A stretch of 64,000 nt of DNA, from the NCBI GenBank assembly GCA_027306785.1, contig DAHUZB010000025.1:3783-67782 (forward strand), in the 5' to 3' direction. A program made the position numbers and the translations under genes. This stretch comes from Vulcanimicrobiota bacterium. GTDB lineage: Bacteria; Vulcanimicrobiota; Vulcanimicrobiia; Vulcanimicrobiales; Vulcanimicrobiaceae. The notes below the pieces were generated by a model. The model searched no databases and was not told where the DNA came from. It worked only from the letters and a program-made list of their open reading frames with translations. This document shows positions 1 through 64,000 of the stretch, one piece after another. Positions within the stretch are counted from its first letter, which is position 1. Every line of letters starts with the position of its first letter.

Positions 1-776
1 TGCGCGGTCGTAACGCGAGCGATCGTTTTGAGCGCGTACGACGGAGGCACGTTATGCACGTTCCCGGCGACCAGTTGCAGGCGCGCATTGGAATAGCTCG
101 TTCCGCTCTCGTTGGTCAGCGTGACGAAGCCGAGCAGATTCATGTGCGAGCGATCGGCGGAGATCGTGGCGACGTAGTTCGCCGACCAGCTCAAGCCCCG
201 CGTCAGGTACGCGAGATCGAGCGTCTGCGGACCGCCGCGCGCGCTCTGCAGATCGATGCCGAGGGTCGGTCGATCGCGAAGACTCGGCGGAACGCGGGGA
301 AATTCGATGTACCCGTCGAGCTGTGTCTCGATGCGATTCCGATACTGCAGCACGATGCCGCCGTCGACGTTGAGAATCTTCGCCCATTCGCGACGCGGAC
401 GCTCGCCCGCAAAGCGCGCGGGATGGACGACGATCACCTCGCTTCCCACGTATTTGCGCAGAAGCGAATCTTGGTTCAGCACGTCGTAATCGAAGTTTTG
501 CTCGATCACGCTCACGCCGCCGTTCGGATCGAGCGAGGCGAGGATCGCGGAGGTAGGATCCATCTTCGCGCTGACGTCACGCCAGGCGACGGAGTTCCGT
601 CCCGCACGCAGCATGATGCGGCGTCGATCGTGCACGAGCGCGTTCGAATCGTTATAGACGGTGAGGTTCACCGACTGCTGATCGCGCAGAGAGCTGGTCC
701 GTTCGGGAACCGGTGCAGCCGTTGCCGATGCGGCGCCGACCAATACCGCACAGAGCAGAAGTGCGAACGTTTTCAT
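1..776 (-). CDS. DUF4139-like secreted protein (N-terminal part; gene runs off the window start)
   Basis: Absent from the ORF track because it has no in-window stop. My reverse-strand translation from the ATG (complement of 774-776) gives MKTFALLLCAVLVGAASATAAPVPE (signal peptide), then ..NLTVYNDSNALVHDRR..LDLAYLTRGLSWSANYVA.., open to position 1. The family assignment is from memory. Confidence 0.5.
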   Translation of the reverse strand, partial: MKTFALLLCAVLVGAASATAAPVPERTSSLRDQQSVNLTVYNDSNALVHDRRRIMLRAGRNSVAWRDVSAKMDPTSAILASLDPNGGVSVIEQNFDYDVLNQDSLLRKYVGSEVIVVHPARFAGERPRREWAKILNVDGGIVLQYRNRIETQLDGYIEFPRVPPSLRDRPTLGIDLQSARGGPQTLDLAYLTRGLSWSANYVATISADRSHMNLLGFVTLTNESGTSYSNARLQLVAGNVHNVPPSYALKTIARVTTA

Positions 777-825
777 GCCCGGCGAACGCGCATCGTCACA
801 ACGGTGTGACGACGCGCCCTAGATC

Positions 826-2073
826 TTACAGATCGTGTTCGCCGGGATCGTAATAGCGACGGCCTCGCAGATTGTCGGGGAGATTCTCTTGCTTCACGCC
901 GTAGTCGTCGTGCGCATAGTGATAGTCGCGACCGTAGCCGAGCTGCTTCATCAAGCCGGTCGGCGCGTTGCGTAGATGCATCGGCACCGGATCGTTGCGG
1001 GTCTCTTGCACGTCGCTCATCGCGGCCTTGTAGGCGCGTCCCACGCTGTTGCTCTTGGGCGCCTTCGCGAGATAGAGCGTCGCGTGCGAGAGCGGGTAGA
1101 ACCCTTCGGGCATCCCGACGAAATGCACGGCCTGCTGCGCGGCGATCGCGACTTGGATCGCCTGCGGATCGGCGAGTCCCACGTCTTCGGAAGCGAGAAT
1201 CACGAGACGGCGCGCGAGAAAGAGCGGCTCTTCGCCCGCGTCGATCATGCGGGCGAGCCAATAGATCGCCGCATCGGCGTCGCTTGCGCGAATGCTCTTG
1301 ATGAATGCGCTGATCGTATCGTAGTGCCCGTCGCCGCCCTTATCGTACGTGGAGCCGCGCTTTTGCAGTGCCTCCATGACGTGCCGACGATCGATCGCGC
1401 GTGCACCGTCGATCTCGGGTGCCGCATCGGCCGCAAACTCGAGGGCCGAGAGCGCGAAACGCGCGTCGCCGTTGGCGTAGCCGATCAGCGTCTCGCGCGC
1501 GTCGGGATCGAGCCGTACGTGCATCCCGCCCAGACCGCGCTGCGGATCGGCGAGCGCGCGATCGACGAGCGCACCGATCTCGTCATCGCCGAGCGCTTTG
1601 AGCACGAAGACGCGTGCGCGGGAGAGCAGCGCGGAGTTCACTTCGAACGACGGATTCTCGGTGGTGGCGCCGATCAGCGTCACCGTGCCGTCCTCGACGT
1701 ACGGCAAAATGGCGTCTTGCTGTCCCTTGTTGAAGCGGTGGATCTCGTCAATGAAGAGCACGGTGCGCCCGCCCACACGCTTGCGCCCCTGCGCCTCCCC
1801 GACGACGCGCCGCAGATCGGCCACGCCCGCGCTCACCGCGGAAACCTTCTCGAAGTGCGCGCCGGTGGAACGAGCGATAATCTCGGCGAGCGTGGTCTTG
1901 CCGGTGCCGGGCGGACCCCACAGGATCATCGACGGGATGCGATCGCTCGCGATCGCGCGGCGCAGCGCACGCCCTTCGCCGACGATCTCATGCTGCCCGA
2001 CATACTCTTCCAGCGTGCGCGGGCGCATGCGGGCGGCGAGAGGCGCTTGCGGTTCGCCGAAGAGCGAGTCCAT
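826..2073 (-). CDS. rarA: Replication-associated recombination protein A (AAA+ ATPase)
   Basis: 415-aa ORF with Walker A motif GPPGTGKTT and an N-terminus (RPRTLEEYVGQ) typical of RarA/MgsA. Confidence 0.9.
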   Translation of the reverse strand: MDSLFGEPQAPLAARMRPRTLEEYVGQHEIVGEGRALRRAIASDRIPSMILWGPPGTGKTTLAEIIARSTGAHFEKVSAVSAGVADLRRVVGEAQGRKRVGGRTVLFIDEIHRFNKGQQDAILPYVEDGTVTLIGATTENPSFEVNSALLSRARVFVLKALGDDEIGALVDRALADPQRGLGGMHVRLDPDARETLIGYANGDARFALSALEFAADAAPEIDGARAIDRRHVMEALQKRGSTYDKGGDGHYDTISAFIKSIRASDADAAIYWLARMIDAGEEPLFLARRLVILASEDVGLADPQAIQVAIAAQQAVHFVGMPEGFYPLSHATLYLAKAPKSNSVGRAYKAAMSDVQETRNDPVPMHLRNAPTGLMKQLGYGRDYHYAHDDYGVKQENLPDNLRGRRYYDPGEHDL

Positions 2074-2078
2074 CGACG

Positions 2079-2761
2079 TTACGGCGCAGACGAAGGCGTC
2101 GGCTGCGGTTTGCGCTTTTCGAGCGGGTTTTTGATGATGATCGGCTTCGGCGTGGCGAAGTGCGGATTGACGTTGCTCGGGAACTGCATCACTACATTGC
2201 CCTCGGCATGCGCCTGCCCCGAGACGGTGTTGTAGAGCACGTGATCGGCCGTCATGTGACGGTCGCCTTGATTGATATGCACGTTGCCGGTGAGATCGAG
2301 CTCGTGCGTCGTATCGTTCAGCACGCCCTTTGCCGCATCGACGGTGGTATCGGCCTGCACGTAATGCACGTTGCCGGTCGCCGTATACACCTTGGCGGTC
2401 CCGTCGATCTGCACTTCGTCGGCGGTGAGCGTAGCAGGCCCGCGTGACTGCGACGGTTTCACGCTCGAGAGTCCGGCGAAGTTGCCCTGCGCATCGTGCA
2501 TCACCACGTGACCGTAGAGATGCATGATCTTGCTCTTGTAGTTACCGTTCGAACGATCGGCGGTGATATCGCCGCCGTCACGCGTCATCGTCACGCGGTT
2601 CGGCGTGCTGAACTCGCCGGTTTTAAAATTGGCATCGACCGGTGACGTGTTGATCGTCCAGACGCCGACCTTGAACGACGGCGGCGTGGCCGAGGACGGC
2701 GACGGCTTCGGTGTGGCGCCGAGGAGCGCGGCGGCGGCGGCGAGAGCGATGAGCGGGCGAA

Positions 2762-2765
<4 letters not shown>
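2079..2765 (-). CDS. LptA/OstA-like periplasmic protein
   Basis: Signal peptide followed by repetitive beta-strand sequence (..ADHVLYNTVSGQAHAEGNVVM..) typical of the OstA-like fold. Confidence 0.55.
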
Positions 2766-4403
<1,638 letters not shown>

Positions 4404-4450
4404 CTACGAAATATTGCGATAAACGATAGATGATGACGTGATGAGAGGCG

Positions 4451-5806
4451 TCAGCTCGCGGCCGAGCTCACGTGCGGATACTCCCGCGTATCGGAGAGTC
4501 CGCCGGGTTCCACGAGCGGGATCACGCCGCTCGAACGCTGCACCTGCGCGCCCAGTTCCGAGAGCATCTCTTCGAAGCGGTAGTAGCCGCGATCGATGTA
4601 CTCGAGCCCGATGATCTCGGTCTCGCCCGCCGCCGCGAGGCCCGCGACCACGAGCGCGGCGCCCGCACGAATATCGGGCGCCTCGACCGGCGCGCCGGAG
4701 AGCTGCGCCACGCCCTTGACCACCGCGGTATTGCTCTCCATCGAGACGCGTACGTCGGCACCCATGCGCGCGAGTTCGTTCACGTACGAAAAGCGCGCGT
4801 TGAAGATCGATTCTTCCACCACGCTGTTGCCCGGCGCGGTGCAGAGGTATGCGACCATCTGCGGCTGCAGATCGGTGGGAAAGCCCGGATACGGTGCGGT
4901 GAGAATATCGGTGCCGCCGGTGATGGTGCTGCCGTCGACGCGAATCCAATCGTCGCCGAAGGTGAGATCCACGCCGCACTCCTGCAGCTTCACCATGAAC
5001 GCTTCGAGATGGCTCGGATTGCACTTCGTTACGGTGACGTCGCCGCGCGTAACCGCGCCCGCGACGAGCAGCGTGCCGGTCACGATACGATCCGGAATGA
5101 TCTCGTACTCGACGCCGTGCAATTCTTCCACGCCTTCGATGGTGACGGTGTCGGTGCCGAGCCCGGTGATCTTCGCGCCCATCGCGTTGAGGAAGTTGCC
5201 GAGATCGATCACCTCGGGCTCCATCGCGACGTTCACGATCGTGCTCGTACCCTCGGCGAGCACCGCGGCGAGCATGGCATTCTTCGTCGCACCGACGCTC
5301 GGCAGGCGAAACTCGATGCGCGCACCGTGCATACGCCGATGCTTGGATTCGGCGATCAGGTAGCCGTGCGCGTTGCGCACGTCGCAACCGAGTGCGATGA
5401 ACGCTTGCTCGTGCATGTCGGTCGCGCGCGTTCCCAAAATGCAGCCGCCGGGCAGCGGCACTTCGGCGCGCCCGAAGCGCCCGAGCAGCGGACCGACGAT
5501 ATCGAACGAGGCGGCGAGCTTACGCACGAGGGCGTACGGCGCGCGATAGGACGCGACGTTGCTCGAATCGATCGTGACCGTGTTGTCGCCTTCGTAGCGG
5601 ATGCGCGCGCCGAGCGCTTCGAGCAGCGACCACATAACCGAGACGTCGGTGATACGCGGCACGCGGTGCAGCGTGACCGTACCTTTGGCGAGCAATGCGG
5701 CAGCCATGATCGGCAACGCGGCGTTCTTCGCGCCGTGCGTTGCGACCGAGCCTTCCAAACGGGCGCCGCCGCGCACCCGCAACGTGGTCTCCAGACGATC
5801 GAGCAT
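4451..5806 (-). CDS. murA: UDP-N-acetylglucosamine 1-carboxyvinyltransferase
   Basis: The conserved MurA sequence begins at MLDRLETTLRVRGGARLEGSV.., which is the internal Met of the 504-aa track ORF (ATG complement 5804-5806). The Arg/Ser-rich upstream extension looks like a non-coding read-through. Confidence 0.9.
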   Translation of the reverse strand: MLDRLETTLRVRGGARLEGSVATHGAKNAALPIMAAALLAKGTVTLHRVPRITDVSVMWSLLEALGARIRYEGDNTVTIDSSNVASYRAPYALVRKLAASFDIVGPLLGRFGRAEVPLPGGCILGTRATDMHEQAFIALGCDVRNAHGYLIAESKHRRMHGARIEFRLPSVGATKNAMLAAVLAEGTSTIVNVAMEPEVIDLGNFLNAMGAKITGLGTDTVTIEGVEELHGVEYEIIPDRIVTGTLLVAGAVTRGDVTVTKCNPSHLEAFMVKLQECGVDLTFGDDWIRVDGSTITGGTDILTAPYPGFPTDLQPQMVAYLCTAPGNSVVEESIFNARFSYVNELARMGADVRVSMESNTAVVKGVAQLSGAPVEAPDIRAGAALVVAGLAAAGETEIIGLEYIDRGYYRFEEMLSELGAQVQRSSGVIPLVEPGGLSDTREYPHVSSAAS

Positions 5807-5822
5807 TCCGGGCCAAAGATTC

Positions 5823-5851
5823 GCGGGGCGCCGTTGGCGCCCCGCTTTTTT
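5823..5851. terminator. GC-rich hairpin between the atpC stop and the murA start
   Basis: GCGGGGCGCC-GTT-GGCGCCCCGC with TTTTTT on the plus strand and GAATCTTT on the minus (atp-sense) strand. Confidence 0.5.
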
Positions 5852-5855
5852 CGCT

Positions 5856-6269
5856 TTACGTGTGGCCGGTGAGCCGGAGTTTCGCGTTCGCGAAATCGAC
5901 GACTGCTTGCTCGCGAGCGAACTGCTCGCCGGTGGCGGTCTTCTGCCGCTCGAGCGCGCGATCACGTTCTTCCTTTGCCGCGGCCACGTCCACGTCGTCG
6001 AAGCGCAGCGCCTCGTCGACCAGGACCGTCAGGCGATCGGGAAGCGCCTGCAGGAAGCCTTCGCCGGTCGCGAGCTCCAGGCGCTCGCTCTTCCCCTCGG
6101 CCTGCACGTTCGCGCGCAGGACGCCCGGCTTGAGCGCCGCCAGGAACGGAGCGTGACTGGGAAGGATGCCCTCTTCACCCTCGGTCGTGACCGCGATCAC
6201 GAGCTCCGCAGCACCGTCGAAGATCACCTTCGTCGGCGTGATGAGCTTGAACGGAATCGTCGAGGCCAT
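5856..6269 (-). CDS. atpC: F1 ATP synthase epsilon subunit
   Basis: 137 aa, directly downstream of atpD, with a typical epsilon N-terminal beta-sandwich sequence. Confidence 0.9.
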   Translation of the reverse strand: MASTIPFKLITPTKVIFDGAAELVIAVTTEGEEGILPSHAPFLAALKPGVLRANVQAEGKSERLELATGEGFLQALPDRLTVLVDEALRFDDVDVAAAKEERDRALERQKTATGEQFAREQAVVDFANAKLRLTGHT

Positions 6270-6272
6270 CGT

Positions 6273-7799
<1,527 letters not shown>

Positions 7800-8666
7800 T
7801 CAACCGTTGACGAGCGCTTCAGCGCCGCCGACGATTTCGAGCAATTCTTTGGTGATCGCGGCCTGACGCGCGTTGTTCATCTGAATCGTCAATTCGTCGA
7901 TCAGTTTACCCGCGTTATCCGTCGCGTTGTTCATCGCGAGCAATTGAGCCGCGAAGAACGCCGCGTCGGTCTCGAGCATCGCCGAGAAGATCGTGAATTC
8001 GAGGTACTTCGGCAGCAGTCGCGAGAGCACGGCCTCCGGCGACGGCGCGAACTCGACCGCCCCCTTCGGGCAGGCCTGCTCGCCGCCCGCGACCGCGTCG
8101 CGCGCGATCGGTACGAGGGCGCGCGTCTCTGGCTTCTGCGAGAGCATCGAGATCAGCTTCGGCGAGATCAACGTGATGTTCGAAATCTTGCCTGCAACGA
8201 AATCGTCGGTCACGCGATGCGCAACTTCACGCGCGGCCTCGATCTTCGACGGTGCGTTGAGCACCCACGTCGGGTGATCCGGGTGTCCCGAACGGCGCAC
8301 GAAATTGCGCGCCTTGACACCGACCGTGTACCACGCGACCTGCGGGGTGGCGCGCACGTAGAGCTCGCCCGCGCGGATGATGTTCGAGTTGAACGCGCCC
8401 GCGAGGCCTTTATCGGCGGTCATCAGGATGAGCCCGTGCGGCGCGCTCGCGTTGCCCGGCTTCATGAACGGATGATCCACGCTGCCCACGCTCGCCATCA
8501 GGTCGCGCAGCATCTCGGAAAGCGTGTCCGCGTAGGGACGCGCTTCCTTCTGCGCCTGCTCCGCGCGGCGGATCTTGGCCGCGGCGACTTGCTTCATCGC
8601 CTTGGTGATCTGCTGCGTGTTCTTCAGCGAGCGAATCCGCTCGCGAAGATCCTTTACGCTCGGCAT
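7800..8666 (-). CDS. atpG: F1 ATP synthase gamma subunit
   Basis: 288 aa. The N-terminus (MPSVKDLRERIRSLKNTQQITKAMKQVAAAK) and C-terminus (ITKELLEIVGGAEAL) are gamma signatures. Confidence 0.93.
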   Translation of the reverse strand: MPSVKDLRERIRSLKNTQQITKAMKQVAAAKIRRAEQAQKEARPYADTLSEMLRDLMASVGSVDHPFMKPGNASAPHGLILMTADKGLAGAFNSNIIRAGELYVRATPQVAWYTVGVKARNFVRRSGHPDHPTWVLNAPSKIEAAREVAHRVTDDFVAGKISNITLISPKLISMLSQKPETRALVPIARDAVAGGEQACPKGAVEFAPSPEAVLSRLLPKYLEFTIFSAMLETDAAFFAAQLLAMNNATDNAGKLIDELTIQMNNARQAAITKELLEIVGGAEALVNG

Positions 8667-8705
8667 CCTTCGACTACGCCTTCCGGGCTTCGCTCAGGAT
8701 GACAC
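8666..8705 (-). repeat. Dispersed repeat motif, copy B (split variant)
   Basis: The reverse strand reads GTGTCATCCTGAGC-gaagcccggaaggcgta-GTCGAAGGA. Its last base is the A of the atpG ATG. Confidence 0.5.
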
Positions 8706-8748
8706 GGCGCATCCATGCGCCTTGCGTGTCGTTGCGAAAGCTCATCAT

Positions 8749-10251
8749 TTAGAAGCTCTTATTGAACTCGGTGAGCGCGGCGTTGAGCTTCTGCTTGGTC
8801 TCGTCGGAGAGCTGACCGCTCTCGGCGATCGCCTTCGGCACGTCCGCGTGCTTGTTATGCAGGAACATGATGAAACGCTTCGCCCAATCTTGCAGACGCG
8901 CGGTCGGGATATCGTTGACGTAGCCGTTTGTCGCACCGTAAAGGATCGCGACCTGATCTTCGGTTGCCTGCGGCTGATACTGCGGCTGCTTCAGGAGCTC
9001 GGTGAGCTTCTCACCGCGCAGTAGCTGCATCTGCGTCGACTTGTCGAGATCGCTCGCGAGCTTCGCGAAGGCCGCGAGATCGCGGTACTGCGCGAGTTCG
9101 AGCTTGAGCGGACCGGCGACGCCCTTCATCGCCTTGGTCTGCGCCGAACCGCCGACGCGCGAGACCGAGAGACCGACGTTGACGGCCGGACGAATGCCCT
9201 GGAAGAAGAGCTCCGGCGTGAGGTAGATCTGACCGTCGGTGATCGAGATCACGTTGGTCGGAATGTAGGCCGAGAAGTCGCCCGCCTGCGTCTCGATGAT
9301 CGGCAGCGCCGTCATCGATCCGCCGCCGAGTTCGTCGGAGAGCTTCGCCGCGCGCTCGAGCAGACGCGAATGGAGGAAGAAGACGTCGCCCGGATAGGCT
9401 TCGCGGCCCGGCGGACGGCGGAGCAGCAGTGCCATCTCGCGATAGGACTGCGCGTGTTTGGTGAGATCATCGTAAATGATCAGCACGTCTTTGCCGCCGT
9501 ACATGAGCTCTTCACCCATCGCGGCGCCCGAGAACGGCGCGATCCAGCGCAGCGCGGCCGCTTCGGACGGACCGACGGCGACGATGGTGGTGTACTCCAT
9601 CGCGCCCTTCTGTTCGAGCGTCTGCGCGAGCGCGGCGACGGTCGAGTTCTTCTGACCGATCGCGACGTAGATGCAGAAGACGTTGCGGCCCTTCTGGTTG
9701 ATGATCGTGTCGATCGCGATCGCGGTCTTACCGGTCGAACGGTCGCCGATGATCAGCTCGCGCTGCCCCTTGCCGATCGGGATCAACGCGTCGATCGCGC
9801 GGATACCCGTGGGCAGCGGCTGCTTGACGCCCTGGCGCTCGACGACGGTCGGCGCGACGTTCTCGATCGTGCGATATTTATTGGTGTTGATCGGGCCTTT
9901 GCCGTCGACCGGCTGGCCGAGCGGATTCACGACGCGACCGAGGAGCGCTTCGCCGACCGGCACCGACGCGATGCGTCCCGTGCGGCGGACCTTGTCGCCT
10001 TCCTTGATCTCTTGGTCGTCGCCCATGATCACGACGCCGACGTTGTCCTCTTCGAGATTCAGCGCCACGCCCTGCAGGCCGTTGCCGAACTCGACGAGCT
10101 CCGACGCTTTCACGCCGCGCAGTCCGTAGATGCGCGCGAGGTTCGCACCGACCTCGATTACCGTGCCGACTTCGTCTTCTTGAACCTCAGCCTTGAAGCC
10201 CGCGATCTGCTGCTTCAGGATTCCGGCGATTTCGTCTGCGTTGATCATCAA
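8749..10251 (-). CDS. atpA: F1 ATP synthase alpha subunit
   Basis: Walker A motif GDRSTGKTA and conserved alpha sequence. Confidence 0.97.
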
Positions 10252-10268
10252 TCAGTTCCTAAGCGATG

Positions 10269-10811
10269 TTAGTTGTGAGCGAACAGCGTTCGCGTCAGTT
10301 CTTCCAGTCGGCCGGCGACCGAGCCGTCGACGCGGCGATCGCCCATGGTGAGGCGCACGCCGCCGATGAGCGCGGGATCGAGCTTCACCGTCACGTCGAA
10401 TTTCTTGCCGTACGCGCGCTCGAGGCGTTCCACCATGGCGCGCAGTTCGTCGGCACCGAGCTCCTTGGCCGTCGTCACCACCAACGGCTCGGCCCCGCGC
10501 GCGGCGAGTTCGAGCTTGCGATACTCGGCGACCAGCTCGCCCAGCAGCGTCTCGCGACGCTTGCGCACGAGCAGCAGCACCGTGTGCAGAGCGACGTCGT
10601 GCACCTTGCCCTCGAAGGCGGCGAGGAGCACGCGCTCCTTGTCTTTGCGATCGATGATCGGCGCCACGAAGAAATTCTTCGTCGAGGCGTCTTCGTCGAT
10701 GGCACGCTGCACCGCAGCGAGATCCGTGCCCACGCGATCGATCACGTTCGCATCGCTCGCGAGCGAGAACACGGCCGTGGCATAGCGGCGGGCGAGAGTT
10801 TCGTTGGCCAT
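10269..10811 (-). CDS. atpH: F1 ATP synthase delta (OSCP) subunit
   Basis: 180 aa, lies between the b and alpha subunits, with an N-terminus typical of delta (LARRYATAVFSLA). Confidence 0.85.
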   Translation of the reverse strand: MANETLARRYATAVFSLASDANVIDRVGTDLAAVQRAIDEDASTKNFFVAPIIDRKDKERVLLAAFEGKVHDVALHTVLLLVRKRRETLLGELVAEYRKLELAARGAEPLVVTTAKELGADELRAMVERLERAYGKKFDVTVKLDPALIGGVRLTMGDRRVDGSVAGRLEELTRTLFAHN

Positions 10812-10814
10812 GTC

Positions 10815-11300
10815 CTACTTCTCCGCCTCGATCGACGAGACGAACCGGCTCACGAGCGCGGCATTGAGCGAAGCATCGACCCGTTGCGCCGCCTTTGACC
10901 GCGCGACGCGCAGGGCACGCTCGAGCAGATCGACGCGCAGCTGATCGCGCGCGGCATTGCGCGCACGCTCGAGCTCCCCGGACGCGTTACGAACGGCGCG
11001 TTCGCCGCTCTCGCGCGCCTCGGCGATCGTGGCGTCCTTCTCGCGCGAGGCCTGCTCGACGGCGCGCTGACGAATCAGCTCGGCGTCGCGCTGGGCACCC
11101 ACGATCTCACCGCGCAGCGCATCGAGCGAGGCCTTCGCCTCGTCGCGATGCCGTTCGGCTTCGGCGAGCTGCTTGTTGTGGCTCTGCTGCGCGGCGAGCA
11201 CGGCGGGCTGCAGGTACTTGAACCACAGCCACACCAGCACGACGATGAAGAGCAGCGCCGAGATGACCTGGCTCCAAACGGCGATCTGTTCGTAATTCAC
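10815..11300 (-). CDS. atpF: Fo ATP synthase subunit b
   Basis: A single N-terminal TM helix followed by a long charged Ala/Arg/Glu helix. The operon position fits. Confidence 0.8.
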   Translation of the reverse strand: MNYEQIAVWSQVISALLFIVVLVWLWFKYLQPAVLAAQQSHNKQLAEAERHRDEAKASLDALRGEIVGAQRDAELIRQRAVEQASREKDATIAEARESGERAVRNASGELERARNAARDQLRVDLLERALRVARSKAAQRVDASLNAALVSRFVSSIEAEK

Positions 11301-11728
11301 TTCGCCGCCTCCAGAACGGTCCGCTCGACCATCAAATCGGCGAGCTGCGTCACGACCTGTTCTTCGTTCGCACGCGCCGTTTGCAGTTCGCTCGCGGCGG
11401 TCGCGTGCGCCGATTCGACGGCCGACTGCACCTTCGCGGCATACTGCGCGGCGAGTTCGGCCGACGCATTCGAAGCCTCGGCACGCGCCTTGGCGATCTG
11501 CGCCTCGGCATCGCGTCGCGCGGCGGCCCGAACCTCGTCGGCCTGCGCGCGAAGCGATTTCGCCTCGGCTTGATACGTGTCGTAATCCGCGGTCACGCTA
11601 TCGATGTAGGCGCGACGCTTGCGGATCGCGTTGCCGACCGGACGCAAGAACAGCACGTTCAACAACGCGAAGAAGATCGCGAAGTTGATGAGCTGTACGA
11701 CGAGCGTCCCGTCTAACGAGAGAAACAT
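11297..11728 (-). CDS. Fo ATP synthase subunit b' (second b-type subunit)
   Basis: Same architecture as subunit b. It has a 4-nt overlap with atpF and lies between subunits c and b. Confidence 0.75.
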   Translation of the reverse strand: MFLSLDGTLVVQLINFAIFFALLNVLFLRPVGNAIRKRRAYIDSVTADYDTYQAEAKSLRAQADEVRAAARRDAEAQIAKARAEASNASAELAAQYAAKVQSAVESAHATAASELQTARANEEQVVTQLADLMVERTVLEAAK

Positions 11729-11746
11729 GTCGCTTCCGCTGCGCGC

Positions 11747-12034
11747 TTACTTCGCGACGGTCGAGAGGTGGGTGAGGAGATCCGGAACCTTCACCACGAC
11801 GAGCAGCAGATAGAACGCGAGACCGAGCGCGATGATCGGGAACGCTTCCAGCACGCCGACGCCGAGGAAGAGGAACGTGAAGATGTTCGGACGGGCTTCC
11901 GGCTGACGGGCGATCGCCTCGACGGCCTTGCTTGCGACGATACCGTCGCCGACGGCCGAACCGAACGCGACGCCGGCAACGATGATGCCGAACGCGAGGA
12001 GGGTGAGGCCTGCAACCAACGCTTCAGAGCTCAA
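11747..12034 (-). CDS. atpE: Fo ATP synthase subunit c
   Basis: Two-TM hairpin with the RQPE loop and the carboxylate in GVGVLEAFPI. It carries an unusually long C-terminal tail of about 15 aa. Confidence 0.85.
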   Translation of the reverse strand: MSSEALVAGLTLLAFGIIVAGVAFGSAVGDGIVASKAVEAIARQPEARPNIFTFLFLGVGVLEAFPIIALGLAFYLLLVVVKVPDLLTHLSTVAK

Positions 12035-12061
12035 GAGCGTACCTTTCCTTCGAGTAGTGTC

Positions 12062-12793
12062 TTAATGGTCTTCCGCCGTCGCGAGCGATAGATACACGAT
12101 CGCGAGCAGCGTGAATACGAACGCTTGGACGGTGCCGACGAAGAAGTTGAAAAACTGGATCAAGAACGGCACAACGGTGACGGCGAGCGACAAATCGAAC
12201 GCGCCGATCTTCACGTGGGCGACCACGATCGACGCGATAATAATGAAGAGCAATTCGCCGACGAAGATATTGAAAAAGAGGCGCGCCGCCAGCGTCGCCG
12301 GACGCGCGAGCTCTTCGAGCAGGTTGATCGGCAGCAGCGCCCAGTTCGGCTTCGCAAGATGCGCGAGATGCTTGATCCCGTTCTGGCGGAACCCGACGAT
12401 CCACGTCATGAAGAAGACGATGAGCGCGAGCGGAACGGTCGTGTTCAAATCCGCGGTAGGCGAGCCGCCGAAGGGCAGACCGAGCACCTTGAACGGGAAC
12501 ATGCCGAACTGGTTCAGCAAAAAAATGAAGACGAAGAGCGCGATGAAGAACGGAATGAAGACTTCGCCCTTCGCGCCGAGCGCGCTCTTGGCCAAATCGG
12601 CGATATAGTCGATCACGCCCTCGAGAACGGTCTGACGCTTCGAGACGTACGCGGAACGATAGCTCACACCGACCCATGCGAAAAACGCCAGCGCGACGAT
12701 CATAACGAGCCACGTCGTCACGATCGTGTCTGCATGCACGGATCCGATTACCGGCAGCTGCCAGGTAATGTGTTCGCCGATTTGTTCGTGCAT
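12062..12793 (-). CDS. atpB: Fo ATP synthase subunit a
   Basis: Polytopic membrane protein with the conserved Arg region (ARPATLAARLFFNIFVGE). Confidence 0.9.
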   Translation of the reverse strand: MHEQIGEHITWQLPVIGSVHADTIVTTWLVMIVALAFFAWVGVSYRSAYVSKRQTVLEGVIDYIADLAKSALGAKGEVFIPFFIALFVFIFLLNQFGMFPFKVLGLPFGGSPTADLNTTVPLALIVFFMTWIVGFRQNGIKHLAHLAKPNWALLPINLLEELARPATLAARLFFNIFVGELLFIIIASIVVAHVKIGAFDLSLAVTVVPFLIQFFNFFVGTVQAFVFTLLAIVYLSLATAEDH

Positions 12794-12808
12794 CTATTAC
12801 CCCGACGC

Positions 12809-12829
12809 GGTCCTCAGCGCCTGAGGACC
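12809..12829 (-). other. Perfect 9-bp stem hairpin in the atpI-atpB spacer
   Basis: GGTCCTCAG-cgc-CTGAGGACC lies 16 nt upstream of the atpB ATG. A second small hairpin (AACGGagcgCCGTT) lies further upstream. Confidence 0.3.
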
Positions 12830-12878
12830 CTCTATATGTAAACGGCGCTCCGTTCTACGAACCGCGCGCCCCCCGTTT

Positions 12879-13325
12879 TCAACGGGGCCCCCGACTCGCG
12901 TTGCGCTGGTAGAGCACCGCGTACAACGCTAGAGGGAGAAAGAATCCGGCATAGTACCACGCCATCGACCACCAGGGTCCCTTTGCGGCGAATGCCACCG
13001 GCACTATACCGAACAGGCCGATTCGCAAGAAACTACTTAAGACGAAGCCCGAGACGCGCCGGGAGTCGACCATCCGCTCCCCGCTGCGCATCGTGAGAAG
13101 CGCGTTGAGGATGCCTGCGAGCCCACCGACGATCAAGGCGAGGGACGGGACGGGGAGCCAACGCAGCGCGAGGAGACCGAGAACCGTGACGACCAGGAAC
13201 GTCCACACCGAGACCGATCGCTTCAGCGCGCGGTAGGTCGCGAGATCGACCGCCGCATCGGCGTCCGTGTAGGTACGAGCCGCCGGGCGCGTCTCCTCCC
13301 CCCACTCGTCGTCGTCCCAGCTCAT
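12879..13325 (-). CDS. atpI: ATP synthase protein I (AtpI-like membrane protein)
   Basis: The start is set at the internal MSWDDDEW (ATG complement 13323-13325), which gives an ATGA overlap with the upstream small gene. It has four hydrophobic segments and sits in the operon-leading position. Confidence 0.6.
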   Translation of the reverse strand: MSWDDDEWGEETRPAARTYTDADAAVDLATYRALKRSVSVWTFLVVTVLGLLALRWLPVPSLALIVGGLAGILNALLTMRSGERMVDSRRVSGFVLSSFLRIGLFGIVPVAFAAKGPWWSMAWYYAGFFLPLALYAVLYQRNASRGPR

Positions 13326-13510
13326 GCGTTCGATCGCATCAGAAGCCGCACGGCCGCATAGCCGCCGAGAAAGAGCCCGCCGAAGAGTCCACCGAGCACC
13401 CAAAGCTGCGCGCCCGTTCGGCCCGCAAGCCAAATTCCGAGCAGCAGCCCGGCAACGGCGGAGCCGGCAAAGGTACCGCCCGCGCCGATCACCGGGAGCA
13501 GCCCCTTCAT
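13322..13510 (-). CDS. AtpZ/AtpR-like small membrane protein
   Basis: 62 aa (MKGLLPVIGAGGTFAGSAVAGLLLGIWL..), Gly-rich two-TM protein. It has 4-nt overlaps with the wecB stop and the atpI start. Confidence 0.55.
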   Translation of the reverse strand: MKGLLPVIGAGGTFAGSAVAGLLLGIWLAGRTGAQLWVLGGLFGGLFLGGYAAVRLLMRSNA

Positions 13511-14685
13511 TGCGATGCGGTCGCCGCGGCGAAGGACTCGGGGTAGGCGCCGCCGCGCAAGCGGGCCAGCAGCCATTCCACGATGCGGGCGGCGGCCCGG
13601 CCATCGCCGTAGGGGTTGGCGGCGCGGGCCATGCGAGCGTACTCGGCCTCGTCGCGCAGCAGGCGAGCGGCCGCCGCCACGATCGTCGCGCGATCGTGAC
13701 CCACCAGGCGCAGCGTCCCGGCGGTGAGGCCCTCGGGGCGCTCGGTCTCTTCGCGCATCACGAGGACCGGCTTGCCCAGGCACGGCGCCTCTTCTTGGAT
13801 GCCGCCCGAATCGGTGAGCACGAAGGTGGCGGCTTTGACCGCGGCCACCATCTGCGCGTAATCGACCGGGTCGACGAGTACCACGCCCGGCACGTTGCCG
13901 AGGACGTCGTAGGCCACCGGCTTCACGTGGGGCGAGGGGTGGACCGGCCAGTAAATCTGCGGACGCTCGGGGAGCTCGGTGAGTTCACGCATGGCCTCGC
14001 ACATCTCGCGCATGTACGGATGGTTTTCGCGGCGGTGCGCGGTGACCACGACGAGCGGGCGGTGCGGATCGAGACGATCGAAGCCCGGGGGCGGCGGCAA
14101 ATCGCGGCGCTCGGCGGTGGCGAGGAAGGCGTCGATCACCGTGTTGCCGGTCACGATGATGTCGTCCGCCGCGACGTTCTCGCGCAGCAGGTGCTCGCGC
14201 GCGAGCTCCGTCGGCGAAAAATGATAGGCCGCGATCGTGCCGGTGAGCCGGCGGTTCATCTCCTCGGGGAACGGCAGCCAGCGATCGCTCGTGCGCAGAC
14301 CCGCTTCGACGTGTCCGACCGGCACGTGCTGGTAGAACGCCGCAAGCGCGGCCGAGCTGCTCGTCGTGGTGTCGCCGTGCACGAGCACCACATCGGGTTT
14401 CGCCTCTTTGAGTACCGGCTCCATACCGGTAAGCACCCGCGTCGTGATCTGCGTGAGCGTCTGATCCGGGGTCATGATGTCCAGATCGTAGTGCGGCTCG
14501 ATCGCGAAGAGCGAGAGCAGGTCGTCGAGCATCTGCCGATGCTGCGCGGTAACGCACACGATGCTCTCGATCGACGGATGCGCGCGTAGCGCCTCCACCA
14601 CGGGCGCCATCTTGATCGTGTCGGGGCGCGTGCCGAAGACGGTCATCACGCGCAATTTGCTATCGGTGCGGTCGCTCTTCATCAT
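13507..14685 (-). CDS. wecB: UDP-N-acetylglucosamine 2-epimerase (non-hydrolysing)
   Basis: VMTVFGTRPDTIKMAP and the conserved epimerase core. 392 aa. Confidence 0.9.
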   Translation of the reverse strand: MMKSDRTDSKLRVMTVFGTRPDTIKMAPVVEALRAHPSIESIVCVTAQHRQMLDDLLSLFAIEPHYDLDIMTPDQTLTQITTRVLTGMEPVLKEAKPDVVLVHGDTTTSSSAALAAFYQHVPVGHVEAGLRTSDRWLPFPEEMNRRLTGTIAAYHFSPTELAREHLLRENVAADDIIVTGNTVIDAFLATAERRDLPPPPGFDRLDPHRPLVVVTAHRRENHPYMREMCEAMRELTELPERPQIYWPVHPSPHVKPVAYDVLGNVPGVVLVDPVDYAQMVAAVKAATFVLTDSGGIQEEAPCLGKPVLVMREETERPEGLTAGTLRLVGHDRATIVAAAARLLRDEAEYARMARAANPYGDGRAAARIVEWLLARLRGGAYPESFAAATASQ

Positions 14686-15759
14686 TTATAATGCGTGCCT
14701 GAAGACGTGGGTGAACTCGCCGGAGAGCGCGAGTGCGACGATGCCGAGCGCGAAACAGACGGCGTAGATCAGCAACACCGCTTGCCGCACGTTCAACCCG
14801 AAGCGAAAGATCAGCTGATGGTGGAAGTGGCCGCGATCCGCCTCGGTGATGCGCTTGCCCGCGCTCGCTCGGCGCACGATCGCCGCCGCGGTGTCGAGCA
14901 GCGGCAGCGCGAGCACGACCACCGGCACCACGATCGAAATCGCGATCGCCGTTTTGCTCGCACCGATGATCGACACGGTCGCGAACACGTACCCGATGAA
15001 GAGCGAGCCCGCGTCGCCGAGAAAGATCTTGGCGGGATTGAAGTTGTACGGCAGAAAGCCGAGTGCCGCGCCCGCAAGGGCGATCACGACGAGCGCCACC
15101 ACGGGGCTCACGTGTACGACCGAGATGGCGAAGAGAAACAGGCTCGAGATCGCCGCAAAACCGGCGAGCAGGCCGTCGAGACCGTCGATGAAGTTGATCG
15201 CGTTCATCATCGCGACGTACCAGAAGAGCGTGAGCGGCACGCCGACCCACGGCGGGAAATCGATCCAGTTGTTCGCCGGATTGTGCACGAACGGGTTGGT
15301 GATCCCCGGGATGACGAATCCGTAAAACATCGAGACCAGCGCGACGACGATCTGCGCGATCATCTTGTTGCGCGGCCGCATCTGCATGATGTCGTCCCAG
15401 ATGCCGACGCCCAAGATCAACAAGCTGCCGAAGAGCAGCCCGACGAGTTTATGGATCGCATCGAACTGATCGGCCATCGCTTCGATCTTCTGATGCACGC
15501 CCATGTGCACGATCGAGGGAAAGAGCGCGTACGGCGAGGTGAGCGCGAAGCCGAGCACCACGAAAAGCGCGAACGCGAAGCCGAAGAACACCGCGATGCC
15601 GCCGGTACGCGGCGTGGGCGTTTGGTGCACGCGCCGTTCTTCACCGGTGCCGTCGATGATGTCGAGATGCGTGGCGAGGCGAATCACGAGCGGCGTCGCG
15701 AGCGCCGCCACCGCCGCAGCGATCGCGAACGTGGCGGCATAGATGACGAACGAACTCAA
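14686..15759 (-). CDS. wecA: Undecaprenyl-phosphate GlcNAc-1-phosphate transferase (MraY/WecA family)
   Basis: NAINFIDGLDGL motif in a polytopic membrane protein. I set the start at a TTG (complement 15757-15759) that forms a TTGA overlap with the comEB stop. The longer track ORF would overlap comEB. Confidence 0.75.
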   Translation of the reverse strand: MSSFVIYAATFAIAAAVAALATPLVIRLATHLDIIDGTGEERRVHQTPTPRTGGIAVFFGFAFALFVVLGFALTSPYALFPSIVHMGVHQKIEAMADQFDAIHKLVGLLFGSLLILGVGIWDDIMQMRPRNKMIAQIVVALVSMFYGFVIPGITNPFVHNPANNWIDFPPWVGVPLTLFWYVAMMNAINFIDGLDGLLAGFAAISSLFLFAISVVHVSPVVALVVIALAGAALGFLPYNFNPAKIFLGDAGSLFIGYVFATVSIIGASKTAIAISIVVPVVVLALPLLDTAAAIVRRASAGKRITEADRGHFHHQLIFRFGLNVRQAVLLIYAVCFALGIVALALSGEFTHVFRHAL

Positions 15760-16190
15760 CTGCGTCCCTCGATGGTCGTGAACGGCACCACGGCCACACC
15801 CGCCTCGGCGAGCAGCTCCGCGGCGATCGGATCGAGATACGCGACATCGTACACGATTTTCACAACGCCCGCGCTGATCAGCAGTTTCGAGCAATTCACG
15901 CACGGCTGGTGCGTGCAATAGGCGGTCGAACCGACCAGGCTTACGCCGTGCAGCGCGCCTTGCACGATCGCGTTCGCCTCGGCGTGCGTCGCGCGCATGC
16001 AGTGCTCGTTGACGAGCATGCAGCCGGCTTCGGTGCAGTGCGCCACGCCGCGCGGGGCGCCGTTGTAGCCGGTGGTGAGAATGCGATGATCGCGCACCAA
16101 GACGGCGCCGACCGAGAGACGCGGGCAGGTCGCGCGCGTCGCAACCGTGCGCGCGATCTGCATGAAGTACTCGTCCCAGCCGGGGCGCAT
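15756..16190 (-). CDS. comEB: dCMP deaminase (ComEB type)
   Basis: Zinc motifs HAEANAI and PCVNCSKLL. 144 aa. Confidence 0.88.
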   Translation of the reverse strand: MRPGWDEYFMQIARTVATRATCPRLSVGAVLVRDHRILTTGYNGAPRGVAHCTEAGCMLVNEHCMRATHAEANAIVQGALHGVSLVGSTAYCTHQPCVNCSKLLISAGVVKIVYDVAYLDPIAAELLAEAGVAVVPFTTIEGRS

Positions 16191-16200
16191 CGGTGCGATC

Positions 16201-16869
16201 CTAGCCTTGCGCGCGCACGCTGACGGGCACTGAGGTGACGCTTCCGAACATGCGATCCCCGGCGTCGCCGAGGCCCGGCACGATGTAAGCGTGGTCGTTC
16301 AAGCCTTCGTCGAGCGCGGCGGTGACGATCGGCACCTGCGGAAAGGCCGCCCGGATCGTGCGCACGCCCTCGGGCGCGGCGATCACGCAGACGAACACGA
16401 TGCTGCGCGCCCCGCGTTCGATCAACGTCTCGATCGCGGCCACGCCGGAGTTGCCGGTCGCGAGCATCGGGTCGAGCACGAACACGTGGCGATCCGCAAG
16501 CTCGCTCGGCACGTTCGCATAGTACGGCACCGGCTTGAGCGATTCGGGATCGCGGTAGAAGCCGAGGTGCGCCACCACCGCATCGTCGATCACGCTCAAG
16601 AATCCGGGCAAGAGCCCGAGTCCCGCCCGCAGCACCGGCGCCACCACCGGGCGCGTGGCAATGCGCTTGACCGTCGTGTCGATCAGCGGGGTCGTGATGC
16701 GCACGTCGTGCATCGGCAGCGCGCGCGTCGCCTCGTAGGCGAGAAACGTTCCGAGCTCCTCGATGAGCGCGCGAAAGACCGGGGTCGTCGTATCGCGGTC
16801 GCGCAGCCGCGCGAGGCGGTCGGCGACCGCGGGATGATCGACGACGTGAAGGCCGGGGAACTCAGACAT
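16201..16869 (-). CDS. upp: Uracil phosphoribosyltransferase
   Basis: PRPP motif VLDPMLATGNS and the C-terminal YIVPGLGDAGDR. Confidence 0.92.
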   Translation of the reverse strand: MSEFPGLHVVDHPAVADRLARLRDRDTTTPVFRALIEELGTFLAYEATRALPMHDVRITTPLIDTTVKRIATRPVVAPVLRAGLGLLPGFLSVIDDAVVAHLGFYRDPESLKPVPYYANVPSELADRHVFVLDPMLATGNSGVAAIETLIERGARSIVFVCVIAAPEGVRTIRAAFPQVPIVTAALDEGLNDHAYIVPGLGDAGDRMFGSVTSVPVSVRAQG

Positions 16870-16908
16870 GCGGCTTCGTTTCGAGCGGGTCGGTCGTCGC
16901 CCTGCGCA

Positions 16909-17580
16909 TCACCGATGCGAGAGTTCGAGGTCGCGAAGCACGGTCTCGAGTTCGAGCAGCGTCTCGATTTTGCGCTCGGGTTTGAACGTGAGGCTGCGGC
17001 GGCGTGCGACCCAGAGCGTCTGAAAGCCCGCCTGGCGCGCGCCGGTGCAATCCCAATCGTTTCCGGAAACGAAGAGCACCTCCGCGGGTTCGACCCCGAG
17101 CGCCGCCACCTGGTGGTAGACGACCGGTTTCGGCTTGTACGATTTCACCGTATCGGCCGAGATCACGTGCTTGACGTGCGATGCCAGTCCCGCGTGGACG
17201 AGCGCGTTGCGCGCGGTCGAGGCGACGGCGTTCGTCAATACGATCGGCGAGAGCCAGCGCCGTTCAGCCGCTTCGAACCCGGCCCGGGCATCGGGGAACG
17301 CGGGCAGCTGCGCCCAAGCATCGATCAGACGCTTGAGGTCTTCCGGGCTCGGCTTCATGTGAAAGCGCGGTGCGATCTCGGTGAGCGCTTGCAGCGTGAC
17401 GCGATCGAAATCCACGTAGCGACCCGGCATCGCCGCGGCGTTGCAGAGCTGGAGTTGCCGTTGGCGCCACGCATCGAGCGCCGCTTCGGGCATCGGCGAG
17501 TAGGCGCGCAACGTCTCCACGAGCGCGCCGTAATCGAGCACCGTGCCGTAGAGATCGAACGCGATGAGCCGAATCGCCAT
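16909..17580 (-). CDS. HAD-superfamily hydrolase (haloacid dehalogenase type II-like)
   Basis: N-terminal IAFDLYGTV motif, K..KP.. motif and C-terminal SGNDWD. Confidence 0.8.
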   Translation of the reverse strand: MAIRLIAFDLYGTVLDYGALVETLRAYSPMPEAALDAWRQRQLQLCNAAAMPGRYVDFDRVTLQALTEIAPRFHMKPSPEDLKRLIDAWAQLPAFPDARAGFEAAERRWLSPIVLTNAVASTARNALVHAGLASHVKHVISADTVKSYKPKPVVYHQVAALGVEPAEVLFVSGNDWDCTGARQAGFQTLWVARRRSLTFKPERKIETLLELETVLRDLELSHR

Positions 17581-17584
17581 GCGC

Positions 17585-18832
17585 TTACGGCACGTCGAAG
17601 CGGCCGGTGAGTTCGTGCACGCGGCCGCGCAGCGCGTCGATGCGCGCGCGCGCTTCGGTATCGCCGAGCGCGTCGACGATGATGCGAGCGACCTCGCGGC
17701 ACTCGTCGACGCCGAGACCGCGCGAGGTGATCGCGGGCGTGCCGATGCGAATGCCGCTCGTCACCATCGGTTTCTGCTGATCGAACGGGATCGCGTTCTT
17801 GTTCACCGTGATGCCGATCTCGTCGAGATAGTGCTCCACGGCCTTACCGGTGAGGCCTTTGACGCTGACGTCGACGAGCATCAGGTGCGTGTCGGTGCCG
17901 CCCGCGACCAACCGCAAACCCGCCCGCATGAACTCGTCGGCCATCGCCTTCGCGTTGTCGATGACCTGTTGCTGATAGGCCTTGAACGAGGGCTGCAGCG
18001 CTTCGCCGAAGGCGACCGCCTTGGCCGCGATCGTATGCATCAGCGGGCCGCCCTGAATGCCCGGAAAGACGCTCTTGTCGACCGCCTGCGCGTGCTGCGA
18101 CGTGCAGAGAATGATGCCGCCGCGCGGTCCGCGCAGCGTCTTGTGCGTGGTCGAGGTGACGAAATCCGCGAACGGCACGGGCGAAGGATGCAGTCCCACC
18201 GCCACGAGCCCCGCGATGTGCGCCATATCGACGAGCAGCGTCGCCCCGATTTCGTCGGCGATCTCGCGGAAGGGCGCGTAATCCATCGTACGCGGATACG
18301 CGCTCGCGCCCGCGATGATCATCTTCGGTTTGTGCTCGCGAGCGAGCGCGCGCATCTCGTCGTAATCGATCAGCTCGGTATCTTTGCGCACGCTGTAGGC
18401 GAGCGCGTTGTAGAGCTTGCCGCTGAAGCTGACCTTGGTGCCGTGCGTGAGGTGTCCGCCGTGCGCGAGCGACATGCCGAGCACCGTGTCGCCCGGCTGC
18501 AGCATCGCCATGAACACGGCCATATTCGCCTGCGCGCCCGCGTGCGGCTGCACGTTGGCGTGCTCGGCGCCGAAGAGCTTCTTCAAGCGCTCGATCGCGA
18601 GCGTTTCCGCGACGTCGACGTATTCGCAGCCGCCGTAATAGCGTTTGCCCGGATAACCCTCGGCGTACTTGTTGGTCATCACGCAGGCCATCGCTTCGCG
18701 CACGGCGCGGCTCGCGTAATTCTCCGATGCGATCAGCTCGAGGTTTTCGCGCTGACGACGCTCTTCGTTTTTGATGGACGCGAAGAGTTCGGGATCCTGG
18801 GCTTCGATCTGCGAGGTGGTCAACGTCTCCAT
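17585..18832 (-). CDS. glyA: Serine hydroxymethyltransferase
   Basis: PLP-lysine motif [14 protein letters not shown]. Conserved throughout. Confidence 0.96.
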
Positions 18833-18883
18833 AGCCCTCGTTACGTTCGCCCGGGTCGGCGGAACGCCCCCCGCCGGCGCGGG

Positions 18884-19327
18884 CTATGCGGCGACGCGAA
18901 AGGTTGCGACGAAAGTACGAACGAGCATGGCGACCGCATAGATACCGGTGATGATGCTCGCGATTGCGCCGAAAGCGGCGACACCGCTTGCCGACGCGTG
19001 GGCGAGCGCCGCGATGCCGAGCAATCCGGCCGTCACCACGGCGGCTTCGACGGCGCCGGGCACGCGCGGTCTCGTTGCGAAGCTCAACGCAACGAACGCG
19101 CCCGCGACGATCGCGAACCACGCTTCGAAGAGGAAGAACCCGGCGAAAAACGGGCCGCCTAGCGCGACGACGCGGCACATCTCCGAACCGAGCACGAGCA
19201 GCATGAACGTCCAACTCGAGATGGACTTCTGCGAAAATCGATCTCGGATCGCGGCGATCAGCCACGGCACGAACGCAATCCATCCGAGGACCTGCGCGGC
19301 CGCGATCGCCGCATCGATCGGGGACAT
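18884..19327 (-). CDS. Hypothetical polytopic membrane protein
   Basis: 147 aa with 4-5 hydrophobic segments. I do not recognise a family. It is co-oriented and tightly spaced between rpiB and glyA. Confidence 0.5.
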   Translation of the reverse strand: MSPIDAAIAAAQVLGWIAFVPWLIAAIRDRFSQKSISSWTFMLLVLGSEMCRVVALGGPFFAGFFLFEAWFAIVAGAFVALSFATRPRVPGAVEAAVVTAGLLGIAALAHASASGVAAFGAIASIITGIYAVAMLVRTFVATFRVAA

Positions 19328-19331
19328 CGCC

Positions 19332-19859
19332 TTAGAGCAGATCCTTCGGCGTCACCGCGTCGGTGACGCTGCCGGCTTCGATCGCTTTGAGCGTGCGCGC
19401 ACGCTGCGCGTCGCCGAATTCGAAGAGCTGCTCCACGCGATGGAGATGGCGCGCACCGCTCGGCACATCGCCGTCGAAGGGCGTATGCATGAAGATGTCG
19501 ACCAAGCGCTCCGTCATCTCCCACCCGGTCAGGCGTTCGGAGAGCGCGAGCACGTTCGCGTCGTTGTGGCGGCGTGCGAGCTCGCAGGTGAGCGGCTCGA
19601 AGACGACCGCGGCGCGCACGCCGGGCACCTTGTTGGCCGCGATCGAGATGCCGATCGACGAGCCGCAGATCACGATACCGCGATCGGCCTGACCGCTCGC
19701 CACCGCTTCGCCCACCGCGTAGCCGAATTGCGGATAATCGACCGGCGTCGCGTCGTTCGTGCCGTAGTCGAGCACGGTGTGTCCGCTCTCGCGCAGCATC
19801 TGCGCGATGCGATGTTTGTACTCGAATCCGGCGTGATCCGCGCCGAGGGCAATCTTCAT
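19332..19859 (-). CDS. rpiB: Ribose-5-phosphate isomerase B
   Basis: The conserved sequence starts at MKIALGADHAGFEYK (ATG complement 19857-19859). It contains the motif IVICGSSIGISIAANK. Confidence 0.88.
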   Translation of the reverse strand: MKIALGADHAGFEYKHRIAQMLRESGHTVLDYGTNDATPVDYPQFGYAVGEAVASGQADRGIVICGSSIGISIAANKVPGVRAAVVFEPLTCELARRHNDANVLALSERLTGWEMTERLVDIFMHTPFDGDVPSGARHLHRVEQLFEFGDAQRARTLKAIEAGSVTDAVTPKDLL

Positions 19860-19902
19860 GAGCGAAGGGCTCTCCGTCGAAGGCATCAAAGGTCGGACGC
19901 CC

Positions 19903-20613
19903 ATGAAGTTCGCTTGTACGAGCGGTGCATTCGCGCACGCGTTCGATCGCGGAGACCTCACCCAACTCGAATTTCTCGACCTCGCGGCGCGAGAACTCGC
20001 GTGTGACGGCGTCGTGCTGGACGTGCGCCACTTTCCGCGCACCGACGACGACTACCTCGCCCAGGTTCGCAAGATGGCGACCGATCTCGGCCTCTGCATC
20101 GCGGCGATCGCGGCCGACCGCGCCTTCACCGGCGACGCGGCCGAACGGCACGAGGCGCTGCGCATCGCCCGCGCGCTCGGCGCTCCGCTCCTCGCGGGGC
20201 GCCTGGCGGCGGAGACGGCTTGCACCTGGAACGAGCAGTTGGAGCGCCTCAACGAGGCGACGGGCGAGGCGAAAGCGAGCAACGTCACGCTCGCGCTGCG
20301 CAACGCGCCCGGCACCTTCGCCGCGAGCACGCACGACTGCAAGCGCGTCTCCAAAGAGAGCGACTCGGCGTGGCTGCGCTACGGACTCGATCCGCTCGCG
20401 CTCGACGCCGGAAGCGACATCGAGGGACTGCGCGGGAAGACCGTGCTCATCTTCTGGAACGACGCGGCCGCACCGGACGCGGCGGCGTGGGCCGATTTCC
20501 GCGGCTTCGTCGCGCTCGACCGAGCGGCGGGCGACGCGAACCGGGAAGAGATGCAGCGAGCGATGCGCGGGTGGCGCATCGCTCGAGCGAATCTAGAACT
20601 CAACCGCACGTAG
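19903..20613 (+). CDS. Sugar phosphate isomerase/epimerase-like (xylose isomerase-like TIM barrel)
   Basis: MKFACTSGAF.. and the weak overall pattern fit an AP-endonuclease-2/TIM-barrel family. The start is set at the ATG at 19903, because the track start at 19858 would overlap the divergent rpiB start. Confidence 0.55.
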   Translation: MKFACTSGAFAHAFDRGDLTQLEFLDLAARELACDGVVLDVRHFPRTDDDYLAQVRKMATDLGLCIAAIAADRAFTGDAAERHEALRIARALGAPLLAGRLAAETACTWNEQLERLNEATGEAKASNVTLALRNAPGTFAASTHDCKRVSKESDSAWLRYGLDPLALDAGSDIEGLRGKTVLIFWNDAAAPDAAAWADFRGFVALDRAAGDANREEMQRAMRGWRIARANLELNRT

Positions 20614-20830
20614 CGTCTGCCATGCGAGGTAACTGAACCTGCGTTCTCGCAGGTGGGTGCGGCCCGGGCGCAGAGACGGCAGTCCATCGACCAGTGTCGA
20701 GTCGGACCAAGCCGCCCCGTCGTATCCGGAGCTTGTGCTCCCTAGGTGATATAAGTCGGTTCGGCACCTATAACATGGTGCGCGCTAGGCGCAGTCGAGC
20801 CTTACTACCGTACCACCGCCGGTCAAGGGC

Positions 20831-20859
20831 TTGACACGACCTCGACTGCTCGCTTTGAT
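20831..20859 (+). promoter_or_regulatory. Putative sigma70-type promoter giving a leaderless or near-leaderless mRNA
   Basis: TTGACA (20831-20836), a 17-nt spacer, then TTTGAT (20854-20859). Only 8 nt separate the -10 element from the ATG at 20868, and there is no Shine-Dalgarno sequence. Confidence 0.4.
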
Positions 20860-20867
20860 GAAGAGCA

Positions 20868-21125
20868 ATGGAGCACCGCTTCACGGCGCGTCTGCGCGGG
20901 TTGGACCGAGCGAGCGCCGCGTACGTCGAGGTGCCGCGTTTCGTCATGCGCGCGCTGCCGTGGGGCCGCTACGTGCGGGTCGTCGCGCGGATCAATGACG
21001 TCTTCGATCTACCCGCGACGATCATGAACGTCGGCTTCGGGCCGAGCTTCCTCGTGCCGCCCCATGCGATCGAAGCCTGCGGCGCGGCGCTGAACGCGCC
21101 CGTCTCCATCGCGATCCGGGCTTGA
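20868..21125 (+). CDS. Small DUF1905-like protein
   Basis: 85 aa. The pattern ..AYVEVPRFVMRAL..RVVARINDV..ATIMNVGFGPSFLV..APVSIAI resembles the DUF1905 beta-barrel pattern, as I remember it. Confidence 0.45.
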   Translation: MEHRFTARLRGLDRASAAYVEVPRFVMRALPWGRYVRVVARINDVFDLPATIMNVGFGPSFLVPPHAIEACGAALNAPVSIAIRA

Positions 21126-21158
21126 CGCTCGGGCGCCCGTGCGTGATGGCACGGCGCC

Positions 21159-21626
21159 ATGTCCACCATCCGACACGGAACGCTCGCCGTTCCCGCCGCG
21201 GCCGACGCGCTCTACGCGAGCGCCAAGCGCTATCTCTCGCGCGATCACGTCGAACGCGCGCTCTTTCACGAACTCGAACACGCGCGTGACGGGCGCCGCT
21301 TTCACCTGACGATCAATCACCGCGACGACGATCACTTCGATCCGAACACGAATACGATCGCATGGGATCCGTATAGCGCGCTGCGCACCACGCGCGGCGG
21401 ACGCCAATCACCCGCGCTCGGCCTCGGTCATGAAGTCGATCACGCCGTGGAGAAGCTCGGCGCCGCCGATCGTCTGCGCGATCGTGCCGACGCCCGCTAC
21501 GACACGGCCGAAGAGCGCCGCGTGATCCTCGGCAGCGAGGCGCACGCCGCGCGTACGCTCGGCGAGAGCATCCGACACGATCACGCGGGCACGTGCTATC
21601 GCGTCGCATCGCCGACGCTGCGTTAG
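21159..21626 (+). CDS. Small putative zinc metallopeptidase with two HExxH motifs
   Basis: 155 aa with no signal peptide. The motifs are HELEH (aa 37-41) and HEVDH (aa 91-95), the latter in the context WDPYSAL..SPALGLGHEVDHA, followed by ..AEERRVILGSE... Confidence 0.5.
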   Translation: MSTIRHGTLAVPAAADALYASAKRYLSRDHVERALFHELEHARDGRRFHLTINHRDDDHFDPNTNTIAWDPYSALRTTRGGRQSPALGLGHEVDHAVEKLGAADRLRDRADARYDTAEERRVILGSEAHAARTLGESIRHDHAGTCYRVASPTLR

Positions 21627-23095
21627 CCGCGCGGCGCTAGAGCGCTCTTCTTGCCGAGCACCGGTTCGTACGCGGCGAGCGCGCGCAGGCGGGCGGCGGC
21701 GTGGTCGACGATCGGAGCGGGGTAGTCGATCTGCATGAGCGGGCCGAGCTCCCACGGCGCGTGCAGATACTTGTCGGGCACGCCCGCGAGTTCGGGGATC
21801 ATCCGGCGAATGAAGGCGCCGGTGGGATCGAATTTCTTGCTCTGCAGCACCGGGTTGAAGACGCGAAAATACGGCGCGGCGTCAGTGCCGGTCGAGGCGG
21901 CCCATTGCCAGCCGCCGTTGTTCTGCGCGAGGTCGGCGTCGGCCAATCGCTGCTCGAAGTAGCGTTCGCCCCAGCGCCAATCGATCAGCAGATCCTTGGT
22001 GAGAAACGACGCGACGATCATGCGCAAACGATTGTGCATCCAGCCGGTCTCGTTGAGCTGCCGCATCGCGGCATCGACGATCGGGTAGCCGGTTTTCCCT
22101 TCGCACCAGCGCGCGAAGGCCGCACGGTCCTCGCTCCAGCGCAGGTTCCGTGCGGCGTGCACGAACGGTTCGCCGTCCACGTGCGGAAATTGCTTGAGAA
22201 TCATCTGGTAGAATTCACGCCAGATCAGTTCGTTGATCCACGTGTCGATCTGCTCGGCGTGACGCGAGCCGCGCTTGGCCGCAAAGGCGCGCGCGACGCA
22301 GGTACGGATACCGATCGTGCCCGCGCGCAGCTGCACCGAGAGATGCGAGGTGCCGTCGACGGCGGGCAGATCGCGCTCGTCGCGATAGCGCTCCGCGCCG
22401 CCGCCGCGCGCGAAGAACGCATCGAGCATCTCGAGCGCGACGGCTTCGCCGCACGCCGGATAGCGCGGCGAGGATTCGAAACCGAACGCTTCGGGCACGG
22501 GAAGATCGAGCGTGGCGCCGATCTCCGCGCGCGCGAGCAGCTTGCCTTCGATCGCGCGCTCCGAAGCGACCGGGAGCCGCGGCGCAAGCGCGTACCGATC
22601 GCGCCAGCGCCGCGCGTACGGCGTGAAGACCTTGTACGGCGCATCCGCATCCGTGCGAATCTCGTCGGCGCCGAAGACGACGTGATCGAGCAACGCGTGT
22701 GTCGCGATCCCGGCACGCGCGAGTGCCGCGCAGACGGCCGCATCGCGCGCCATCGCCGCCGGATCGTAGTCTTCGTTGAAGAAGACCGCGTCGGCGCGCA
22801 GGCGGGCCGCGAGTTCGGGAAGCGTGCGCTCGAATGCACCCTGCACGATCGCGAGATCGGATCCGCGCTCGCGTAGCTCGGCGCGCAGCACCGCGAGCGC
22901 ATCGAAAAACGCCTGCACGATCGGCGCCCCCACGCGCTCGCCCGCGAGCAGCGCCGGGTCCACGTTGAACGCGAGCACCACCTCGCGCGATGCCGACGCG
23001 GCGGCCGCGAGTGCCGTATTGTCGCGCAGGCGAAGATCGCGGCGCAACCAGAGAATCGAACGCGTATACTCCACGTGCTGTTCTTCCTTACACAT
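21623..23095 (-). CDS. phr: Deoxyribodipyrimidine photolyase
   Basis: ILWLRRDLRLRDNTAL, TGYPIVDAAMRQL and WQWAASTG motifs. Confidence 0.9.
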   Translation of the reverse strand: MCKEEQHVEYTRSILWLRRDLRLRDNTALAAAASASREVVLAFNVDPALLAGERVGAPIVQAFFDALAVLRAELRERGSDLAIVQGAFERTLPELAARLRADAVFFNEDYDPAAMARDAAVCAALARAGIATHALLDHVVFGADEIRTDADAPYKVFTPYARRWRDRYALAPRLPVASERAIEGKLLARAEIGATLDLPVPEAFGFESSPRYPACGEAVALEMLDAFFARGGGAERYRDERDLPAVDGTSHLSVQLRAGTIGIRTCVARAFAAKRGSRHAEQIDTWINELIWREFYQMILKQFPHVDGEPFVHAARNLRWSEDRAAFARWCEGKTGYPIVDAAMRQLNETGWMHNRLRMIVASFLTKDLLIDWRWGERYFEQRLADADLAQNNGGWQWAASTGTDAAPYFRVFNPVLQSKKFDPTGAFIRRMIPELAGVPDKYLHAPWELGPLMQIDYPAPIVDHAAARLRALAAYEPVLGKKSALAPRG

Positions 23096-23134
23096 CGCCC
23101 GAGGATCGATGAGCGGTAAGTGGAAAGCGCACGC

Positions 23135-24151
23135 ATGGCCCTCGCACTCTCCATCTCACGGCTTGCGCTCCCGCTCAAGCATCCCTTTAAGATTGCACGC
23201 GGCGAGGAGAGCGTTGCACGCACCGCGCTTTTTCGACTGCGCTCCGGCGACGCGGAGGGCTTGGGCGAAGCGACGCCGATCGCGCGCTACGGCGAATCGC
23301 TCGACACGGTCGAGGCGTACTTCGCCGCGAACCCGCTCGCGGCCGACGATCCGTTTCGCCTGGAGGCCCTGCTGCACGACGGCATTCCCGCCGCCGCGCG
23401 CGCGGGGCTGGACCTCGCGCTGCACGATCTGATCGGCAAGCTGCTCGGCAAACCGCTCTACGCGCTGCTCGGGCTCGATCCCGCGCGCACGCCGGTCACG
23501 TCGTTCACGATCGGTATCTCCGATCCCGAGACCACGCTGCGCAAGCTCGCCGAGATCGGCGACCATCCGGTGCTCAAGGTGAAGCTCGGGCTCGGCACGC
23601 CGCAGGAGCAGGTGGAGACGATCGCCGCGATCCGCGCGCGCTACACCGGCACGATCCGCATCGACGCGAACGAGGGCTGGAACGTGGAGAGCGCGGTCGC
23701 GATCCTGCACGAGTTGGAACGCCACGAGATCGAGTTCTGCGAGCAGCCGATCCCGGCCGGCTCGCCCGAGGGTCTGCGCGCGATTCGCGAACGGGTGAAG
23801 ATTCCGATCGTAACCGACGAGGATTCGCTCGTGGCGAGCGATCTGCCGCGCTTGATCGGCTGCGTCGACGGCATCAACGTGAAGCTCGCGAAGACCGGCG
23901 GCATTCGCGGCGCGCTGAAGATGATTCACACCGCGCGCGCGCTCGGCATGAAGATCATGCTCGGCTGCATGGTCGAAAGCACGATCGCCGCCAACGCCGC
24001 CGCGCACCTGTCGCCGCTCGTGGACTGGGCCGATATCGACGGCCCGTTCCTCACCGCCGAAGATCCGTTCGCGGGCATCGGCTACGATCACGGCAAGATC
24101 GTGCTCTCCGACGCACCCGGACTCGGCGTAACGGAACGCGTACGCGCGTGA
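23135..24151 (+). CDS. Enolase-superfamily dipeptide epimerase / N-acyl amino acid racemase-like
   Basis: IRIDANEGW, FCEQP and DED motifs. The start is set at the ATG at 23135 (MALALSISRL), which has GGAAAG upstream. The track's GTG at 23120 is an alternative. Confidence 0.85.
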   Translation: MALALSISRLALPLKHPFKIARGEESVARTALFRLRSGDAEGLGEATPIARYGESLDTVEAYFAANPLAADDPFRLEALLHDGIPAAARAGLDLALHDLIGKLLGKPLYALLGLDPARTPVTSFTIGISDPETTLRKLAEIGDHPVLKVKLGLGTPQEQVETIAAIRARYTGTIRIDANEGWNVESAVAILHELERHEIEFCEQPIPAGSPEGLRAIRERVKIPIVTDEDSLVASDLPRLIGCVDGINVKLAKTGGIRGALKMIHTARALGMKIMLGCMVESTIAANAAAHLSPLVDWADIDGPFLTAEDPFAGIGYDHGKIVLSDAPGLGVTERVRA

Positions 24152-25203
24152 GCCGCCGCTACGCGATCCTCGCGCCCGGACACTTCGCGCACGACGCGAA
24201 GACCGCGCACGGCGTGATCGCCTACTCGGCCGACGAGACGGTCGCGGTGATCGATCCCGCCTCCGCGGGCAGACGGGTGCGCGAGGCCGTGCCGTATCTG
24301 CGCAGCGACGCGCCGATCGTCGGCACCGTGCGCGAAGCGCTCGCGTTCGCGCCGAACGCGCTGCTGATCGGCACCGCGCCCAAAGGCGGCGCCTTGCCGC
24401 CGGATTGGCGTGCGGCGGTGCTCGAAGCGATCGATGCCGGACTCGAGATCGTAAGCGGCCTGCACGACATGCTCGGCGACGATCCGGAACTCTCGGCCGC
24501 CGCGCACGCGCGCGGCACGCGCATCTGGGACGTACGCAAACCGCCGCACACACCGATCTTTTCGGGCGCGGCGTACGAGGTGGCCGCGCCGACCGTGCTC
24601 TTCGTCGGCAACGACTGCGCGGTCGGCAAAATGACCGTCGCGCTCGAACTCGCGCGCGCCGCCGAACGCGCGGGCAAGAAGGCCGCCTTCGTGCCGACCG
24701 GACAGACCGGCATCATGATCGCCGGGTGGGGCATCGCGATCGATCGCGTGATCGCGGATTTCGCCCCCGGCGCAACCGAGCAGCTGGTGCTGCAGGCGGC
24801 GCGCTCGCACCCCGACGTGATCTTCGTCGAAGGCCAAGGCGCGATCAATCACCCCGCCTATGCCCCGGTCACGCTCGCGTTGATGTACGGCGCGGCACCC
24901 GACGCGCTCGTGCTCGTGTGCGATCCCGCGCGCGCGCACATCGAGAGCTATCGCACGCCGACGCTCGCGTATCGCGAACTGATTCGCCTGCACGAGGCGC
25001 TGCTCGCGACCGTGAAGCCCGCGCGTGTCGTCGGCATCGCGCTCAACACCCGCAAACTCGACGACGACGGCGCCCGCGCCGCTATCGCGAGCGCGCGCGA
25101 CGCCACGCAGCTTCCCGTCGACGACGTGGTGCGTTTCGGACCTGACGCGCTCTACGCCGCTATCGCCCCGCATCTCCGCAAAGGAACGCCATGCGCAGAG
25201 TAA
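24148..25203 (+). CDS. DUF1611 family protein (DgcN-like putative D-glutamate N-acetyltransferase)
   Basis: The sequence pattern (..VGNDCAVGKMT.., ..VEGQGAINHPAY..) and its adjacency to an epimerase are typical of DUF1611. GTGA overlap with the upstream gene. Confidence 0.75.
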   Translation: MSRRYAILAPGHFAHDAKTAHGVIAYSADETVAVIDPASAGRRVREAVPYLRSDAPIVGTVREALAFAPNALLIGTAPKGGALPPDWRAAVLEAIDAGLEIVSGLHDMLGDDPELSAAAHARGTRIWDVRKPPHTPIFSGAAYEVAAPTVLFVGNDCAVGKMTVALELARAAERAGKKAAFVPTGQTGIMIAGWGIAIDRVIADFAPGATEQLVLQAARSHPDVIFVEGQGAINHPAYAPVTLALMYGAAPDALVLVCDPARAHIESYRTPTLAYRELIRLHEALLATVKPARVVGIALNTRKLDDDGARAAIASARDATQLPVDDVVRFGPDALYAAIAPHLRKGTPCAE

Positions 25204-26801
25204 TCACCGCCCTGCTCCTCGTCGCCCTCGCCGCGTGCACGAAGGTCAACACCGCCACGGTCGGCGGGCACAATTCGTGGACGATTCCCGGCGTACTGCG
25301 CTTGGGCGAACAGGAAGAGCCCGACAGCCTGAACCTGATGTTCGGCAACAACGCCGCGACCGACGAGATCGACGCGCTGCTCTTCTCGTCGCTGCTGCGC
25401 TACGACGACAAGGGCAACTACATTCCCGATCTCGCGACCGAGGTGCCGACGAAGGCGAACGGCGGCATCAGCAAAGACGGCCTGACGATCACGGTGCACC
25501 TGCGGCACAACGCACGCTGGTCCGACGGCGCGCCGGTGACCGCGGCGGACTGGCTCTTCACCTATCACGCGGTGCTCAATCCGAAGAACAACATCAAATC
25601 GGATTACGGCTGGACCGAGATCAAATCGGCCGAGGCGCCCAATCCGTACACGCTCGTGATCCACTTGAAAGAGCCGAGCGTCGCCGCGTTCGACATTCTG
25701 ACGATGGGCGGAACCGCCTATCCGCCGCTGCCCGCGCATCTGCTCGCGAAGCTGCCCGACATCAATCACGCCGCCTTCAACGAACATCCGATCTCGAGCG
25801 GACCGTTCGAATTGCAGGCGTGGAATCACGGCTCGTCGCTCGTCTTCGTGCCGAATCCGTATTACTGGCGCGGCCCCGCTCATCTGAAGAAGCTGATCTG
25901 GAAGATCATCCCCGACACGAACACGCTCTTCAACGAATTGCAGTCGCACGAGATCGACGCGTACCGCAACGTGGAGACCAACCAGATCCAGCGCCTGGGC
26001 TCGATTCAGGGCATCACCGTGCTGCATCGGACGATCGCGAACTGGCGCCATCTCGGCATCAACATGAGCCGCCCGCAATTGAGCGACGTGCGCGTGCGCG
26101 AGGCAATTTCCGAAGCGATCGACTGGAAACAGATCAACGATACGATCTATCACGGCGTGAATCGGCTCGCCGTCTCGGATGTCTTCCCCGAACTCTGGGC
26201 CGCCCCGAAGCTTCCGCCGTACACGTACGATCCGGCGCACGCGAAGCAATTGCTCGCCGAGGCAGGGTGGAAGATGGGCCCCGACGGCGTGCTGCACAAG
26301 GGCAATCTCGCGATGCATCTCACGATCGCATCGACCACGTCGGAGAAGAGCAACGAGACGACCGAGGTGCTGATTCAATCGGTGCTCAAGCCGCTCGGCA
26401 TCGCGATCTCGATCCGCAACTATCCGCCGAGCCTGCTCTTCTCGCGCGAAGGACCGATCTACACCGGCAAATACGATCTCGAGTGGTCGATCGACACCAA
26501 CGGTCCCGATCCCGATAACGCGGGCATGTGGAACTCGGCGTACATTCCGCCGCACGGCGCGAACACGTCGTGGCTGCGCGATCCGATCGTCGATCGCACC
26601 AGCATCGCGGCCCAGCGCACCTACGATCAAGCCGTGCGCAAGAAGCTCTACCAGCAGGAAGAGACGCGCATCCGGCAACTGGTGCCCGCGATCTTCTTCT
26701 ACTGGGAGACGTCGTACTACGGCATCAACAGCGACTTCAAGAACTTCAAGCCGGCGGCTTTCTTGGCCGATACGTGGAACGCATGGGAGTGGCAGATCTA
26801 A
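25191..26801 (+). CDS. ABC transporter substrate-binding lipoprotein, family 5 (peptide/nickel type)
   Basis: Lipobox LAAC after the signal peptide. The sequence is OppA/DppA-like. No permease or ATPase genes are nearby. Confidence 0.88.
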   Translation: MRRVITALLLVALAACTKVNTATVGGHNSWTIPGVLRLGEQEEPDSLNLMFGNNAATDEIDALLFSSLLRYDDKGNYIPDLATEVPTKANGGISKDGLTITVHLRHNARWSDGAPVTAADWLFTYHAVLNPKNNIKSDYGWTEIKSAEAPNPYTLVIHLKEPSVAAFDILTMGGTAYPPLPAHLLAKLPDINHAAFNEHPISSGPFELQAWNHGSSLVFVPNPYYWRGPAHLKKLIWKIIPDTNTLFNELQSHEIDAYRNVETNQIQRLGSIQGITVLHRTIANWRHLGINMSRPQLSDVRVREAISEAIDWKQINDTIYHGVNRLAVSDVFPELWAAPKLPPYTYDPAHAKQLLAEAGWKMGPDGVLHKGNLAMHLTIASTTSEKSNETTEVLIQSVLKPLGIAISIRNYPPSLLFSREGPIYTGKYDLEWSIDTNGPDPDNAGMWNSAYIPPHGANTSWLRDPIVDRTSIAAQRTYDQAVRKKLYQQEETRIRQLVPAIFFYWETSYYGINSDFKNFKPAAFLADTWNAWEWQI

Positions 26802-27685
26802 CCGGCTTCGCGCAGCTGCTGAACGTACGCGGTTCGGCGCGGTTGCAATTCGCGCCGACCCACCGCGGCGTGCTGAGCTGGAACAGCTACACCGACGCCG
26901 GATTGCTGCGCTTTCGGCTGCTGCAGGCGAACGCGCCCGCGACGCATTGGTACGACTACGCCGACTGGCATCCGAGCGGACGCAAATCGTTCAGTCCGGC
27001 GAGCGATCGCGAAGGCATCCACGTGGATATCGACGTGATCAATTCGGAGCGTCCGTTCGACGGGATCGAGATCGCCGCGCCCGACGTGGAGTTCAACCTG
27101 ATCGCCTTCGCGGCGCCGACGCGCACGCAGCCGTCGCTTCCGTACGCGCGCGATGCCCGCATCCTCGACGTGCCCGCGCGCTCGCAGTACGTGGTGGAAG
27201 GCGAACGCGGCTGGTGCAGTCCGACGAGCCTCTGCATGCTCAACGCGTATCACGGGATCGAGATCGGCGTGGAGGAGACCGCGCGCGCCGTCTTCGATCG
27301 CGCGTACAACGGCACCGGTAACTGGGCGTTCAACACCGCGTTCAGCGGAAGTCTCGGCCTGCGCGCGGTCGTCGCGTATCTGCGCAATCTCGATCACGCG
27401 CAGCGTTTGATCGAACGCAACATTCCGATCGCGATCTCGTACTCGTGGAGCGACGGCGAACTGCCCAACGCCCCGCTCGAACACTCCAACGGCCATCTGG
27501 CGGTGCTCTGCGGCTTCACCTCCGACGGCGATTGCGCGGTGAACGATCCCGCCGCGCCGGGCGTGCGCGTGGTCTACCCGCGCGCCGCGCTCGAGGCTGT
27601 GTGGCAGCGCAGCAGCGGCGGCGCCGCGTACGTGGTGGCGCCGGTCGGCGTGGAGTACGCCGACGTCCTCGCCGCGCCCGCATGA
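26783..27685 (+). CDS. Papain-fold C39-like peptidase with an N-terminal uncharacterised domain
   Basis: Cys motif GWCSPTSLCMLNAYHG and His motif SNGHLAVLCGF. There is no signal peptide. The start is uncertain: ATG 26783 overlaps the substrate-binding protein gene by 19 nt, and GTG 26789 is also possible. Confidence 0.6.
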   Translation: MGVADLTGFAQLLNVRGSARLQFAPTHRGVLSWNSYTDAGLLRFRLLQANAPATHWYDYADWHPSGRKSFSPASDREGIHVDIDVINSERPFDGIEIAAPDVEFNLIAFAAPTRTQPSLPYARDARILDVPARSQYVVEGERGWCSPTSLCMLNAYHGIEIGVEETARAVFDRAYNGTGNWAFNTAFSGSLGLRAVVAYLRNLDHAQRLIERNIPIAISYSWSDGELPNAPLEHSNGHLAVLCGFTSDGDCAVNDPAAPGVRVVYPRAALEAVWQRSSGGAAYVVAPVGVEYADVLAAPA

Positions 27686-28209
27686 GCCGTTCGATCGCAC
27701 AGCCACACGAACGCGTGACGCAGCTCGTCGACGTGGAGGATGCGCCGCTGCATCTGGTGCTCGTGGAGCCGGAGATTCCGCCGAACACCGGCAACGTGGC
27801 GCGCCTGTGCGCCGCGACCGGCTGCGCGCTGCACCTGGTGGAGCCGCTCGGCTTTCGCATCGACGATCGCGAACTCAAGCGCGCCGGTTTGGATTACTGG
27901 CACGCGCTCGGCGTCGTTATGCATCCGTCGCTCGATGCGTTTCTCGCCGCGACCGCGCAGAAACGCCGCTGGTTTTTCTCCGCCAAAGCCGAACGCGGCT
28001 ATGCCGAGGTGCGTTACGAACGCGGCGACATGCTCGTGTTCGGGCGCGAAACGAAGGGTCTGCCGAGCGAGCTCACCGCTCGCGAACACGAGCGAACGCT
28101 GCGCATTCCGATGCGCCCGCAGAGCGTACGCAGCATCAATCTCTCCACCGCCGTCGGCATCGCCGCGTACGGCGCGCTGGCCAAACTCGGCTTTCCCGGA
28201 CTCGCGTGA
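27682..28209 (+). CDS. trmL: tRNA (cytidine/uridine-2'-O)-methyltransferase TrmL (SpoU family)
   Basis: EPEIPPNTGNVARLCAATG and SINLSTAVGIA motifs. ATGA overlap with the upstream stop. Confidence 0.85.
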   Translation: MSRSIAQPHERVTQLVDVEDAPLHLVLVEPEIPPNTGNVARLCAATGCALHLVEPLGFRIDDRELKRAGLDYWHALGVVMHPSLDAFLAATAQKRRWFFSAKAERGYAEVRYERGDMLVFGRETKGLPSELTAREHERTLRIPMRPQSVRSINLSTAVGIAAYGALAKLGFPGLA

Positions 28210-28973
28210 GCTATCGCCCGACGCACGCGGATTTCAACGCGCTTTTTCGCGGCAAGGTCTACGGCAACTACGACATCTTCACCGCGCGTTCGTACGCCGA
28301 TTTCGTGCGCCGCAACGACGTGGACTTGGAGCGCGCGATCAGCCTCTTCGACGAACAGCTGATCGGTACGATCGTCTTCGCGCAGCGCAGCGAACGCGCA
28401 TGGCTCTCGCTCATGGGCGTGCGGCCCGAGCTGCGCGGCCAAGGCTACGGCAAACGTCTCTTCGGTGCCGCCGTCGATGCCGTGATCGCCGCGGGCGCCC
28501 GCAGCATCGAATTCGAGGTGGTACAGCGCAACGCGGCCGCCATCGCCATGTATCGCGGCTTCGGCTTCACACCGGTAGACGAGCTGTTTGTCTGGTCGCG
28601 CAAGGCGCAGCGCGGTGGGTCGAGCGACCTCCGCTTCGGGCGGATGAGTGAATCGCGCATCCGCAGTCTTGTGCACGCGCCGCCGACGTGCTGGCAACGC
28701 GATCCCGTCGCGATCGCCCGCGCGACGCCGCTCGCGCTGATTCAAGTGGAGGGCGCCTATGCGTTCCTGCGCATGCGTGGCGAGAACGGCGTGCTCGTGG
28801 ACGCAGGCGCGCGCGATATCGCTACGGCGCACGCCCTCGTCGCCGAGATGGACCGCCAAGCCGCCTGCGACCTCACACTCCTCAACGAGCCGGCATCATC
28901 GCCGCTCTCCGCAGCCATGCGCGAAGCGGGTTGGCGCATCGCCGAGCGACAGCATCGCATGATGCGCACGTGA
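28206..28973 (+). CDS. GNAT-family N-acetyltransferase with a C-terminal extra domain
   Basis: Acetyl-CoA motif VRPELRGQGYGKRLF. The GTG start at 28206 forms a GTGA overlap with the trmL stop. Confidence 0.65.
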   Translation: MSYRPTHADFNALFRGKVYGNYDIFTARSYADFVRRNDVDLERAISLFDEQLIGTIVFAQRSERAWLSLMGVRPELRGQGYGKRLFGAAVDAVIAAGARSIEFEVVQRNAAAIAMYRGFGFTPVDELFVWSRKAQRGGSSDLRFGRMSESRIRSLVHAPPTCWQRDPVAIARATPLALIQVEGAYAFLRMRGENGVLVDAGARDIATAHALVAEMDRQAACDLTLLNEPASSPLSAAMREAGWRIAERQHRMMRT

Positions 28974-29141
28974 TCGGCAGCGATCGCTTTATTTCGCAGA
29001 GGTCGTCAAATAGGGCACTCACAGCTATCTTTGGCGTCCGCTTCAGGATCGAGGCCACGCGCACTAAACGCCTTCAGCGCTCTCTTCATGCGCGAATCCA
29101 GCGGCATTCGACGCCGTTCAAGTTGCACGCAAAAAGCCTCG

Positions 29142-29705
29142 CTACTCCCTGACTCCACGTAAACGCTTTAGCAACATGAATCCGATGAGCATCTGGGCAA
29201 TCGAGATGCCAATGATCGATGTGATCACGATAAGGATGAGTCGGTCCGCCGACCCTGGTTCGTGCGTGCCTACATCGATCGCGACGCCGTAGTAGAAGTG
29301 AGCGATCGTGACAGCGGACGCAACAGCTACGCCGCATGAGCCAAACGCGATCAAGCCCTTGCAGGTTCGTGCACTGTAAGCCGGAGCTCTCGTAAATGAC
29401 TCAATACTCGATGTCAGGGCGTGATCGGAATCGAGGGCTAGACCGCACTCCGGGCAATTCACGAAGATACGAAACGACCACCACGGTAGCGCCTTTTTCG
29501 AGTTCGCAACGGAAAGCAGCTGCGTTCCGCAGCGCGCGCATCTAAGACTCATGAGATAGATGATTGGCGACCCGCATAATATCATTATTAAGATAGCTTC
29601 CGTACCGTCGAGGTTCGCAGCGGTTGCCGTAATAATAAGTGCGAGCCCGATCAGCGGCAACAATCTCAAGTAGGCGCTAAAGAACACGAATAACTTGTAT
29701 CGCAT
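29142..29705 (-). CDS. Hypothetical four-TM membrane protein with a CxxC...CPxC zinc-ribbon loop
   Basis: The start is set at MRYKLFVFF (ATG complement 29703-29705). It contains CARCG..(17 aa)..CPECG between TM2 and TM3. The gene is visibly more AT-rich than its surroundings. Confidence 0.45.
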   Translation of the reverse strand: MRYKLFVFFSAYLRLLPLIGLALIITATAANLDGTEAILIMILCGSPIIYLMSLRCARCGTQLLSVANSKKALPWWSFRIFVNCPECGLALDSDHALTSSIESFTRAPAYSARTCKGLIAFGSCGVAVASAVTIAHFYYGVAIDVGTHEPGSADRLILIVITSIIGISIAQMLIGFMLLKRLRGVRE

Positions 29706-29955
29706 GAACCGTCCTACCAGCCAGGGAGAGAGCGGGGAAAATCGACTTGAACTTGCGCGGGAACGCTTGCGCTTGCCGAGAGATGCGCACCGCCCGGCGT
29801 CGGACGCGGATATGGAAGACACCGAGGCGACGAAGCGACTAGAAGCCTGGCCGCCATGTACGCCCGAAAGGCTGCCGATGACCTGCAGCCACCGCTCGTT
29901 ATGATTCCTAAGGACGACCCAAACGTTGACTTAGGTCGTCAACTCCCGCGGCGTT

Positions 29956-31164
29956 CTACGCGCGTGCGAGCGCTTTTGGTTTCGGCATTGCGAACGAGCC
30001 GACGAAGGCGAGGAGTGCGAAGAACGCGATCGTTGTGAAGACGGCGACGAGACCACGCGTGTCGCCGATCCAGCCGAACATCGGCGCGGCGAGACCGCCG
30101 ATCGTGTTGGCGAGGCCGAGCGTAACGCCCGAGGCGATGCCGATGTGCTTGGGCAGATACTCCTGACCGATCACGACGAGTACGCCCGCCGAGAGCCCGA
30201 GCGAGATGCCGAAGCCGAGTGCAAGCACGCCGACGAGCGCGTAGATGGGTGCGTGCGTTCCGGCGAGCGCGATGAAGGCGCCGAACGTGGTGGTGAGCGC
30301 GAGCGAAAGCACGACCACGCGGCGGCGGTCGATGCGATCGGCGAGACGTCCGCCGAACATCGTGCCGATCGCGCCGCCGATGAGCAGCAGGAAGAGCGCG
30401 AACGATGCGAGCGTGGGATTCACGTGCGCGACGCGGATCGCGAAGATCGGCGTGAACGTCACCGCGGCGAGGAAGGTCATCGAGCGAAGCGCCACCACGA
30501 TCGTCATGATGGAGAAGCTGCGCCAGTCGTCGCTTCCGGCGCGCTCGGTATGCGCGTGATGCGCGACTTTGCGCACCGCTTCGAAACGCGGCAGTTCGCG
30601 CCAGAGCAGCACCGCGACCACGATCGCGGGCACGAGCAAGAACGCGACGCCCGGCAATCCGAAGAGCATGATGAGCGGCGTCGTGAGCACCGGGCCCATC
30701 GCAAAGCCGAGATAGCCGCCGACGGTGAAGAGGCTCATGCCCGACGCGCGCTTTTTGCCCGCGAAGTAATTCGAGAAGCGCGAGCCTTCGGGATGGAATG
30801 CGGCGACGCCGACGCCGGAGATCACGGCGCCGAGAAACATCAGCGGTAGATTCGGCGCCAGGCCGATCAGCGCGGTGCCCGCGGTCGCCACCACGATCGC
30901 GCAGGGGATCACCCACGCGAGCGAGCGCTTGTCGGAGAGATACCCGAAGAGCGGCTGCACCACCGACGAGAGCAGATTCATCGCGAGCACCAGGGTAGCC
31001 GCGAGCGCCAGGTTGAGCCCGCGGTGACTCACGAGCCAAGGGATCATCACCGGGAGCACGCTCTGGTTGATGTCGTTCACCAAGTGGGCGACGGTGAGGA
31101 TGGAGAGCCCGGCCCGGTCGGTCGAGGAATCGGATGCGGGAATCGTTGTCGCGGCGGCAGCCAT
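29956..31164 (-). CDS. MFS transporter (Fsr/fosmidomycin-resistance-like)
   Basis: 12-TM pattern with the N-terminal HLVNDINQSVLPVMIPWL. Confidence 0.85.
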   Translation of the reverse strand: MAAAATTIPASDSSTDRAGLSILTVAHLVNDINQSVLPVMIPWLVSHRGLNLALAATLVLAMNLLSSVVQPLFGYLSDKRSLAWVIPCAIVVATAGTALIGLAPNLPLMFLGAVISGVGVAAFHPEGSRFSNYFAGKKRASGMSLFTVGGYLGFAMGPVLTTPLIMLFGLPGVAFLLVPAIVVAVLLWRELPRFEAVRKVAHHAHTERAGSDDWRSFSIMTIVVALRSMTFLAAVTFTPIFAIRVAHVNPTLASFALFLLLIGGAIGTMFGGRLADRIDRRRVVVLSLALTTTFGAFIALAGTHAPIYALVGVLALGFGISLGLSAGVLVVIGQEYLPKHIGIASGVTLGLANTIGGLAAPMFGWIGDTRGLVAVFTTIAFFALLAFVGSFAMPKPKALARA

Positions 31165-31226
31165 GATCCCATCTTGCCATCCCCGGAATCATAAGTCCAA
31201 TAGATTATTCTGCTGACTTTGATAAG

Positions 31227-32132
31227 ATGAATGCATACATGGAGATTCGCCAGCTCCGCTACGCCGTCGCGATCGCCAAGCGCCTGAACTTCACCCAGGC
31301 GGCGGAGGCGCTTGCCGTAGCACAGCCCGCCCTCTCGCAACAGATCGCCGCGCTCGAGCGGGAGCTCGGGGTGCGCCTCTTCGACCGCACCAATCGGCGC
31401 GTCTCGCTCACCGATGCGGGGCGGGCCCTCGTCGCGCGAGCGGAACGCATCTTGGCGGAGCTCGATGCCGCCGCCGAGGAGATGACCGCGTACGCCGGGG
31501 GTCTGCGCGGCCGCGTGGTCGTGGGCACCTACCAGTCGTTTGCCGAGTACATGCTGCCGAAGCTACTCGGCCGCTTTCACAAAGAGCATCCCGGCATCGA
31601 GATCGCGCTGCGCGAGGGGATGGCCGACGAGCTGCTCGCGGGGCTGCTCGACGGCACGATCGACGTCTTCATCGGGCACCTGCACGAAACGCGCTACGCC
31701 GACGATCCCACCCTCGTCGACGAACCGCTCTACGAAGATGAACTCGTGCTAGCGGTCGGCGGCGGGCATCGCTTGGCCGGGCGCAGCGCGGTGCGCTTCG
31801 AAGAGTTGCGCGACGAAGCGTTCGTGATCTTTCGCCCCGGCTCGTCGATCACGAATCGCTTGAACTCGCTCTCGCGTGCCGCTGGATTCACGCCGCACGT
31901 CGCGTTCGAGAGCGTGGATTCACTCACCGTGCGGGCGCTCGTGGCCGAAGGGTTGGGCGTCGCGCTCTTTCCGCGCTTGCTCGGCAACACGCCGGGGCCC
32001 AACGTCGCGCTGCTCTCGATCGAACCGGGCCCGGTGATTCGCCGCATGTCGCTCGTGATGCGCCGCGCATCGTACGGCGCATCGGCGGAACGATTCATCG
32101 CCTTTCTTCGCGAACAGATGGCGGAACTATGA
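31227..32132 (+). CDS. LysR-family transcriptional regulator
   Basis: HTH sequence FTQAAEALAVAQPALSQQIAALE. It is divergent from the MFS gene. A start at ATG 31239 (MEIRQLRY) is equally plausible. Confidence 0.88.
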   Translation: MNAYMEIRQLRYAVAIAKRLNFTQAAEALAVAQPALSQQIAALERELGVRLFDRTNRRVSLTDAGRALVARAERILAELDAAAEEMTAYAGGLRGRVVVGTYQSFAEYMLPKLLGRFHKEHPGIEIALREGMADELLAGLLDGTIDVFIGHLHETRYADDPTLVDEPLYEDELVLAVGGGHRLAGRSAVRFEELRDEAFVIFRPGSSITNRLNSLSRAAGFTPHVAFESVDSLTVRALVAEGLGVALFPRLLGNTPGPNVALLSIEPGPVIRRMSLVMRRASYGASAERFIAFLREQMAEL

Positions 32133-32839
32133 CGGCACGATCCACGGCTCTCGCATCACTCGAACGGCGGGTCGTGCGCTGCACGCGCTGTCCGGAATTG
32201 CGCGCGTACTGCGCGCAGGTGGCACGCGAGAAGAAGCGCGCGTATGCGGATCAGTCGTACTGGGGCAAACCGGTGCCGGGCTTCGGCGATCCGCGCGCAC
32301 GGGTGGTGCTCGTCGGGCTCGCGCCCGGTGCGCACGGCAGCAATCGCACGGGACGCCCGTTCACCGGCGACGCATCGGGCGATTTCTTATACCCGGCGCT
32401 CTATCGCGCAGGCTTCGCCTCGCAGTCGAACGCGACCGATCGCGACGACGGCATGGAATTGCGCGACTGTTTCATCACCGCCGCCGGGCGCTGCGCGCCG
32501 CCGCAGAACAAACCGACGCCACAACAATTGCGCAACTGCTTTCCCTATCTGCTCGAAGAGCTCGATGCGCTCACGCACACACGCGTGATGATCGGCCTCG
32601 GCAAGATCGGCTTCGACGCGATTCTCACGGCGCTGCGCGAGCGCGGTTTCTCACTCGAACCCGAGCGCCCGAAATTCGGTCACGGCGTCACGGTCGAAGC
32701 AACACTCGGCAAGCGCCGCATCACCGCGATCGCGTCGTATCATCCGAGCCGCCAAAACACGAACACCGGCGTGCTCACCGCGCCGATGTTCGACGCGATC
32801 TTCAGCGCGGCGAAGGCGACGGTGACGGCGACGCGATGA
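32129..32839 (+). CDS. Uracil-DNA glycosylase, family 4/5 type
   Basis: Motifs GLAPGAHGSNRTGRPFTGD and SYHPS. ATGA overlap with the LysR stop. Confidence 0.85.
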   Translation: MTARSTALASLERRVVRCTRCPELRAYCAQVAREKKRAYADQSYWGKPVPGFGDPRARVVLVGLAPGAHGSNRTGRPFTGDASGDFLYPALYRAGFASQSNATDRDDGMELRDCFITAAGRCAPPQNKPTPQQLRNCFPYLLEELDALTHTRVMIGLGKIGFDAILTALRERGFSLEPERPKFGHGVTVEATLGKRRITAIASYHPSRQNTNTGVLTAPMFDAIFSAAKATVTATR

Positions 32840-33185
32840 TCGGGCGGCCGCACATATCGGTGAGACGCGCCAGGCCCCACTTGTACTGACGCATCTGCGT
32901 GCGCGTGTCGGGGCGCGGCGTGCCGAAGAACTTGACCGCGTCGGCATACGCCGCGGCGCGCGCATCGGCATTCGGCGCGTTCACGACGACGATCGAGGCG
33001 GGCGTCGCGTCGAGATTGGCCTGCACCACGAGCTGTGCGCCGTCGAGAACCAGTTCGCGCACTTCGCACGATGCAAGCGGCGCGGGCGACGCACTCGGTG
33101 CCGGGGACGCGCTGCTCTGCGCGTGCGCACCGCTGCACGCGGTGAGCGCGATCAGTGCTGCTGGAACGAAACCACGCGCCCGCAC
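32802..33185 (-). CDS. Hypothetical lipoprotein
   Basis: Signal peptide with lipobox LTAC, Ser/Pro/Ala linker, and two Cys residues (SCEV.. and ..MCGRPI). Confidence 0.45.
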   Translation of the reverse strand: MRARGFVPAALIALTACSGAHAQSSASPAPSASPAPLASCEVRELVLDGAQLVVQANLDATPASIVVVNAPNADARAAAYADAVKFFGTPRPDTRTQMRQYKWGLARLTDMCGRPIIASPSPSPSPR

Positions 33186-33583
33186 GAGTCGACTCCCTTG
33201 TCCGGCACCTGCAAATTCGATCCGGGAACCTTACGGAACGAGGTGATCTGCAGCGGCGGCGCGTTGGCGCCCTCGGGACCGTAGCGCTTTTCGAGCGCCA
33301 GGCGCACCGCATCGGCATCCAACGGGTTCATGTGGCGCTGATCGAAGACGTAGCGCTGCACGGCGCCGTTTTTCGCGAACTGCACCGTCACGTTGACCCC
33401 GCGGTCGCCGTGGATCACCTGTTGACCGCACGGCGGACCCGCCATAGCGGCGCCTCCGGCCGTCCCGGCGCTCGCGGCCGTCATCCCCTGCGCGGCCGAT
33501 CCCGAACCCGACGAGACGGGCGCGTGCGAACAGGCCGCCAACACGGCGGACGCGAGCAAACAGGCGAGAAGTCGAACTCTCAC
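33152..33583 (-). CDS. Hypothetical lipoprotein
   Basis: Signal peptide with lipobox LAAC, Gly/Ser/Ala linker, and two Cys residues (PCGQ.. and ..SCGRVV). Confidence 0.5.
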   Translation of the reverse strand: MRVRLLACLLASAVLAACSHAPVSSGSGSAAQGMTAASAGTAGGAAMAGPPCGQQVIHGDRGVNVTVQFAKNGAVQRYVFDQRHMNPLDADAVRLALEKRYGPEGANAPPLQITSFRKVPGSNLQVPDKGVDSCGRVVSFQQH

Positions 33584-33590
33584 CCTTCGG

Positions 33591-35360
33591 TTATCGGTCC
33601 GAATCGGGCGCGGGTGCCGTACTCGCCAGGTAAAGATCGCGCAAAAGCCGCTCCGGCACCGGGGTGGGGGCGTCCATCATCAGATCGCGGCCCACCTGGT
33701 TCTTCGGGAAGGCGATCACTTCGCGGATGTTCTCCTCACCGCAGGCGAGCATCACGATGCGATCGACGCCGAGCGCCATGCCGCCGTGCGGCGGCGCGCC
33801 GTATTCGAGCGCCCGCACGAAGAAGCCGAAGCGATCCTCGATCTGCTCCGCGGTCATGCCGAGCATTTCGAAGATCTTGCGCTGCAGCTCGGGTTTGTGA
33901 ATGCGGATCGAGCCCGAGCCCAGCTCGAAGCCGTTGAGCACCATGTCGTAGTGCTGCGCGCGCATCTTCAGCGGCTCGGTATCGATGAGCGCCCACTGAT
34001 CTTCGCCCGGCGACGTGAACGGATGGTGTGCCGGCACCGGCACGCCCGTCTCTTCGTCGATCTCGAGATACGGAAAATCGAGCACCCAACAGAACGCGTA
34101 TTGCTTGGGATCGCGCAGGCCGCAGCGCTCGCCGATGAGGTTGCGCATCTTGCCCGCCACCGCGAGCGCGATCGCGCGCGCATCGGCGAAGAGCAGGATC
34201 GCATCGCCCGTCTCGGCGCCGGTCGCTTCGCGCAGCTTCGCCACGTGCTCGTCGGAGATGAACTTCGCCGCCGACGATTTCACGCCGTCGGCGCCGAGCG
34301 CGATCCACACCATACCCTTAGCACCGAATTGCTTGGCGTCTTCGGTGAGCGCATCGAAATCGCGGCGCGAGAGCGAGGCGCCCTGCGGATAGCGCAGCGC
34401 GACGATCTTGCCGTCGCTCTCGATCACCGACTTGAAGACGACGAAATCGGTTCCCGTAAACACATCGTTCACGTGCGCGAGTTCGAGTCCGAAGCGCAGG
34501 TCGGGTTTATCGAGACCGAAGCGATTCATCGCCTCTTCGTGCGAGAGGCGCGGGAACGGCGCGAGGTCGGTACCGAGGCACGTCTTCCACACGTGGCGGA
34601 TGCACGACTCCATCGTCTCGAGCACGTCTTCTTGCGAAGCGAACGACATCTCGACGTCGACCTGCGTGAATTCCGGCTGACGATCGGCGCGCAGATCTTC
34701 GTCGCGCATGCAGCGCGCGATCTGCATGTAGCGCCCGAACCCGGCGATCATCGAAATCTGCTTGAGCAGCTGCGGCGATTGCGGCAGCGCGTAGAACGTG
34801 CCCGGATGCAGGCGCGAGGGCACGAGATAATCGCGCGCGCCTTCGGGCGTGCTCTTGATGAGCATCGGCGTCTCGATCTCGATGAACTCGCGCGCGTCGA
34901 AGTAGTCGCGCATCGCCTTGACGATCTTGTGACGCATGCGCAGATTGCGCTGCAGCTTGGGACGGCGCAAATCGAGGTAGCGATACTCCAGACGCAGGTT
35001 CTCGTCGACGTCGCCTTCGGTATTGATCTGGAACGGCGGCACCTGCGAGCGGTTCAGCACCTCGAGCGCATCCACGCCCACTTCCACCGCGCCGGTGGGG
35101 AGCTGCGGATTCTCGGTGCCGGCCGGGCGCGCGCGCACGATGCCGATCACGCGCAGCACGTCCTCGTGACGCAGATGCTCGGCCTCTTTGAAGCTCGGAT
35201 GCTGCGGATCGAAGACGATCTGCGTGATGCCGTCGCGATCGCGCAGATCGACGAAGATCAGTCCGCCGTGGTCGCGGCGACGGTTCACCCAGCCGTTGAG
35301 TTCGACGGATGTTCCGGCATCGGCGGCGCGAAGGGCTCCGCAAGAAAAGCGCGTGGTCAC
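33591..35360 (-). CDS. aspS: Aspartyl-tRNA synthetase
   Basis: Class II motifs (FRDEDLRADRQPEFTQVD, GGMALGVDR). The GTG start (complement 35358-35360) is preceded by AGGAGA and forms a GTGA overlap with the upstream GT2 stop. The 736-aa track ORF is over-extended. Confidence 0.93.
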   Translation of the reverse strand: MTTRFSCGALRAADAGTSVELNGWVNRRRDHGGLIFVDLRDRDGITQIVFDPQHPSFKEAEHLRHEDVLRVIGIVRARPAGTENPQLPTGAVEVGVDALEVLNRSQVPPFQINTEGDVDENLRLEYRYLDLRRPKLQRNLRMRHKIVKAMRDYFDAREFIEIETPMLIKSTPEGARDYLVPSRLHPGTFYALPQSPQLLKQISMIAGFGRYMQIARCMRDEDLRADRQPEFTQVDVEMSFASQEDVLETMESCIRHVWKTCLGTDLAPFPRLSHEEAMNRFGLDKPDLRFGLELAHVNDVFTGTDFVVFKSVIESDGKIVALRYPQGASLSRRDFDALTEDAKQFGAKGMVWIALGADGVKSSAAKFISDEHVAKLREATGAETGDAILLFADARAIALAVAGKMRNLIGERCGLRDPKQYAFCWVLDFPYLEIDEETGVPVPAHHPFTSPGEDQWALIDTEPLKMRAQHYDMVLNGFELGSGSIRIHKPELQRKIFEMLGMTAEQIEDRFGFFVRALEYGAPPHGGMALGVDRIVMLACGEENIREVIAFPKNQVGRDLMMDAPTPVPERLLRDLYLASTAPAPDSDR

Positions 35361-36253
35361 GTGGTCTCCTTCAGGGCGTCTTTGATTCCCGATACGTAGT
35401 AATACTGTTGCACCAGATCGCGCGCGAATTTCGAGTTCTTCGCGCGTGCGTCGAAATAGCCGAGCAGCGTCGGCATCCGCGTGAGCAGGCCGTGCAGACC
35501 GAGCGAGATCGGCGTCATGCCGAGATTCAACTGCACGGCGAAATCCGGGTGCTTGCGATAGAAGCGCACGGTCGAACGCCCGGCGAGCTTCATCTTCTCT
35601 TTTTGATCGTCGTGCGGCACGTCTTGGCAGTGATAGTTCACGGCCTTCGGTTCGTAGAGGATCGTGATGCCCGCACGCTCCAGGCGATAGCCGAGCTCGA
35701 GATCCTCGTGTCCGTAGCCGGTAAAGTTCTCGTCGAAGCGACCGACGCGCAGCAGATCCTCGCGGCGCACCGAAGCGTTGCCGGTGAGAAAGTAGAGCCA
35801 CGGCAGACGCTTGCGCGTGGGCTTGTGCAGCGATCCGCGCGCTTCGGGATGATCGCGCTTGTACGCGTAATTCTCGAGGTCTTTCACCTGCACTTCCAAT
35901 CCCACGACCGCGATCTTGGTGCGTTCGCGATGGTGCCGCAGATGCTGCGAGAGCAGATCGGGCGATGCGAGGATGTCGGCGTCGTTGAAGAGCACCACCT
36001 CGCCGCGCGCGGCGTCGATACCGGCGTTGCGCGCCATCGCGCGGCCGCTGTACGGGCCCGGCAAATGACGCACGTTCGGATGCTCGGCGTGCACCTTCGC
36101 GAGATACTCGGCGGTGCCGTCGGTCGAGTTGGAGTCGCAGACGAGCAACTCGAACTCGCTCGCGGGCAGATCCTGCGCGAGCAATGTCGGGATTACGTGT
36201 TGCAGCGTCTCCAACCGGTTATAGGTCGGAATGACGACCGAGAGTGCTGTCAT
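35357..36253 (-). CDS. Family 2 glycosyltransferase
   Basis: LSVVIPTYNR, ..RNAGI.. and FNDADI motifs. Confidence 0.85.
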   Translation of the reverse strand: MTALSVVIPTYNRLETLQHVIPTLLAQDLPASEFELLVCDSNSTDGTAEYLAKVHAEHPNVRHLPGPYSGRAMARNAGIDAARGEVVLFNDADILASPDLLSQHLRHHRERTKIAVVGLEVQVKDLENYAYKRDHPEARGSLHKPTRKRLPWLYFLTGNASVRREDLLRVGRFDENFTGYGHEDLELGYRLERAGITILYEPKAVNYHCQDVPHDDQKEKMKLAGRSTVRFYRKHPDFAVQLNLGMTPISLGLHGLLTRMPTLLGYFDARAKNSKFARDLVQQYYYVSGIKDALKETT

Positions 36254-37224
36254 CGTCCTAATTCATTCACGCCGCGTACGATCTCCGCGCGGAACCGCGC
36301 GAGCGCGGACTCATCTTCGCGTTCCGGCTTGCGAACGAGCACACTCGGCACGCCGTAGGGCGCCCATTCCTGCGAGTTCAGCCGGAAGTAGCGATGTTCG
36401 AAAGCGACCAGCGTGGGCCTGCGCATCGCGCTTGCGACATGGGTCGCACCGGTATCGACCGTGATCACGCAGCGCGCCCGCTCGAAGAGCGCGACCCAGG
36501 CGTGGAATTCGAGCTGCCGCATCACGGTGTGCCCCGCTTGCTCGAACGGCGCGGCGTACTCGTCGCACTCGGCCGCGCAGCTGAGCACGAGCGGGTACCC
36601 GAGGGCGCGTAGTTCGTCCGCGAGCGCGAGGGTGCTCGCAAGCGTACTGCCGGTCGTAAACCAGCGCTGCCCCAAATGCAGTACGAGCGGCTCGGGCGGA
36701 AGATGCGCGACCGCCGCGCGATCGGCCCCGGTCACGTCGAGCCGCAGGCGCGGAACGCGGGCCGTTGCGCCGCCGAGCGCAACGAGGTCGAGCAGCTGAT
36801 CCACCTCATGCGGCACCACCCGGTCGGGATGTCGTTCGCAGAGTTCGGGATCGGCCACGCTTACCATCATCCGGTTCACGTACAACCGCGCGGTGAGCCG
36901 CGCCACCCAACGCCGCTGATAGGTGTAGCCCACCCGCACCCGCGCGCGCGTGGCGCCGACCAGTTGCAGATCGGTTGCCCGCGGCGCGAGCGCGATCGCG
37001 AGATCGTAGTCGCGAAAGCGCGCGCCGAACACGCCGCCCTTTACGCCGCGCGGAAGATCGACGAGTTCGTCCACGTCGTCGTTGCGCTCCATCACCACGC
37101 GGTTGTACGGACTCGTCACCATCGTCACGTGCGCATCGGGAAACGACGCGCGTACCGTCGCAATCGCCGGCGTGGAGAGAATCAAATCGCCGATGCGATC
37201 GGTGCGCGAGAGCAGAATCTTCAT
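36250..37224 (-). CDS. Family 9 glycosyltransferase (heptosyltransferase-like)
   Basis: MKILLSRTDRIGDLILSTPA and the C-terminal ..TVDTGATHVASA.. are typical of GT9. Confidence 0.8.
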   Translation of the reverse strand: MKILLSRTDRIGDLILSTPAIATVRASFPDAHVTMVTSPYNRVVMERNDDVDELVDLPRGVKGGVFGARFRDYDLAIALAPRATDLQLVGATRARVRVGYTYQRRWVARLTARLYVNRMMVSVADPELCERHPDRVVPHEVDQLLDLVALGGATARVPRLRLDVTGADRAAVAHLPPEPLVLHLGQRWFTTGSTLASTLALADELRALGYPLVLSCAAECDEYAAPFEQAGHTVMRQLEFHAWVALFERARCVITVDTGATHVASAMRRPTLVAFEHRYFRLNSQEWAPYGVPSVLVRKPEREDESALARFRAEIVRGVNELGR

Positions 37225-37231
37225 ACGCGCA

Positions 37232-38134
37232 TTATCGTGCGGCGTGCAGCGCCGATTCGAGCTCTTCGAAGTAGGCCTCGTTCGCCAAACCGCGCGCGGC
37301 GCGCAATTCGCTATCGCTCAGCGCGCGATCGCCGGAGAGATCGCCGAGCGCGGCGCGATAGCGCTCGGCCCCGTGTCGCGCGCGCAGCACGTTGTGCAGC
37401 GCGCGCTGCACCGGATTGATGCCGGTCGCGAGGTAGGTGCGCCAGTGCGGATGGATCTTCGCCAACTGCACGGCGGTGCGCGCCTGCGCGCGCGCCTGCT
37501 TCACCATCTTTTCCACGTTGCCGCTGCGCGGGCGCGGCTTCCAGTGATAGACGAGGGCGTGTTTGTTGAAAACCGCCTTCACGCCGCCGAAACGCAGGCG
37601 CAGGCCGACATCGATATCTTCCCAGCCGTATTCGGAGAACGACTCGTTGAAGCCGCCGATCGCGCGGATCGTGGCGAGCGGCACCGAGACGTTGGTCGTC
37701 CAGAAATAGTTCGCGCTGTAGTCCTTGATGCTCCACACCGGCGGCGGAAGGTCGTCGAAGCTCTCGACGTTGATCGCGCCGCCGCGTACGATCGCCTTGG
37801 GGTGCGCATCGTGCGAGCGCAGGTGTTCTTCCACGAAGTTCGGCAGCGGCAGCACGTCGTCGTCGATGAAGATGATCCGCTCGCCCTGCGCGCGCGCGAT
37901 GCCCGCGTTACGACCCTTCGCAAGCCCGGAATTCTTCTGATCGATCACCTCGAAGCGGCACGTCGCGCGCAGCTGCGCGCGCGCGATCACTTCGGGCGTG
38001 TTGTCGGGCGACCCGTCGTTCACGAGCACGACTTCGTAGCTGTCGGCAGGCACGGTCTGCTCGAAACACGCATCGAGCACGCGCTCGAGGAGCGCGGCCC
38101 GATTGTAGGTGCAGAGCTGAATGGTGGCACGCAT
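37232..38134 (-). CDS. Family 2 glycosyltransferase
   Basis: QLCTYNR, VLVNDGSPD, GRNAGI and IDDD motifs. Confidence 0.85.
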   Translation of the reverse strand: MRATIQLCTYNRAALLERVLDACFEQTVPADSYEVVLVNDGSPDNTPEVIARAQLRATCRFEVIDQKNSGLAKGRNAGIARAQGERIIFIDDDVLPLPNFVEEHLRSHDAHPKAIVRGGAINVESFDDLPPPVWSIKDYSANYFWTTNVSVPLATIRAIGGFNESFSEYGWEDIDVGLRLRFGGVKAVFNKHALVYHWKPRPRSGNVEKMVKQARAQARTAVQLAKIHPHWRTYLATGINPVQRALHNVLRARHGAERYRAALGDLSGDRALSDSELRAARGLANEAYFEELESALHAAR

Positions 38135-38185
38135 CGCGGATCAGCCTTCTACGCGCTTACGCGGAGCCCCCGGCCCCGCGCGCCG

Positions 38186-39352
38186 CTACAGCGCTCGCGC
38201 CGCCGCGACGATGCGAGGAACGTCGAGGTGCGCGATGCAGGCGTAATCGCGACAGTTCTCCTTGGTATCGCCGGGGTGGCACGGGTAGCTCGGGCGCACG
38301 ATCGCGGTGCGTTCGCCCGCCGGTGCCCAGCGATCGGGAAAGTCGCTTCGGAACGGAAAGATGCCAACGGTCGGAGCGCCCACGGCGGCGGCGACGTGCA
38401 TCGATCCCGTGGTGATGCCGACGAAGAGCCGCGCCTGCGCGGCGAGCGCACCGAACGCGCCGATGCTCGTCGCCCCGGCAATGTCGTAGATCGCCCCCTT
38501 CGACAAGCTCAGGGTGACACACTCACCCCGCCCACCCCGCACGCCCGTGTCATCCGGCGCGCCCGCGTCATCCGGCGCGCCCATGTCATCCGGCGCGTCC
38601 ATGTCATCCGGCACGCCCGTGTCATCCGGCGCGCCCGTGTCATCCGGCGCGCCCGTGTCATCCTGAGCTTGTCGAAGGAGGGCGGCGTTGATGGGGGCGT
38701 CGGCGGGGGAGCCGCTGATCAGGACCGGCAGCGCGAAGGTGTCGCGGAGCGCGCGCGCGAGCGCGGCCCAGCCCTGCACGGGCCAGATACCGCGCTTGGG
38801 CGCCTCGGCGTTGGTGGGGTGCAGGATCACGTAACCGCCCTTCGCCAGGCCCAGCTCGGCGCGTAGCGCGTCGGCCTCGCGCTCATCCTGCGCGGTGGGG
38901 ACGAAGCGCGGGCGACGATCGGCGGTGTCGCAACCCAACGCACGCGCGTAGTCGAGTTGGATGTCGCCCCAATGCGACGCGGTATCGCCGCGCTCGCTGC
39001 GCACCGCCACCCGTTTGGTGAAGCGAAACGAGTACAGGCGGCGCGCCTGCCCCACACGCACCGGAATGCGCGCGAGCTGCGGCACCTTGGCCGTGCGCGC
39101 CGTCGCCCACGTCACCACGCAGGCATCGTAGCCGCGTTCGCGCAGCGTCGCGGCGAGCGCGCGTTCGTCGCCGCCGTCGTCAACGAGCACCGCATCGAGA
39201 TCGGGCACACGTTCGAGCGTGGCGCGATGGCCGGGCAGCGTAAGTGCGTCGACCGCGTCGTATTTCTCGCGCAACGCGCGCGCGACCACGCTCGAGACGA
39301 GCGAATCGCCGATGCCGCCGCCCGCGCAGTAGAGCAGCGCGCGACCGCTCAC
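38186..39352 (-). CDS. Family 9 glycosyltransferase carrying an in-frame repeat-derived insertion
   Basis: GT9 hallmarks (CAGGGIGDSLVSS.., ..GITTGSMHVAAAVGAPTVGIFP) are interrupted at about aa 223-286 by RQAQDD(TGAPDD)n..GECVTLSLSKG. Confidence 0.75.
   Translation of the reverse strand: MSGRALLYCAGGGIGDSLVSSVVARALREKYDAVDALTLPGHRATLERVPDLDAVLVDDGGDERALAATLRERGYDACVVTWATARTAKVPQLARIPVRVGQARRLYSFRFTKRVAVRSERGDTASHWGDIQLDYARALGCDTADRRPRFVPTAQDEREADALRAELGLAKGGYVILHPTNAEAPKRGIWPVQGWAALARALRDTFALPVLISGSPADAPINAALLRQAQDDTGAPDDTGAPDDTGVPDDMDAPDDMGAPDDAGAPDDTGVRGGRGECVTLSLSKGAIYDIAGATSIGAFGALAAQARLFVGITTGSMHVAAAVGAPTVGIFPFRSDFPDRWAPAGERTAIVRPSYPCHPGDTKENCRDYACIAHLDVPRIVAAARAL
38496..38682. repeat. 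Inverted pair of the dispersed repeat motif (copies C and D) enclosing a tandem array, inside the GT9 coding sequence
   Basis: CCCTTCGACAAGCTCAGGGTGACAC (38496-38520) and GTGTCATCCTGAGCTTGTCGAAGGAGG (38655-38682) are reverse complements at 24 of 25 positions. Confidence 0.7.
38549..38656. repeat. Tandem repeat, 6 copies of 18 bp (GTCATCCGGCGCGCCCGT consensus)
   Basis: The units start at 38549, 38567, 38585, 38603, 38621 and 38639, with 0-3 substitutions each. They encode DDTGAP-type hexapeptides in the GT9 frame. Confidence 0.9.
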
Positions 39353-40224
39353 GCCTCGTCGAGCGCGCGCACGAGCTCGCGCGTGTACATGCCGTCGAGA
39401 AACTGCGAGCGCGCGAACGCGCGCAACGCCGCGGGTGTATCATCGCTCGTCGCGAGTCCCGCGTAAAGCGCGAGCAGCGAATCGGGCAGCAGATACTTGC
39501 CGCGCAGCAGATTCAACCGATGGGCGCCCGTCGCCATGCGCGCGCGCGGCGAGGGCTGCTTGTCGAGAAAGCGCCGCGCCATGCGTGCTTTCTCCATCGC
39601 CTTGCGCGTCTCGACTTCGAGCGTGTTCTCGGTCGGCGGCTTGATGTGCCAGATATAGGCGTCCCACGCGAACTTCCAGCGCATGCCCGCTTCACGCAGG
39701 CGCACGCCGAGTTCGGTATCTTCCCAGCCGTACAAGCGAAACTCTTCGTCGAATCCGCCGACCGCGTCGAGTGCGTGCTTGGGCACCGACACGTTGCACG
39801 TGCAGAGAAACGCGCGCGAATAGTTGGCCGGAATCGGCTTCGGGCGGTCCTCGTAACCGCGCACGTTGAGGATCGGTCCGTTCACCACCAGATTGGTGGT
39901 GGAGTGCGCCGCTTCGTGCGCCGCGAGGAATCCCGGCGGCATCTGCACGTCGTCGTCGACGAAGAGCACGAGAAAGCCGCTCGCTTCGCGGATGCCCGCG
40001 TTGCGTGCCTTGCCGCGGTTGGGTTCGGGCTCGTAGACGTACGTCACGGGAAAGAGCCCGCGCGCGCTTGCGCGCTCGGCGACGCCCTTGGTGTCGTCGG
40101 TCGAGCCGTTGTCGACCACGATCGCTTCAAAGGACGGCGCGCCGATCTGATGCTCGAGCGAGGCGAGCGCCCGTTCGAGATAGTTCGCCCGGTCCTTGGT
40201 AGCGATGACGATCGAGATACGCAT
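39349..40224 (-). CDS. Family 2 glycosyltransferase
   Basis: ISIVIATKDR, VVDNGSTDDT, ARNAGI and FVDDDV motifs. Confidence 0.85.
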   Translation of the reverse strand: MRISIVIATKDRANYLERALASLEHQIGAPSFEAIVVDNGSTDDTKGVAERASARGLFPVTYVYEPEPNRGKARNAGIREASGFLVLFVDDDVQMPPGFLAAHEAAHSTTNLVVNGPILNVRGYEDRPKPIPANYSRAFLCTCNVSVPKHALDAVGGFDEEFRLYGWEDTELGVRLREAGMRWKFAWDAYIWHIKPPTENTLEVETRKAMEKARMARRFLDKQPSPRARMATGAHRLNLLRGKYLLPDSLLALYAGLATSDDTPAALRAFARSQFLDGMYTRELVRALDEA

Positions 40225-40242
40225 GATGCTGTCGATACCGTC

Positions 40243-41460
40243 CTACGGCGTGGGAAGTTCCACGAGCGATTCGGCCATTCGATCGGCGGCACCCACGTGA
40301 TCGGCATAGAGGGCGCCGAGACGTGCGCGACTCTCGGCGAGCCAGGCGGCATCGTCGTAACGCCCGAGCGCGACGCGCGCTACGCGCCCCGGCGTAAGCG
40401 TGCCGTGCTCTTCGTGGATCAGCGGCGCGGCGGCATCCATGTTCGGCTGCGTGTGGTAGCGGAAGCGCTTGGCGATCGTCACCGCCACACCGCGCTTGAG
40501 CGGCACGCCGATGAGCGGAACGCGATCGAGATAGGTGAAGGGGCCGTTGAACGTGATCTTCTCGGGCGCGTTCATCGGGGTGATCGCGACCATCGGCACG
40601 CCGAGCGCGGCGAGTTCGATCGTCTTGGTGCCGGGCAACGTAACGACCAGCCGCGCGCGCGTGGCCGCGGCGAGCGCGTTGCCAAGCACGGGAAAGCGCA
40701 CGCTGCCGTCGGCGGTTGCGAGGTAGCGGCGATCGCCGTCGTCGATCAATCGCCCCTTCTGCGCCCACACGCGCGGATCGCCGCCGCGCTCGATCGCGCG
40801 CCGCACGTCGGATGCGGGCGTGAAGGGCGAGATGCCGAACGCGATCGGCAGACCCGGACGTTCGCGCGCGATCCGCAGTGCCATCGTAAAGAAGAACGGA
40901 ATCAGGTTCTCCACTTCGTACCCGCGCGATCCGGGCATGATCAGGATCCCGTCGTCGGGCGTGCCCGCCTCGGTCGGCTGTTGCGCTTCGAGCCGTGCGC
41001 CGTCGATCGCGAGGTTGCCGACCGTCACGATGCGCTCGGGCGGCGTTCCCCAGCCGCGCAACTGCTCCACGTTTTTCGCATCGACCGCAAACGCGCGCGC
41101 GATCCGCTCGCGATACGAGGGACGCGAGAACTTGTACGACGCGACCGCGCCGCCGAAGCGCTTGTGTAGACGCATCGCGTGCATCAAATCGCCGCCGAGG
41201 TAGAGCACCGTATCCACGCGATCCGGCAATCCCGGAACCTGCGCGCCGAGCGCGACGCGCAGATACGTCTTCGGGTCGTATACGTGCGCCTGCGGGAAGA
41301 GCCGACGGGCGAGATCGGCTTCGTAGCCGGTCGCGTAGTCGTCGGGCACGCAAAAGAGATGGATCTCGCACCCCGGATCGCGTGCGTAGAGGGCGCGGGC
41401 GAGCGGGCGAAACCAGCCGGCGACTTCGCCCGGACCGTTTGCGGTGATCGCGATGCGCAT
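40243..41460 (-). CDS. Lipid-A-disaccharide synthase-related (GT19-like) protein
   Basis: N-terminal ITANGPGEVAG, ILIMPGSRGYEVENLIP and LPGTKTIELAALGVPMV resemble LpxB and the LpxB-related family. Confidence 0.6.
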   Translation of the reverse strand: MRIAITANGPGEVAGWFRPLARALYARDPGCEIHLFCVPDDYATGYEADLARRLFPQAHVYDPKTYLRVALGAQVPGLPDRVDTVLYLGGDLMHAMRLHKRFGGAVASYKFSRPSYRERIARAFAVDAKNVEQLRGWGTPPERIVTVGNLAIDGARLEAQQPTEAGTPDDGILIMPGSRGYEVENLIPFFFTMALRIARERPGLPIAFGISPFTPASDVRRAIERGGDPRVWAQKGRLIDDGDRRYLATADGSVRFPVLGNALAAATRARLVVTLPGTKTIELAALGVPMVAITPMNAPEKITFNGPFTYLDRVPLIGVPLKRGVAVTIAKRFRYHTQPNMDAAAPLIHEEHGTLTPGRVARVALGRYDDAAWLAESRARLGALYADHVGAADRMAESLVELPTP

Positions 41461-41469
41461 GCGTGCGGC

Positions 41470-41967
41470 CTACGCCGAGTAGCGCGCGATGATCTCGGCG
41501 ATCACGTCGGTCGTGCTGTGACCGGCGACGTGCGGCGCCAAGCGGATCTCGCCGCCGTGCGCGAGCACGATCGTGCGCTCGGGAAGTTCGTCTTCGCGGT
41601 ACTGCGCGCTCTTTACGTGCACGTCGGGCCGAATGCGTTCGAGCGTCACTTCGGGCGTGCGCTCGGCGAAGCCGACCACGACATCGACGCTGCGCAGCGC
41701 GAGCAGCAAGCGCGCGCGATCGGCGAACGGCACGATCGGGCGACGCGGGCCTTTGAGCGCGCGCACCGATTCGTCGCGATTCAATCCCACGATCAGCGCA
41801 TCGCCCTGCGCGCGCGCCCACGCCAGATACTCCACGTGCCCCGCATGCAACACGTCGAAGCAGCCGTTGGTGAAGACCACGCGTTTGCCGGCGGCGCGCA
41901 GCGATTCGCGCCATGACGCGGCGGCGTCGAGATCGAGCAACTCGCCGAAGAAGTTACGCGTGTCCAT
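41470..41967 (-). CDS. hldC: D-glycero-beta-D-manno-heptose 1-phosphate adenylyltransferase (RfaE domain II type)
   Basis: Cytidylyltransferase motif TNGCFDVLHAGH. 165 aa. Confidence 0.85.
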   Translation of the reverse strand: MDTRNFFGELLDLDAAASWRESLRAAGKRVVFTNGCFDVLHAGHVEYLAWARAQGDALIVGLNRDESVRALKGPRRPIVPFADRARLLLALRSVDVVVGFAERTPEVTLERIRPDVHVKSAQYREDELPERTIVLAHGGEIRLAPHVAGHSTTDVIAEIIARYSA

Positions 41968-42937
41968 GTTCTACCAGCGCCAAAATCTCGTCGGCCGACG
42001 CGGTCGCGGTGCCGAGTTTTTCCACTACGGCGCCTGCGGCGAAGTTGGCGAGCTGCATCGCACGATCCATCGACGCACCGGCGGCGAGCGCGAGTGCGAG
42101 CACCGCGATCACCGTGTCGCCCGCGCCCGAAACATCGAAGACTTTGCGCGCGAACGACGGGATGTCGGAGCGTTCGCCCTGCGCGCCGAAGAGCGACATG
42201 CCCGCTTCGCCGCGCGTGATGACGACGTAGCGACAACCGAGATCGGCCAGCAGCTGCGCGCCCGCGCGTTCGAGCGATGCGCGATCGCGAATCGCGATGC
42301 CGGTCGCGGCCGAGGCCTCGTGCACGTTGGGCGCGACGCAGGTGACGCCCGCAAAGAGCGACACGTTCTGCGGCTTCGGATCGGCGAGCACGAGCGGGCA
42401 CACGCTCGCGGCTTCGACGATCTCGCGCGAGAGCAGCCCCTTCGCGTAGTCGCTCAGGATCACCGCGTCGGCGCGCGCCGCGGCTTCGCGCACGTAGGCG
42501 GCGATGCGCTCGCGATCGTGCGGTTCGAGCGGTGCGACACGCTCCCAATCGGCGCGCACCACCTGTTGGTTGTGCGCCACGATGCGCGTCTTGCGCGTGG
42601 TGGGGCGATCGCTTACGGCGAAGACGCCGCGGTCGTCGACCGACTCCTCGCGCAGCATCCGGCGCACGTCGGCGGCGAATGCGTCGTCGCCGATCGCACC
42701 GACGAATTCGACGTTCGCGTCGAGCGCGCGCAGATTGTTCGCCACGTTGCCCGCGCCGCCGAGCGTGAACGAGTGATCGGTCACCGCGACCACCGGCACC
42801 GGTGCTTCGGGCGAGATACGCGAGACCGTTCCCCAGATCCACTCGTCGATCATCAGATCGCCGATCACGAGGATCGAGCGCCCGCGCATGCGCGCGAAGA
42901 GCGTCTGCGCGTCGGGCGCCTGGAGCGCGGCGGTCAC
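41954..42937 (-). CDS. hldA: D-glycero-beta-D-manno-heptose 7-phosphate kinase (RfaE domain I type)
   Basis: Ribokinase-fold motifs (VIGDLMIDEW, DVSGAGDT). Confidence 0.85.
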   Translation of the reverse strand: MTAALQAPDAQTLFARMRGRSILVIGDLMIDEWIWGTVSRISPEAPVPVVAVTDHSFTLGGAGNVANNLRALDANVEFVGAIGDDAFAADVRRMLREESVDDRGVFAVSDRPTTRKTRIVAHNQQVVRADWERVAPLEPHDRERIAAYVREAAARADAVILSDYAKGLLSREIVEAASVCPLVLADPKPQNVSLFAGVTCVAPNVHEASAATGIAIRDRASLERAGAQLLADLGCRYVVITRGEAGMSLFGAQGERSDIPSFARKVFDVSGAGDTVIAVLALALAAGASMDRAMQLANFAAGAVVEKLGTATASADEILALVEHGHA

Positions 42938-43533
42938 TTCAAGCCGTCCTCGAAGATCAGCGTCTGCTCGACGAGATCGCAGATGATGTGGGCCATCACC
43001 TGATGCACTTCTTGCACGATCGCCGCGTAGCCGTCGGGACCGACGAGCGCGTGATCGCTGTACTGCATCACGGTGCCGCCGCCGTTGCCGGTGAACGCGA
43101 TCGTCACGGCGCCCTGCTTCTTGGCCTGTTCGAGCGCGAGCAGAATGTTCTTCGAGGTGCCGCTCGTCGTCATCCCGATCACCACGTCGCCCGGTTGCAC
43201 GAACGCCTGCACCTGACGCGAGAAGACGTAGTCGTAGCCGTAGTCGTTCCCGACGCAGGTGAGCGTGGAGGTGTTCACCGAGAGCGCCTCGCTGTTGAGG
43301 CCGGGGCGTTCGCGCAAGTAGCGGCCGGAGAGTTCGGCGGCCATGTGCTGCGCTTCGGCGGCGCTGCCGCCGTTACCGCACCAGAACACGCGCTTGCCCG
43401 CGCGTAGCGCGGTCACGATCGCATCGACGATTCCGTGCACCTGCGCTTTGTAGTGCGGCGCATCGAGCAGATTGCGCCGGTCGGCGAGCAGCGCGTCGAA
43501 ATCGCGCTGCGCTTTGTAATCGACGTCAGCCAC
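42934..43533 (-). CDS. gmhA: D-sedoheptulose 7-phosphate isomerase
   Basis: SIS-domain motifs CGNGGSAAEAQHMAAEL and TTSGTSKN. Confidence 0.9.
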   Translation of the reverse strand: MADVDYKAQRDFDALLADRRNLLDAPHYKAQVHGIVDAIVTALRAGKRVFWCGNGGSAAEAQHMAAELSGRYLRERPGLNSEALSVNTSTLTCVGNDYGYDYVFSRQVQAFVQPGDVVIGMTTSGTSKNILLALEQAKKQGAVTIAFTGNGGGTVMQYSDHALVGPDGYAAIVQEVHQVMAHIICDLVEQTLIFEDGLK

Positions 43534-43998
43534 TTATTGAATCCAGAAGAGATCTTCGCCCTGTGAAACCAGCTCGCCGTTCTCGGGAATGATGCGCAGG
43601 ATCGTGCCCGCGTAGTCGCTCTGGATCTCGTTGAAGAGCTTCATCGCCTCGAGGATGCAGAGCACCTGACCCGACTCCACGCGATCGCCGACCTTCACGA
43701 ACGCCTCGGCGTCGGGCGAGGGCGAGCGGTAGAACACGCCGGTGAGCGGCGCGGCGACGCGCTTGGCATTGGGGGGCGGTCCGGCCGCGGTATCGGCGGC
43801 GGGCACGGCGGCAGCGGGCGCTCCGGCGGTAGCGGGCATCGCCCCGACTGCCATCGGCGCGACGACCTGCATGCCGGCCTCGCGGCGCACCAATTCGTAG
43901 ATTGCGTCGCCGACCTTCACCTTGATGCGGTCGAGATCGTGCTCGTGCATGATCTCGAGCAGCGAAGCGATCGTGTCGGTCTCGTGTTCGTGTGCCAT
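43534..43998 (-). CDS. accB: Biotin carboxyl carrier protein (AccB-like)
   Basis: Biotinyl-lysine motif CILEAMKLFNEI, with the Ala/Pro linker upstream. Confidence 0.85.
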   Translation of the reverse strand: MAHEHETDTIASLLEIMHEHDLDRIKVKVGDAIYELVRREAGMQVVAPMAVGAMPATAGAPAAAVPAADTAAGPPPNAKRVAAPLTGVFYRSPSPDAEAFVKVGDRVESGQVLCILEAMKLFNEIQSDYAGTILRIIPENGELVSQGEDLFWIQ

Positions 43999-45273
43999 CT
44001 AGCCCTGCTCTTCGCCGAGAGCGGCCGCAAGGTCTCCCGCACGGCCGAGCGGGATGCGGCGATCGGTGCGGGCTTCGAGATCGCGCAGCACCACCTCGCC
44101 CGCGGCGAGCTCGTCGCTGCCGAGGATGAGAGCGTAGCGCGCGTTATTGCGGTCGGCGGCTTTGAGATGCGCGAGCAGCTTGCGATCCTCGTAATCCATG
44201 AAGACCGGCTGCGCGAGGATGCGACGGAGCTCGGTCGCAAGCGGCACGAGCACGCCGCGCGCCTGGGCGCCGAGTGCGATCGCCTGCACGCCCGCGCGGG
44301 GCGCGACCGCATCGCCGTGCAGCGCGTCGAGCATCATCAAAAAGCGTTCGATGCCGAGCGCGAAGCCGACCGCGGGCGTGGCGGGGCCGCCGAGCGAGCT
44401 CACGAGCCCGTCGTAGCGGCCGCCCCCGCAGACCGTGGATTGCGCGCCGAGCGCGCCCGAGATGATCTCGAAGACGGTGCGGGTGTAATAGTCGAGTCCG
44501 CGCACGATCTTCGGGTTCACCACGTACGGAATGTTCGCCGCATCGAGGTAGGCACGCAGCGCGCCGAAGTGCGCGCGGCAGCCGTCGCAGAGAATCGATT
44601 CGAAGGTCGGCGCCGTTTCGACGAAGGGGCGATCGCGATCGTCTTTGCTATCGAGAATGCGCAGCGGATTGCGCTCCAAGCGGCGCTGCGAATCGGGCGA
44701 GAGCGCGTCGAGGTGCGGACGGAAATGCGCGAGCAGCGATTCGCGATAGCGCGGGCGGCACTCGTCGTCGCCGATGGTGTTGATGTTGAGCACCGCGTCG
44801 TCGATGCCGTGCGAGCGCACCAGCTCCCACGCAAGCGAGATCACCTCGAAATCGGCCTCGGGACCGACGAATCCGGTGCACTCCACGCCGAACTGATGTG
44901 CTTGGCGATAGCGTCCCTTCTGCGGGCGCTCGTAGCGGAAGATCGGGCCGACGTAGTACCAGCGTTGCGGACCCTGCGCGAAGAGCTTGTGCTCGAGCGC
45001 GGCGCGCATCACCGGCGCGGTGAATTCGGGACGCAGCGTGATGCTGCGCTCGCCCTTGTCGAGAAATGTGTACATCTCTTTCTCGACGATGTCGGTGGTT
45101 TCGCCGACGCCGCGCACGAAAAGCTCGGTCGATTCGAAGATCGGCGTGCGAATCTCGCCGTAGCCGAAGCGACGGGCGAGATCGTGAATGCGGCGTTCGA
45201 GCGCGAGCCAGCGCGCCGAGATCGGCGGCAGAATATCTTGAGTGCCGCGCGGTGCGGTGATGTGTGACGACAT
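43999..45273 (-). CDS. hisS: Histidyl-tRNA synthetase
   Basis: APRGTQDILP, RGLDYYT and GGGRYD motifs. The start is set at MSSHITAPRGT (ATG complement 45271-45273). Confidence 0.93.
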   Translation of the reverse strand: MSSHITAPRGTQDILPPISARWLALERRIHDLARRFGYGEIRTPIFESTELFVRGVGETTDIVEKEMYTFLDKGERSITLRPEFTAPVMRAALEHKLFAQGPQRWYYVGPIFRYERPQKGRYRQAHQFGVECTGFVGPEADFEVISLAWELVRSHGIDDAVLNINTIGDDECRPRYRESLLAHFRPHLDALSPDSQRRLERNPLRILDSKDDRDRPFVETAPTFESILCDGCRAHFGALRAYLDAANIPYVVNPKIVRGLDYYTRTVFEIISGALGAQSTVCGGGRYDGLVSSLGGPATPAVGFALGIERFLMMLDALHGDAVAPRAGVQAIALGAQARGVLVPLATELRRILAQPVFMDYEDRKLLAHLKAADRNNARYALILGSDELAAGEVVLRDLEARTDRRIPLGRAGDLAAALGEEQG

Positions 45274-45313
45274 GGGCTTCTCCCGGGTTCGCACGGCGCG
45301 GCGCTAATCCTAG

Positions 45314-46468
45314 ATGCGCGCGCGGTGCGCGGGATGGAATGGTATGCGACCTACGATCTACGTCGCCGCCGTGCTCGCCCTTTTCGCCTTTGCGCCGGAA
45401 ACCGCACGCCTGGTGCTGGTCGCCGCCGCGGGCATCCTGATCGAGAGCCTGCCGTACCTGGCCGCCGCGGCGGCGCTGCGCCCGCGGCTCGGCCGCCATG
45501 CGCCCGCGCTGCTGGCCTACGCCGGATGCGGCTGCACGCCGGGACCGAGCGCCCGCAGCCTCCCCGCCGCCCTCGCCTGCACGCTGCTCTTCGGCCCGTG
45601 GGTCGCGCTCGGCCGCGTGGCCCTCGGCACCCTTGCCGCCCGCCTGCCGAGCCCGCATGCCTGCGAGCATGAGCACGCCGACGATCTCGCCGCCGAGCTG
45701 CTGGGGCTCGCCCCCGCGGCGCTGCTGGCGGCCGGGGTGCTCGCGGCCGCGCCGCTGCTCGACTTGGGGCACCGCCCGGCGGCGCTTGCGATCCTGGCCG
45801 GCGCGGCGCTCGGCCTCGGCGCGGGCCCCTGCGCGCTCGGCACGGTCGCGCTCGCGGCCACGCTGCGCACGCAATCGCCGCTCGCCGCCTTCGCCGCGCT
45901 CGCCTGCGGGGGCATGGTCGATCTGCGCCGCTTCGCGCCTCGACTGCCGCGAGCGCCCGGCGGCGGCCTCGCCTATGCGCTGTTGGCCTGCGTCTGCGGA
46001 CTGGTCGCGCTACGGCACGGGGGCGGCATCGTGCATCCGCGTCTCGTGCTGCCGCTCGGCGCGTGCGCCGTGCTCTGCGTCGCGGCGGCGCTGCGCGCGC
46101 GGCGCGCGGAGCGCCCGCACGCCGCCATCGTCGCCGCGGCGCTGCTCGCAGCGGTGGTCGTAGGCGCGCCATTGCCGGTCTATCGGGCAAGCGAAACCAC
46201 GCTCGCCGACGCCTTCGCGGGCGAGCATCTGCGCTTTACCGGTGTCTATCACGCGCAGCCGCATGCCGCGCTCGTGCGCTTCGCGATCACCTGCTGTCGC
46301 GCCGATGCGCATCCGGTCGCGGCGCTGCTGGCATCGCCGGTGCACGCGCGCGATCGCACCTGGCTGCGCGTACGCGGCGTGCTCGCACGACGGGGCGACG
46401 CGCTCGTGCTGGTGCCCTCGCACGTGCAGGCGATCGCGCCGCCGAGCGATCCATTCGTCTACGAGTGA
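45314..46468 (+). CDS. Membrane permease-like protein with a C-terminal DUF1980/TIGR03943-like CC-x-AD domain
   Basis: Multiple TM segments, a CGC motif, and the C-terminal FAITCCRADAHPV, which resembles the YcgQ/TIGR03943 signature. The start could be ATG 45344. Confidence 0.5.
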   Translation: MRARCAGWNGMRPTIYVAAVLALFAFAPETARLVLVAAAGILIESLPYLAAAAALRPRLGRHAPALLAYAGCGCTPGPSARSLPAALACTLLFGPWVALGRVALGTLAARLPSPHACEHEHADDLAAELLGLAPAALLAAGVLAAAPLLDLGHRPAALAILAGAALGLGAGPCALGTVALAATLRTQSPLAAFAALACGGMVDLRRFAPRLPRAPGGGLAYALLACVCGLVALRHGGGIVHPRLVLPLGACAVLCVAAALRARRAERPHAAIVAAALLAAVVVGAPLPVYRASETTLADAFAGEHLRFTGVYHAQPHAALVRFAITCCRADAHPVAALLASPVHARDRTWLRVRGVLARRGDALVLVPSHVQAIAPPSDPFVYE

Positions 46469-46481
46469 GCGCTACGTGCCG
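46454..46481. repeat. 28-bp direct repeat, left copy (TTCGTCTACGAGTGAGCGCTACGTGCCG)
   Basis: Identical at 28 of 28 positions to 48123-48150. It spans the last four codons and stop of the 45314-46468 gene and a minus-strand GT-stop. Confidence 0.9.
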
Positions 46482-46554
46482 GGCAACCGGTAGCCGCCCA
46501 AGCCGTTGATGATGCCGCGCAGGCGGACGGCAAGACTCGTATTGCGGCCGAAGC
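46482..46554 (-). pseudogene. Decayed 3' fragment homologous to the DUF5916 outer-membrane gene
   Basis: It encodes ..TRSFGRNTSLAVRLRGIINGLGGYRLPGT*, compared with ..TRTFGRNTSLAVGLRGINGMGGYGLPGT.. at 48289-48358. Identity is roughly 85-90 percent by eye, with one 3-nt indel. It lacks the 138 nt that follow in the intact gene. Confidence 0.65.
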
Positions 46555-47074
46555 TTCTAGTATATTTTTGCGAAATCCGGCGAGAGATCAGCCAAAATCG
46601 CATTGCCCATGGTGCGTATCGGCCGCAACGGGCGCCCTGCGGTAACCGCATCTTCGGGCGACAGCGTCGTCCACATCGATGCACGTTTAACATCTTGAGA
46701 CCGCAACGGTCGCGACGGCATCACAACACGAGGACAATTGCTACAATTGTGATCGAAAACGTCAGTTAAAGCGTTTTCGCTCAGTCGACTTTTTCACGGG
46801 CCTGCTAGGTCAGGCTAGCCGCATTGGTACCGGCGATGTCTCTTCGTGTCAGGCACTCCGCAGGATTCCACAGAATAATAATGGTAGCGACGCCGCGGGT
46901 GGTCGGGCACGATGCGATGTTATCTTCATAACGTGGAACCGTCGTTTCTCTATGTTCGCTCGCGATGTGGCGCAATTCCGCTGGCACCGCTGGCGCCGTC
47001 AGAAACAGTTTCCGTCTCCGCATTACCCTGAGCCCATCTGGCATTTTCAACTTTCTTGAAGGTGAGATTTTTGA

Positions 47075-47314
47075 ATGGACTTTGAAAAGGCTCTGGTTCA
47101 ACGCAGCAATCGGCGTGCGTTTCTCTCAGCACTCGGCGTAGTCTCCCTTGCAGGCTGCGCCGGAAACGCAACCATGTTATTACCGTCACATCTCAAGAGA
47201 GATATTATTCCGATCCAGCCGGTCATCGGCGGCGGCACTGGGACTGGCGGAACAGGTTCAAACTTGCCGTCCAACTTAGCGACGCTGTCGAACGCGGAGA
47301 TCGCCCCGCTCTGA
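47075..47314 (+). CDS. N-terminal part of a split gene: Tat-like signal, lipobox, Gly/Thr linker, first LxxAxIxx repeat
   Basis: MDFEKALVQRSNRRAFLSALGVVSLAGC.. with AAGGTGA 8-9 nt upstream. The ORF stops at a TGA (47312-47314) in the middle of a repeat motif. Confidence 0.5.
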   Translation: MDFEKALVQRSNRRAFLSALGVVSLAGCAGNATMLLPSHLKRDIIPIQPVIGGGTGTGGTGSNLPSNLATLSNAEIAPL

Positions 47315-47472
47315 CTCGGGCGCAGATCGCGGCCCTAAGTAACGCACAGATCGGATCTCTAGCAGACACCCAGCTCGGTTACGTTACGGCGGCGTCTGCG
47401 TTCCATGGCTCTCAAGCGTCGGCTTTTTTCAAGCGTACCGTCGAGAGCCAATCGGTAGCCCCTCCATTCAAG

Positions 47473-47847
47473 GTGCCGCCTGGAGCTTCCGGGGGCAATA
47501 TCTCCCCGTATGGCTATCAGCCGCCAATGCAGGGCAGTGATTGGTGGGAAGTCGTCGGCTCCACCATCCTGGGCGCGGTCGGCTCTACGGTCGGCTCGGC
47601 ATTCGGCGGAACGGTTGGGGCATATCTCGGCGGCGCTGCCGGCGGACTCCTCGGAACATTTTTGTTTTCGGGCCAAGATGCCCAATTCTGGTTCTTCGAT
47701 TCAAACGTCGGATACTATGACTTCATTGACCTTGGAAATTGGCAGACGGTTCAGAACGTCGTGGGCTGGGACAGTGACGGTTATACCATTGGCGGTTCCT
47801 TCGACCCTAATTCGAACACCGTCACCGTTACAGTAATTGCCAATTAA
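47473..47847 (+). CDS. C-terminal part of the split gene: glycine-zipper membrane segment plus C-terminal domain
   Basis: The track ORF starts at GTG 47473 without a Shine-Dalgarno sequence. However, the frame is open back to 47086 with no ATG, GTG or TTG. From 47311 that frame encodes LTRAQIAALSNAQIGSLADTQL, which continues the repeat of the upstream ORF. Confidence 0.5.
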   Translation: MPPGASGGNISPYGYQPPMQGSDWWEVVGSTILGAVGSTVGSAFGGTVGAYLGGAAGGLLGTFLFSGQDAQFWFFDSNVGYYDFIDLGNWQTVQNVVGWDSDGYTIGGSFDPNSNTVTVTVIAN

Positions 47848-47872
47848 CGACAAGCTCTGAAGGGGTGAAAGC

Positions 47873-48052
47873 GTGCGGAAACGGCAACTCATCGAGGCTG
47901 CAGCATTACTTGGGGCGCCATGGATAGTCGCTCTCGCGCTGTGGTTGGCGTTTAGAAGCGCACCGATGGCAATTGGCACATTTTGCGGTGTGGGTATCTA
48001 TGCCGCCGTGCGCCTCGTCATGCTGTCCAGGCATGCTCATAATGGATCCTGA
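47873..48052 (+). CDS. Small two-TM membrane protein (59 aa, below the ORF-track cutoff)
   Basis: My translation from the GTG at 47873 is VRKRQLIEAAALLGAPWIVALALWLAFRSAPMAIGTFCGVGIYAAVRLVMLSRHAHNGS*. GAAGGGG lies 8-9 nt upstream. It is 25 nt downstream of the glycine-zipper gene. Confidence 0.4.
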   Translation: MRKRQLIEAAALLGAPWIVALALWLAFRSAPMAIGTFCGVGIYAAVRLVMLSRHAHNGS

Positions 48053-48088
48053 ACGAGAACCCTGTATTACCGATATTATCGTTCATTC

Positions 48089-48125
48089 GTGAGGCCCGGG
48101 ATTATATCTCGGGTCTCACTTTTTC
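48089..48125 (+). terminator. Rho-independent terminator closing the islet transcription unit
   Basis: GTGAGGCCCG-(11-nt loop)-CGGGTCTCAC (one G-U pair) followed by TTTTT. Confidence 0.55.
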
Positions 48126-48150
48126 GTCTACGAGTGAGCGCTACGTGCCG
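48123..48150. repeat. 28-bp direct repeat, right copy
   Basis: Identical to 46454-46481. It overlaps the stop codon of the DUF5916 gene. Confidence 0.9.
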
Positions 48151-50279
48151 CTCTCGCCGCCCGCGTGAAAGACGAACTTCACGATGAAGCGGTTGAGCGT
48201 CGCCGCCGCCGCGGGCGTGCCGTATTCCACGTAGAGCTCATCGAGGTTCACGAAGCGTTCGTGGAACGAGAGCGCAAGATTCGTACCGGGCAGCCCGTAG
48301 CCGCCCATCCCGTTGATGCCGCGCAGGCCGACCGCGAGACTCGTATTGCGGCCGAAGGTGCGCGTGAGGGAGAGACTGCGGTACCACTGCGAATCGAGCG
48401 GCGGCGCAAGCGCGTTCATCGCGTGCTCGATGTTGCCGTTGAACGCGACGGAGATACCGTAGCGGCCGAAACTGCGCGTCGCCGAGATACCGGGCTGCTG
48501 CAAATAGACCGGCTGCCCCGCGCCGTTAGCGAACGGCCCCCAATTGTAGGTTGCGTCGATCGGCGAGGGCGTGCCGTCACGATAGCCGAGCGCCAGCGAT
48601 TGCGCGTTGAACGGCAGAACGACCGCCCCTTGATAGAAGGGATACGCGGCCGTGTAGACACGCAATTCGCTCGTCGAGACCCCGTACGTGAACGAGAGCT
48701 GATCGTCGAACGTGCTCGTGAGATTCGCAAACACGTCGGACTGATGTGCAGCGCCCGATCGATCGACGAAACGATCCGCTCCCGCGAGCACCTGATACGA
48801 TTTTACGCCGTGCCGTCCGCTACCGCTGTACTGCACGTAGATCTGCGGGCCGCGCACGTCGTTCTCGGTAATGTACGCATCGACCGGCGCGTACTCGGGC
48901 CCGATGTCTTGGTATTTCGCGAGCGCGAGCCAATGCGAGGTCTGCACTCCCGAGCCGATTTGAAAGTCACCGCCCTGCGCGGGATCGCTCACGAGCGTGC
49001 CGCGTTCGAATTGATACTTCGTGAGCGCGAAGAAGCCGCTGTGCGGATTGGTCGTCGCGATCGCGCCGCCGAGCATACGATCGCTAAGGCCGGTATGCTG
49101 CGCGTCCACGCCCTGAAAGGCGTACGTGAACGCGTTGTCCGGCGTGTTTACCTGGTAACCGAACGCGCTGTCGTTGAATCCCGGTCCGCCTGCGTTGAGC
49201 GCACCGATCTGCGCGTGCCCCTGCGTGCCCTCGAATTTGAAGCCGCGGTCGAAAATGCCGATGTTCGGCGAATAAAAAGGGATATCGGCCGAGTTGATAT
49301 TCACGCCGGGCAACGAGTTGAGGTACTGCGCACCCTGCGAGAAGAACGGGCGGTACTCGTTATACTGCCGCTGGAACTCCTGCGGAGCGATCGTCGTCTG
49401 ATCTTGCTCGACGTTCGAGAAATCGGGATTGAGGGTACCCACGAACGAAAGCGTGTTGGTCACCGGCACGGTCACATCGACGCCGAGTGTACGCTGTTTG
49501 GTTTGTACGAACTGTCCCACGCCGTCTTGAAAGAGTCCCCGATCGGTTCCCGCGGCGCCGAGCGTGTAGATGTCGGCTCGCGCCTTCGGGCGCGCGGCAT
49601 GCTGCGAGAGGCGTAGGCCGGTGAGTTCCGGCCAAAACTGCGAAGAACCGATGTCATTCATCGTGGGCTCGTAAGCCCACGTATACTCCTCGCTCTTCGC
49701 CGCGATGAGGCGCGCCACGTTTACCTGCCACGAAACCACGCCGCCGTTCGAGCGAATGTCCTTGAGCGGGATGATCATCATCGCGTTCCAGTCGCCGTTC
49801 GGAAGCACCGTCGCCACGCTCTTCCAACTCGGCGCATAGCGCGCGTTCTCGCTCGAGTACTCGTCGTGGATGCCGTGCGGATTCACGCGAAACTGGTAGA
49901 CGCGCGAGCCCGATCCCGATGTCTCGAAATTGAGGGCCACGTGATCGTCGCTTCCGATGCCGGCGTGATCGACCGTCTGCGCCGCCGTGATCGGAATGCC
50001 GCGCTGCTCGCAATGGACCGCGAAGTACAGGTTCTTATCGTCGTACAAGAGGTACGCCACGGTCGCGTGACGCGCGGCGCGGTGATCGGTGAAGTCGTAG
50101 AAATGCGCGAACGTCGTCGCGCTCTTCCACTGCGGCGCGGTGAGCGAGGCGTCGAACGGTGGCGGTGCCGATGCCTTCACCGCGGGGACGGAGGCCGAAC
50201 GCGGCACCCATGCGCGCGCGGGCGCCGCAGTGAGTGCCGCAATCACGGCCAGGAATATGCATAGCGGTACGCGAGCCAT
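48141..50279 (-). CDS. DUF5916 / CBM9-like outer-membrane protein
   Basis: Signal peptide, an N-terminal carbohydrate-binding-like domain (YLLYDDKNLYFAV), the motif LNPDFSNVEQDQ, and a long beta-rich C-terminus. Confidence 0.75.
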   Translation of the reverse strand: MARVPLCIFLAVIAALTAAPARAWVPRSASVPAVKASAPPPFDASLTAPQWKSATTFAHFYDFTDHRAARHATVAYLLYDDKNLYFAVHCEQRGIPITAAQTVDHAGIGSDDHVALNFETSGSGSRVYQFRVNPHGIHDEYSSENARYAPSWKSVATVLPNGDWNAMMIIPLKDIRSNGGVVSWQVNVARLIAAKSEEYTWAYEPTMNDIGSSQFWPELTGLRLSQHAARPKARADIYTLGAAGTDRGLFQDGVGQFVQTKQRTLGVDVTVPVTNTLSFVGTLNPDFSNVEQDQTTIAPQEFQRQYNEYRPFFSQGAQYLNSLPGVNINSADIPFYSPNIGIFDRGFKFEGTQGHAQIGALNAGGPGFNDSAFGYQVNTPDNAFTYAFQGVDAQHTGLSDRMLGGAIATTNPHSGFFALTKYQFERGTLVSDPAQGGDFQIGSGVQTSHWLALAKYQDIGPEYAPVDAYITENDVRGPQIYVQYSGSGRHGVKSYQVLAGADRFVDRSGAAHQSDVFANLTSTFDDQLSFTYGVSTSELRVYTAAYPFYQGAVVLPFNAQSLALGYRDGTPSPIDATYNWGPFANGAGQPVYLQQPGISATRSFGRYGISVAFNGNIEHAMNALAPPLDSQWYRSLSLTRTFGRNTSLAVGLRGINGMGGYGLPGTNLALSFHERFVNLDELYVEYGTPAAAATLNRFIVKFVFHAGGESGT

Positions 50280-50321
50280 CGTCGCGTGTACGGCGATGCG
50301 GGCGACGATGTTTCGTGCGCG

Positions 50322-50723
50322 CTACGAGAGGCTGTCGCGCTTGCGGTGCTCCAGCACCTCGACGGGGATGCCGTTCGGATCTTCGATGAAGGCGATCGCG
50401 CGCGTCCCGCCGGGCGACTTGTAGACGTCTTTGAGGATCTTCACGCCCTTGCTCTTCAGATCGGCGATGTACGGTTCGAGATCGCCGTCCGCTTCGATCG
50501 CGAGATGCTCGTAGCGATTCCCGAGCGCATACGGTGGATGCTCCTCCAGATCGTACACGAGTTCGATGTACGCGTTCCAATCATGCCCGACGAACGCCAT
50601 GTCGGCATTCCCGGGATAGTGATATGGCCCATCGAGCAGTTTCAGCCCGAGCTTCTTGGTATAGAACTCGATCGACTCGTCCATGTTATTGACGAAGATC
50701 GACGTATGTAAAAAGCGTGGCAT
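50322..50723 (-). CDS. VOC-family protein (glyoxalase I-like)
   Basis: The start is set at MPRFLHTSIFVNNMDESIEFYTKKLGL (ATG complement 50721-50723). It has a typical paired beta-alpha-beta-beta-beta pattern and ..GIPVEVLE. Confidence 0.8.
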   Translation of the reverse strand: MPRFLHTSIFVNNMDESIEFYTKKLGLKLLDGPYHYPGNADMAFVGHDWNAYIELVYDLEEHPPYALGNRYEHLAIEADGDLEPYIADLKSKGVKILKDVYKSPGGTRAIAFIEDPNGIPVEVLEHRKRDSLS

Positions 50724-50873
50724 CCGAGTTTCCTTTCCCGCAGAGCATGTGCTTCGACAACGGTTATAGACCAAGCCCACCCCTAGACGGATGCACGCGA
50801 CCGAACAGATGTCTTCTCGTTCCGCCCCGGCATCAGACACGAATGCGCGCTTGGGCTTTATGGATGGGTCTTC

Positions 50874-51263
50874 TTGCGACAATCGATGCTTCTCACATGG
50901 TTTCAAACGAGCATCCTCGGGAGGACGCTAGCCCGCCTTGCGGCACTCGGGAGCGGGGCCGTGGCAGCGTTTTCGCTCAACCTCACGGCGAGCGATGTCT
51001 ACGCCCACACGTGGTCATCGAGAGACCGATGGCTCGTCGCGCTGATCGCGGCTTTGCTCGTCGTCAACCTCGTCGGCACGGAGGTGCTCCGTCGGCTCTC
51101 CGATGACCTCGATGACATGCGGCGTCGAGAAGCATTCCTCGCCATCGCAGCCGAACACGCAAAGTATCTGCAGGATGCCGGGCGGCAGGGCCGGACGCAG
51201 GTCGTCGAAGACGGGTTAAAAGTGCTAGACAAGCTCTACCGGCGCGCCAAGAGAAAGAAGTAG
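50874..51263 (+). CDS. Hypothetical two-TM protein with a charged helical C-terminal domain
   Basis: 129 aa. The hydrophobic segments are ILGRTLARLAALGSGAVAAFSL and WLVALIAALLVVNLVG, followed by ..DDLDDMRRREAFLAIAAEHAKYLQD..KRKK. I do not recognise a family. Confidence 0.4.
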   Translation: MRQSMLLTWFQTSILGRTLARLAALGSGAVAAFSLNLTASDVYAHTWSSRDRWLVALIAALLVVNLVGTEVLRRLSDDLDDMRRREAFLAIAAEHAKYLQDAGRQGRTQVVEDGLKVLDKLYRRAKRKK

Positions 51264-51271
51264 GTCGAGCG

Positions 51272-51568
51272 ATGAAATTCCAACTTGCGAAAACCGCCGC
51301 GGAAGCGATCGAGCAGATGCCCGACGACGCGGCCGACAGCCTCCGATTCGTGCTCGAGCAGATTCGCGATGCGAAAAGCATGAGCGAGCTTCATATCGCG
51401 CGTCCGCTGCGCGCGGGAGCGTACGCCGAACCCTCGATCTACGAAATTCGCAGAGGGCACACACGGACTATTCTGAGCCTTGCCACCGACCGTGGTGAGC
51501 CGAACGTTACGATCCTGAGCGTCGAGCCGGGGCAGGCGCGCACGAGCGGACTCTCGTTCGGGCGGTAG
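51272..51568 (+). CDS. RelE/ParE-superfamily-like small protein
   Basis: 98 aa. The pattern MKFQL.K.A.EAIEQMP......L...LEQI....., then ..IYEIRRGHTRTILSL....EPNVTILSVE, matches the usual RelE/ParE layout. It lies 8 nt after the upstream ORF. Confidence 0.4.
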   Translation: MKFQLAKTAAEAIEQMPDDAADSLRFVLEQIRDAKSMSELHIARPLRAGAYAEPSIYEIRRGHTRTILSLATDRGEPNVTILSVEPGQARTSGLSFGR

Positions 51569-51585
51569 CGCCGGCGTTGCGACCG

Positions 51586-53160
51586 CTAGTGCAAGAAGTA
51601 GCGATACGACGAGAAGACGAGGGCGACGCCGAGACGGTCGGCGGCCGCGATCACATCCTCGTCGCGGATCGATCCGCCGGGGGCGATGATCGCGCTGCAG
51701 CCGCTTTCGACGGCGGCCTCCAGGCCGTCGCTGAACGGGAAGAAGCCGTCGCTCGCGCAGGCGGCACCCTTGGCGGCTTCACCCGCGCGATGCGCGGCGA
51801 TCTTCACGGCGCTCACGCGGTTGGTCTGACCCGCACAGATGCCGCGCGTGGTGCCGCCGCTCACGATCACGATGCCGTTCGACTTCACGTGGCGCACCAC
51901 GTCCCACGCGAAGGCGAGATCGTGCCATTCCTGCGCGGTCGGCTGTCGCTTGGAGACCACGCGCCACTCTTCCGCGGGCGCCTCGGGATTGTCGTCTTCG
52001 GCGAGCACGCCGCCGAGGGCGCTACGCACGCGCAGTTCGCGCGCGAGCACGTCGGGCAAGTCGGGCGTGAAGCGCATGATGCGCAGATTCTTCTTCGTTT
52101 TCAAGAGTGCGAGCGCATCGTCGTCGAACTCGGGTGCCGCCACGATCTCCAAGAAGAACTTCTTCAGGCTCTGCGCCGCTTCGAGATCGATGCGCGCGTC
52201 GGTCGCCACGATGCCGCCGTAGGCGGAGACGGGATCGGCTTCGAGCGCGTCGTGGACCGCTTTGCCGACGGTCGAACGCTGCGCCACGCCGCACGGCACG
52301 GTATGCTTCACCGCCGCGGCGCGCACGAAACGCTCGTGCTCGCTGCCGAACGCGGCGCCGAGCGGCGCGCGCGAGAGCAGACGCAGCGTGGCATCGAGAT
52401 CGAGCAGATTGTTGTATGAGAGCGCTTTGCCGTGCAGTTGTTCGGGCAGACGCTCCGGTCGATCGAGATAGAAGGCCGCGCGATTCTGCGGATTGGTGCC
52501 GTAGCGCAGACGCTGCGAGAGCGGCGCGGTGAGCGCGAGCGCACCCGGTAGTTCGCTCGGCAGATACTGGCCGGCGGAGCCCAGATAGTGCGCGATCGCC
52601 ACATCGTACTCGGCGGTGCGTTCGAACGCGGCGACAGCGTAGCCGCGGCGCAGCGCGAACGGCACCTCGCCCGCGCGGAACGCGGCGATGAATTCGTCGT
52701 ACTGCGACGGATGCGTGAGGATCGCCACGTGCGCGAAGTTTTTCGCCGCGGCGCGCAGCAGCGAGACACCGCCGATATCGATCTGCTCGATCGCTTCGGG
52801 CAGGGTGGTGCCTTCGCGCGCGACCGTCGCCTCGAACGGGTAGAGATTCACCACCACCGTGGTGATCGGCGCGATCGCGTATTTCGCGGCTTGCGCGCGA
52901 TGATCGGCGTTGTCGCGATCGTAGAGAATGGCGCCGAAGACCTTCGGGTGCAGCGTCTTCACGCGGCCGTCGAAGAGCTCGGGAAAGCCGGTCATCTCGC
53001 CCACGTCGTGCGCCGGAATGCCGTGCTCTTCCAAATGGCGTTTGGTGCCGCCGGTCGCGTAGATCACCGTGCCGGTCTCGTGCAGGGCGCGCGCGAGCTC
53101 GACCGATCCGGTTTTGTCGGAGAGCGAAAAAAGCGCGGCGGGTTTAGCGGTGTCAGGCAA
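51586..53160 (-). CDS. purH: Bifunctional AICAR transformylase / IMP cyclohydrolase
   Basis: 524 aa. The sequence is conserved PurH throughout (ALFSLSDKTG.., ..GGIRD..). Confidence 0.95.
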   Translation of the reverse strand: MPDTAKPAALFSLSDKTGSVELARALHETGTVIYATGGTKRHLEEHGIPAHDVGEMTGFPELFDGRVKTLHPKVFGAILYDRDNADHRAQAAKYAIAPITTVVVNLYPFEATVAREGTTLPEAIEQIDIGGVSLLRAAAKNFAHVAILTHPSQYDEFIAAFRAGEVPFALRRGYAVAAFERTAEYDVAIAHYLGSAGQYLPSELPGALALTAPLSQRLRYGTNPQNRAAFYLDRPERLPEQLHGKALSYNNLLDLDATLRLLSRAPLGAAFGSEHERFVRAAAVKHTVPCGVAQRSTVGKAVHDALEADPVSAYGGIVATDARIDLEAAQSLKKFFLEIVAAPEFDDDALALLKTKKNLRIMRFTPDLPDVLARELRVRSALGGVLAEDDNPEAPAEEWRVVSKRQPTAQEWHDLAFAWDVVRHVKSNGIVIVSGGTTRGICAGQTNRVSAVKIAAHRAGEAAKGAACASDGFFPFSDGLEAAVESGCSAIIAPGGSIRDEDVIAAADRLGVALVFSSYRYFLH

Positions 53161-56100
53161 GGGCGAGCTCCGGTTCTTGGGAGTGCGTGAGCGTCGCGGC
53201 GATCACGGTGCTCACACCCGGCTCTTTCATCGTGACGCCGTACATGCGATCGGCGAGCTCCATCGTCTTCTTGTTGTGGGTGACGATGATCATCTGCGCG
53301 TCGGTCGCGAGATCGCGCACCATGCTCGAGAAGCGATCCACGTTCGCATCGTCGAGCGCGGCGTCGACTTCGTCGAGCAGATAGAACGGCGACGGCTTCA
53401 CTTGAATGAGCGCGAAGATGAGCGCCGCGGCCGTCATCGCGCGCTCGCCGCCCGAGAGCGTGGTGAGCGGCATCAGCTTTTTGCCCGGCGGCTGCACCGA
53501 GATCTCCACGCCCGTTTCGGAGAGATTCTCGGGATTGGTCTGCCACATCTTGGCCGACCCGCCCGGGAAGAGCTTGGCGTACATCTCGGTGAACGCGGTC
53601 GAGACTTTCTCGAACGTCTCGTTGAACTGCGCTTGCGACTGCGCCTCGATCTCCTTGATCGATTCGAGCAGCGTCTCGCGCGCCTTGGCGAGATCTTCCA
53701 ACTGCGTGCGCAGGAAGGTCTCGCGCTCGCCGAGCTCTTCGCGTTCGGCTTCGGCGTTGAGGTTGACGTTGGCGGAGAGGCGCGCGAGCTCTTCGCGCAG
53801 GCGCGGCAGTTCTTCCATCACCGCGTCGCCTTCGTCTTTGTAGCGCTCCTCGACGTCGGTGCATTCTTCGTCGGTCGCGGGATTCTGCGCGAACTGCGAG
53901 ACGAGCATGCCGAGTTCGGCTTCGATCTCGGCGAGGCGCGTGCGGTGACGTTCGCCGCCCGCCATCGCTTCGCGCTCTTCGTTTTCGGCGGTGCGTAGAT
54001 CGCCTTCGAGTTTGAGCAACTGATCGGCGGAGGCTTCGCGTTCGCGCCGCGCGACTTCCAAACGCGCGTCGAGATCGCGCACGCCTTCACGCAGGCCTTC
54101 CACGTGCGCATGCGCGGTGCGCGTCTGTTCCATCAGCGCGCCGATCTCGGCGAGCATCGTCTCGCGCGCGGTGCGCGCACGCTCGCTGTTCGCATCGAGC
54201 ATGCCCAAGCGGCCTTTCGCCGCATCGCGTTCCGCGGTGATCGCGGCGACGCGCTCGCGCAGCTCGGCGGCGTGGCGACTCGCCTCGGTCTGTGCCTGCT
54301 CGGCCTGTGCGATCTCCGCGCGCGCGCGGGCGAGCTCGGCTTCGAGGCGTTGGCGCTCCTCATCGCTCTGCACGGCCTCGATCTCGGGCGCTTCGTACGA
54401 ACGCTCGCGTTCGCGCGCGCCGCGGCCGCGTTCGAGAAGCTCTTCCAAGCGCGTCTGCGCGGCGTGCACGTCGTGATTCATGCGTTCGAGATCGCTCGCG
54501 AGCCCGACCATCTCGGTACGCAGCTCCGCGATCTGCAGTTCCACGCGTCCGAGCGCGTCGCGCGCGCTCTCGCGCGCGGCCGTCGCGGCCTCGGCGCGGG
54601 CGCTCGCGTCGTGCGCGGCGCGTTCGAGCGATTCGAGCTTGGCGCGCATCTCCGCAAGCGTCTCGCGCAGTGTCTGCGCCTGCACGCGACGGGAGAGAAT
54701 CGATTTTTCGCGCCGGAAACGACCGCCCGTGATCGCACCGCCGCCCGCGATCTGCTCGCCCGAGAGCGTCACGACCGTATCGCGGAATCCGCGTCCGCGC
54801 ACCAGATGGATGCCGGTCTGCAGCGTGTCGACGATCAGCACGTTGCCGACCAAGAAGCGCACCACCCCTTCGTACTGCGGCGACGTACGCACGAGCGCGT
54901 GCGCGTAGCCGATCACGCCCGGTGTGCGTTCGAGATCGGGCGTCATCTGCTTGGCGTCGCGATGCGCGAGCGTGTCGAGCGGCAGGAAGGTGGCGCGGCC
55001 CTGCTCGCTGCGGTTCAAATAGTCGATCGCGCGCTCGGCGTCTTCCGAGGTGCGCGTGATGATGTTGGAAAGGCGCGCGCCGAACGCCACGTCCAGCGCG
55101 CGTGCGTAGCGTTCGTCGGTCGTGATGAGGTTGGAGACGATGCCTTCGATGCCGCGCAGTTCGCCGCGCTGCATCGCCTCGATCACGGCGCGCGTGCCGG
55201 GCACGTGACCTTCGAGCGAGTTCTCCAGCTCTTCGATCGTGTGCAGGCGCGACTCGGCGGCCTTGACCTCGCCGGTCTGCTCGCGATGCGCCGCGAGGGC
55301 GCTTGCGAGATCGCTCTGCGCCTGCGTCACCGCGACTTCCGCGTCTTCCACCGCGCCGCGCGCGGCGAGCGCCTGACCGTCGAGCGCGGCGAGCTGCGCC
55401 TCGCGCTCGGTGTAGCGCTGCGTGGCGCCGCCCATCGTCATTTCCAACTGTGCGACGAGCTCGCGCGCGGCGTGCGCTTCGCCTTCCAGGCGCTCGGCTT
55501 CGGCGCGCAGGTTCTCGCCCTGCACGCGTCGTTCGGCCTTCTTCGCCGCGAATTCGGCGGCGGTCGCTTCGACTTCGCGCAGGCGCGTGAAGATGGCGTC
55601 CAACTGCGCGCGCGTCTGCGAGAGCGATTGCTGCGCGCCGAGTTCGCGTTCGCGCGCGCCTTCCACTTCGCTTGCGAGCGGCGCGAGGCGCTCTTCCAAA
55701 TCGGCGATCGTGGCCGCGAGCGATTCGCGCTCGGCCTGCACGCGCGCCACGTCTTCGGAGGTTTGCGTGGACTGCGCTTCGAGCGCTTCGCGTCGCGCGA
55801 GCGCGGCGGCATAATCGGCTTCCACGCGGGCGAGCTCGGCGCGGCGCGTCTGCGCCTGCGCGCGAATCTCGTCGAGCGCGAGCTCTTGCTGATAGGCGCG
55901 CGTGCGCAGTTCGGCGAGGTTGGCGCCGTATTGCGCGGCCTTGGCGGCGGCGGCGGCACGCACTTCGTCTTGGCGTTCGAGCTCGAGACGGAGTTGCTCG
56001 CGTTCGACGCGGCGCGACCGGCTCGCGCGCATGTACGAAAGGATCTCCAGGTCGCGCACGCGCGCGCTCACCTTGCGGTAGCGTTTGGCGCGGCGCACCT

Positions 56101-56722
56101 GCGTTTCGAGTTCGGGAATGCGGCGCTCGAGTTCGGCGATCAGATCGTTGACGCGGATCGCGTTTTGCTCGGTCTGCTCGAGACGGCGCATCGACTCGTG
56201 CTTGCGCGCAAGAAACTTATTGATGCCCGCGGTCTCTTCGAAGAGCGCGCGGCGTTCGGTGGGCTTGCTCGTGAGAATCGAGTCGATCTGCCCCTGCGAG
56301 ACGATCGAGTACGATCCGGGACCGAGCCCGGTGCCCATCAACAGCTCGACGATGTCGCGCAGACGCACCTGATTGCGGTTGATGAAGTACTCGCTCTCGC
56401 CCGCGCGGTAGGCGCGGCGCGTGATCTCCACCTCGCTGTACTCGGTCGCCATCTTGCCGTCGCTGTTGTCGAAGGTCATCGAGACCTCGGCGAGGCCGAG
56501 CGGCTTGCGCTTTTCATTGCCCGCGAAGATCACGTCTTCGAGCTTGCCGGAACGCAGGCTCTTGCTCGACGTCTCGCCGAGCACCCAACGGAAGGCATCG
56601 ACCATATTCGACTTGCCGGAACCGTTCGGTCCGACGATCGCGGTGATACCGCCCGAGAAATCGAGCGTGGTGGGTTCGGCAAAGGTTTTGAACCCGAAGG
56701 ACTTGATCTTCTTTAACTTCAT
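53153..56722 (-). CDS. smc: Chromosome partition protein SMC
   Basis: It starts at MKLKKIKSFGFKTF (ATGA overlap with the rnc stop). It has Walker A GPNGSGKSN, long coiled coils, LSGGE and YLLDEVDAALD. Confidence 0.93.
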   Translation of the reverse strand: MKLKKIKSFGFKTFAEPTTLDFSGGITAIVGPNGSGKSNMVDAFRWVLGETSSKSLRSGKLEDVIFAGNEKRKPLGLAEVSMTFDNSDGKMATEYSEVEITRRAYRAGESEYFINRNQVRLRDIVELLMGTGLGPGSYSIVSQGQIDSILTSKPTERRALFEETAGINKFLARKHESMRRLEQTEQNAIRVNDLIAELERRIPELETQVRRAKRYRKVSARVRDLEILSYMRASRSRRVEREQLRLELERQDEVRAAAAAKAAQYGANLAELRTRAYQQELALDEIRAQAQTRRAELARVEADYAAALARREALEAQSTQTSEDVARVQAERESLAATIADLEERLAPLASEVEGARERELGAQQSLSQTRAQLDAIFTRLREVEATAAEFAAKKAERRVQGENLRAEAERLEGEAHAARELVAQLEMTMGGATQRYTEREAQLAALDGQALAARGAVEDAEVAVTQAQSDLASALAAHREQTGEVKAAESRLHTIEELENSLEGHVPGTRAVIEAMQRGELRGIEGIVSNLITTDERYARALDVAFGARLSNIITRTSEDAERAIDYLNRSEQGRATFLPLDTLAHRDAKQMTPDLERTPGVIGYAHALVRTSPQYEGVVRFLVGNVLIVDTLQTGIHLVRGRGFRDTVVTLSGEQIAGGGAITGGRFRREKSILSRRVQAQTLRETLAEMRAKLESLERAAHDASARAEAATAARESARDALGRVELQIAELRTEMVGLASDLERMNHDVHAAQTRLEELLERGRGARERERSYEAPEIEAVQSDEERQRLEAELARARAEIAQAEQAQTEASRHAAELRERVAAITAERDAAKGRLGMLDANSERARTARETMLAEIGALMEQTRTAHAHVEGLREGVRDLDARLEVARREREASADQLLKLEGDLRTAENEEREAMAGGERHRTRLAEIEAELGMLVSQFAQNPATDEECTDVEERYKDEGDAVMEELPRLREELARLSANVNLNAEAEREELGERETFLRTQLEDLAKARETLLESIKEIEAQSQAQFNETFEKVSTAFTEMYAKLFPGGSAKMWQTNPENLSETGVEISVQPPGKKLMPLTTLSGGERAMTAAALIFALIQVKPSPFYLLDEVDAALDDANVDRFSSMVRDLATDAQMIIVTHNKKTMELADRMYGVTMKEPGVSTVIAATLTHSQEPELALA

Positions 56723-57441
56723 TTCTTCCGGCGCTTCGAGCTGGGCTCGGCGGCGAGTAGGGTGCGCAGGGCCGCCTCGGCGGCAGCTTGCTGTGCGGCT
56801 TTCTTCGAGGGACCGCTGCCGGTTCCCAACGTCTTTCCGTCGACGATGACGCAGGAATCGAAGCTCGGCGCCTGGGGCGTGCCGCGGTTCTCTTCGCGAT
56901 ACGACGGCGTGGCCGAAAGGTGCTCCTGCGCGAAGTGCTGCAGGCGCGTCTTCGCGTCGAGGAGCGCCTCGGGGTCGTGATCGAGGCGGTCGACGTGCCC
57001 CTCGAGCACGAACGTGCGCGCGCGATCGATGCCGTAGCGCAGAAAGAGCGCCGCGACGAAGGCTTCGAAGGCGTCGGCCAGGATCGACGTATTGTTCGCG
57101 CCGCCCGCGTTGCGCATGCCCGCCCCGAGCTGCACGAGATCGGAGAAGCCGATGCGGCGCGCCGCGTCGGCCAGCTGCGCGTCGTTCACGATCGCGGCCT
57201 TGCGCAAGGTGAGCCGGCCCTCCGGCTCCTCGGGAAAGTTCGCGAAGAGCCACTCGGCGACGATCGCCCCGAGCACCGAGTCGCCGAGAAACTCCAGCCG
57301 CTCGTTCGACGAGCCGCCGTGTTCCTTGGCGAAGCTCTCGTGCACGAACGCCTGCTCGACGAGCGTGAGATCGCCCGCCACGCGCACGCCGGCAAGACGA
57401 AGCAGCGCGCGCAGGCGCTTGCGATGCGCTTCACCGGCCAT
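56719..57441 (-). CDS. rnc: Ribonuclease III
   Basis: Signature NERLEFLGDSVLG and a C-terminal dsRBD (GSGPSKKAAQQAAA). The start is at MAGEAHRK (ATG complement 57439-57441). Confidence 0.9.
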   Translation of the reverse strand: MAGEAHRKRLRALLRLAGVRVAGDLTLVEQAFVHESFAKEHGGSSNERLEFLGDSVLGAIVAEWLFANFPEEPEGRLTLRKAAIVNDAQLADAARRIGFSDLVQLGAGMRNAGGANNTSILADAFEAFVAALFLRYGIDRARTFVLEGHVDRLDHDPEALLDAKTRLQHFAQEHLSATPSYREENRGTPQAPSFDSCVIVDGKTLGTGSGPSKKAAQQAAAEAALRTLLAAEPSSKRRKK

Positions 57442-57452
57442 GCGAGACGGGC

Positions 57453-58754
57453 TTAGCGAACCTTCCCGAAGACGATCACGCTGTTGTGGCCGCCGAATCC
57501 GAACGAGTTCGAGAGCGCCACGTTCACCGGCGCTTTGCGCGCGACGTTCGGCACGTAATCGAGCGTGCAGTCGGGATCGGGATACTCGTAATTGATCGTG
57601 GGCGGCATGATGTCGTCGTGAACCGCGAGCACGGTCGCGATGCCTTCGAGCCCGCCCGCCGCGCCGAGCGCGTGGCCGTGCATCGATTTCGTGGAGCTCA
57701 CCGCGACCTTCGTATCGGCGCCGAAGACGCGTTGGATCGCGGTCGACTCCGCCGTGTCGCCGAGCGGCGTGGAGGTACCGTGCGCGTTGATGTACTGCAC
57801 GTCGTCGGGCTGCACGTCGGCCGACGCGAGCGCGCGGCGTAGCGCGAGCATCACGCCGTCGCCTGCGGGATCGGGCGCGACGATGTTGTACGCGTCGGCC
57901 GATTGCCCGTACCCGAGCACCTCGGCGTAGATCTTGGCTCCGCGCGCCTTGGCGTGTTCGTACTCCTCGAAGACGAAGATGCCCGAGCCTTCGCCGAGCA
58001 CGAATCCGTCGCGCTCTTTGTCGAACGGGCGCGACGCCTTGGCCGGATCGTCGTTGCGTGTGGACATCGCTTTCATCGTGCAGAATCCGCCGACGGCGAG
58101 CGGCGAGATGCAATCCTCGGTGCCGCCGGTGATCATCGCGATCGCATCGCCGTGCGCGACGTAATTGTATGCGGACACGATGGCATCGTTCGCCGATGCG
58201 CACGCACTCGCCACCGAGTACGCGGGACCGCGGAAACCGTACGCCATCGAGATGTGCGCGGTCGCGGCGTTGGCCATCAGCATCGGAATGAAGAACGGCG
58301 AGGTCTTCGCCCAGTTGCCGTTCTGCGCGGCTTTCTCCGACTCGTACCAGAAGGTCTGGATGCCGCCGATTCCGGTGCCGACGACCGCGCCCACGCGATT
58401 CTTGAATTCCTGATCGGTCGGCAGCGCGGCATCGGCAATCGCCTCGCGCGCCGCGACCAGCGCGTACTGCGCGAAGCGATCCATCCGGCGCGCTTCCTTC
58501 TTGCCGATCAGTTCATCGGCATTGAAATCCTTAACCTCGGCGGCGATGCGCGTGGTAAACACGCTCGCATCGAAGACCGTGATCGGCCCGACGCCGGATT
58601 CGCCGGCGACCAGGCGTCGCCAGAACTCGGGGGCGGTAATTCCTAAGGGCGTCACGGCGCCGAGGCCCGTGACGACTACACGTCGCTTATCCAAAACGTT
58701 CAGCAAGTTACGGCGCGCGCCGCGCTGCGCCTTCCGATCGAGCAAGCGAGCCAC
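57453..58754 (-). CDS. fabF: 3-oxoacyl-ACP synthase II
   Basis: RRVVVTGLG, the active-site Cys in SACASANDA, HGTSTPLGD and GHALGAAG. The start is uncertain: GTG at 58754, or an internal TTG just before DKRRVVV. Confidence 0.9.
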   Translation of the reverse strand: MARLLDRKAQRGARRNLLNVLDKRRVVVTGLGAVTPLGITAPEFWRRLVAGESGVGPITVFDASVFTTRIAAEVKDFNADELIGKKEARRMDRFAQYALVAAREAIADAALPTDQEFKNRVGAVVGTGIGGIQTFWYESEKAAQNGNWAKTSPFFIPMLMANAATAHISMAYGFRGPAYSVASACASANDAIVSAYNYVAHGDAIAMITGGTEDCISPLAVGGFCTMKAMSTRNDDPAKASRPFDKERDGFVLGEGSGIFVFEEYEHAKARGAKIYAEVLGYGQSADAYNIVAPDPAGDGVMLALRRALASADVQPDDVQYINAHGTSTPLGDTAESTAIQRVFGADTKVAVSSTKSMHGHALGAAGGLEGIATVLAVHDDIMPPTINYEYPDPDCTLDYVPNVARKAPVNVALSNSFGFGGHNSVIVFGKVR

Positions 58755-58807
58755 CCCCTGCGAACCGTCCCGCGATGAATCTCGTTATCGCAGGGTAGGA
58801 GGAAGCC

Positions 58808-59314
58808 ATGATCATCAAACGCCTCGCCCTCGCGGCCGTCGCACTCGCGCTGCTCGTACCCCTTGCCGCCCGTGCCGACGGCGGCGACGACCATCACCAC
58901 CACGACGATCGCCGCCCGCAGTGGACGAACGCCTGCCAGTACGGCCAGCCCTGCTATGGCCAGTACCCCTACGGCAACAACCAGGGCGGTGAGGACCGCG
59001 ACGAGCACCGCGGCAATCCCCACGGCTGCTACAGCCCGGCCGGCAACATGCGCGGCTGGTGCCGCAACCAAGGCTACAACGGGTACAACGGCTACAACGG
59101 ATACGGTCAGGGGAACGCCACGCTCGCGGGCGTGATCACCTCCGTGAACGGCTCGAGCATCACGATTCTGCAGGGCCTCTCCACTCGCACCTTCGACGCC
59201 TCGCAGGCCTTCGCGCGCCGCGCCGTCTACGGCCAGCTCTATCCGACGCGCAGCATCACGGCCTACGGCTACTATGACGGCGGCGGCTACTTCCACGCCG
59301 TCTCGATCCGCTAA
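58808..59314 (+). CDS. Secreted His/Cys/Tyr-rich protein of unknown function
   Basis: Strong Shine-Dalgarno sequence (AGGAGGAAG), signal peptide, DDHHHHDD, four Cys residues, (NGY)x3, and a beta-rich C-terminal domain. Confidence 0.55.
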   Translation: MIIKRLALAAVALALLVPLAARADGGDDHHHHDDRRPQWTNACQYGQPCYGQYPYGNNQGGEDRDEHRGNPHGCYSPAGNMRGWCRNQGYNGYNGYNGYGQGNATLAGVITSVNGSSITILQGLSTRTFDASQAFARRAVYGQLYPTRSITAYGYYDGGGYFHAVSIR

Positions 59315-59343
59315 CGCGTTCGCGGGCGTCGCGAAGTGATAGA

Positions 59344-59724
59344 ATGGGGCCACGCATGAAGCAGCTTGCCGTGGCCCTCTTCGTCTGTTCGCTTGCGCTC
59401 GCGCTCGTCACGGCGGGTGCGCGGGCCGATCAAACCTTCTGGACGATCGAAGCGGGGCCGTCGATGCCGCCCGCGCCCTCGCCCTGGCCGGTCTCGATCA
59501 ACGTCGACTATTTGACGTACGCGTGCGACTACCGCGGACGCCGCACGGCCTGCTTCTGCGAGCCGCCCAACGGCTACGATACGCGCCGCCGTTGCTACGT
59601 GGGGCATCCGCCGAGGCCGCCGTATCCGCCGCGCCCGCGCCGCTACGAACCCGGCGCCGTGCGGCAGCCCGTGCGTCCGCTGCCGCCCGTCCGCACCGCG
59701 CCCCCGGCCCCGATCCATTCGTAG
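59344..59724 (+). CDS. Secreted Cys-containing, Pro/Arg-rich protein of unknown function
   Basis: Signal peptide (MKQLAVALFVCSLALALVTAGARA), four Cys residues, and a C-terminal PPRPPYPPRPRR.. tail. The start may be ATG 59356. Confidence 0.45.
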   Translation: MGPRMKQLAVALFVCSLALALVTAGARADQTFWTIEAGPSMPPAPSPWPVSINVDYLTYACDYRGRRTACFCEPPNGYDTRRRCYVGHPPRPPYPPRPRRYEPGAVRQPVRPLPPVRTAPPAPIHS

Positions 59725-59779
59725 GCCGCCGCGTCTGCGCGCGGGCGACCGTATCGCGCTCGTCGCTCCGGCCTCGCCG

Positions 59780-60589
59780 GTGGACGCCGACGGGATCGAT
59801 CGCGCCTGCGAGAACGTGCGCGCGCTCGGCTTCGAACCCGTGCTCGGCGCGCACGCCCGCGACGCGCGCGGCTTTCTCGCGGGCGACGACGCCGACCGCG
59901 CCGAGGATCTGAACGCGGCCCTGCGCGATCCCGCGATCCGCGGCATCTTCGCGCTGAGGGGCGGCTACGGCACGATGCGACTCCTCGGCGCGCTCGACTA
60001 CGACGCGCTCGCGCGCGACCCGAAGGTGCTGCTCGGTTACTCCGATCTCACCGCGCCGCTCAACGCCTTCGCACAACGCGCGGGCGTCATCACCTTTCAC
60101 GGCCCGGTCGCCTCGGCGCCGATGAGCGAGGCCGCCCGCGAGCGGCTGCTGCGCGCGCTCACCACGACCGATTCGATGGAGCCGATCATCACCACGGCAG
60201 CGCCGATCGCGGGCGGCGCCGCGAGCGGGCCCGTCTACGGCGGCAACCTCACGCTGATCGCGCACCTCTGCGGCACGCCCTACGCGACCGATCTATGCGG
60301 CGCGATCCTCGCGATCGAGGACGTGAACGAGGCGGCCTACCGCATCGACCGCCTGCTCACCCAGCTCCGCCTCGCGGGCGCTCTCGACGGCGTGCGCGGC
60401 ATCGCGGTCGGCGACTTGGAGCATCTCGACATCGTCACCGAGCGCCTGGGCGGGCTCGGGATACCGGTCGTCGCCGGCCTGCCCTTCGGACACATCGACG
60501 AGCAATGGGTGCTCCCGATCGGCCTTGACGCCGTACTCGACGCCGAGGCCGGGAAACTCCGTTTCGCGGAGGCGGCGGTCGCCGACTAG
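59780..60589 (+). CDS. ldcA: LD-carboxypeptidase (peptidase S66, LdcA-like)
   Basis: Ser in LLGYSDLT, Glu in AIEDVNE, His in LPFGH. The conserved N-terminal strand (AGDRIALVAPASP) lies upstream of the track's GTG, in the same frame (see findings). Confidence 0.8.
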   Translation: MDADGIDRACENVRALGFEPVLGAHARDARGFLAGDDADRAEDLNAALRDPAIRGIFALRGGYGTMRLLGALDYDALARDPKVLLGYSDLTAPLNAFAQRAGVITFHGPVASAPMSEAARERLLRALTTTDSMEPIITTAAPIAGGAASGPVYGGNLTLIAHLCGTPYATDLCGAILAIEDVNEAAYRIDRLLTQLRLAGALDGVRGIAVGDLEHLDIVTERLGGLGIPVVAGLPFGHIDEQWVLPIGLDAVLDAEAGKLRFAEAAVAD

Positions 60590-60939
60590 CGCGGCTTCGC
60601 CGGACAGCGCGGGACGCCGTCCAGCTGCCGCGGCAGGATCGGCGCGGCGAGCGTCAGCGAGCGCTGCACGCCCTTCACGAAGCACAGCGTATTCGTCGAG
60701 GAAAAGCGGATCTGCCGCGGCAGCGGCTTTCCTTGCGGAGGCGAAATCGTCACGGTACGCCCCGCGACGTGCGCGATCAGACCGCCTTCAACGGCGAATC
60801 CCCGCGGCTTCTGCCCGAAATCGAGCGTCGCCGTGACCGGCAGCGGGATCGTGATGACGAGGTGCACGCCCGTTTGAGCCCCGGCGAAGGCTGGAATCAC
60901 GCTCGCGACGATCAGCGCGAGCACACCCGTATATTTCAT
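60586..60939 (-). CDS. Small secreted hypothetical protein
   Basis: Signal peptide [21 protein letters not shown]. 117 aa. I do not recognise a family. Confidence 0.45.
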
Positions 60940-60986
60940 GCCTGCGTCTTTCGTCGCAGGCGGTCGGAGCTCCCAGCCGAATCCGC

Positions 60987-61015
60987 TTGCCAGGGACCAC
61001 GGGCCCTGGTATACT
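60987..61015 (+). promoter_or_regulatory. Putative sigma70-type promoter of rpmA (near-leaderless)
   Basis: TTGCCA (60987-60992), a 17-nt spacer containing the palindrome CCAGGG..CCCTGG, then TATACT (61010-61015). Only 9 nt separate it from the ATG at 61025, and there is no Shine-Dalgarno sequence. Confidence 0.45.
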
Positions 61016-61024
61016 CACCCGGCT

Positions 61025-61309
61025 ATGTTCCAGTTTGACCTGCAGCTGTTCGCGTCCAAGAAGGGCGCCGGTTCGACCCGTAACGGTCGCGATTCGAATG
61101 CCCAGCGTCTCGGCGTGAAGCGCTACGGCGGTGAGCGCGTGCTCGCGGGCAACATCCTCATTCGCCAGCGCGGCACCAAGTTCTATCCGGGCGAGAACGT
61201 CGGCATGGGCAAAGACCACACGCTCTTCGCGCTCGTCGAAGGCACGGTCGAGTTCTCGACGCGCCGCAACAAGAAGCACATCAACGTGCGTCCGGTCGTC
61301 GCCGCGTAA
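61025..61309 (+). CDS. rpmA: 50S ribosomal protein L27 with an N-terminal propeptide-like extension
   Basis: [24 protein letters not shown]... The core is canonical L27. The first 9 residues resemble the Firmicutes MLxLxLQFF|ASKKG extension. Confidence 0.93.
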
Positions 61310-61332
61310 GCTCGCGCGAGAATCCGGTTTGC

Positions 61333-61366
61333 AGAGGGCCGCTGATGCGGCCCTCTTCTGTTTTCT
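61333..61366 (+). terminator. Rho-independent terminator after rpmA
   Basis: AGAGGGCCGC-tgat-GCGGCCCTCT followed by TCTGTTTTCT. Confidence 0.7.
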
Positions 61367-61412
61367 CCCGCCGAAGGGTCCGAGTCGGCGTTCCCGCAAC
61401 TGAGAGCACCTG

Positions 61413-62678
61413 GTGAAATTCATCGATGAAGCGACGATCGCGGTCGCGGCCGGAGACGGCGGAAACGGCATCGTCGCGTGGCGGCGCGAGAAGTACATTC
61501 CGAAAGGCGGACCGGCGGGCGGCGACGGCGGCCACGGCGGCGGCGTCTATCTCGAAGCGACGCCCGAACTCTCGACGCTCGTGGAGTTCCGTTTCAAGCG
61601 GCAATTTCACGCCGAGGCCGGTAAGGCGGGCGGCCAATCGAACAAGTCGGGCCGGAGCGGCGAGGATCTCACGATTCCCGTGCCGGTCGGCACCATCGTC
61701 TACCGCACCTTCGAAGGCAAGACCGAGCAGTTCGTGACCGATCTCGCGCAGGCGGGCGATCGGGTACTGGTCGCCAAGGGCGGCAAAGGCGGACTCGGCA
61801 ACCAGCATTTCGCCACCAGCACGCGCCAAGCGCCGCGCATCGCCTACAACGGCGAACCCGGCGAGAAGTGCAGCGTGCGTTTGGAACTGCGTCTGCTCGC
61901 GGACTGCGGTGTGATCGGCGTACCGAACGCCGGCAAATCCACGCTGCTCTCGGTCGTCTCCGCGGCGCGGCCGAAGATCGCCGACTATCCGTTCACCACG
62001 ATCGAGCCGCAGCTCGGCGTGGTGCGCGTGAGCGACGAAGAATCGTTCGTGATGGTCGACGTGCCGGGCCTGATCGAAGGCGCGCACGAAGGCGCGGGCC
62101 TGGGCGATCAATTTCTCAAACACGTCGAACGCACGCGCGCGCTCGTGCATCTGCTCGACGGCGCGAAGCCGCTCGACGAGATGCTGCACGACAAGACGAC
62201 GATCGAACGCGAACTGGGCGCGTGGAATCCGAAGCTGCTCGAAAAGCCGACGATGCTCGTCGTGAGCAAACTCGATCTCCCCGACGCGCAGGCGCGCTTG
62301 GCCGAACTGCGCGAGGCGTTTCCCGATGCGCGCGGCATCAGCTCCGCCACGCGCGAGGGCGTGCAAGAGCTCGTCTACGCGGTCTGGCAGACGATCAAAG
62401 AGGCGCCGCTGCCGGAGATCGTTACGCCGCCGCCCGCGCACATCGAACTCGTGCCGCACGATGCGTTCACCATCTCCCGTGCCAAGGACGGCGCCTTCGT
62501 GATCGAAGGCGAGCGCGTGGAACGCCTCGTCGCGATGACCAACTTCGACTCCGACGAAGGGCTCGCACGCTTCGAACGCACGCTTGCCAAGATGGGCGTC
62601 GAGAAAAAATTACGCGAACTCGGCGCGGCCGACGGCGATACCGTGCGCATCAGCGGGTACGAATTCACCTATTCATGA
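61413..62678 (+). CDS. obg: GTPase Obg/CgtA with a C-terminal OCT domain
   Basis: GGDGGHGG glycine-rich Obg fold, G1 GVPNAGKST, DVPGLIEGA, and the C-terminal ..GDTVRISGYEFTY. Confidence 0.95.
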   Translation: MKFIDEATIAVAAGDGGNGIVAWRREKYIPKGGPAGGDGGHGGGVYLEATPELSTLVEFRFKRQFHAEAGKAGGQSNKSGRSGEDLTIPVPVGTIVYRTFEGKTEQFVTDLAQAGDRVLVAKGGKGGLGNQHFATSTRQAPRIAYNGEPGEKCSVRLELRLLADCGVIGVPNAGKSTLLSVVSAARPKIADYPFTTIEPQLGVVRVSDEESFVMVDVPGLIEGAHEGAGLGDQFLKHVERTRALVHLLDGAKPLDEMLHDKTTIERELGAWNPKLLEKPTMLVVSKLDLPDAQARLAELREAFPDARGISSATREGVQELVYAVWQTIKEAPLPEIVTPPPAHIELVPHDAFTISRAKDGAFVIEGERVERLVAMTNFDSDEGLARFERTLAKMGVEKKLRELGAADGDTVRISGYEFTYS

Positions 62679-63286
62679 GACTCGGGATCTTCGGCGGCAC
62701 CTTCGACCCTATCCACAACGCGCATCTCTTCGTCGCCGAATCGGCGCGCATACTCGAAGGGCTCGACCGCGTGCTCTTCGTACCGACGCGCAATCAGCAG
62801 TATCGCGCGCCCGCCCAGATGAACCCCGCGCATCGCTGCGCGATGGTGCTCGGCGCGATCGCGAACAATCCCGCCTTCAAACTCGACGACAGCGATCTGC
62901 GCCCCGAATCCACCGGCCTCACCGCCGATCTGCTGCCGCTGCTGCGCGAGAAGTACGACGGCGCGCACCTCACCTTCATCATCGGCGCCGATTCGCTCGT
63001 GAACTCGTCGTGGCAGCGATTCGACGACGTGCTCGATCGGCTCGACCGTTTCGTGATCGCGCCGCGCCCGGGCATTCGTCCCGAAGCGCTGCAGCGGGTA
63101 ATCGACGCGGTGCCCAAACCGCTGCGCGGGCGCATCGCGATGCTCAACATGCCCGAAGTGCCCGAATCCGCGACCCTGATTCGCACGCTGCTCGCGCAGG
63201 GACGCAGCGTACGCTATCTCGTACCCGAGCCGGTATGGCAGTACATCCTCGCACACAAGCTCTACGGGTTGTCCTCGCAGCCCTGA
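62675..63286 (+). CDS. nadD: Nicotinate-nucleotide adenylyltransferase
   Basis: MRLGIFGGTFDPIHNAH. ATGA overlap with the obg stop. Confidence 0.9.
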   Translation: MRLGIFGGTFDPIHNAHLFVAESARILEGLDRVLFVPTRNQQYRAPAQMNPAHRCAMVLGAIANNPAFKLDDSDLRPESTGLTADLLPLLREKYDGAHLTFIIGADSLVNSSWQRFDDVLDRLDRFVIAPRPGIRPEALQRVIDAVPKPLRGRIAMLNMPEVPESATLIRTLLAQGRSVRYLVPEPVWQYILAHKLYGLSSQP

Positions 63287-63672
63287 TCCTGGGCGGCACC
63301 GCCGCCTGTGCATCGCACGCGGAGGCGCCGGATAACGCGGCGATCTGCGGCGCGTACGGCACGCAGGCCCAAGGCGGCGAAGTGATCGCGCGCGGCCGCG
63401 TGGTCGACGTGCTCGGCACGCGGCCCGGCAAGAGCGGAATCCACGAAGGCTATCTCGTGAAGCTCACCGGCGGCGGCTGCGACCTGCTCTTGAAGGTGGA
63501 GACCAACACCACGATCACGGGAGCGATGCCGCTACGTACCGGCGAGAACGTGACCGTCAAGGGCGTCTACGTCTACAACCCGCTCGGCGGGTTGATCCAC
63601 TGGACGCACCACGATCCGCGCGGCCGTCACGTCGACGGCTACGTGCAGGCGAACGGCGTGACGTACCGCTGA
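63235..63672 (+). CDS. DUF3465-family lipoprotein
   Basis: Lipobox GGTAAC and C-terminal ..GGLIHWTHHDPRGRHVDGYV... The ATG at 63235 overlaps the nadD end by 52 nt, so the start is uncertain. Confidence 0.65.
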   Translation: MAVHPRTQALRVVLAALILGGTAACASHAEAPDNAAICGAYGTQAQGGEVIARGRVVDVLGTRPGKSGIHEGYLVKLTGGGCDLLLKVETNTTITGAMPLRTGENVTVKGVYVYNPLGGLIHWTHHDPRGRHVDGYVQANGVTYR

Positions 63673-64000
63673 TCAGGCGCGCGTGCTGCGCGCGAAGCGA
63701 AGGCTCGCGAGCACGAAGATGACGGCGCCGTAGAGCAGCATGGGGACGATCGAATTCCACAACTCGGGAGCCCCGGCGCCGCGCACGATGATGCCCCGCT
63801 GAATCTCGACGAAGTAGGTGAGCGGGATCGCGTAACTGACGATCTGCATCGGCAGCGGCATCAGCGCGCGCTCGAAGACCGCGCCGGAGAGCAGCACCGA
63901 GGGCAGCAGAATGAAGATCGCCATCAACTGCGCCTGAATCTGCGTCTGCGCGACGGTGGAGATGAAGAGCCCGAGGCCGAGCGCCGTCATCAGGAAGCCG
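63673..64000 (-). CDS. ABC-2 type transporter permease (C-terminal part; gene continues past the window end)
   Basis: TM-rich C-terminus (..LLPSVLLSGAVF..IPLTYFVEIQRGIIVRG..) is typical of ABC-2 permeases. The frame is open to position 64000. Confidence 0.6.
   Translation of the reverse strand, partial: GFLMTALGLGLFISTVAQTQIQAQLMAIFILLPSVLLSGAVFERALMPLPMQIVSYAIPLTYFVEIQRGIIVRGAGAPELWNSIVPMLLYGAVIFVLASLRFARSTRA

Follow-up and report, generated by a model that had tools for sequence, protein, structure and literature searches.

Can a segment built of inverted repeats and a tandem array be read through inside a glycosyltransferase gene while the enzyme keeps working, and what kind of sequence is such a segment? 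The question is raised by a GT9 gene in a 64,000-nucleotide stretch of bacterial DNA (the window), whose insert, neighbours and related features are listed in Table 1. The original prediction had offered three explanations: a tolerated MITE-like insertion, a contingency locus, or a recently inactivated gene. From the evidence below we consider it likely that the GT9 segment consists of two copies of a dispersed hairpin repeat, translated in frame as a dimer, with an array between its arms, within a functional enzyme, and that the repeat family is the putative cognate hairpin of an Ssn-type nuclease.

Table 1. The GT9 gene, the parts of its insert, neighbouring genes and related features (window coordinates unless prefixed)
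Feature	Position	Strand	Description
GT9 glycosyltransferase gene, host of the element	38186..39352	-	388 aa, open ORF; Pfam PF01075
Left arm (gene order)	38655..38681	-	Motif copy, peptide (L)LRQAQDD(T); + strand, tag first, GTGTCATCCTGAGCTTGTCGAAGGAGG
Tandem array	38542..38663	-	6.8 x 18 bp; coding strand ACGGGCGCGCCGGATGAC, peptide TGAPDD
Unique G-rich spacer, array to right arm	38521..38541	-	Peptide ..VRGGRGEC..
Right arm (gene order)	38494..38520	-	Inverted motif copy, peptide VTLSLSKG
Third window copy of the motif	7765..7786	-	Intergenic, 1 mismatch
GT2 gene, downstream of GT9	37232-38134	-	Same strand block (36250..38134)
Second GT9 gene, downstream	36250-37224	-	Same strand block
GT2 gene, upstream of GT9	39349-40224	-	Stop overlaps GT9 start
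405-aa ORF, upstream of GT9 (block 39349..41460)		-	No family match
GIY-YIG ORF, 98 aa, single-domain	C14:38221-38514		PF01541 62.6 bits, no other domain

The layout of the insert was borne out with small adjustments. The inverted arms, first placed at 38496-38520 and 38655-38682 with 24 of 25 positions matching, are slightly longer (27 nt each, 25/27 or 93% complementary, with 134 nt between them), and the six 18-bp units put at 38549-38656 were recovered by TRF as an array with a period of 18, 6.8 copies, 92% matches and no indels. On the + strand GTCATCC opens each array unit and also the arm at 38655, as had been noticed; every unit reiterates GGATGAC, the left arm's tag end, and the array looks as if grown by slippage. 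Just one adjacent pair of units is identical, and all differences between units alter the amino acid. The two arms together close a long hairpin (RNA minimum free energy -126.2 kcal/mol, z = -7.5). When filled and empty sites were compared, no direct repeat was found at the insert boundaries, and hence no target-site duplication.

The host gene looks functional and under purifying selection, judging from its open frame, its dN/dS and its predicted GT9-like fold. The insert keeps the frame open, as predicted, and the ORF scores 77.1 bits against Pfam PF01075 (Glyco_transf_9, cut-off 22) in two stretches with the insert between them. Identity as LPS heptosyltransferase I, II or III was not supported, the NCBIfam equivalogs all scoring far below their cut-offs (TIGR02195, 74 vs 134.6 bits). 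The AF2 model (pLDDT 84.6, pTM 0.82) has the GT-B two-Rossmann fold (best PDB match by Foldseek, WaaF 1psw, E 1.4e-17; also GT9 3tov and WaaC 6dfe/2h1h). Residues 234-283 are the sole region modeled with pLDDT <50, and both flanks are confident; the insert is accordingly predicted as a disordered loop on an alpha-to-beta connection of the C-terminal Rossmann domain, where a variable loop had been proposed. Helix 216-233 (pLDDT about 94) ends C-terminally in the left arm, which overlays the native helix end and is not purely extra sequence. We infer from the model that the GT9 fold is compatible with the insert in a surface loop or linker.

These results bear on the view that the gene is a recent pseudogene, with an enzyme put out of action by the insert or its stable hairpin and an open frame that merely remains from before. 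The length of the low-complexity insert (57 aa), the mRNA hairpin of -126 kcal/mol and the presence of a GT9 paralogue 1 kb downstream would all suit this view, but the ORF contains no stop and no frameshift, the model is confident on either side of the insert, and dN/dS in the flanks of the insert is 0.13-0.21 against three orthologues, in congeners that themselves carry derivatives of the same element. Moreover, 17 other genes of the same genome, several of them essential, carry the element. We regard inactivation as very unlikely.

The orthologues place the boundaries of the insert and separate its parts by age. All 40 relatives (40/40) align to the GT9 protein in two adjoining pieces, residues about 1-228 and 286-388; alignments show a loop of 12-15 aa at the place of 69 aa in the window protein, and more distant orthologues are without the segment. 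Relative to orthologues with an empty site the gene has gained a net 171 nt (57 aa), which corrects the about 63 added residues first proposed. Of 80 other species representatives, 11 have the left arm at this codon register (21-22 nt, 0-2 mismatches), so that its carriers, including the window species, are 12 species in at least four clusters; in three species it is present with the loop length unchanged. The right arm was seen only in the window genome, in congener G001 and in the metagenomic protein P0001, the right arm and array together are confined to genus or species, and the G-rich spacer is without counterpart in the orthologues. As read from these alignments, the left arm is old and has been preserved to the letter, and the right arm and array are young and lineage-specific. 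It had been proposed that a homologous native segment at the same place in orthologues would refute an insertion; this applies in part to the left arm, with its shared register in several clusters, but neither to the right arm nor to the array.

Conservation of this kind might mean that selection keeps the segment, or its left arm if nothing more, for a role at the DNA or RNA level, as a recognition signal or processing site in the operon. The arm is spelled CTTCGACAAGCTCAGGATGAC, in rare codons, each used for 2.8-5.3% of the occurrences of its amino acid, and the probability of this spelling under genome codon usage is 3e-6; it is retained with 0-2 mismatches in the 12 species despite a dS of 0.6-1.2, and the 13-nt centre of the motif and its covarying outer stems (see below) extend over many phyla. 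However, the arm has decayed in sister lineages that keep the gene, the majority of orthologues are without it, and a search of Rfam found no family for the motif, either in the window or at 16 cross-phylum loci. No local function is needed if the arm is converted by some of the roughly 160 other copies or re-written repeatedly, either of which would account for its conservation; we regard a local DNA or RNA function as very unlikely.

The length and unit of the array vary widely among related lineages, from 18 nt x 6.8 in the window to 21-nt units in G001, 10 x TVRAQDD in P0010 and 4 units each in P0028 and P0040. Such variation would be in keeping with a contingency locus, in which fast copy-number change of the 18-bp array tunes the enzyme or the operon without frameshift. 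This part of the original prediction went unsupported and is quite unlikely to be correct: the units have diverged (92% matches, one identical adjacent pair), which argues for slow turnover, an 18-bp unit is unable to switch the frame on or off, the GT9 protein is a cytoplasmic GT-B enzyme and no surface antigen, and like arrays occur also in IleRS, UvrA, TrmFO and other proteins. Near-identical variants of the GT9 protein, which would stand in for variation within a population, were not found in a set of 5.8 billion proteins, the best match being 72% identical.

The motif of the arms is dispersed, as had been claimed. It matched three times in the window (0 in 100 shuffles), and 161-164 copies were counted in the 3.1-Mb genome, against 0 for the reversed control. 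Its core is CGCCC-TTCGACAAGCTCA-GGRTGACAC, which on the opposite strand is a TGTCA-tagged imperfect palindrome. The 164 copies group into 82 clusters and are laid out as singletons, tandem arrays of period 26-39 and dimers with variable spacing, with no fixed-length unit. Although the genome is 89% coding, 124 copies lie outside genes and 40 inside. The in-gene copies are distributed over the three frames as 23:2:0 in sense and 13:2:0 in antisense, with none in a stop-containing frame, and copies are spaced by a multiple of 3 in 4 of 5 intragenic cases versus 7 of 53 outside genes. The genome search for other in-frame copies proposed originally gave about 18 clusters in frame within long coding ORFs. 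When 16 motif-carrying ORFs were compared with Pfam, domains were found on both sides of the element, which in hosts other than GT9 lies mostly between Pfam domains; the intact hosts include MutS2, DnaX, Mfd, TrmFO, IleRS, UvrA, ArgG, RF3 and MetH, among others.

The 13-nt centre of the motif, TGAGCTTGTCGAA, is conserved across many phyla, and the outer stems covary. Most units in the window genome are without half of the outer stem, and a single unit of this variant, folded as single-stranded DNA, reaches -2 to -2.6 kcal/mol, not better than shuffles; folding of a lone unit in the window genome is therefore not claimed. Orphan tag halves are more frequent on the tag side of the motif (77) than on the other side (19), and orphan halves of the other word show the reverse (3 and 14, respectively). 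Judged by these counts, array growth in the family is restricted to the GTCA-tag side. The orientation of the motif with respect to replication was considered and dropped, the link to GC skew being weak (p 0.06) and the closed genome G008 showing no clean switch; likewise, a tRNA reading of loci L026 and L115 was rejected, since ARAGORN finds no tRNA there. A literature search returned nothing relevant on the peptides LRQAQDD, FDKLR.. and SLSKG or on the DNA core.

In-frame 'selfish' repeats are a textbook oddity of Rickettsia. Among the closest known systems are the Rickettsia palindromic elements (RPEs; Ogata et al. 2000), and the GT9 case is RPE-like in that a multi-copy hairpin repeat is read in frame in several unrelated intact genes. 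REPs tagged with CGTC or TGTC have also been found within genes (Di Nocera, De Gregorio & Rocco 2013, PMC3733652; reviewed in PMC10969869), and their unpaired tag is often TGTC instead of CGTC (PMC3733652). The Rickettsia elements and tagged REPs share with the family described here that they are short dispersed palindromes, a minority of which lie in frame in unrelated, often housekeeping genes, uvrA among them; that the inserts are often dimers or groups encoding a few tens of residues; and that an unpaired tag stands at one end, with no dedicated transposase found. In contrast to the perfect 8-9 bp GC-rich stem and 4-5 nt loop of the tagged REPs, the present motif has a 13-nt centre with G.A mismatches, most of its units are without half of the outer stem, and the GT9 copy has a tag-side array. 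The host phylum, Eremiobacterota, is absent from the survey of tagged REPs (PMC3733652). Rickettsia-like in-frame repeats are now seen in this phylum of free-living, uncultured soil bacteria, where about 18 genes of the window genome, essential ones included, carry them.

The terminal inverted arms, the many dispersed, mostly intergenic copies and the patchy copy number among relatives (0 to 444) could also be taken to indicate a classical MITE or REP, moved by a transposase (DDE or RAYT-type Y1) and inserted once, recently, into the loop. However, the GT9 site is without a target-site duplication, the Y1 transposase family (PF01797) has no match in the 96% complete genome, the copies form singletons, arrays and variable dimers instead of a fixed-length unit, and the left arm sits in the same register in several clusters, with the loop length unaltered in three species. 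A one-step insertion of this type is quite improbable; what stands of the original suggestion of a tolerated MITE-like insertion, the best of its three, is that the insert is tolerated. A REP/RAYT reading was rejected because the genome has no Y1 transposase. The REP/REPIN and RAYT systems of Enterobacteria and Pseudomonas do resemble the present family in their single or inverted-dimer hairpins, mostly intergenic, and in a small cognate gene flanked by repeats, but they carry a GTAG tag and a RAYT, whereas the tag here is (T)GTCA and the flanked gene encodes a GIY-YIG nuclease.

In the window genome this is the sole gene found between motif copies; one copy contains its stop codon, and just upstream come four more. 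The gene lies between inverted motif copies in the window genome and in six relatives; of 12 homologous loci, 7 are flanked on both sides and 1 more on one side, and the flanked arrangement was also found in L030 and in the Clostridia MAG L082. In the raw counts gene and motif abundance are strongly associated: the gene is present in 18 of the 19 genomes with at least 40 motif copies, versus 17 of the 67 others (Mann-Whitney p 1e-9). This association does not take account of shared ancestry; of phylogenetically independent pairs, about 4 go the same way, 0 the opposite way and about 7 are tied (median p 0.125). Exceptions were seen in both directions, G045 having 210 copies and no GIY-YIG gene and G078 two genes and no copy. 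The nearest solved relatives of the protein are the UPF0213 proteins 1zg2 and 1ywl.

Ssn nucleases and their Ssn-related motifs (SRMs), exemplified by SsnA and NTS of Neisseria meningitidis (Chenal et al. 2025, PMC11893778), provide the closest comparison. As described there, the enzymes are, like ours, single-domain GIY-YIG proteins some 94-98 residues long, in which Tyr, Tyr and Glu occupy matching positions; Tyr6, Tyr16 and Glu64 align with Y6, Y17 and E64, which were mutated in that study (PMC11893778). In both systems the gene lies between inverted hairpin-repeat copies, tens to hundreds of which occur per gene-holding genome, a 5' GTCA tag gives direction, and repeats are found in many phyla. 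The present motif fails the published SRM search pattern, HGTCWYN(0-2)YYVSBRHN(0-5)WNVSBRGN(0-2)RNCYNB, which 0 of 164 copies fit; only the HGTCWY tag does. In N. meningitidis 2% of NTS copies lie inside genes (PMC11893778), against 24% of copies here, and tag-side tandem arrays and in-frame peptides such as those seen here are not described in that paper. A scan with the NTS pattern for NTS-flanked ssnA found a small GIY-YIG gene at 1 of 120 loci, not adjoining an NTS.

The motif family is probably the cognate hairpin of the putative Ssn-type single-strand DNA nuclease, a candidate partner enzyme that is open to bench testing. By analogy with SsnA in Neisseria, this enzyme would attach to the hairpin in single-stranded DNA and nick a few bases away on the tag side, of which the confinement of array growth to that side is an indirect hint; repair of the nick, or slippage at it, would then reiterate the tag together with a short spacer. 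Inside genes, selection would spare only those products that are free of stops and a multiple of 3 in length. The resulting peptide would be functionless and merely tolerated, presumably because loops that connect alpha to beta elements are remote from the nucleotide-sugar cleft.

A more ambitious reading, possible but doubtful, is that the TGTCA-tagged hairpin with centre TGAGCTTGTCGAA represents an undescribed Ssn nuclease/repeat specificity class in a dozen or more phyla, and that in Baltobacteraceae the nuclease writes and maintains its site in coding DNA, generating protein loops in housekeeping enzymes. Tag-side nicking would here be followed by templated repair or gene conversion, by which the same 21 letters, rare codons included, would be held at one codon register across genera; the tag-side tandem arrays would be a by-product of nicking and repair.

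To our knowledge, no mobilising enzyme is known so far for the CGTC/TGTC-tagged repeats, and should the 98-aa GIY-YIG protein cut the hairpin, it would provide a mechanistic lead for them. The Ssn family would in that case gain a recognition class missed by the published pattern, and the polar, tag-side growth of arrays would be a genomic footprint of the enzyme's action. For annotation, under the preferred reading of the GT9 segment as a translated repeat dimer, peptides such as LRQAQDD, VTLSLSKG and FDKLRVT are translated repeat copies rather than protein motifs.

Alignments of 20, 120 and 80 orthologues confirmed the insertion boundaries in the GT9 gene, since the INxAI-IAG loop measures 12–15 residues elsewhere versus 69 in the window. 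In all 40 relatives searched, the GT9 protein was matched in two pieces (approximately residues 1–228 and 286–388), and the two pieces adjoin in the relatives' own DNA (40/40). The anchor-to-anchor length is 318 nt in the window, 171 nt more than the 147 nt of empty sites; the frame is kept, as in the original prediction, with a net addition of 57 rather than about 63 residues. The predicted layout of two inverted motif copies enclosing tandem units was recovered (see the table), as was the shared start of units and arm: on the + strand, GTCATCC begins every array unit and the left arm, with the units, GTCATCC-GGCGCGCCCGT, placed immediately 5′ of this tag-first arm. The 22-mer CCTTCGACAAGCTCAGGRTGAC has three matches in the window and none in 100 shuffles. 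The host lies in a block of same-strand GT2 and GT9 genes, which also holds a 405-aa ORF without Pfam or NCBIfam match.

Features of the GT9 region (window positions; arms and array in + strand coordinates)
Feature	Position	Strand	Properties
Left arm (gene order)	38655-38681		inverted; 27 nt, 93% complementary to right arm
Right arm	38494-38520		inverted; 27 nt
Tandem array	38542-38663		between arms; period 18 bp, 6.8 copies, 92% matches, no indels
Host ORF	38186-39352	-	388 aa, Pfam GT9
ORF in GT2/GT9 block	40243-41460	-	405 aa

The AF2 model of the GT9 protein (pLDDT 84.6, pTM 0.82; closest structures WaaF, a Veillonella GT9 and WaaC) was of high confidence outside residues 234–283, where pLDDT was <50. 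Helix 216–233 ends in the arm peptide LRQAQDD and the following strand starts from residue 288, which in the model places the insert on an alpha-to-beta connection of the C-terminal Rossmann domain. In Rossmann folds, the face of these connections is opposite the ligand cleft; the insert would be expected on that face. No NCBIfam equivalog reached its cut-off for the protein. A recently inactivated gene had been one of the proposed readings, but frame, fold model and flank dN/dS (0.13–0.21 versus three orthologues) gave no sign of inactivation, and this reading is unlikely.

When the genome (3.14 Mb, 96% complete) was searched with the 20-nt core at ≤3 mismatches, 164 motif copies were found, against none with the reversed control. 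They form 82 clusters, including 47 singletons and several inverted pairs, and the motif itself also occurs in tandem arrays with a period of 26–39 nt. With genes called by a simple codon-bias caller (2760 genes, 89% coding), the copies divide into 40 within genes and 124 outside, a strong depletion from coding DNA. In-gene copies were confined to stop-free frames: sense copies were read as LRQAQ(D/G)D, FDKLR and the stop frame in a ratio of 23:2:0, and antisense copies as VTLSLSKG, HPELVEG and the stop frame at 13:2:0. Further in-frame copies do exist: counting the GT9 insert, 18 clusters are inside long ORFs that have coding signal on either side. Besides GT9, the hosts are MutS2, DnaX, Mfd, TrmFO, an OGDH E1-E2 fusion, a FadB-like enzyme, iPGM, IleRS, UvrA, ArgG, a MetX-like hydrolase, GcvPB, RF3, an E2 acyltransferase, MetH and a Kbl-like aminotransferase; Pfam domains stand on either side of the element, and most copies are in linkers. 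The commonest layout is ALRQAQ(D/G)DT followed by a few 6–7-residue units ending in (D/G)DT, sometimes closed by an inverted VTLSLSKG. Same-strand spacings were divisible by 3 in 4/5 cases inside genes versus 7/53 outside. The GT9 insert is an instance of a pattern seen throughout the genome.

On contig C30 of the same genome (27–104 kb; GC skew -0.065), the 36 motif copies, in 17 clusters, all share a single direction regardless of the neighbouring genes' strand. Genome-wide, motif orientation is weakly linked to GC skew, and the closed genome of a relative, G008, has no clean switch. At C15:51231-51544, two inverted motif arrays (3 and 4 copies, period 35) surround a terminator-like GC hairpin with a T run behind it.

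The motif consists of a TGTC(A) tag, an imperfect palindrome and a tail, a layout similar to that of the CGTC/TGTC-tagged REPs described by Di Nocera et al. These include Neisseria dRS3 and the Rickettsia palindromic elements RPE-4 and RPE-6; the authors found them inside genes, e.g. uvrA, and were unable to assign a transposase to them (PMC3733652). No Y1 transposase was found in the window's genome. Exact matches to the 22-mer were found in records whose labels span at least 12 phyla. Among copies left out of choosing the loci, the four base pairs around the 13-nt centre TTCGACAAGCTCA were Watson-Crick in 52–72 of 77, versus 23–51 expected from shuffled partners, with 3 or 4 pair types at each of the four stem positions; the element is therefore a hairpin whose centre is conserved and whose stem covaries. 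As ssDNA, full versions fold at -8.5 to -9.1 kcal/mol (z about -4.4); the usual unit of the window's genome lacks half of the outer stem and folds weakly. We conclude that the GT9 insert is genuine: it is a copy, tolerated in frame, of a dispersed hairpin repeat of the RPE or tagged-REP kind.

Six Bacteroidota loci (L022, L039, L073, L101, L110 and L119; Mucilaginibacter, Pedobacter and others) share a composite of ~75 nt, in which the full hairpin GTGTCATGCTGAGCCTGTCGAAGCATGG is joined through a GGGCCTCTGCGCGCG spacer to a second unit, CCTTCGACAAGCTCAGGRTGAC. In two Vulcanimicrobiota MAGs (L026:4480-4501 and L115), the motif abuts a tRNA T-arm-like stretch (GGGAATCGAACCCGCG), where ARAGORN called no tRNA; this could be what remains of a tRNA, or a tRNA gene that was disrupted.

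Beyond the first reading go an old, letter-perfect left arm, a tag-side polarity of the arrays, and a physical pairing with a small gene of putative Ssn type (single-domain GIY-YIG ssDNA nucleases). Of 80 Baltobacteraceae species representatives (Eremiobacterota by record titles), 11 have the motif at the same GT9 codon register with 0–2 mismatches and 5 more a decayed copy with 5–7 mismatches, the remainder being at background. No target duplication was found at the GT9 site. Of the MITE-like insertion originally proposed, the tolerated in-frame copy stands, but not a recent one-step event. In L156, L161 and L162, loops with the motif have exactly the length of loops without it; the arm there overlays native codons and adds none. 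In the GT9 gene tree (loop masked, quick search, SH-aLRT support only), motif-bearing genes fell into at least 4 clusters of one 28-row clade, with motif-free genes in between, and none fell into a 53-row clade. The left arm uses the codons CTT, CGA and GCT, which encode 4.8%, 5.3% and 2.8% of their respective amino acids; given the codon usage of the genome, the arm's spelling has a probability of 3e-6. Because this rare-codon spelling was kept despite a dS of 0.6–1.2 between these GT9 genes, protein-level selection cannot explain it; the DNA of the left arm is either constrained, refreshed from other copies or repeatedly re-written. Local recombination between lineages is another possibility.

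The right arm was found only in the window, G001 (a congener's independent MAG) and the metagenomic protein P0001 (LLRQAQDDTSLSKGPYF). Because G001 and P0001 share the two-armed design at the identical site, an assembly artefact is unlikely. Arrays by lineage are 18-nt TGAPDD units in the window's genome, 21-nt TSAAQDD units in G001, ten TVRAQDD units in P0010 and four units each in P0028 and P0040. Both congeners (protein identity 93–94%) lack the motif copy of the Kbl-like gene, and this second gene shows repeat events to be recent still. The G001 orthologue of GT9 (L009 / L142) has a second in-frame element after residue ~167 (..RVTPNDRVTPNDRVTPNDRVTLSLSKGSLSKGSLSKG..).

In the flanks of 152 motif copies, the tag side had 77 orphan tag halves (GGRTGAC) and the other side 19 (~2 expected by chance); for the other half (TTCGACA), orphans numbered 3 and 14, respectively. 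Inside genes, every array extends from the tag end. Every between-unit difference in the GT9 array changes the amino acid, which argues against constraint on the array peptide. A contingency locus, varying in multiples of 18 bp without frameshift, had also been proposed; the element's anatomy counts against this, and we consider it unlikely.

SsnA of N. meningitidis, a GIY-YIG enzyme of 94 aa with a single domain, binds the hairpin of its repeat, NTS, only as ssDNA and in a single orientation, cutting a few nucleotides upstream; copies of NTS flank the SsnA gene, and Ssn enzymes are widespread, with a separate motif for each member (PMC11893778). The array side of the tag is the side where an Ssn enzyme would cut, and nick repair or slippage there could reiterate tag and spacer. 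A PF01541 search of the window's genome returned UvrC and one 98-aa ORF (C14:38221-38514), whose stop codon lies inside a motif copy (..PSTGSG*), with four tandem motif copies in inverted orientation close upstream. Its Tyr6, Tyr16 and Glu64 correspond in position to the mutated Y6, Y17 and E64 of SsnA (PMC11893778). A GIY-YIG stop from the motif's stop-containing frame (..PSTGSG* or ..PSTSSG*) was seen at L261:1429-1725 (the C14 ORF), L264, L267, L269, L270 and L030.

Homologous GIY-YIG loci in relatives have the motif on both sides in 7/12 and on one side in 1/12; the 4/12 unflanked are a pseudogene, two in motif-free genomes and one in G009 (89 copies). A Clostridia MAG has the identical arrangement of gene and motif. 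Among 86 genomes, kinship ignored, the median motif count was 42 with the gene versus 0 without, and the gene was present in 18/19 genomes with ≥40 copies versus 17/67 others; phylogenetically independent pairs of gene against motif abundance split ~4 to 0 with 7 ties (p ~0.125). The gene is present in 10/12 genomes keeping the GT9 arm versus 1/5 with a decayed arm, and the congener G002 has lost the gene, retains 5 copies and has a decayed arm. The repeat family appears physically paired with a small GIY-YIG gene of putative Ssn type. Unlike Ssn systems with their Ssn-related motif (SRM), its motif escapes the published SRM pattern, of which the HGTCWY tag alone matches. One genome (G045, via L145) holds 210 motif copies and no Ssn-like gene at E ≤ 1e-15; another (G078, via L200) has no motif copy and two Ssn-like genes, which may have a different cognate motif.

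Follow-up and report, generated by a model that had tools for sequence, protein, structure and literature searches.

The locus lies in a 64-kb window (the whole stretch of DNA that was analysed) from an Eremiobacterota-like MAG. It consists of two convergent protein-coding genes and, at their junction, a 1.6-kb islet flanked by two copies of a 28-nt direct repeat. The left flanking gene, whose start was placed at 45344 by the gene caller, matches DUF1980_C in Pfam with 32 bits, over the cut-off, and the TIGR03943 putative permease subunit under the cut-off; it is 65% identical to its ortholog in L002/L007, the closest available relative. The right flanking gene matches DUF5916 with 25.6 bits, also over the Pfam cut-off. 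From left to right, the features are:

45314..46468, plus strand: left flanking gene, DUF1980_C, TIGR03943-like putative permease subunit; intact, ends ..FVYE*
46454..46481, no strand: left 28-nt direct repeat; covers the DUF1980 tail, 3 nt and the 10 terminal nt of DUF5916
46479..46553, minus strand: displaced, decaying copy of DUF5916 codons, ..FGRNTSLAVRLRGIINGLGGYRLPGT*; 65/72 identical to 48286-48357, with a 3-nt insertion
46554..47074, no strand: non-coding left part of the insert, GC 0.536, with a promoter-like site at 46720-46747
47075..47311, plus strand: cargo gene, N-terminal part (frame 2); Tat-like/lipobox signal RRAFLSALGVVSLAGC and first ALTTAQ-type repeat
47308..47847, plus strand: cargo gene, C-terminal part (frame 1); ALTTAQ repeats, glycine-zipper segment and beta-rich C-terminal domain ending TVTVTVIAN
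47873..48052, plus strand: 59-aa two-helix membrane protein, conserved partner of the cargo gene, with an equivalent ORF at other loci of the cargo family
48089..48124, plus strand: intrinsic terminator of the cassette; 14-bp stem, 3-nt loop and T run, abutting the right repeat
48123..48150, no strand: right 28-nt repeat; first 15 nt a functionless copy of the DUF1980 tail, last 10 nt the working end of DUF5916
48151..48357, minus strand: remainder of the duplicated segment, intact here (segments B and C)
48141..50279, minus strand: right flanking gene, DUF5916, 712 aa; intact, ends ..GESGT*

The preliminary description had reported two identical 28-bp repeats, each spanning the ..FVYE* end of the permease-like gene and the ..GT* end of the DUF5916 gene, and both points hold on the sequence. 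The 28-mer, TTCGTCTACGAGTGAGCGCTACGTGCCG, occurs exactly twice in the 64-kb window (46454-46481 and 48123-48150, identical at 28/28 positions), and this count is unchanged when three mismatches are tolerated. It did not occur in 100 shuffles, and the window contains no other perfect repeat of this length. Each copy is made up of the last four codons and the stop of the plus-strand gene, 3 nt, and the end of the minus-strand gene.

In L002/L007, the gene order purH-glyoxalase-DUF5916-DUF1980-hisS is the same as in the window, and DUF5916 and DUF1980 lie 3 nt apart with one 28-mer-like junction, TTCGTGTACGAGTGAACGCTACGTGCCG. Since the two genes are that close and share a single junction, we consider this a true empty site. 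In blastn comparisons, the blocks of L007 stop at window positions 48123 and 46482, and the two repeat copies both align with L007 9123-9151. In this one syntenic relative, an unoccupied genome thus carries a single copy of the sequence found on both sides of the islet, as expected of an attB compared with attL and attR. The single-28-mer empty site that the preliminary description had suggested looking for among relatives therefore exists, and its view that the two genes would be convergent neighbours a few bases apart without the insert proved right. As judged from these alignments, the interval is shown to be a derived insertion. Neither flanking ORF is truncated, and their ends (FVYE*, ..GT*) are those seen in the relative, a pattern of integration at gene 3′ ends with the reading frame restored. 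Among the loci of the relatives (L002-L015, with 8 further distinct relatives), the DUF1980/DUF5916 adjacency is found only in L007.

The insert is compositionally foreign. Its GC content is 0.554 against 0.657 for the window, its GC3 is 0.57-0.62 where the flanking genes have 0.80-0.87, and by tetranucleotide distance it ranks 1/313 among sliding 1.6-kb windows; these measures bear out the lower GC of the interval noted previously. Foreign composition combined with accessory cargo is a property of integrative islands that the islet displays. A second islet at 50724-51576 was considered for the same repeat architecture and rejected, as no repeats flank it.

The islet carries a predicted cassette of two conserved genes, one for a protein of ~256 aa with a Tat/lipobox signal, ALTTAQ repeats and a glycine zipper, the other for the 59-aa membrane protein. 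An AGGTGA Shine-Dalgarno motif stands just ahead of 47075. The first reading frame is broken by a frameshift near 47308-47312, and within the C-terminal part, where a downstream ORF of 106-124 aa remains, the gene caller annotated a 106-aa gene at 47527-47847. Full-length homologues nevertheless align over both frames, and the ALTTAQ match bridges the repaired frameshift. Against PF20080 (ALTTAQ), the repaired protein scores 21.1 bits (E 2.6e-4) for a gathering cut-off of 26.4, and 11/13 members of the cargo family match at E <=0.1, the best with E 3.8e-7. The glycine-zipper families of Pfam (PF05433, PF13488) remain below their gathering scores (19.3 bits vs 24.2 and 15.6 vs 25), and a GxxxG-rich segment is visible in the alignment of the cargo family. 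The glycine-zipper cassette of the preliminary description is therefore present, but as a frameshifted ~256-aa gene with a conserved 59-aa partner and with zipper scores that stay sub-threshold.

In L025, L028, L022, L021 and L016, the family gene is likewise followed immediately by an ORF equivalent to the partner. The terminator previously proposed to abut the right repeat is there, with its 14-bp stem and a T run that extends into the repeat; its hairpin (48089-48119) has a folding energy of -24.4 kcal/mol (z = -7.2). With its promoter-like site, Shine-Dalgarno motif and strong terminator, the cargo has the predicted layout of a self-contained transcription unit. With its first gene frameshifted, the cassette has probably lost full function. 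The non-coding part (46554-47074) matches no Rfam or protein family, and PADLOC and NCBIfam returned no match for the cargo. The AlphaFold model of the C-terminal half of the cargo protein has a pLDDT of 47, which is too poor for a fold search.

The cargo family is rare, with ~20 representatives in 1.84 billion proteins by exhaustive HMMER search; a word-indexed protein search with the repaired protein gave no match. The nearest homologue (P0122/P0142, 55% identity) belongs to L025, where it rides a 9.8-kb island at tRNA-Pro with 47-nt perfect direct repeats, a tyrosine integrase, a resolvase and an IS3. The order of this island is tRNA-Pro attL, tyrosine integrase, other genes, cassette and attR, with the cassette adjoining attR in the same orientation, and the GC content of its contig (0.546) matches that of the islet (0.554). 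A third tRNA relic of 23 nt is present in L025, 137 nt past attR. Other family members are also found in mobile contexts: P0134 is flanked by IS3 copies near a RES toxin gene, and P0123 is inside a 5-kb insert separating ftsQ and ftsA. Outside the two cassette genes, there is no DNA similarity between the islet and the L025 island. The islet has no blastn match in plasmids, and two scans of viral contigs, queried with the cargo protein and with its closest homologue, revealed no relatives. The glyoxalase gene adjacent to the cassette in L028 was considered as a relative of the glyoxalase of the window and proved unrelated on comparison.

We also investigated the DUF5916 fragment at the left end of the insert. 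The copy of 73 nt, estimated by eye at ~85-90% identity, that had been noticed inside the left repeat is a 72-nt match of 90% (65/72), and alignment likewise bears out the skip of 138 nt between CGTGCCG and CGTACCG. In the intact gene, these 138 nt part the matching region from the stop; they correspond to segment B (48151-48288), absent from the left copy, while segment C (48286-48357) is kept there. The duplicated unit is thus at least 235 bp long and comprises 15 nt from the end of DUF1980, the 3-nt gap and the terminal 217 nt of DUF5916, the right copy being at 48123-48357 and the left one at 46454-46553. Over segment C, the fragment is closer to the resident gene (65/72, 90%) than the resident gene is to L007 (55/72, 76%), and comparison with three other lineages reveals at least 4 substitutions and an indel private to the left copy. 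On these alignments, the duplicated segment is shown to be the host lineage's own sequence, and the polarity of the insertion is set. A 73-aa fusion ORF lies at 46472-46693 on the minus strand. A foreign DUF5916 gene was rejected as the source of the fragment, since the 72-nt part clearly derives from the resident gene by decay and DNA similarity ends at 46553. Upstream of the fragment, the peptide WLISRRISQKYTRS resembles the DUF5916 family consensus, but 34/1875 decoys score equally well, and an extension of the similarity past 46553 through this peptide is unproven.

The 28-mer itself is the best-kept part of this host junction duplication of at least 235 bp. It has 0/28 mismatches compared with 7/72 in the adjoining fragment, a difference with a one-sided Fisher p of ~0.09 (hand calculation). 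As its preservation is not significantly above that of the fragment, we regard it as one end of a longer duplication and not as a distinct core.

No tyrosine or serine recombinase, as an integrative island would carry, was found in the ORFs of the islet with Pfam, NCBIfam and PADLOC. A tblastx search of the left 590 nt (46482-47074) for integrase remnants gave nothing above noise, and tblastn with the integrase, resolvase and IS3 of L025 had no match in the whole 64-kb window. These searches agree with the earlier remark that the interval contains no integrase or transposase.

Altogether, we think it fairly probable that the islet is the decayed remnant of an integrated island. Horizontally acquired DNA (46482-48122) entered the 3-nt gap region between the convergent genes after the host lineage split from its closest sampled relative, and the recombination left two copies of a host junction segment of at least 235 bp. 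This duplication leaves both genes intact, DUF1980 using the left copy and DUF5916 the right one. The redundant left copy then decayed, losing 138 nt between CGTGCCG and CGTACCG, gaining 3 nt and accumulating private substitutions, which leaves the perfect 28-mer and the 72-nt fragment. We infer that a larger island, of the kind that carries the closest cargo homologue in L025, integrated by a crossover within a junction-like attP with the involvement of an integrase, and that it may later have lost this integrase and most other genes by deletion. Crossover blocks of <300 bp are within the accepted range for genomic islands (PMC9580842). The decay itself is manifest in the frameshifted cargo gene, the 138-nt deletion and private mutations of the fragment, and the lack of a recombinase. 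Against the decayed-island reading, no integrase or recognisable fragment of one is found in the islet or in the 64-kb window, the islet and the L025 island are alike in DNA only over the cassette genes, the target here is a junction of protein genes vs tRNA-Pro in L025, the duplicated segment comes from the host lineage, and one relative alone has conserved synteny. The att-flanked element of the preliminary description therefore stands as regards derived insertion, foreign composition, decay and a cargo homologue on an integrase-bearing tRNA-Pro island; the 28-mer as att core, and a site-specific recombinase as the maker of the junctions, stay putative.

A possible but doubtful alternative is that no element recombinase was involved. 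A circular or linear foreign fragment that had gained a copy of the host junction could have been inserted by a RecA-type single crossover, or two sister chromosomes broken ~235 bp apart could have been joined with the foreign piece as filler; either way, the cassette would be captured DNA. Indeed, a direct, homologous, host-derived duplication flanks the insert, as in Campbell-type insertion-duplication, which is established genetics from integrating suicide plasmids. In favour of this route, the duplicated unit is long, stems from sequence of the host lineage itself and covers a gene adjacency unique to this clade among the loci compared. The searches revealed no recombinase or trace of one, and conservation of the 28-mer does not significantly exceed that of the remaining duplication. 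However, the step by which foreign DNA first gained the host junction is unexplained, the cassette family recurs in the company of mobile elements, among them an integrase island where its relative position is the same, and the precise conservation of both host genes is typical of att-type integration. The duplication-mediated capture that had been mentioned earlier as an alternative fits the host-derived duplication of at least 235 bp (90% vs 76%) equally well, and the end product does not discriminate.

It is improbable that the islet is a working minimal cassette that moves without a recombinase, with the host-derived junction as homology arm for host recombination between close genomes. 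Such a glycine-zipper, toxin/immunity-like pair would be spreading in Eremiobacterota, swapped between integrase islands and arm-bearing cassettes.

It is quite improbable, too, that the islet is ancestral to the clade and was lost from L007 by recombination between the direct repeats. Such a deletion would yield exactly the observed empty site, and there is a single syntenic outgroup. Yet the composition of the insert is foreign and unameliorated, and the copies of segment C differ by 10% whereas the orthologues differ by 24%; the duplication would thus have occurred after the split, unless gene conversion took place.

An assembly artefact, in the form of a chimeric join at a short shared sequence, is highly improbable. 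While the window comes from a MAG and repeats can mislead assemblers, an independent Logan contig (8,260 bp) runs through both junctions into the flanks with 2 mismatches (52300 and 52303), both outside the islet, and a diverged, internally deleted gene fragment at the left junction goes beyond a simple mis-join. Exact-protein look-ups with both flanking genes returned only this Logan contig, which is occupied; there are thus no population variants among these look-ups. A degenerate junction pattern searched against metagenome contigs had two matches; the contigs concerned have 50% GC and are unrelated to the window, with which they share no similarity, so that both matches are put down to chance.

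Finally, a transposon, MITE or integron gene cassette is scarcely credible: although the islet is small, lacks its own recombinase and has direct repeats at its flanks that could be read as a target-site duplication or as attC-related, its terminal inverted repeats do not exceed shuffle level (best end-to-end score 7-8.5; shuffles average 7-7.6 and reach at most 11), its only structured element is the simple 14-bp terminator hairpin, unique in the window, with no attC, an Rfam scan of 46300-48300 gave no match, no part of the islet has a further copy in the window, and the duplication (28 to >=235 bp) is far longer than is typical of the target-site duplications of bacterial transposons.

Returning to the decayed-island reading, the islet shares several features with tyrosine-integrase islands at gene 3′ ends (L025; Islander/TIGER kind): direct repeats around DNA of foreign composition, a single repeat at the empty site, target genes kept intact through duplicated 3′ ends, and a cargo cassette that adjoins one att site and whose closest homologue rides such an island. 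It differs from them by the lack of any integrase trace, its size of only 1.6 kb, the 138-nt deletion in the inner repeat copy, and a target that is the junction of two protein-coding genes and not a tRNA. With Campbell-type insertion-duplication, it has in common a few hundred bp of host sequence directly duplicated around the insert, both copies being of the host lineage, but it has no known vector, replicon or circular intermediate, and the acquisition of the host junction is unexplained. Degenerate, integrase-less remnants with partial target copies at their flanks have been described as tycheposon remnants in Prochlorococcus (10.1101/2020.12.28.424599), and the islet is a comparable stump, although phylum, target and cargo differ and its link to an element family comes from the cargo only. 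As for the cargo, a parallel is offered by glycine-zipper membrane toxins with a small immunity partner, such as CdzC/CdzD/CdzI of Caulobacter (PMC5380434): a predicted surface- or envelope-directed glycine-zipper protein is encoded beside a small membrane protein on mobile DNA. However, there is no sequence homology to the islet cargo, whose glycine-zipper Pfam scores are sub-threshold and whose architecture is different, with a Tat/lipobox signal, ALTTAQ repeats and a beta-rich C-terminal domain; the islet also contains no secretion genes.

The islet is an ordinary, worn-down genomic islet in an uncultured soil bacterium and no new kind of element; it reveals no new mechanism and opens no long-standing question. 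It nonetheless provides a clean, small case of the entry and erosion of accessory genes in Eremiobacterota, an uncultured phylum for which there are hardly any descriptions of mobile elements. Attention is also drawn to a rare, uncharacterised two-gene envelope cassette carried on islands, a candidate toxin/immunity or surface module.

The islet under study (46482-48122) lies where two convergent genes meet, between two perfect direct repeats:

45314-46468, + strand: gene with a DUF1980_C domain (Pfam), ending ..FVYE*
46454-46481: left copy of the 28-mer TTCGTCTACGAGTGAGCGCTACGTGCCG
48123-48150: right copy of the 28-mer
48141-50279, - strand: gene with a DUF5916 domain (Pfam), ending ..GT*

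The preliminary description had reported identical 28-bp repeats holding both gene ends at this junction, and the gene coordinates bear this out. Indeed, the left copy comprises the final four codons and stop of the first gene and the right copy the terminus of the second, both copies being partly coding. The DUF1980_C gene has a further, sub-threshold match to the TIGR03943 putative permease subunit. We found no third site of the 28-mer in the window with up to three mismatches allowed, and no case in dinucleotide-preserving shuffles (0/100); it is the sole perfect repeat of 28-nt length among pairs up to 15 kb apart in the window. Elsewhere, seven 18-nt units with a consensus of about CATCCGGCGCGCCCGTGT form a tandem array (38515-38686), and three similar segments at 35678-39966, spaced by ~1.9-2.1 kb and 60-84% identical over 32-73 nt, suggest three tandem paralogous genes.

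By its DUF5916 homologues, the organism is Eremiobacterota/Baltobacteraceae-like. The closest homologue (75% amino-acid identity) belongs to MAG REEB354 (JAGWSR010000031.1; loci L002 and L007, on one contig), where the gene order is that of the window, purH-glyoxalase-DUF5916-DUF1980-hisS. An empty site, which had been proposed as a check, is found there: the convergent DUF5916 and DUF1980 genes are 3 nt apart, and their junction, TTCGTGTACGAGTGAACGCTACGTGCCG, is present in one copy with two differences from the 28-mer. Within the window, the blastn blocks of L007 stop at 48123 and 46482, and L007 9123-9151 aligns with both repeat copies. Among loci L002-L015, DUF1980 adjoins DUF5916 only in L002/L007; this arrangement is absent in the 8 other distinct relatives. 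In relatives more distant than L007, other genes lie downstream of DUF5916. Across window 43844-58049, identity to L007 is uneven, at 88% for the SMC-purH block and 78-81% for the DUF5916 and DUF1980-hisS blocks. A second islet (50724-51576, 853 nt) separates glyoxalase and purH, where the L007 spacer is 64 nt; it is partly lower in GC, carries two + strand ORFs (50961-51263 and 51272-51568) and is not flanked by direct repeats.

A displaced copy of DUF5916 codons (46479-46553) borders the left repeat on the islet side and matches 48286-48357 at 65/72 positions with one 3-nt insertion. As first described, it lacks 138 nt, which in the intact gene lie between this segment and the stop codon; the gap falls between CGTGCCG and CGTACCG. 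The duplicated unit is therefore at least 235 nt and not 28, running from 48123 (15 nt into the DUF1980 end) to 48357 (217 nt into DUF5916). Over the same 72 nt, identity to the resident gene is 90% for the left copy and 76% for the L007 orthologue, and no relative compared is closer to the fragment than the resident gene. An alignment that includes three other lineages shows the 3-nt insertion and four or more substitutions in the fragment alone, and no clear private change in the working gene. Given these identities and private changes, the fragment is a decaying copy of the lineage's own DUF5916 gene that arose after the split from L007. The 28-mer has no statistical ground as a distinct core, since its preservation (0/28 mismatches versus 7/72 in the fragment) does not differ significantly (Fisher one-sided p ~0.09). 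At the peptide level, a possible extension of the fragment (WLISRRISQKYTRS versus the family consensus WLRRISLTRS) is equalled in score by 34/1875 decoys, and alignment found no DNA similarity supporting it. The lengths of both fragment indels (-138 and +3) are divisible by three. A 73-aa minus-strand ORF (46472-46693) runs from islet DNA in frame into the displaced DUF5916 tail, where it ends (..FGRNTSLAVRLRGIINGLGGYRLPGT*); it could be a chance or a fusion ORF.

The lower GC noticed earlier is confirmed (0.554 versus 0.657 for the window), and GC3 is 0.57-0.62 in islet ORFs versus 0.80-0.87 in flanking genes. The windowed composition check ranks the islet as the top tetranucleotide outlier among 313 sliding 1.6-kb windows. 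The terminator described at the right repeat is a hairpin with a 14-bp stem and a T run (-24.4 kcal/mol, z = -7.2) that ends at the repeat; it is unique in the window. A 226-aa minus-strand ORF at 29142-29822 (GC ~0.55), flanked by genes for a GNAT-like protein and an MFS transporter, encodes membrane segments as well as two pairs of CxxC and may be another acquired gene.

The islet carries a glycine-zipper gene and a 59-aa ORF (47873-48052). In frame 2 (47075-47314) there is a Tat-like/lipobox signal, RRAFLSALGVVSLAGC, and frame 1 is open from ~47086 to 47847. An exhaustive HMMER search gave ~20 family representatives, mostly of 250-270 aa. Full-length members align with 47075-47311 and then, in a different frame, with 47308-47844, so the gene is frameshifted near 47308-47312; by inspection, the cause looks like an extra CT. 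ALTTAQ-type repeats (PF20080) match in 11/13 members, and in the repaired window protein this match crosses the frameshift. The family also has a glycine-zipper segment, with sub-threshold Pfam matches, and a conserved, beta-rich C-terminal domain. In all contexts examined, the family gene is directly followed by an equivalent of the two-helix 59-aa ORF; the cargo is thus a conserved two-gene module, equipped with a promoter-like site, a Shine-Dalgarno sequence and a terminator of its own. A reasonable guess, by analogy with glycine-zipper toxins (PMC5380434), is that the cassette encodes a protein acting on membranes and a small partner that confers protection. PADLOC and NCBIfam gave no match for the cargo, and its structure model was too poor for use. 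Searches found no Rfam family in the islet region, no plasmid relatives of the islet and no viral relatives of the cargo.

The closest cargo homologue (P0122/P0142, 55% identity) lies on contigs whose GC, 0.546, matches the islet. In L025, a complete 15.7-kb contig, its cassette belongs to a classical 9.8-kb tRNA-Pro(GGG) island:

148-225: tRNA-Pro(GGG)
181-227 and 10009-10055: 47-nt perfect repeat of the tRNA 3' end (att repeat)
292-315 and 9867-9890: 24-nt perfect repeat TTGGCAGCAATTTGGCAGCATATA near both island ends, which may be an integrase arm site
602-1774: tyrosine integrase
within the island: resolvase and IS3
8633 to ~9620: cassette, adjoining attR
10192-10214: third tRNA relic (23 nt), 137 nt beyond attR

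The geometry is that of the window: target gene, repeat, other genes, same-strand cassette, repeat. Another family member has IS3 copies on either side and a RES toxin gene nearby, and another is part of a 5-kb insert that separates ftsQ from ftsA (L028). From these three settings, the cassette is a recurrent cargo of mobile or inserted DNA. The L028 insert (9244-14344 of a 238-kb contig) holds the cassette, several small genes and an MCP gene between ftsQ (POTRA_1) and ftsA, breaking a usually contiguous cell-division cluster. An IS3-family insertion (L016 5048-6515), ~1.5 kb upstream of a cassette homologue, is missing from the otherwise 99.9%-identical L019.

Foreign DNA was inserted at the convergent junction, and at least 235 bp of host-lineage sequence were directly duplicated, which left both genes intact; the redundant left copy and the cargo have decayed since. 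Both points are firm. The structure given in the preliminary description holds in every element; of the decayed, att-bounded element that it proposed, the evidence bears out insertion, foreignness and decay but does not prove att function. On balance we favour a decayed integrative island, whose junction formation we infer, because relatives of the cargo ride such islands in the same position, because both target reading frames are exactly preserved, and because precedents exist both for crossover blocks as long as a few hundred bp (PMC9580842) and for integrase-less remnants flanked by partial targets (10.1101/2020.12.28.424599). Speculatively, the integrase could have been lost in one deletion that began at the inner edge of the left copy and reached into the element; such a deletion would also account for the abrupt end of homology at 46553.

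Insertion without an element-encoded recombinase, by a RecA-type single crossover of a molecule with an acquired host junction or by break repair with filler capture, would yield the same end product. In its favour are a duplication that is long and of host origin, and the lack, already remarked for integrases and transposases, of any recombinase gene or fragment in the islet or the 64-kb window; we regard it as a tentative second to the decayed island. Loss of the islet in L007 is improbable, as the fragment was copied after the L007 split; L007 thus appears to be a genuine ancestral empty site. An assembly chimera is still less credible, since the Logan contig L001 (SRR10333326, 8,260 bp) spans 45134-53393 with two mismatches (52300 and 52303), both outside the islet. 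A transposon or integron cassette is the least plausible, as the islet has neither terminal inverted repeats nor an attC-like site, its hairpin being a simple terminator.

Altogether, this is a small degraded genomic islet of a known type in a poorly studied phylum; the analysis also defines a rare two-gene envelope cassette carried by islands, its most useful by-product.

Follow-up and report, generated by a model that had tools for sequence, protein, structure and literature searches.

A rare two-gene lipoprotein/two-TM membrane module, present as a decaying copy in a foreign island of a Vulcanimicrobiota bacterium

A locus of a Vulcanimicrobiota bacterium (assembly GCA_027306785.1, contig DAHUZB010000025.1) raises the question of what is encoded by a gene for an exported glycine-zipper protein and the small gene, for a protein with two transmembrane segments (two-TM), that lies directly downstream. 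The original prediction, made from the sequence alone, had proposed a membrane toxin and its immunity-like partner. The window, that is, the whole stretch of DNA analysed here, is 64,000 nucleotides long, and the features discussed are collected in Table 1. We conclude that the two genes form a rare and mobile membrane module, here decaying and lodged in a foreign island, and that a role as toxin and immunity factor is the leading hypothesis for it.

The lipoprotein gene in the window is a pseudogene, inactivated by a frameshift. Frame 0 runs from the ATG at 47075 to the TGA at 47312-47314 and gives 79 aa, and frame 2 stays open until the TAA at 47845-47847. Intact homologues (248-271 aa) align straight through the position of the frameshift and have one residue fewer there, which is why the change at GCCCCG is read as a net +2/-1; with the frameshift repaired the lipoprotein has 257 aa. 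The Logan assembly of SRR10333326 (L013) is 100% identical across 5,714 nt and carries the frameshift base for base. Since it occurs in both public assemblies it is no artefact of a single assembler, and the earlier suspicion that the gene might already be inactivated proved justified. Programmed frameshifting was ruled out, as all the homologous genes read through in a single frame and no conserved slippery sequence is present at the site.

The 5' part of the pseudogene codes for a signal peptide with the motif SNRRAFLSA, the lipobox LAGC, whose Cys28 has its codon at 47156-47158, a Gly/Thr linker and the first 8-residue repeats. All of these elements, the helical repeats included, had been predicted and were recovered in place. 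The lipobox ([LVA][AS][GA]C) is conserved in all full-length homologues, and the sequences support the view that the product is an exported lipoprotein. Of the Tat/lipoprotein export signal originally put forward, this lipoprotein part therefore stood, whereas the Tat part is partly supported: among 11 N-termini the twin arginine occurs in four, R-K in five and a single R in two, and no Tat model scored above threshold (TIGR02811, E=0.17; PF10518, matching one member at E=0.078). Most members have cysteine pairs behind the lipobox, and several have them within the beta domain, which supports an extracytoplasmic location.

Table 1. Features of the lipoprotein/two-TM locus and its surroundings (positions in the window)
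Feature	Position	Strand	Details or basis
DUF1980-type permease gene	45314-46468	+	
Left copy of exact 28-nt direct repeat, TTCGTCTACGAGTGAGCGCTACGTGCCG	46454-46481	.	holds last codons and TGA of DUF1980-type permease gene
Inserted island, 1,641 bp, carrying both genes	46482-48122	.	low GC, direct-repeat flanks
DUF5916 gene fragment, relic just within left island end	46482-46553	-	86-93% identical to internal 3' piece 48282-48357
Shine-Dalgarno-like GAAGGTGA, 5' of lipoprotein start codon	47058-47065	+	read from sequence
Lipoprotein pseudogene, 5' part	47075-47314	+	frame 0, 79 codons and TGA
8-residue ALTTAQ-type helical repeats (L-S/T-x-A-Q-I-x-x)	47264-47397	+	frameshift cuts into them
Frameshift site GCCCCG	47303-47308	+	net +2/-1 relative to intact homologues
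Lipoprotein pseudogene, 3' part	47308-47847	+	frame 2: other repeats, FHGSQA helix, Pro-rich linker, glycine zipper, beta domain, TAA
Glycine-zipper two-helix hairpin (DWWEVVGSTILGAVGSTVGSAF / GTVGAYLGGAAGGLLGTFLF), turn FGG	47539-47667	+	sequence, low-confidence models
C-terminal region, about 59 aa, four beta strands predicted, ending TVTVTVIAN (family signature)	47668-47844	+	low-confidence models
Shine-Dalgarno-like GAAGGGG of small ORF	47859-47865	+	sequence
Intact 59-aa two-TM protein gene, GTG start	47873-48052	+	homologous to ORF after lipoprotein gene in 10 other lineages
Intrinsic-terminator-like hairpin, 14-bp stem and T-run, right island end	48089-48124	+	sequence
Right copy of 28-nt direct repeat	48123-48150	.	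holds stop (CTA 48141-48143) and last codons of DUF5916 gene
DUF5916 gene	48141-50279	-	

The helical repeats match the ALTTAQ repeat PF20080 in 11 of the 16 family members, with a best E of 3.8e-07; the window copy alone reaches 16.9 bits, against a cut-off of 26.4. Moreover, the profile of the lipoprotein family matches HeliScrew4 at E=5.7e-17 and retrieved hundreds of ALTTAQ proteins. The glycine zipper and the separate C-terminal domain that had been described were likewise found (Table 1). The zipper consists of seven glycines in i+4 register (G-x3-G six times) within a hydrophobic segment and is conserved throughout the family, the turn of the hairpin being FGG in the window copy and GGP in the homologues.

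Comparison with known families, which bears on the earlier proviso that assignment to a structural lipoprotein family of the 17-kDa-antigen type would refute the prediction, gave below-threshold matches to PF05433 (E=0.0023, 18.3 bits, cut-off 24.2) and PF13488 (E=0.0086, 16.4 bits, cut-off 25), which were obtained at E<0.1 in only two of the 16 members. Two AlphaFold2 models, built from 16- and 20-row alignments, are of low confidence (pLDDT 53.6 and 51.2). When these were searched with Foldseek, SlyB (7ojf_A) came out at rank 1 (E=0.88) and at rank 7 (E=1.5), over 117 columns with 20-21% identity; both matches are non-significant, and since the models are of low confidence these results are not usable as evidence. 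The comparison with the SlyB profile by hhalign was negative (12% probability over 10 columns). Neither the lipoprotein nor the small protein showed similarity to a known toxin or immunity family in Pfam, NCBIfam, PHROGs or PADLOC, and the same four resources gave nothing informative for the neighbouring genes.

The small gene starts with the GTG at 47873, exactly 25 nt past the lipoprotein stop. Its ribosome-binding site and the terminator behind it are both present, as predicted, and its product has two hydrophobic helices, basic termini and a GxxxG motif in TM2. A survey of homologue neighbourhoods, which had been suggested as a check, showed a homologous small two-TM ORF after the lipoprotein gene, on the same strand, in 11 of 13 lineages; the spacing between the lipoprotein stop and the small ORF ranges from overlap up to 299 nt. 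This supports, at the level of sequence, that the small ORF is a real, conserved partner co-inherited with the lipoprotein gene.

The lipoprotein family itself is rare and unannotated, with about 20 clusters in 1.84 billion representatives. The pair recurs across about a dozen soil-bacterial lineages, one related locus being from a Candidatus Acidiferrales genome, and the intact homologues have the lipobox, the repeats, the zipper and the C-terminal signature in common. The pN/pS ratio is about 0.5. A metagenome scan with a three-sequence alignment yielded one locus, broader alignments lacking conserved 7-10-mers, and a word-indexed search with the C-terminal profile returned the window's own fragment alone, glycine-rich words having swamped the candidates. 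Two unannotated protein families and their conserved pairing are thus defined here.

One protein, P0048 (695 aa), lacks the lipobox and differs in its N-terminal 400 aa. The region from the repeats to the C-terminus nevertheless recurs in it, and a homologous small ORF follows 17 nt on. We take the partner to travel with the C-terminal part, which P0048 carries on another scaffold. P0048 is the only case of this kind: all the C-termini of the family are homologous, N- and C-terminal identities are similar, and the polymorphic-toxin pattern of a conserved N-terminus with swapped C-termini, which was sought in the family, is absent. Co-variation of divergence between the small protein and the C-terminal module gave no signal.

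In the window both genes lie on an island inserted between two convergent host genes, which encode the DUF1980-type permease and the DUF5916 protein. The GC content of the island is 55.9%, against 65-69% in the flanks, and GC3 is 0.57-0.62 in the island genes and 0.81-0.87 in the neighbouring ones. The island was horizontally acquired. Related loci have transposase, resolvase or integrase genes as neighbours. No terminal inverted repeats of the island were found, no DNA similarity between the island and the other family loci, and no match of the island in Rfam; beside the cassettes there is no complete tRNA gene, and a truncated one only at the start of L001.

The loci indicate that either gene can be lost alone. 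In L004 the small gene has been cleanly deleted (324 nt) and in L012 it is absent at the locus, and in both the lipoprotein ORF is open and keeps the family motifs; these are two independent lineages, of 13, without the partner at the locus. The opposite loss is seen in L015 and L016, from two separate samples, where the lipoprotein gene has been precisely deleted and its start codon region fused in frame to the small ORF. Altogether the lipoprotein gene is deleted or frameshifted, with the small gene persisting, in two lineages.

Our leading hypothesis, to which we give a probability of roughly 40%, is that the lipoprotein acts as a toxin that permeabilises membranes, with the small protein as its immunity factor. 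Glycine-zipper toxins with adjacent small inner-membrane immunity proteins are known from CdzC/D-CdzI (PMC5380434), and further precedents for such toxins are LXG-T2-Imm2, Tse4 and TspA-TsaI (PMC12955049). The lipoprotein would be exported through Tat or Sec and lipidated at Cys28; its zipper hairpin would insert from the periplasm into the cytoplasmic membrane, form oligomers via the GxxxG faces and dissipate the potential across that membrane. The small protein, placed in the inner membrane with both ends cytoplasmic, might then pack its own GxxxG helix on the hairpin and block oligomerisation, and the window would hold an inactivated toxin gene next to a retained 'orphan' immunity gene.

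The toxin/immunity reading is favoured by the conservation of the partner gene in most lineages, by its following the C-terminal part onto P0048, by the architecture common to the intact homologues and by the cysteine pairs that speak for an extracytoplasmic location. It is also favoured by the mobile, patchy and fast-turning-over character of the family (the island, the mobile-element neighbours, the few clusters, the pN/pS) and by the orphan-immunity pattern, the small ORF being kept despite the frameshift here and the deletion in L015/L016. Several observations speak against it. L004 and L012 keep the lipoprotein gene without the small gene at the locus, which is unexpected for an immunity gene and should be lethal if the toxin were cis-toxic or delivered by siblings; in the Cdz system, in contrast, deletion of the immunity gene cdzI is not possible in the presence of the toxin (PMC5380434). 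Moreover, there is no homology and no significant fold match to known toxins and no pattern of swapped C-termini, and no secretion or delivery system (T1SS, T6SS, T7SS, CDI) was found in the window or the related loci. A lipid-anchored protein has no obvious route into another cell, the structure models are of low confidence (pLDDT 51-54), and the layout of lipobox, two-helix zipper and beta region is also that of non-toxic SlyB/YfgH-type lipoproteins.

This last point leads to the main rival, according to which the lipoprotein would be a non-antagonistic envelope protein of the SlyB/YfgH/OsmB type: its hairpin would embed in the membrane and oligomerise, organising or stabilising lipid and protein domains, and the two-TM protein would be an accessory or docking partner and no antidote. 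We regard this as possible, although rather doubtful. The elements come in the same order (lipobox, two-helix GxxxG hairpin, beta-rich region), and the weak matches to PF05433 ('Glycine zipper 2TM') and PF13488 and the two Foldseek ranks of SlyB point in this direction, but every one of these matches is non-significant, with Pfam below the gathering scores and hhalign giving no support. That each gene has been lost independently is what would be expected of a dispensable complex. However, the family is rare, island-borne, often beside transposases or integrases and frequently decaying, and in P0048 the small partner accompanies the C-terminal part on another protein; SlyB-type genes are, to our knowledge, core chromosomal and without a dedicated small membrane partner. 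If the lipoprotein were SlyB-like after all, it would be the first of its kind to be mobile and to have an inner-membrane protein as its dedicated partner.

Two other explanations appear unlikely. The pair could be mobile-element cargo acting on the host envelope, either in surface or superinfection exclusion or as a lysis-related pair made of a unimolecular-spanin-like lipoprotein with a C-terminal membrane segment and a holin-like two-TM protein. A lipid anchor, a rigid spacer and a second membrane segment could bridge both membranes, yet the hydrophobic segment forms a hairpin with a folded domain behind it and is not a terminal anchor. In the same way, the mobile-element neighbours, the island position of the window copy and the small partner, which in size and topology presumably resembles class II holins, would suit such cargo, but no endolysin or phage structural genes lie near the module, the viral contigs of IMG/VR hold no relatives, and PHROGs and PADLOC gave no match. 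It is similarly improbable that the organism has an unbroken gene and that a base-calling or consensus error at the C-run produced the frameshift. The change is a single difference in length within a run of four C's, and both halves are otherwise open and conserved; short C-runs are, however, not error-prone on common short-read platforms, two assemblies by different software are identical here (possibly from the same reads), and independent decay events are found elsewhere in the family.

Since the window copy is a pseudogene, its direct importance is limited. If the toxin/immunity reading is true, glycine-zipper pore formers would be deployable via the ordinary lipoprotein pathway, the search space for interbacterial weapons would widen in poorly studied soil phyla, and the pair would offer a minimal two-gene model for a GxxxG helix neutralising a glycine-zipper pore inside the bilayer. 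We are only tentatively inclined to suggest, as a proposal more likely wrong than right, that this is the first family of lipid-anchored, Tat/Sec-exported glycine-zipper toxins, which a two-helix immunity protein with a GxxxG motif neutralises in the membrane and which spread as mini-islands among soil bacteria, which would mean deployment of a membrane toxin without a specialised secretion system.

With the glycine-zipper toxin/immunity pairs CdzC/D-CdzI of Caulobacter, Tse4-Tsi4, Ssp6-Sip6, TspA-TsaI and LXG-T2-Imm2 the module has in common an extended GxxxG zipper in a hydrophobic segment, a gene for a small multi-pass inner-membrane protein directly downstream and a patchy distribution. 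Those pairs use T1SS, T6SS or T7SS, whereas the family described here has a lipoprotein signal (Tat-like or Sec); it also has helical repeats as a spacer and a beta domain at the C-terminus, and shows no detectable homology to them. That a lipid-anchored protein can be a toxin and have its antidote encoded beside it, frequently on mobile DNA, has a precedent in the SitA polymorphic toxins of Myxococcus, which are delivered by outer-membrane exchange, and in the entericidin A/B pair. SitA toxins carry nuclease domains and require TraAB, and entericidins are peptides of about 45 aa whose antidote is itself a lipoprotein; we know of no homology between the lipoprotein family and either of them.

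The SlyB/YfgH/OsmB/Pcp/17-kDa-antigen lipoproteins (PF05433, PF13488; PDB 7ojf) share the lipobox, the two-helix zipper hairpin and a beta-rich region, SlyB being the best, if non-significant, fold match. In SlyB, however, beta strands lie on both sides of the hairpin, whereas here the beta region is wholly C-terminal. The present proteins also have an extra spacer of about 120 aa (the repeats and a proline-rich stretch), and their genes lie on islands, with a conserved two-TM gene as partner. With the ALTTAQ proteins (PF20080) and the designed 8-residue 'HeliScrew' helical solenoid (PDB 9zem) the family shares four to five L-[ST]-x-x-Q-[IV]-x-x repeats in its N-terminal half. ALTTAQ proteins are typically giants of 500-4,300 aa that are secreted or located at the surface and have RTX, Ig or beta-propeller domains, whereas in the lipoproteins described here the repeats form only a short spacer stretch.

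In the window, the lipoprotein gene is a pseudogene and its partner is intact, both lying within a small foreign island. The Tat-like motif and lipobox, the frameshift, the zipper, the downstream two-TM ORF and the terminator of the original prediction were all found on reading the region. The frame opening at the ATG codes MDFEKALVQRSNRRAFLSALGVVSLAGC..., with the Tat-like NRRAFL and the lipobox LAGC. Intact homologues have one residue fewer at the C-run, which makes the lesion a net +2/-1 change. Once repaired, the protein has 257 aa and is composed, in order, of a Gly/Thr linker, four to five 8-residue L-[ST]-x-A-Q-I repeats, a conserved FHGSQA helix, a proline-rich linker, a WW motif, the zipper segment and an aromatic-rich C-terminus of 59 residues ending in TVTVTVIAN. 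The product of the small ORF has two hydrophobic helices and basic termini. A second public assembly of the locus (L013) is identical to the window over 5,714 nt, frameshift included, and possibly derives from the same reads.

Coordinates of the features of the pair, its island and the third gene (window unless a related locus is named)
Feature	Position	Strand	Remarks
DUF1980-type permease gene	45314-46468	+	stop inside left repeat copy
Exact 28-nt direct repeat	46454-46481 and 48123-48150		TTCGTCTACGAGTGAGCGCTACGTGCCG; brackets the 1,641-bp island
72-nt relic	46482-46553		just inside left repeat
Lipoprotein start ATG	47075	+	GAAGGTGA upstream; read from sequence
Frameshift join, C-run GCCCCG	47303-47308	+	
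First-frame stop TGA	47312-47314	+	after 79 codons
-1 frame, remainder of protein	from before 47312 to TAA 47845-47847	+	open
Glycine-rich hydrophobic segment	47539-47667	+	43 residues; seven glycines in i+4 register
Small ORF, GTG start	47873	+	59 codons; GAAGGGG in front; exactly 25 nt past lipoprotein stop
14-bp hairpin and T-run	48089-48124		downstream of small ORF
DUF5916 gene	48141-50279	-	stop inside right repeat copy
Third gene, L001	1656-2135		
Third gene, L010	3868-4440		
Third gene, L014	1370-1840		
Third gene, L015	839-1318		

The pair is housed in a low-GC block: the island has 55.9% GC vs 65-69% in its flanks, and GC3 is 0.57-0.62 in its genes vs 0.81-0.87 in the neighbouring ones. 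The flanking permease and DUF5916 genes are convergent and their ends would be 3 nt apart if the 1,641 bp were taken out; since the repeat holds both stop codons, the original junction can be restored with single-base precision. The relic shows 86-93% identity to a stretch inside the 3' end of the DUF5916 gene (48282-48357), and the 131 nt between this stretch and the right repeat have no counterpart on the left side. The relic may stem either from the target gene as carried by the donor or from a partial duplication with a later deletion. No integrase, terminal inverted repeats or Rfam match was found in the island. The surrounding genes are housekeeping ones (HisRS, PurH, SMC, glyoxalase, heptosyltransferase), and the heptosyltransferase gene points to LPS and hence to a diderm envelope. 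At 45250-46250 the permease gene reaches 75-80% GC and shows a strongly negative AT skew, values far beyond those elsewhere in the window. In the window (50322-50906, minus strand) as well as in the unrelated locus L002 (1633-2022), the cassette has a glyoxalase/VOC-family gene nearby, which is probably a coincidence.

Only two relatives of the lipoprotein emerged from 5.8 billion proteins in a word-indexed search. Among 1.84 billion representatives, searched exhaustively with a profile, there were about ten full-length lipoproteins (248-271 aa), about ten C-terminal fragments, including the truncated ORF of the window itself in the form called in a public assembly (P0011), and one protein of 695 aa (P0048). 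The latter is devoid of a signal peptide and differs from the family over its N-terminal 400 aa, sharing with it the repeats, proline linker, glycine zipper and C-terminal domain. The remaining matches, several hundred proteins of up to 4,335 aa, rest on the 8-residue repeat only, which is the Pfam ALTTAQ repeat (PF20080); the domains that accompany it in these proteins (RTX, Ig, beta-propeller or cyclophilin) mark the repeat as a generic building block of proteins that are secreted or at the surface. The repeat region also matched the crystal structure of HeliScrew4, a designed 8-mer helical solenoid (9zem, E=5.7e-17), which fits the repeats (window 47264-47397) as a short rigid spacer. In the HeliScrew preprint this type of structure is presented as novel, and full-text searching of the literature found the word ALTTAQ in no paper; the natural repeat family may be a counterpart of the designed one.

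Conserved across the family are the lipobox, FHG-x-QA, PP-x-Y-x-P-x-x-PGS-x-FW, the zipper with a central GGP or FGG turn, D-A-x-F-x-F-[WY]-N-S, D-x-D-G-[YF]-x-V-x-G-[ST]-[FY] and the C-terminal N-T-V-T-[IV]-T-V-[IV]-x-N. The signal motif is conserved as R-[RK]-x-F-[LI]; the window has the predicted twin-arginine-like form, but the twin arginine itself is not conserved, RR occurring in only 4 of 11 N-termini. A Tat route is possible and would be sensible mechanistically, as the hydrophobic hairpin would then cross the membrane with no insertion by Sec. Past the lipobox most members have a pair of cysteines, and several have a further pair within the C-terminal domain; these pairs argue that both ends of the mature lipoprotein would face an oxidising compartment, as predicted by a helical-hairpin topology.

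The lipoprotein gene and the small ORF form a genuine two-gene module, previously unannotated. Neighbourhoods were recovered for 13 lineages with the lipoprotein gene, and the predicted pairing was borne out in 11 (window, L001, L002/3, L005/6, L007, L008, L009, L010/11, L014, L017 and L018/19): a homologous same-strand ORF of 57-80 codons with two hydrophobic helices lies 3' of it, starting anywhere from an overlap with the lipoprotein stop to 299 nt beyond. Helix 1 ends in W-x-L-[FT]-[RHG]-[NSK], the loop has about 5 residues and helix 2 begins with [IL]-G-x-F-x-G (GxxxG). Both termini are basic and, by the positive-inside rule, predicted to be cytoplasmic. The ORF is uncalled in most assemblies, and its product has no match in Pfam, PHROGs or PADLOC. 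It is also found 3' of the P0048 gene, which ties it to the shared C-terminal part and not to the lipoprotein signal. In some lineages a third conserved gene (156-190 aa), absent from the window, lies 3' of the small ORF; its product, which has a single TM helix at the N-terminus and a helical domain that contains cysteine, likewise has no match in these three databases.

Four independent decay events were seen, the first being that of the window. L015 and L016 come from separate sequencing runs of different samples and share 99.7% identity with L001. In both, an 811-nt deletion (L001 618-1428) takes out the lipoprotein gene exactly and leaves the initial codons of that gene (MDKES) joined in frame with the small ORF, giving the 65-aa P0153. 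In L004, a Candidatus Acidiferrales genome bin with about 95% identity to L002, a clean 324-nt deletion removed the small ORF; the lipoprotein ORF is open up to the contig end, with pN/pS of about 0.5 against L002. L012 is devoid of both the small ORF and the following 156-aa gene of its relative L014, and its lipoprotein (P0008) is intact with all family motifs. Each gene can thus persist without the other.

Many of the loci bear signs of mobility, among them rve transposases (L005, L018/19) and a resolvase, a phage-type integrase and an excisionase-like HTH (L010/11). L001 begins with a tRNA gene cut at its 5' end (1-55, Rfam RF00005, 40.7 bits); its cassette starts some 550 nt beyond, and such a site would be typical of island integration. 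IMG/VR viral contigs contained no relative. In L004, a ribonucleotide reductase gene (981-5648, minus strand; 1,555 aa) adjoins the cassette and appears to carry an intein-like insertion, from ...SACLPHHALISTPDG... to ...VVHNCF....

We are inclined to read the module as a toxin/immunity pair, with a probability of about 0.4. The label originally proposed is plausible in view of the tight, conserved pairing, the partner accompanying the C-terminal part onto another scaffold, and the mobile, patchy and rapidly decaying distribution. Moreover, GxxxG in partner helix 2 suggests direct packing with the zipper, and two cases retain an orphan partner, one as an in-frame fusion preserving expression signals. 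The label is nevertheless unproven and partly contradicted by L004 and L012, where the lipoprotein stands without partner, a situation that known glycine-zipper systems do not tolerate; nor did we find a delivery system, homology to any toxin or a polymorphic C-terminus pattern. Other envelope functions of a mobile element, such as exclusion or a lysis-related role, seem quite improbable.

A non-antagonistic, SlyB-like envelope complex is somewhat less likely than the toxin/immunity pair. The layout of the lipoprotein resembles the SlyB / 17-kDa-antigen family, to which assignment had been named as grounds for rejecting the toxin, but membership is not established: Pfam glycine-zipper families matched 2 of 16 members below threshold (PF05433, E=0.0023; PF13488, E=0.0086) and profile comparison with SlyB was negative. 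AlphaFold2 models from 16- and 20-row alignments, of low confidence (pLDDT 53.6 and 51.2), both predict four beta strands after a helical hairpin, and Foldseek gave no significant PDB match to them, SlyB chain 7ojf_A ranking 1 (E=0.88) and 7 (E=1.5) over 117 columns in the non-significant lists. Since the motif serves two opposite roles in the literature, it alone cannot choose between toxin and envelope lipoprotein. SlyB, YfgH, OsmB and YiaD are lipoproteins with this motif that stabilise the outer membrane (bioRxiv 10.64898/2025.12.22.696046), whereas CdzC/D-CdzI (PMC5380434) and LXG-T2, Tse4 and TspA (PMC12955049) represent membrane-damaging glycine-zipper toxins with membrane immunity proteins, LXG-T2 itself having been modelled on SlyB (PMC12955049).
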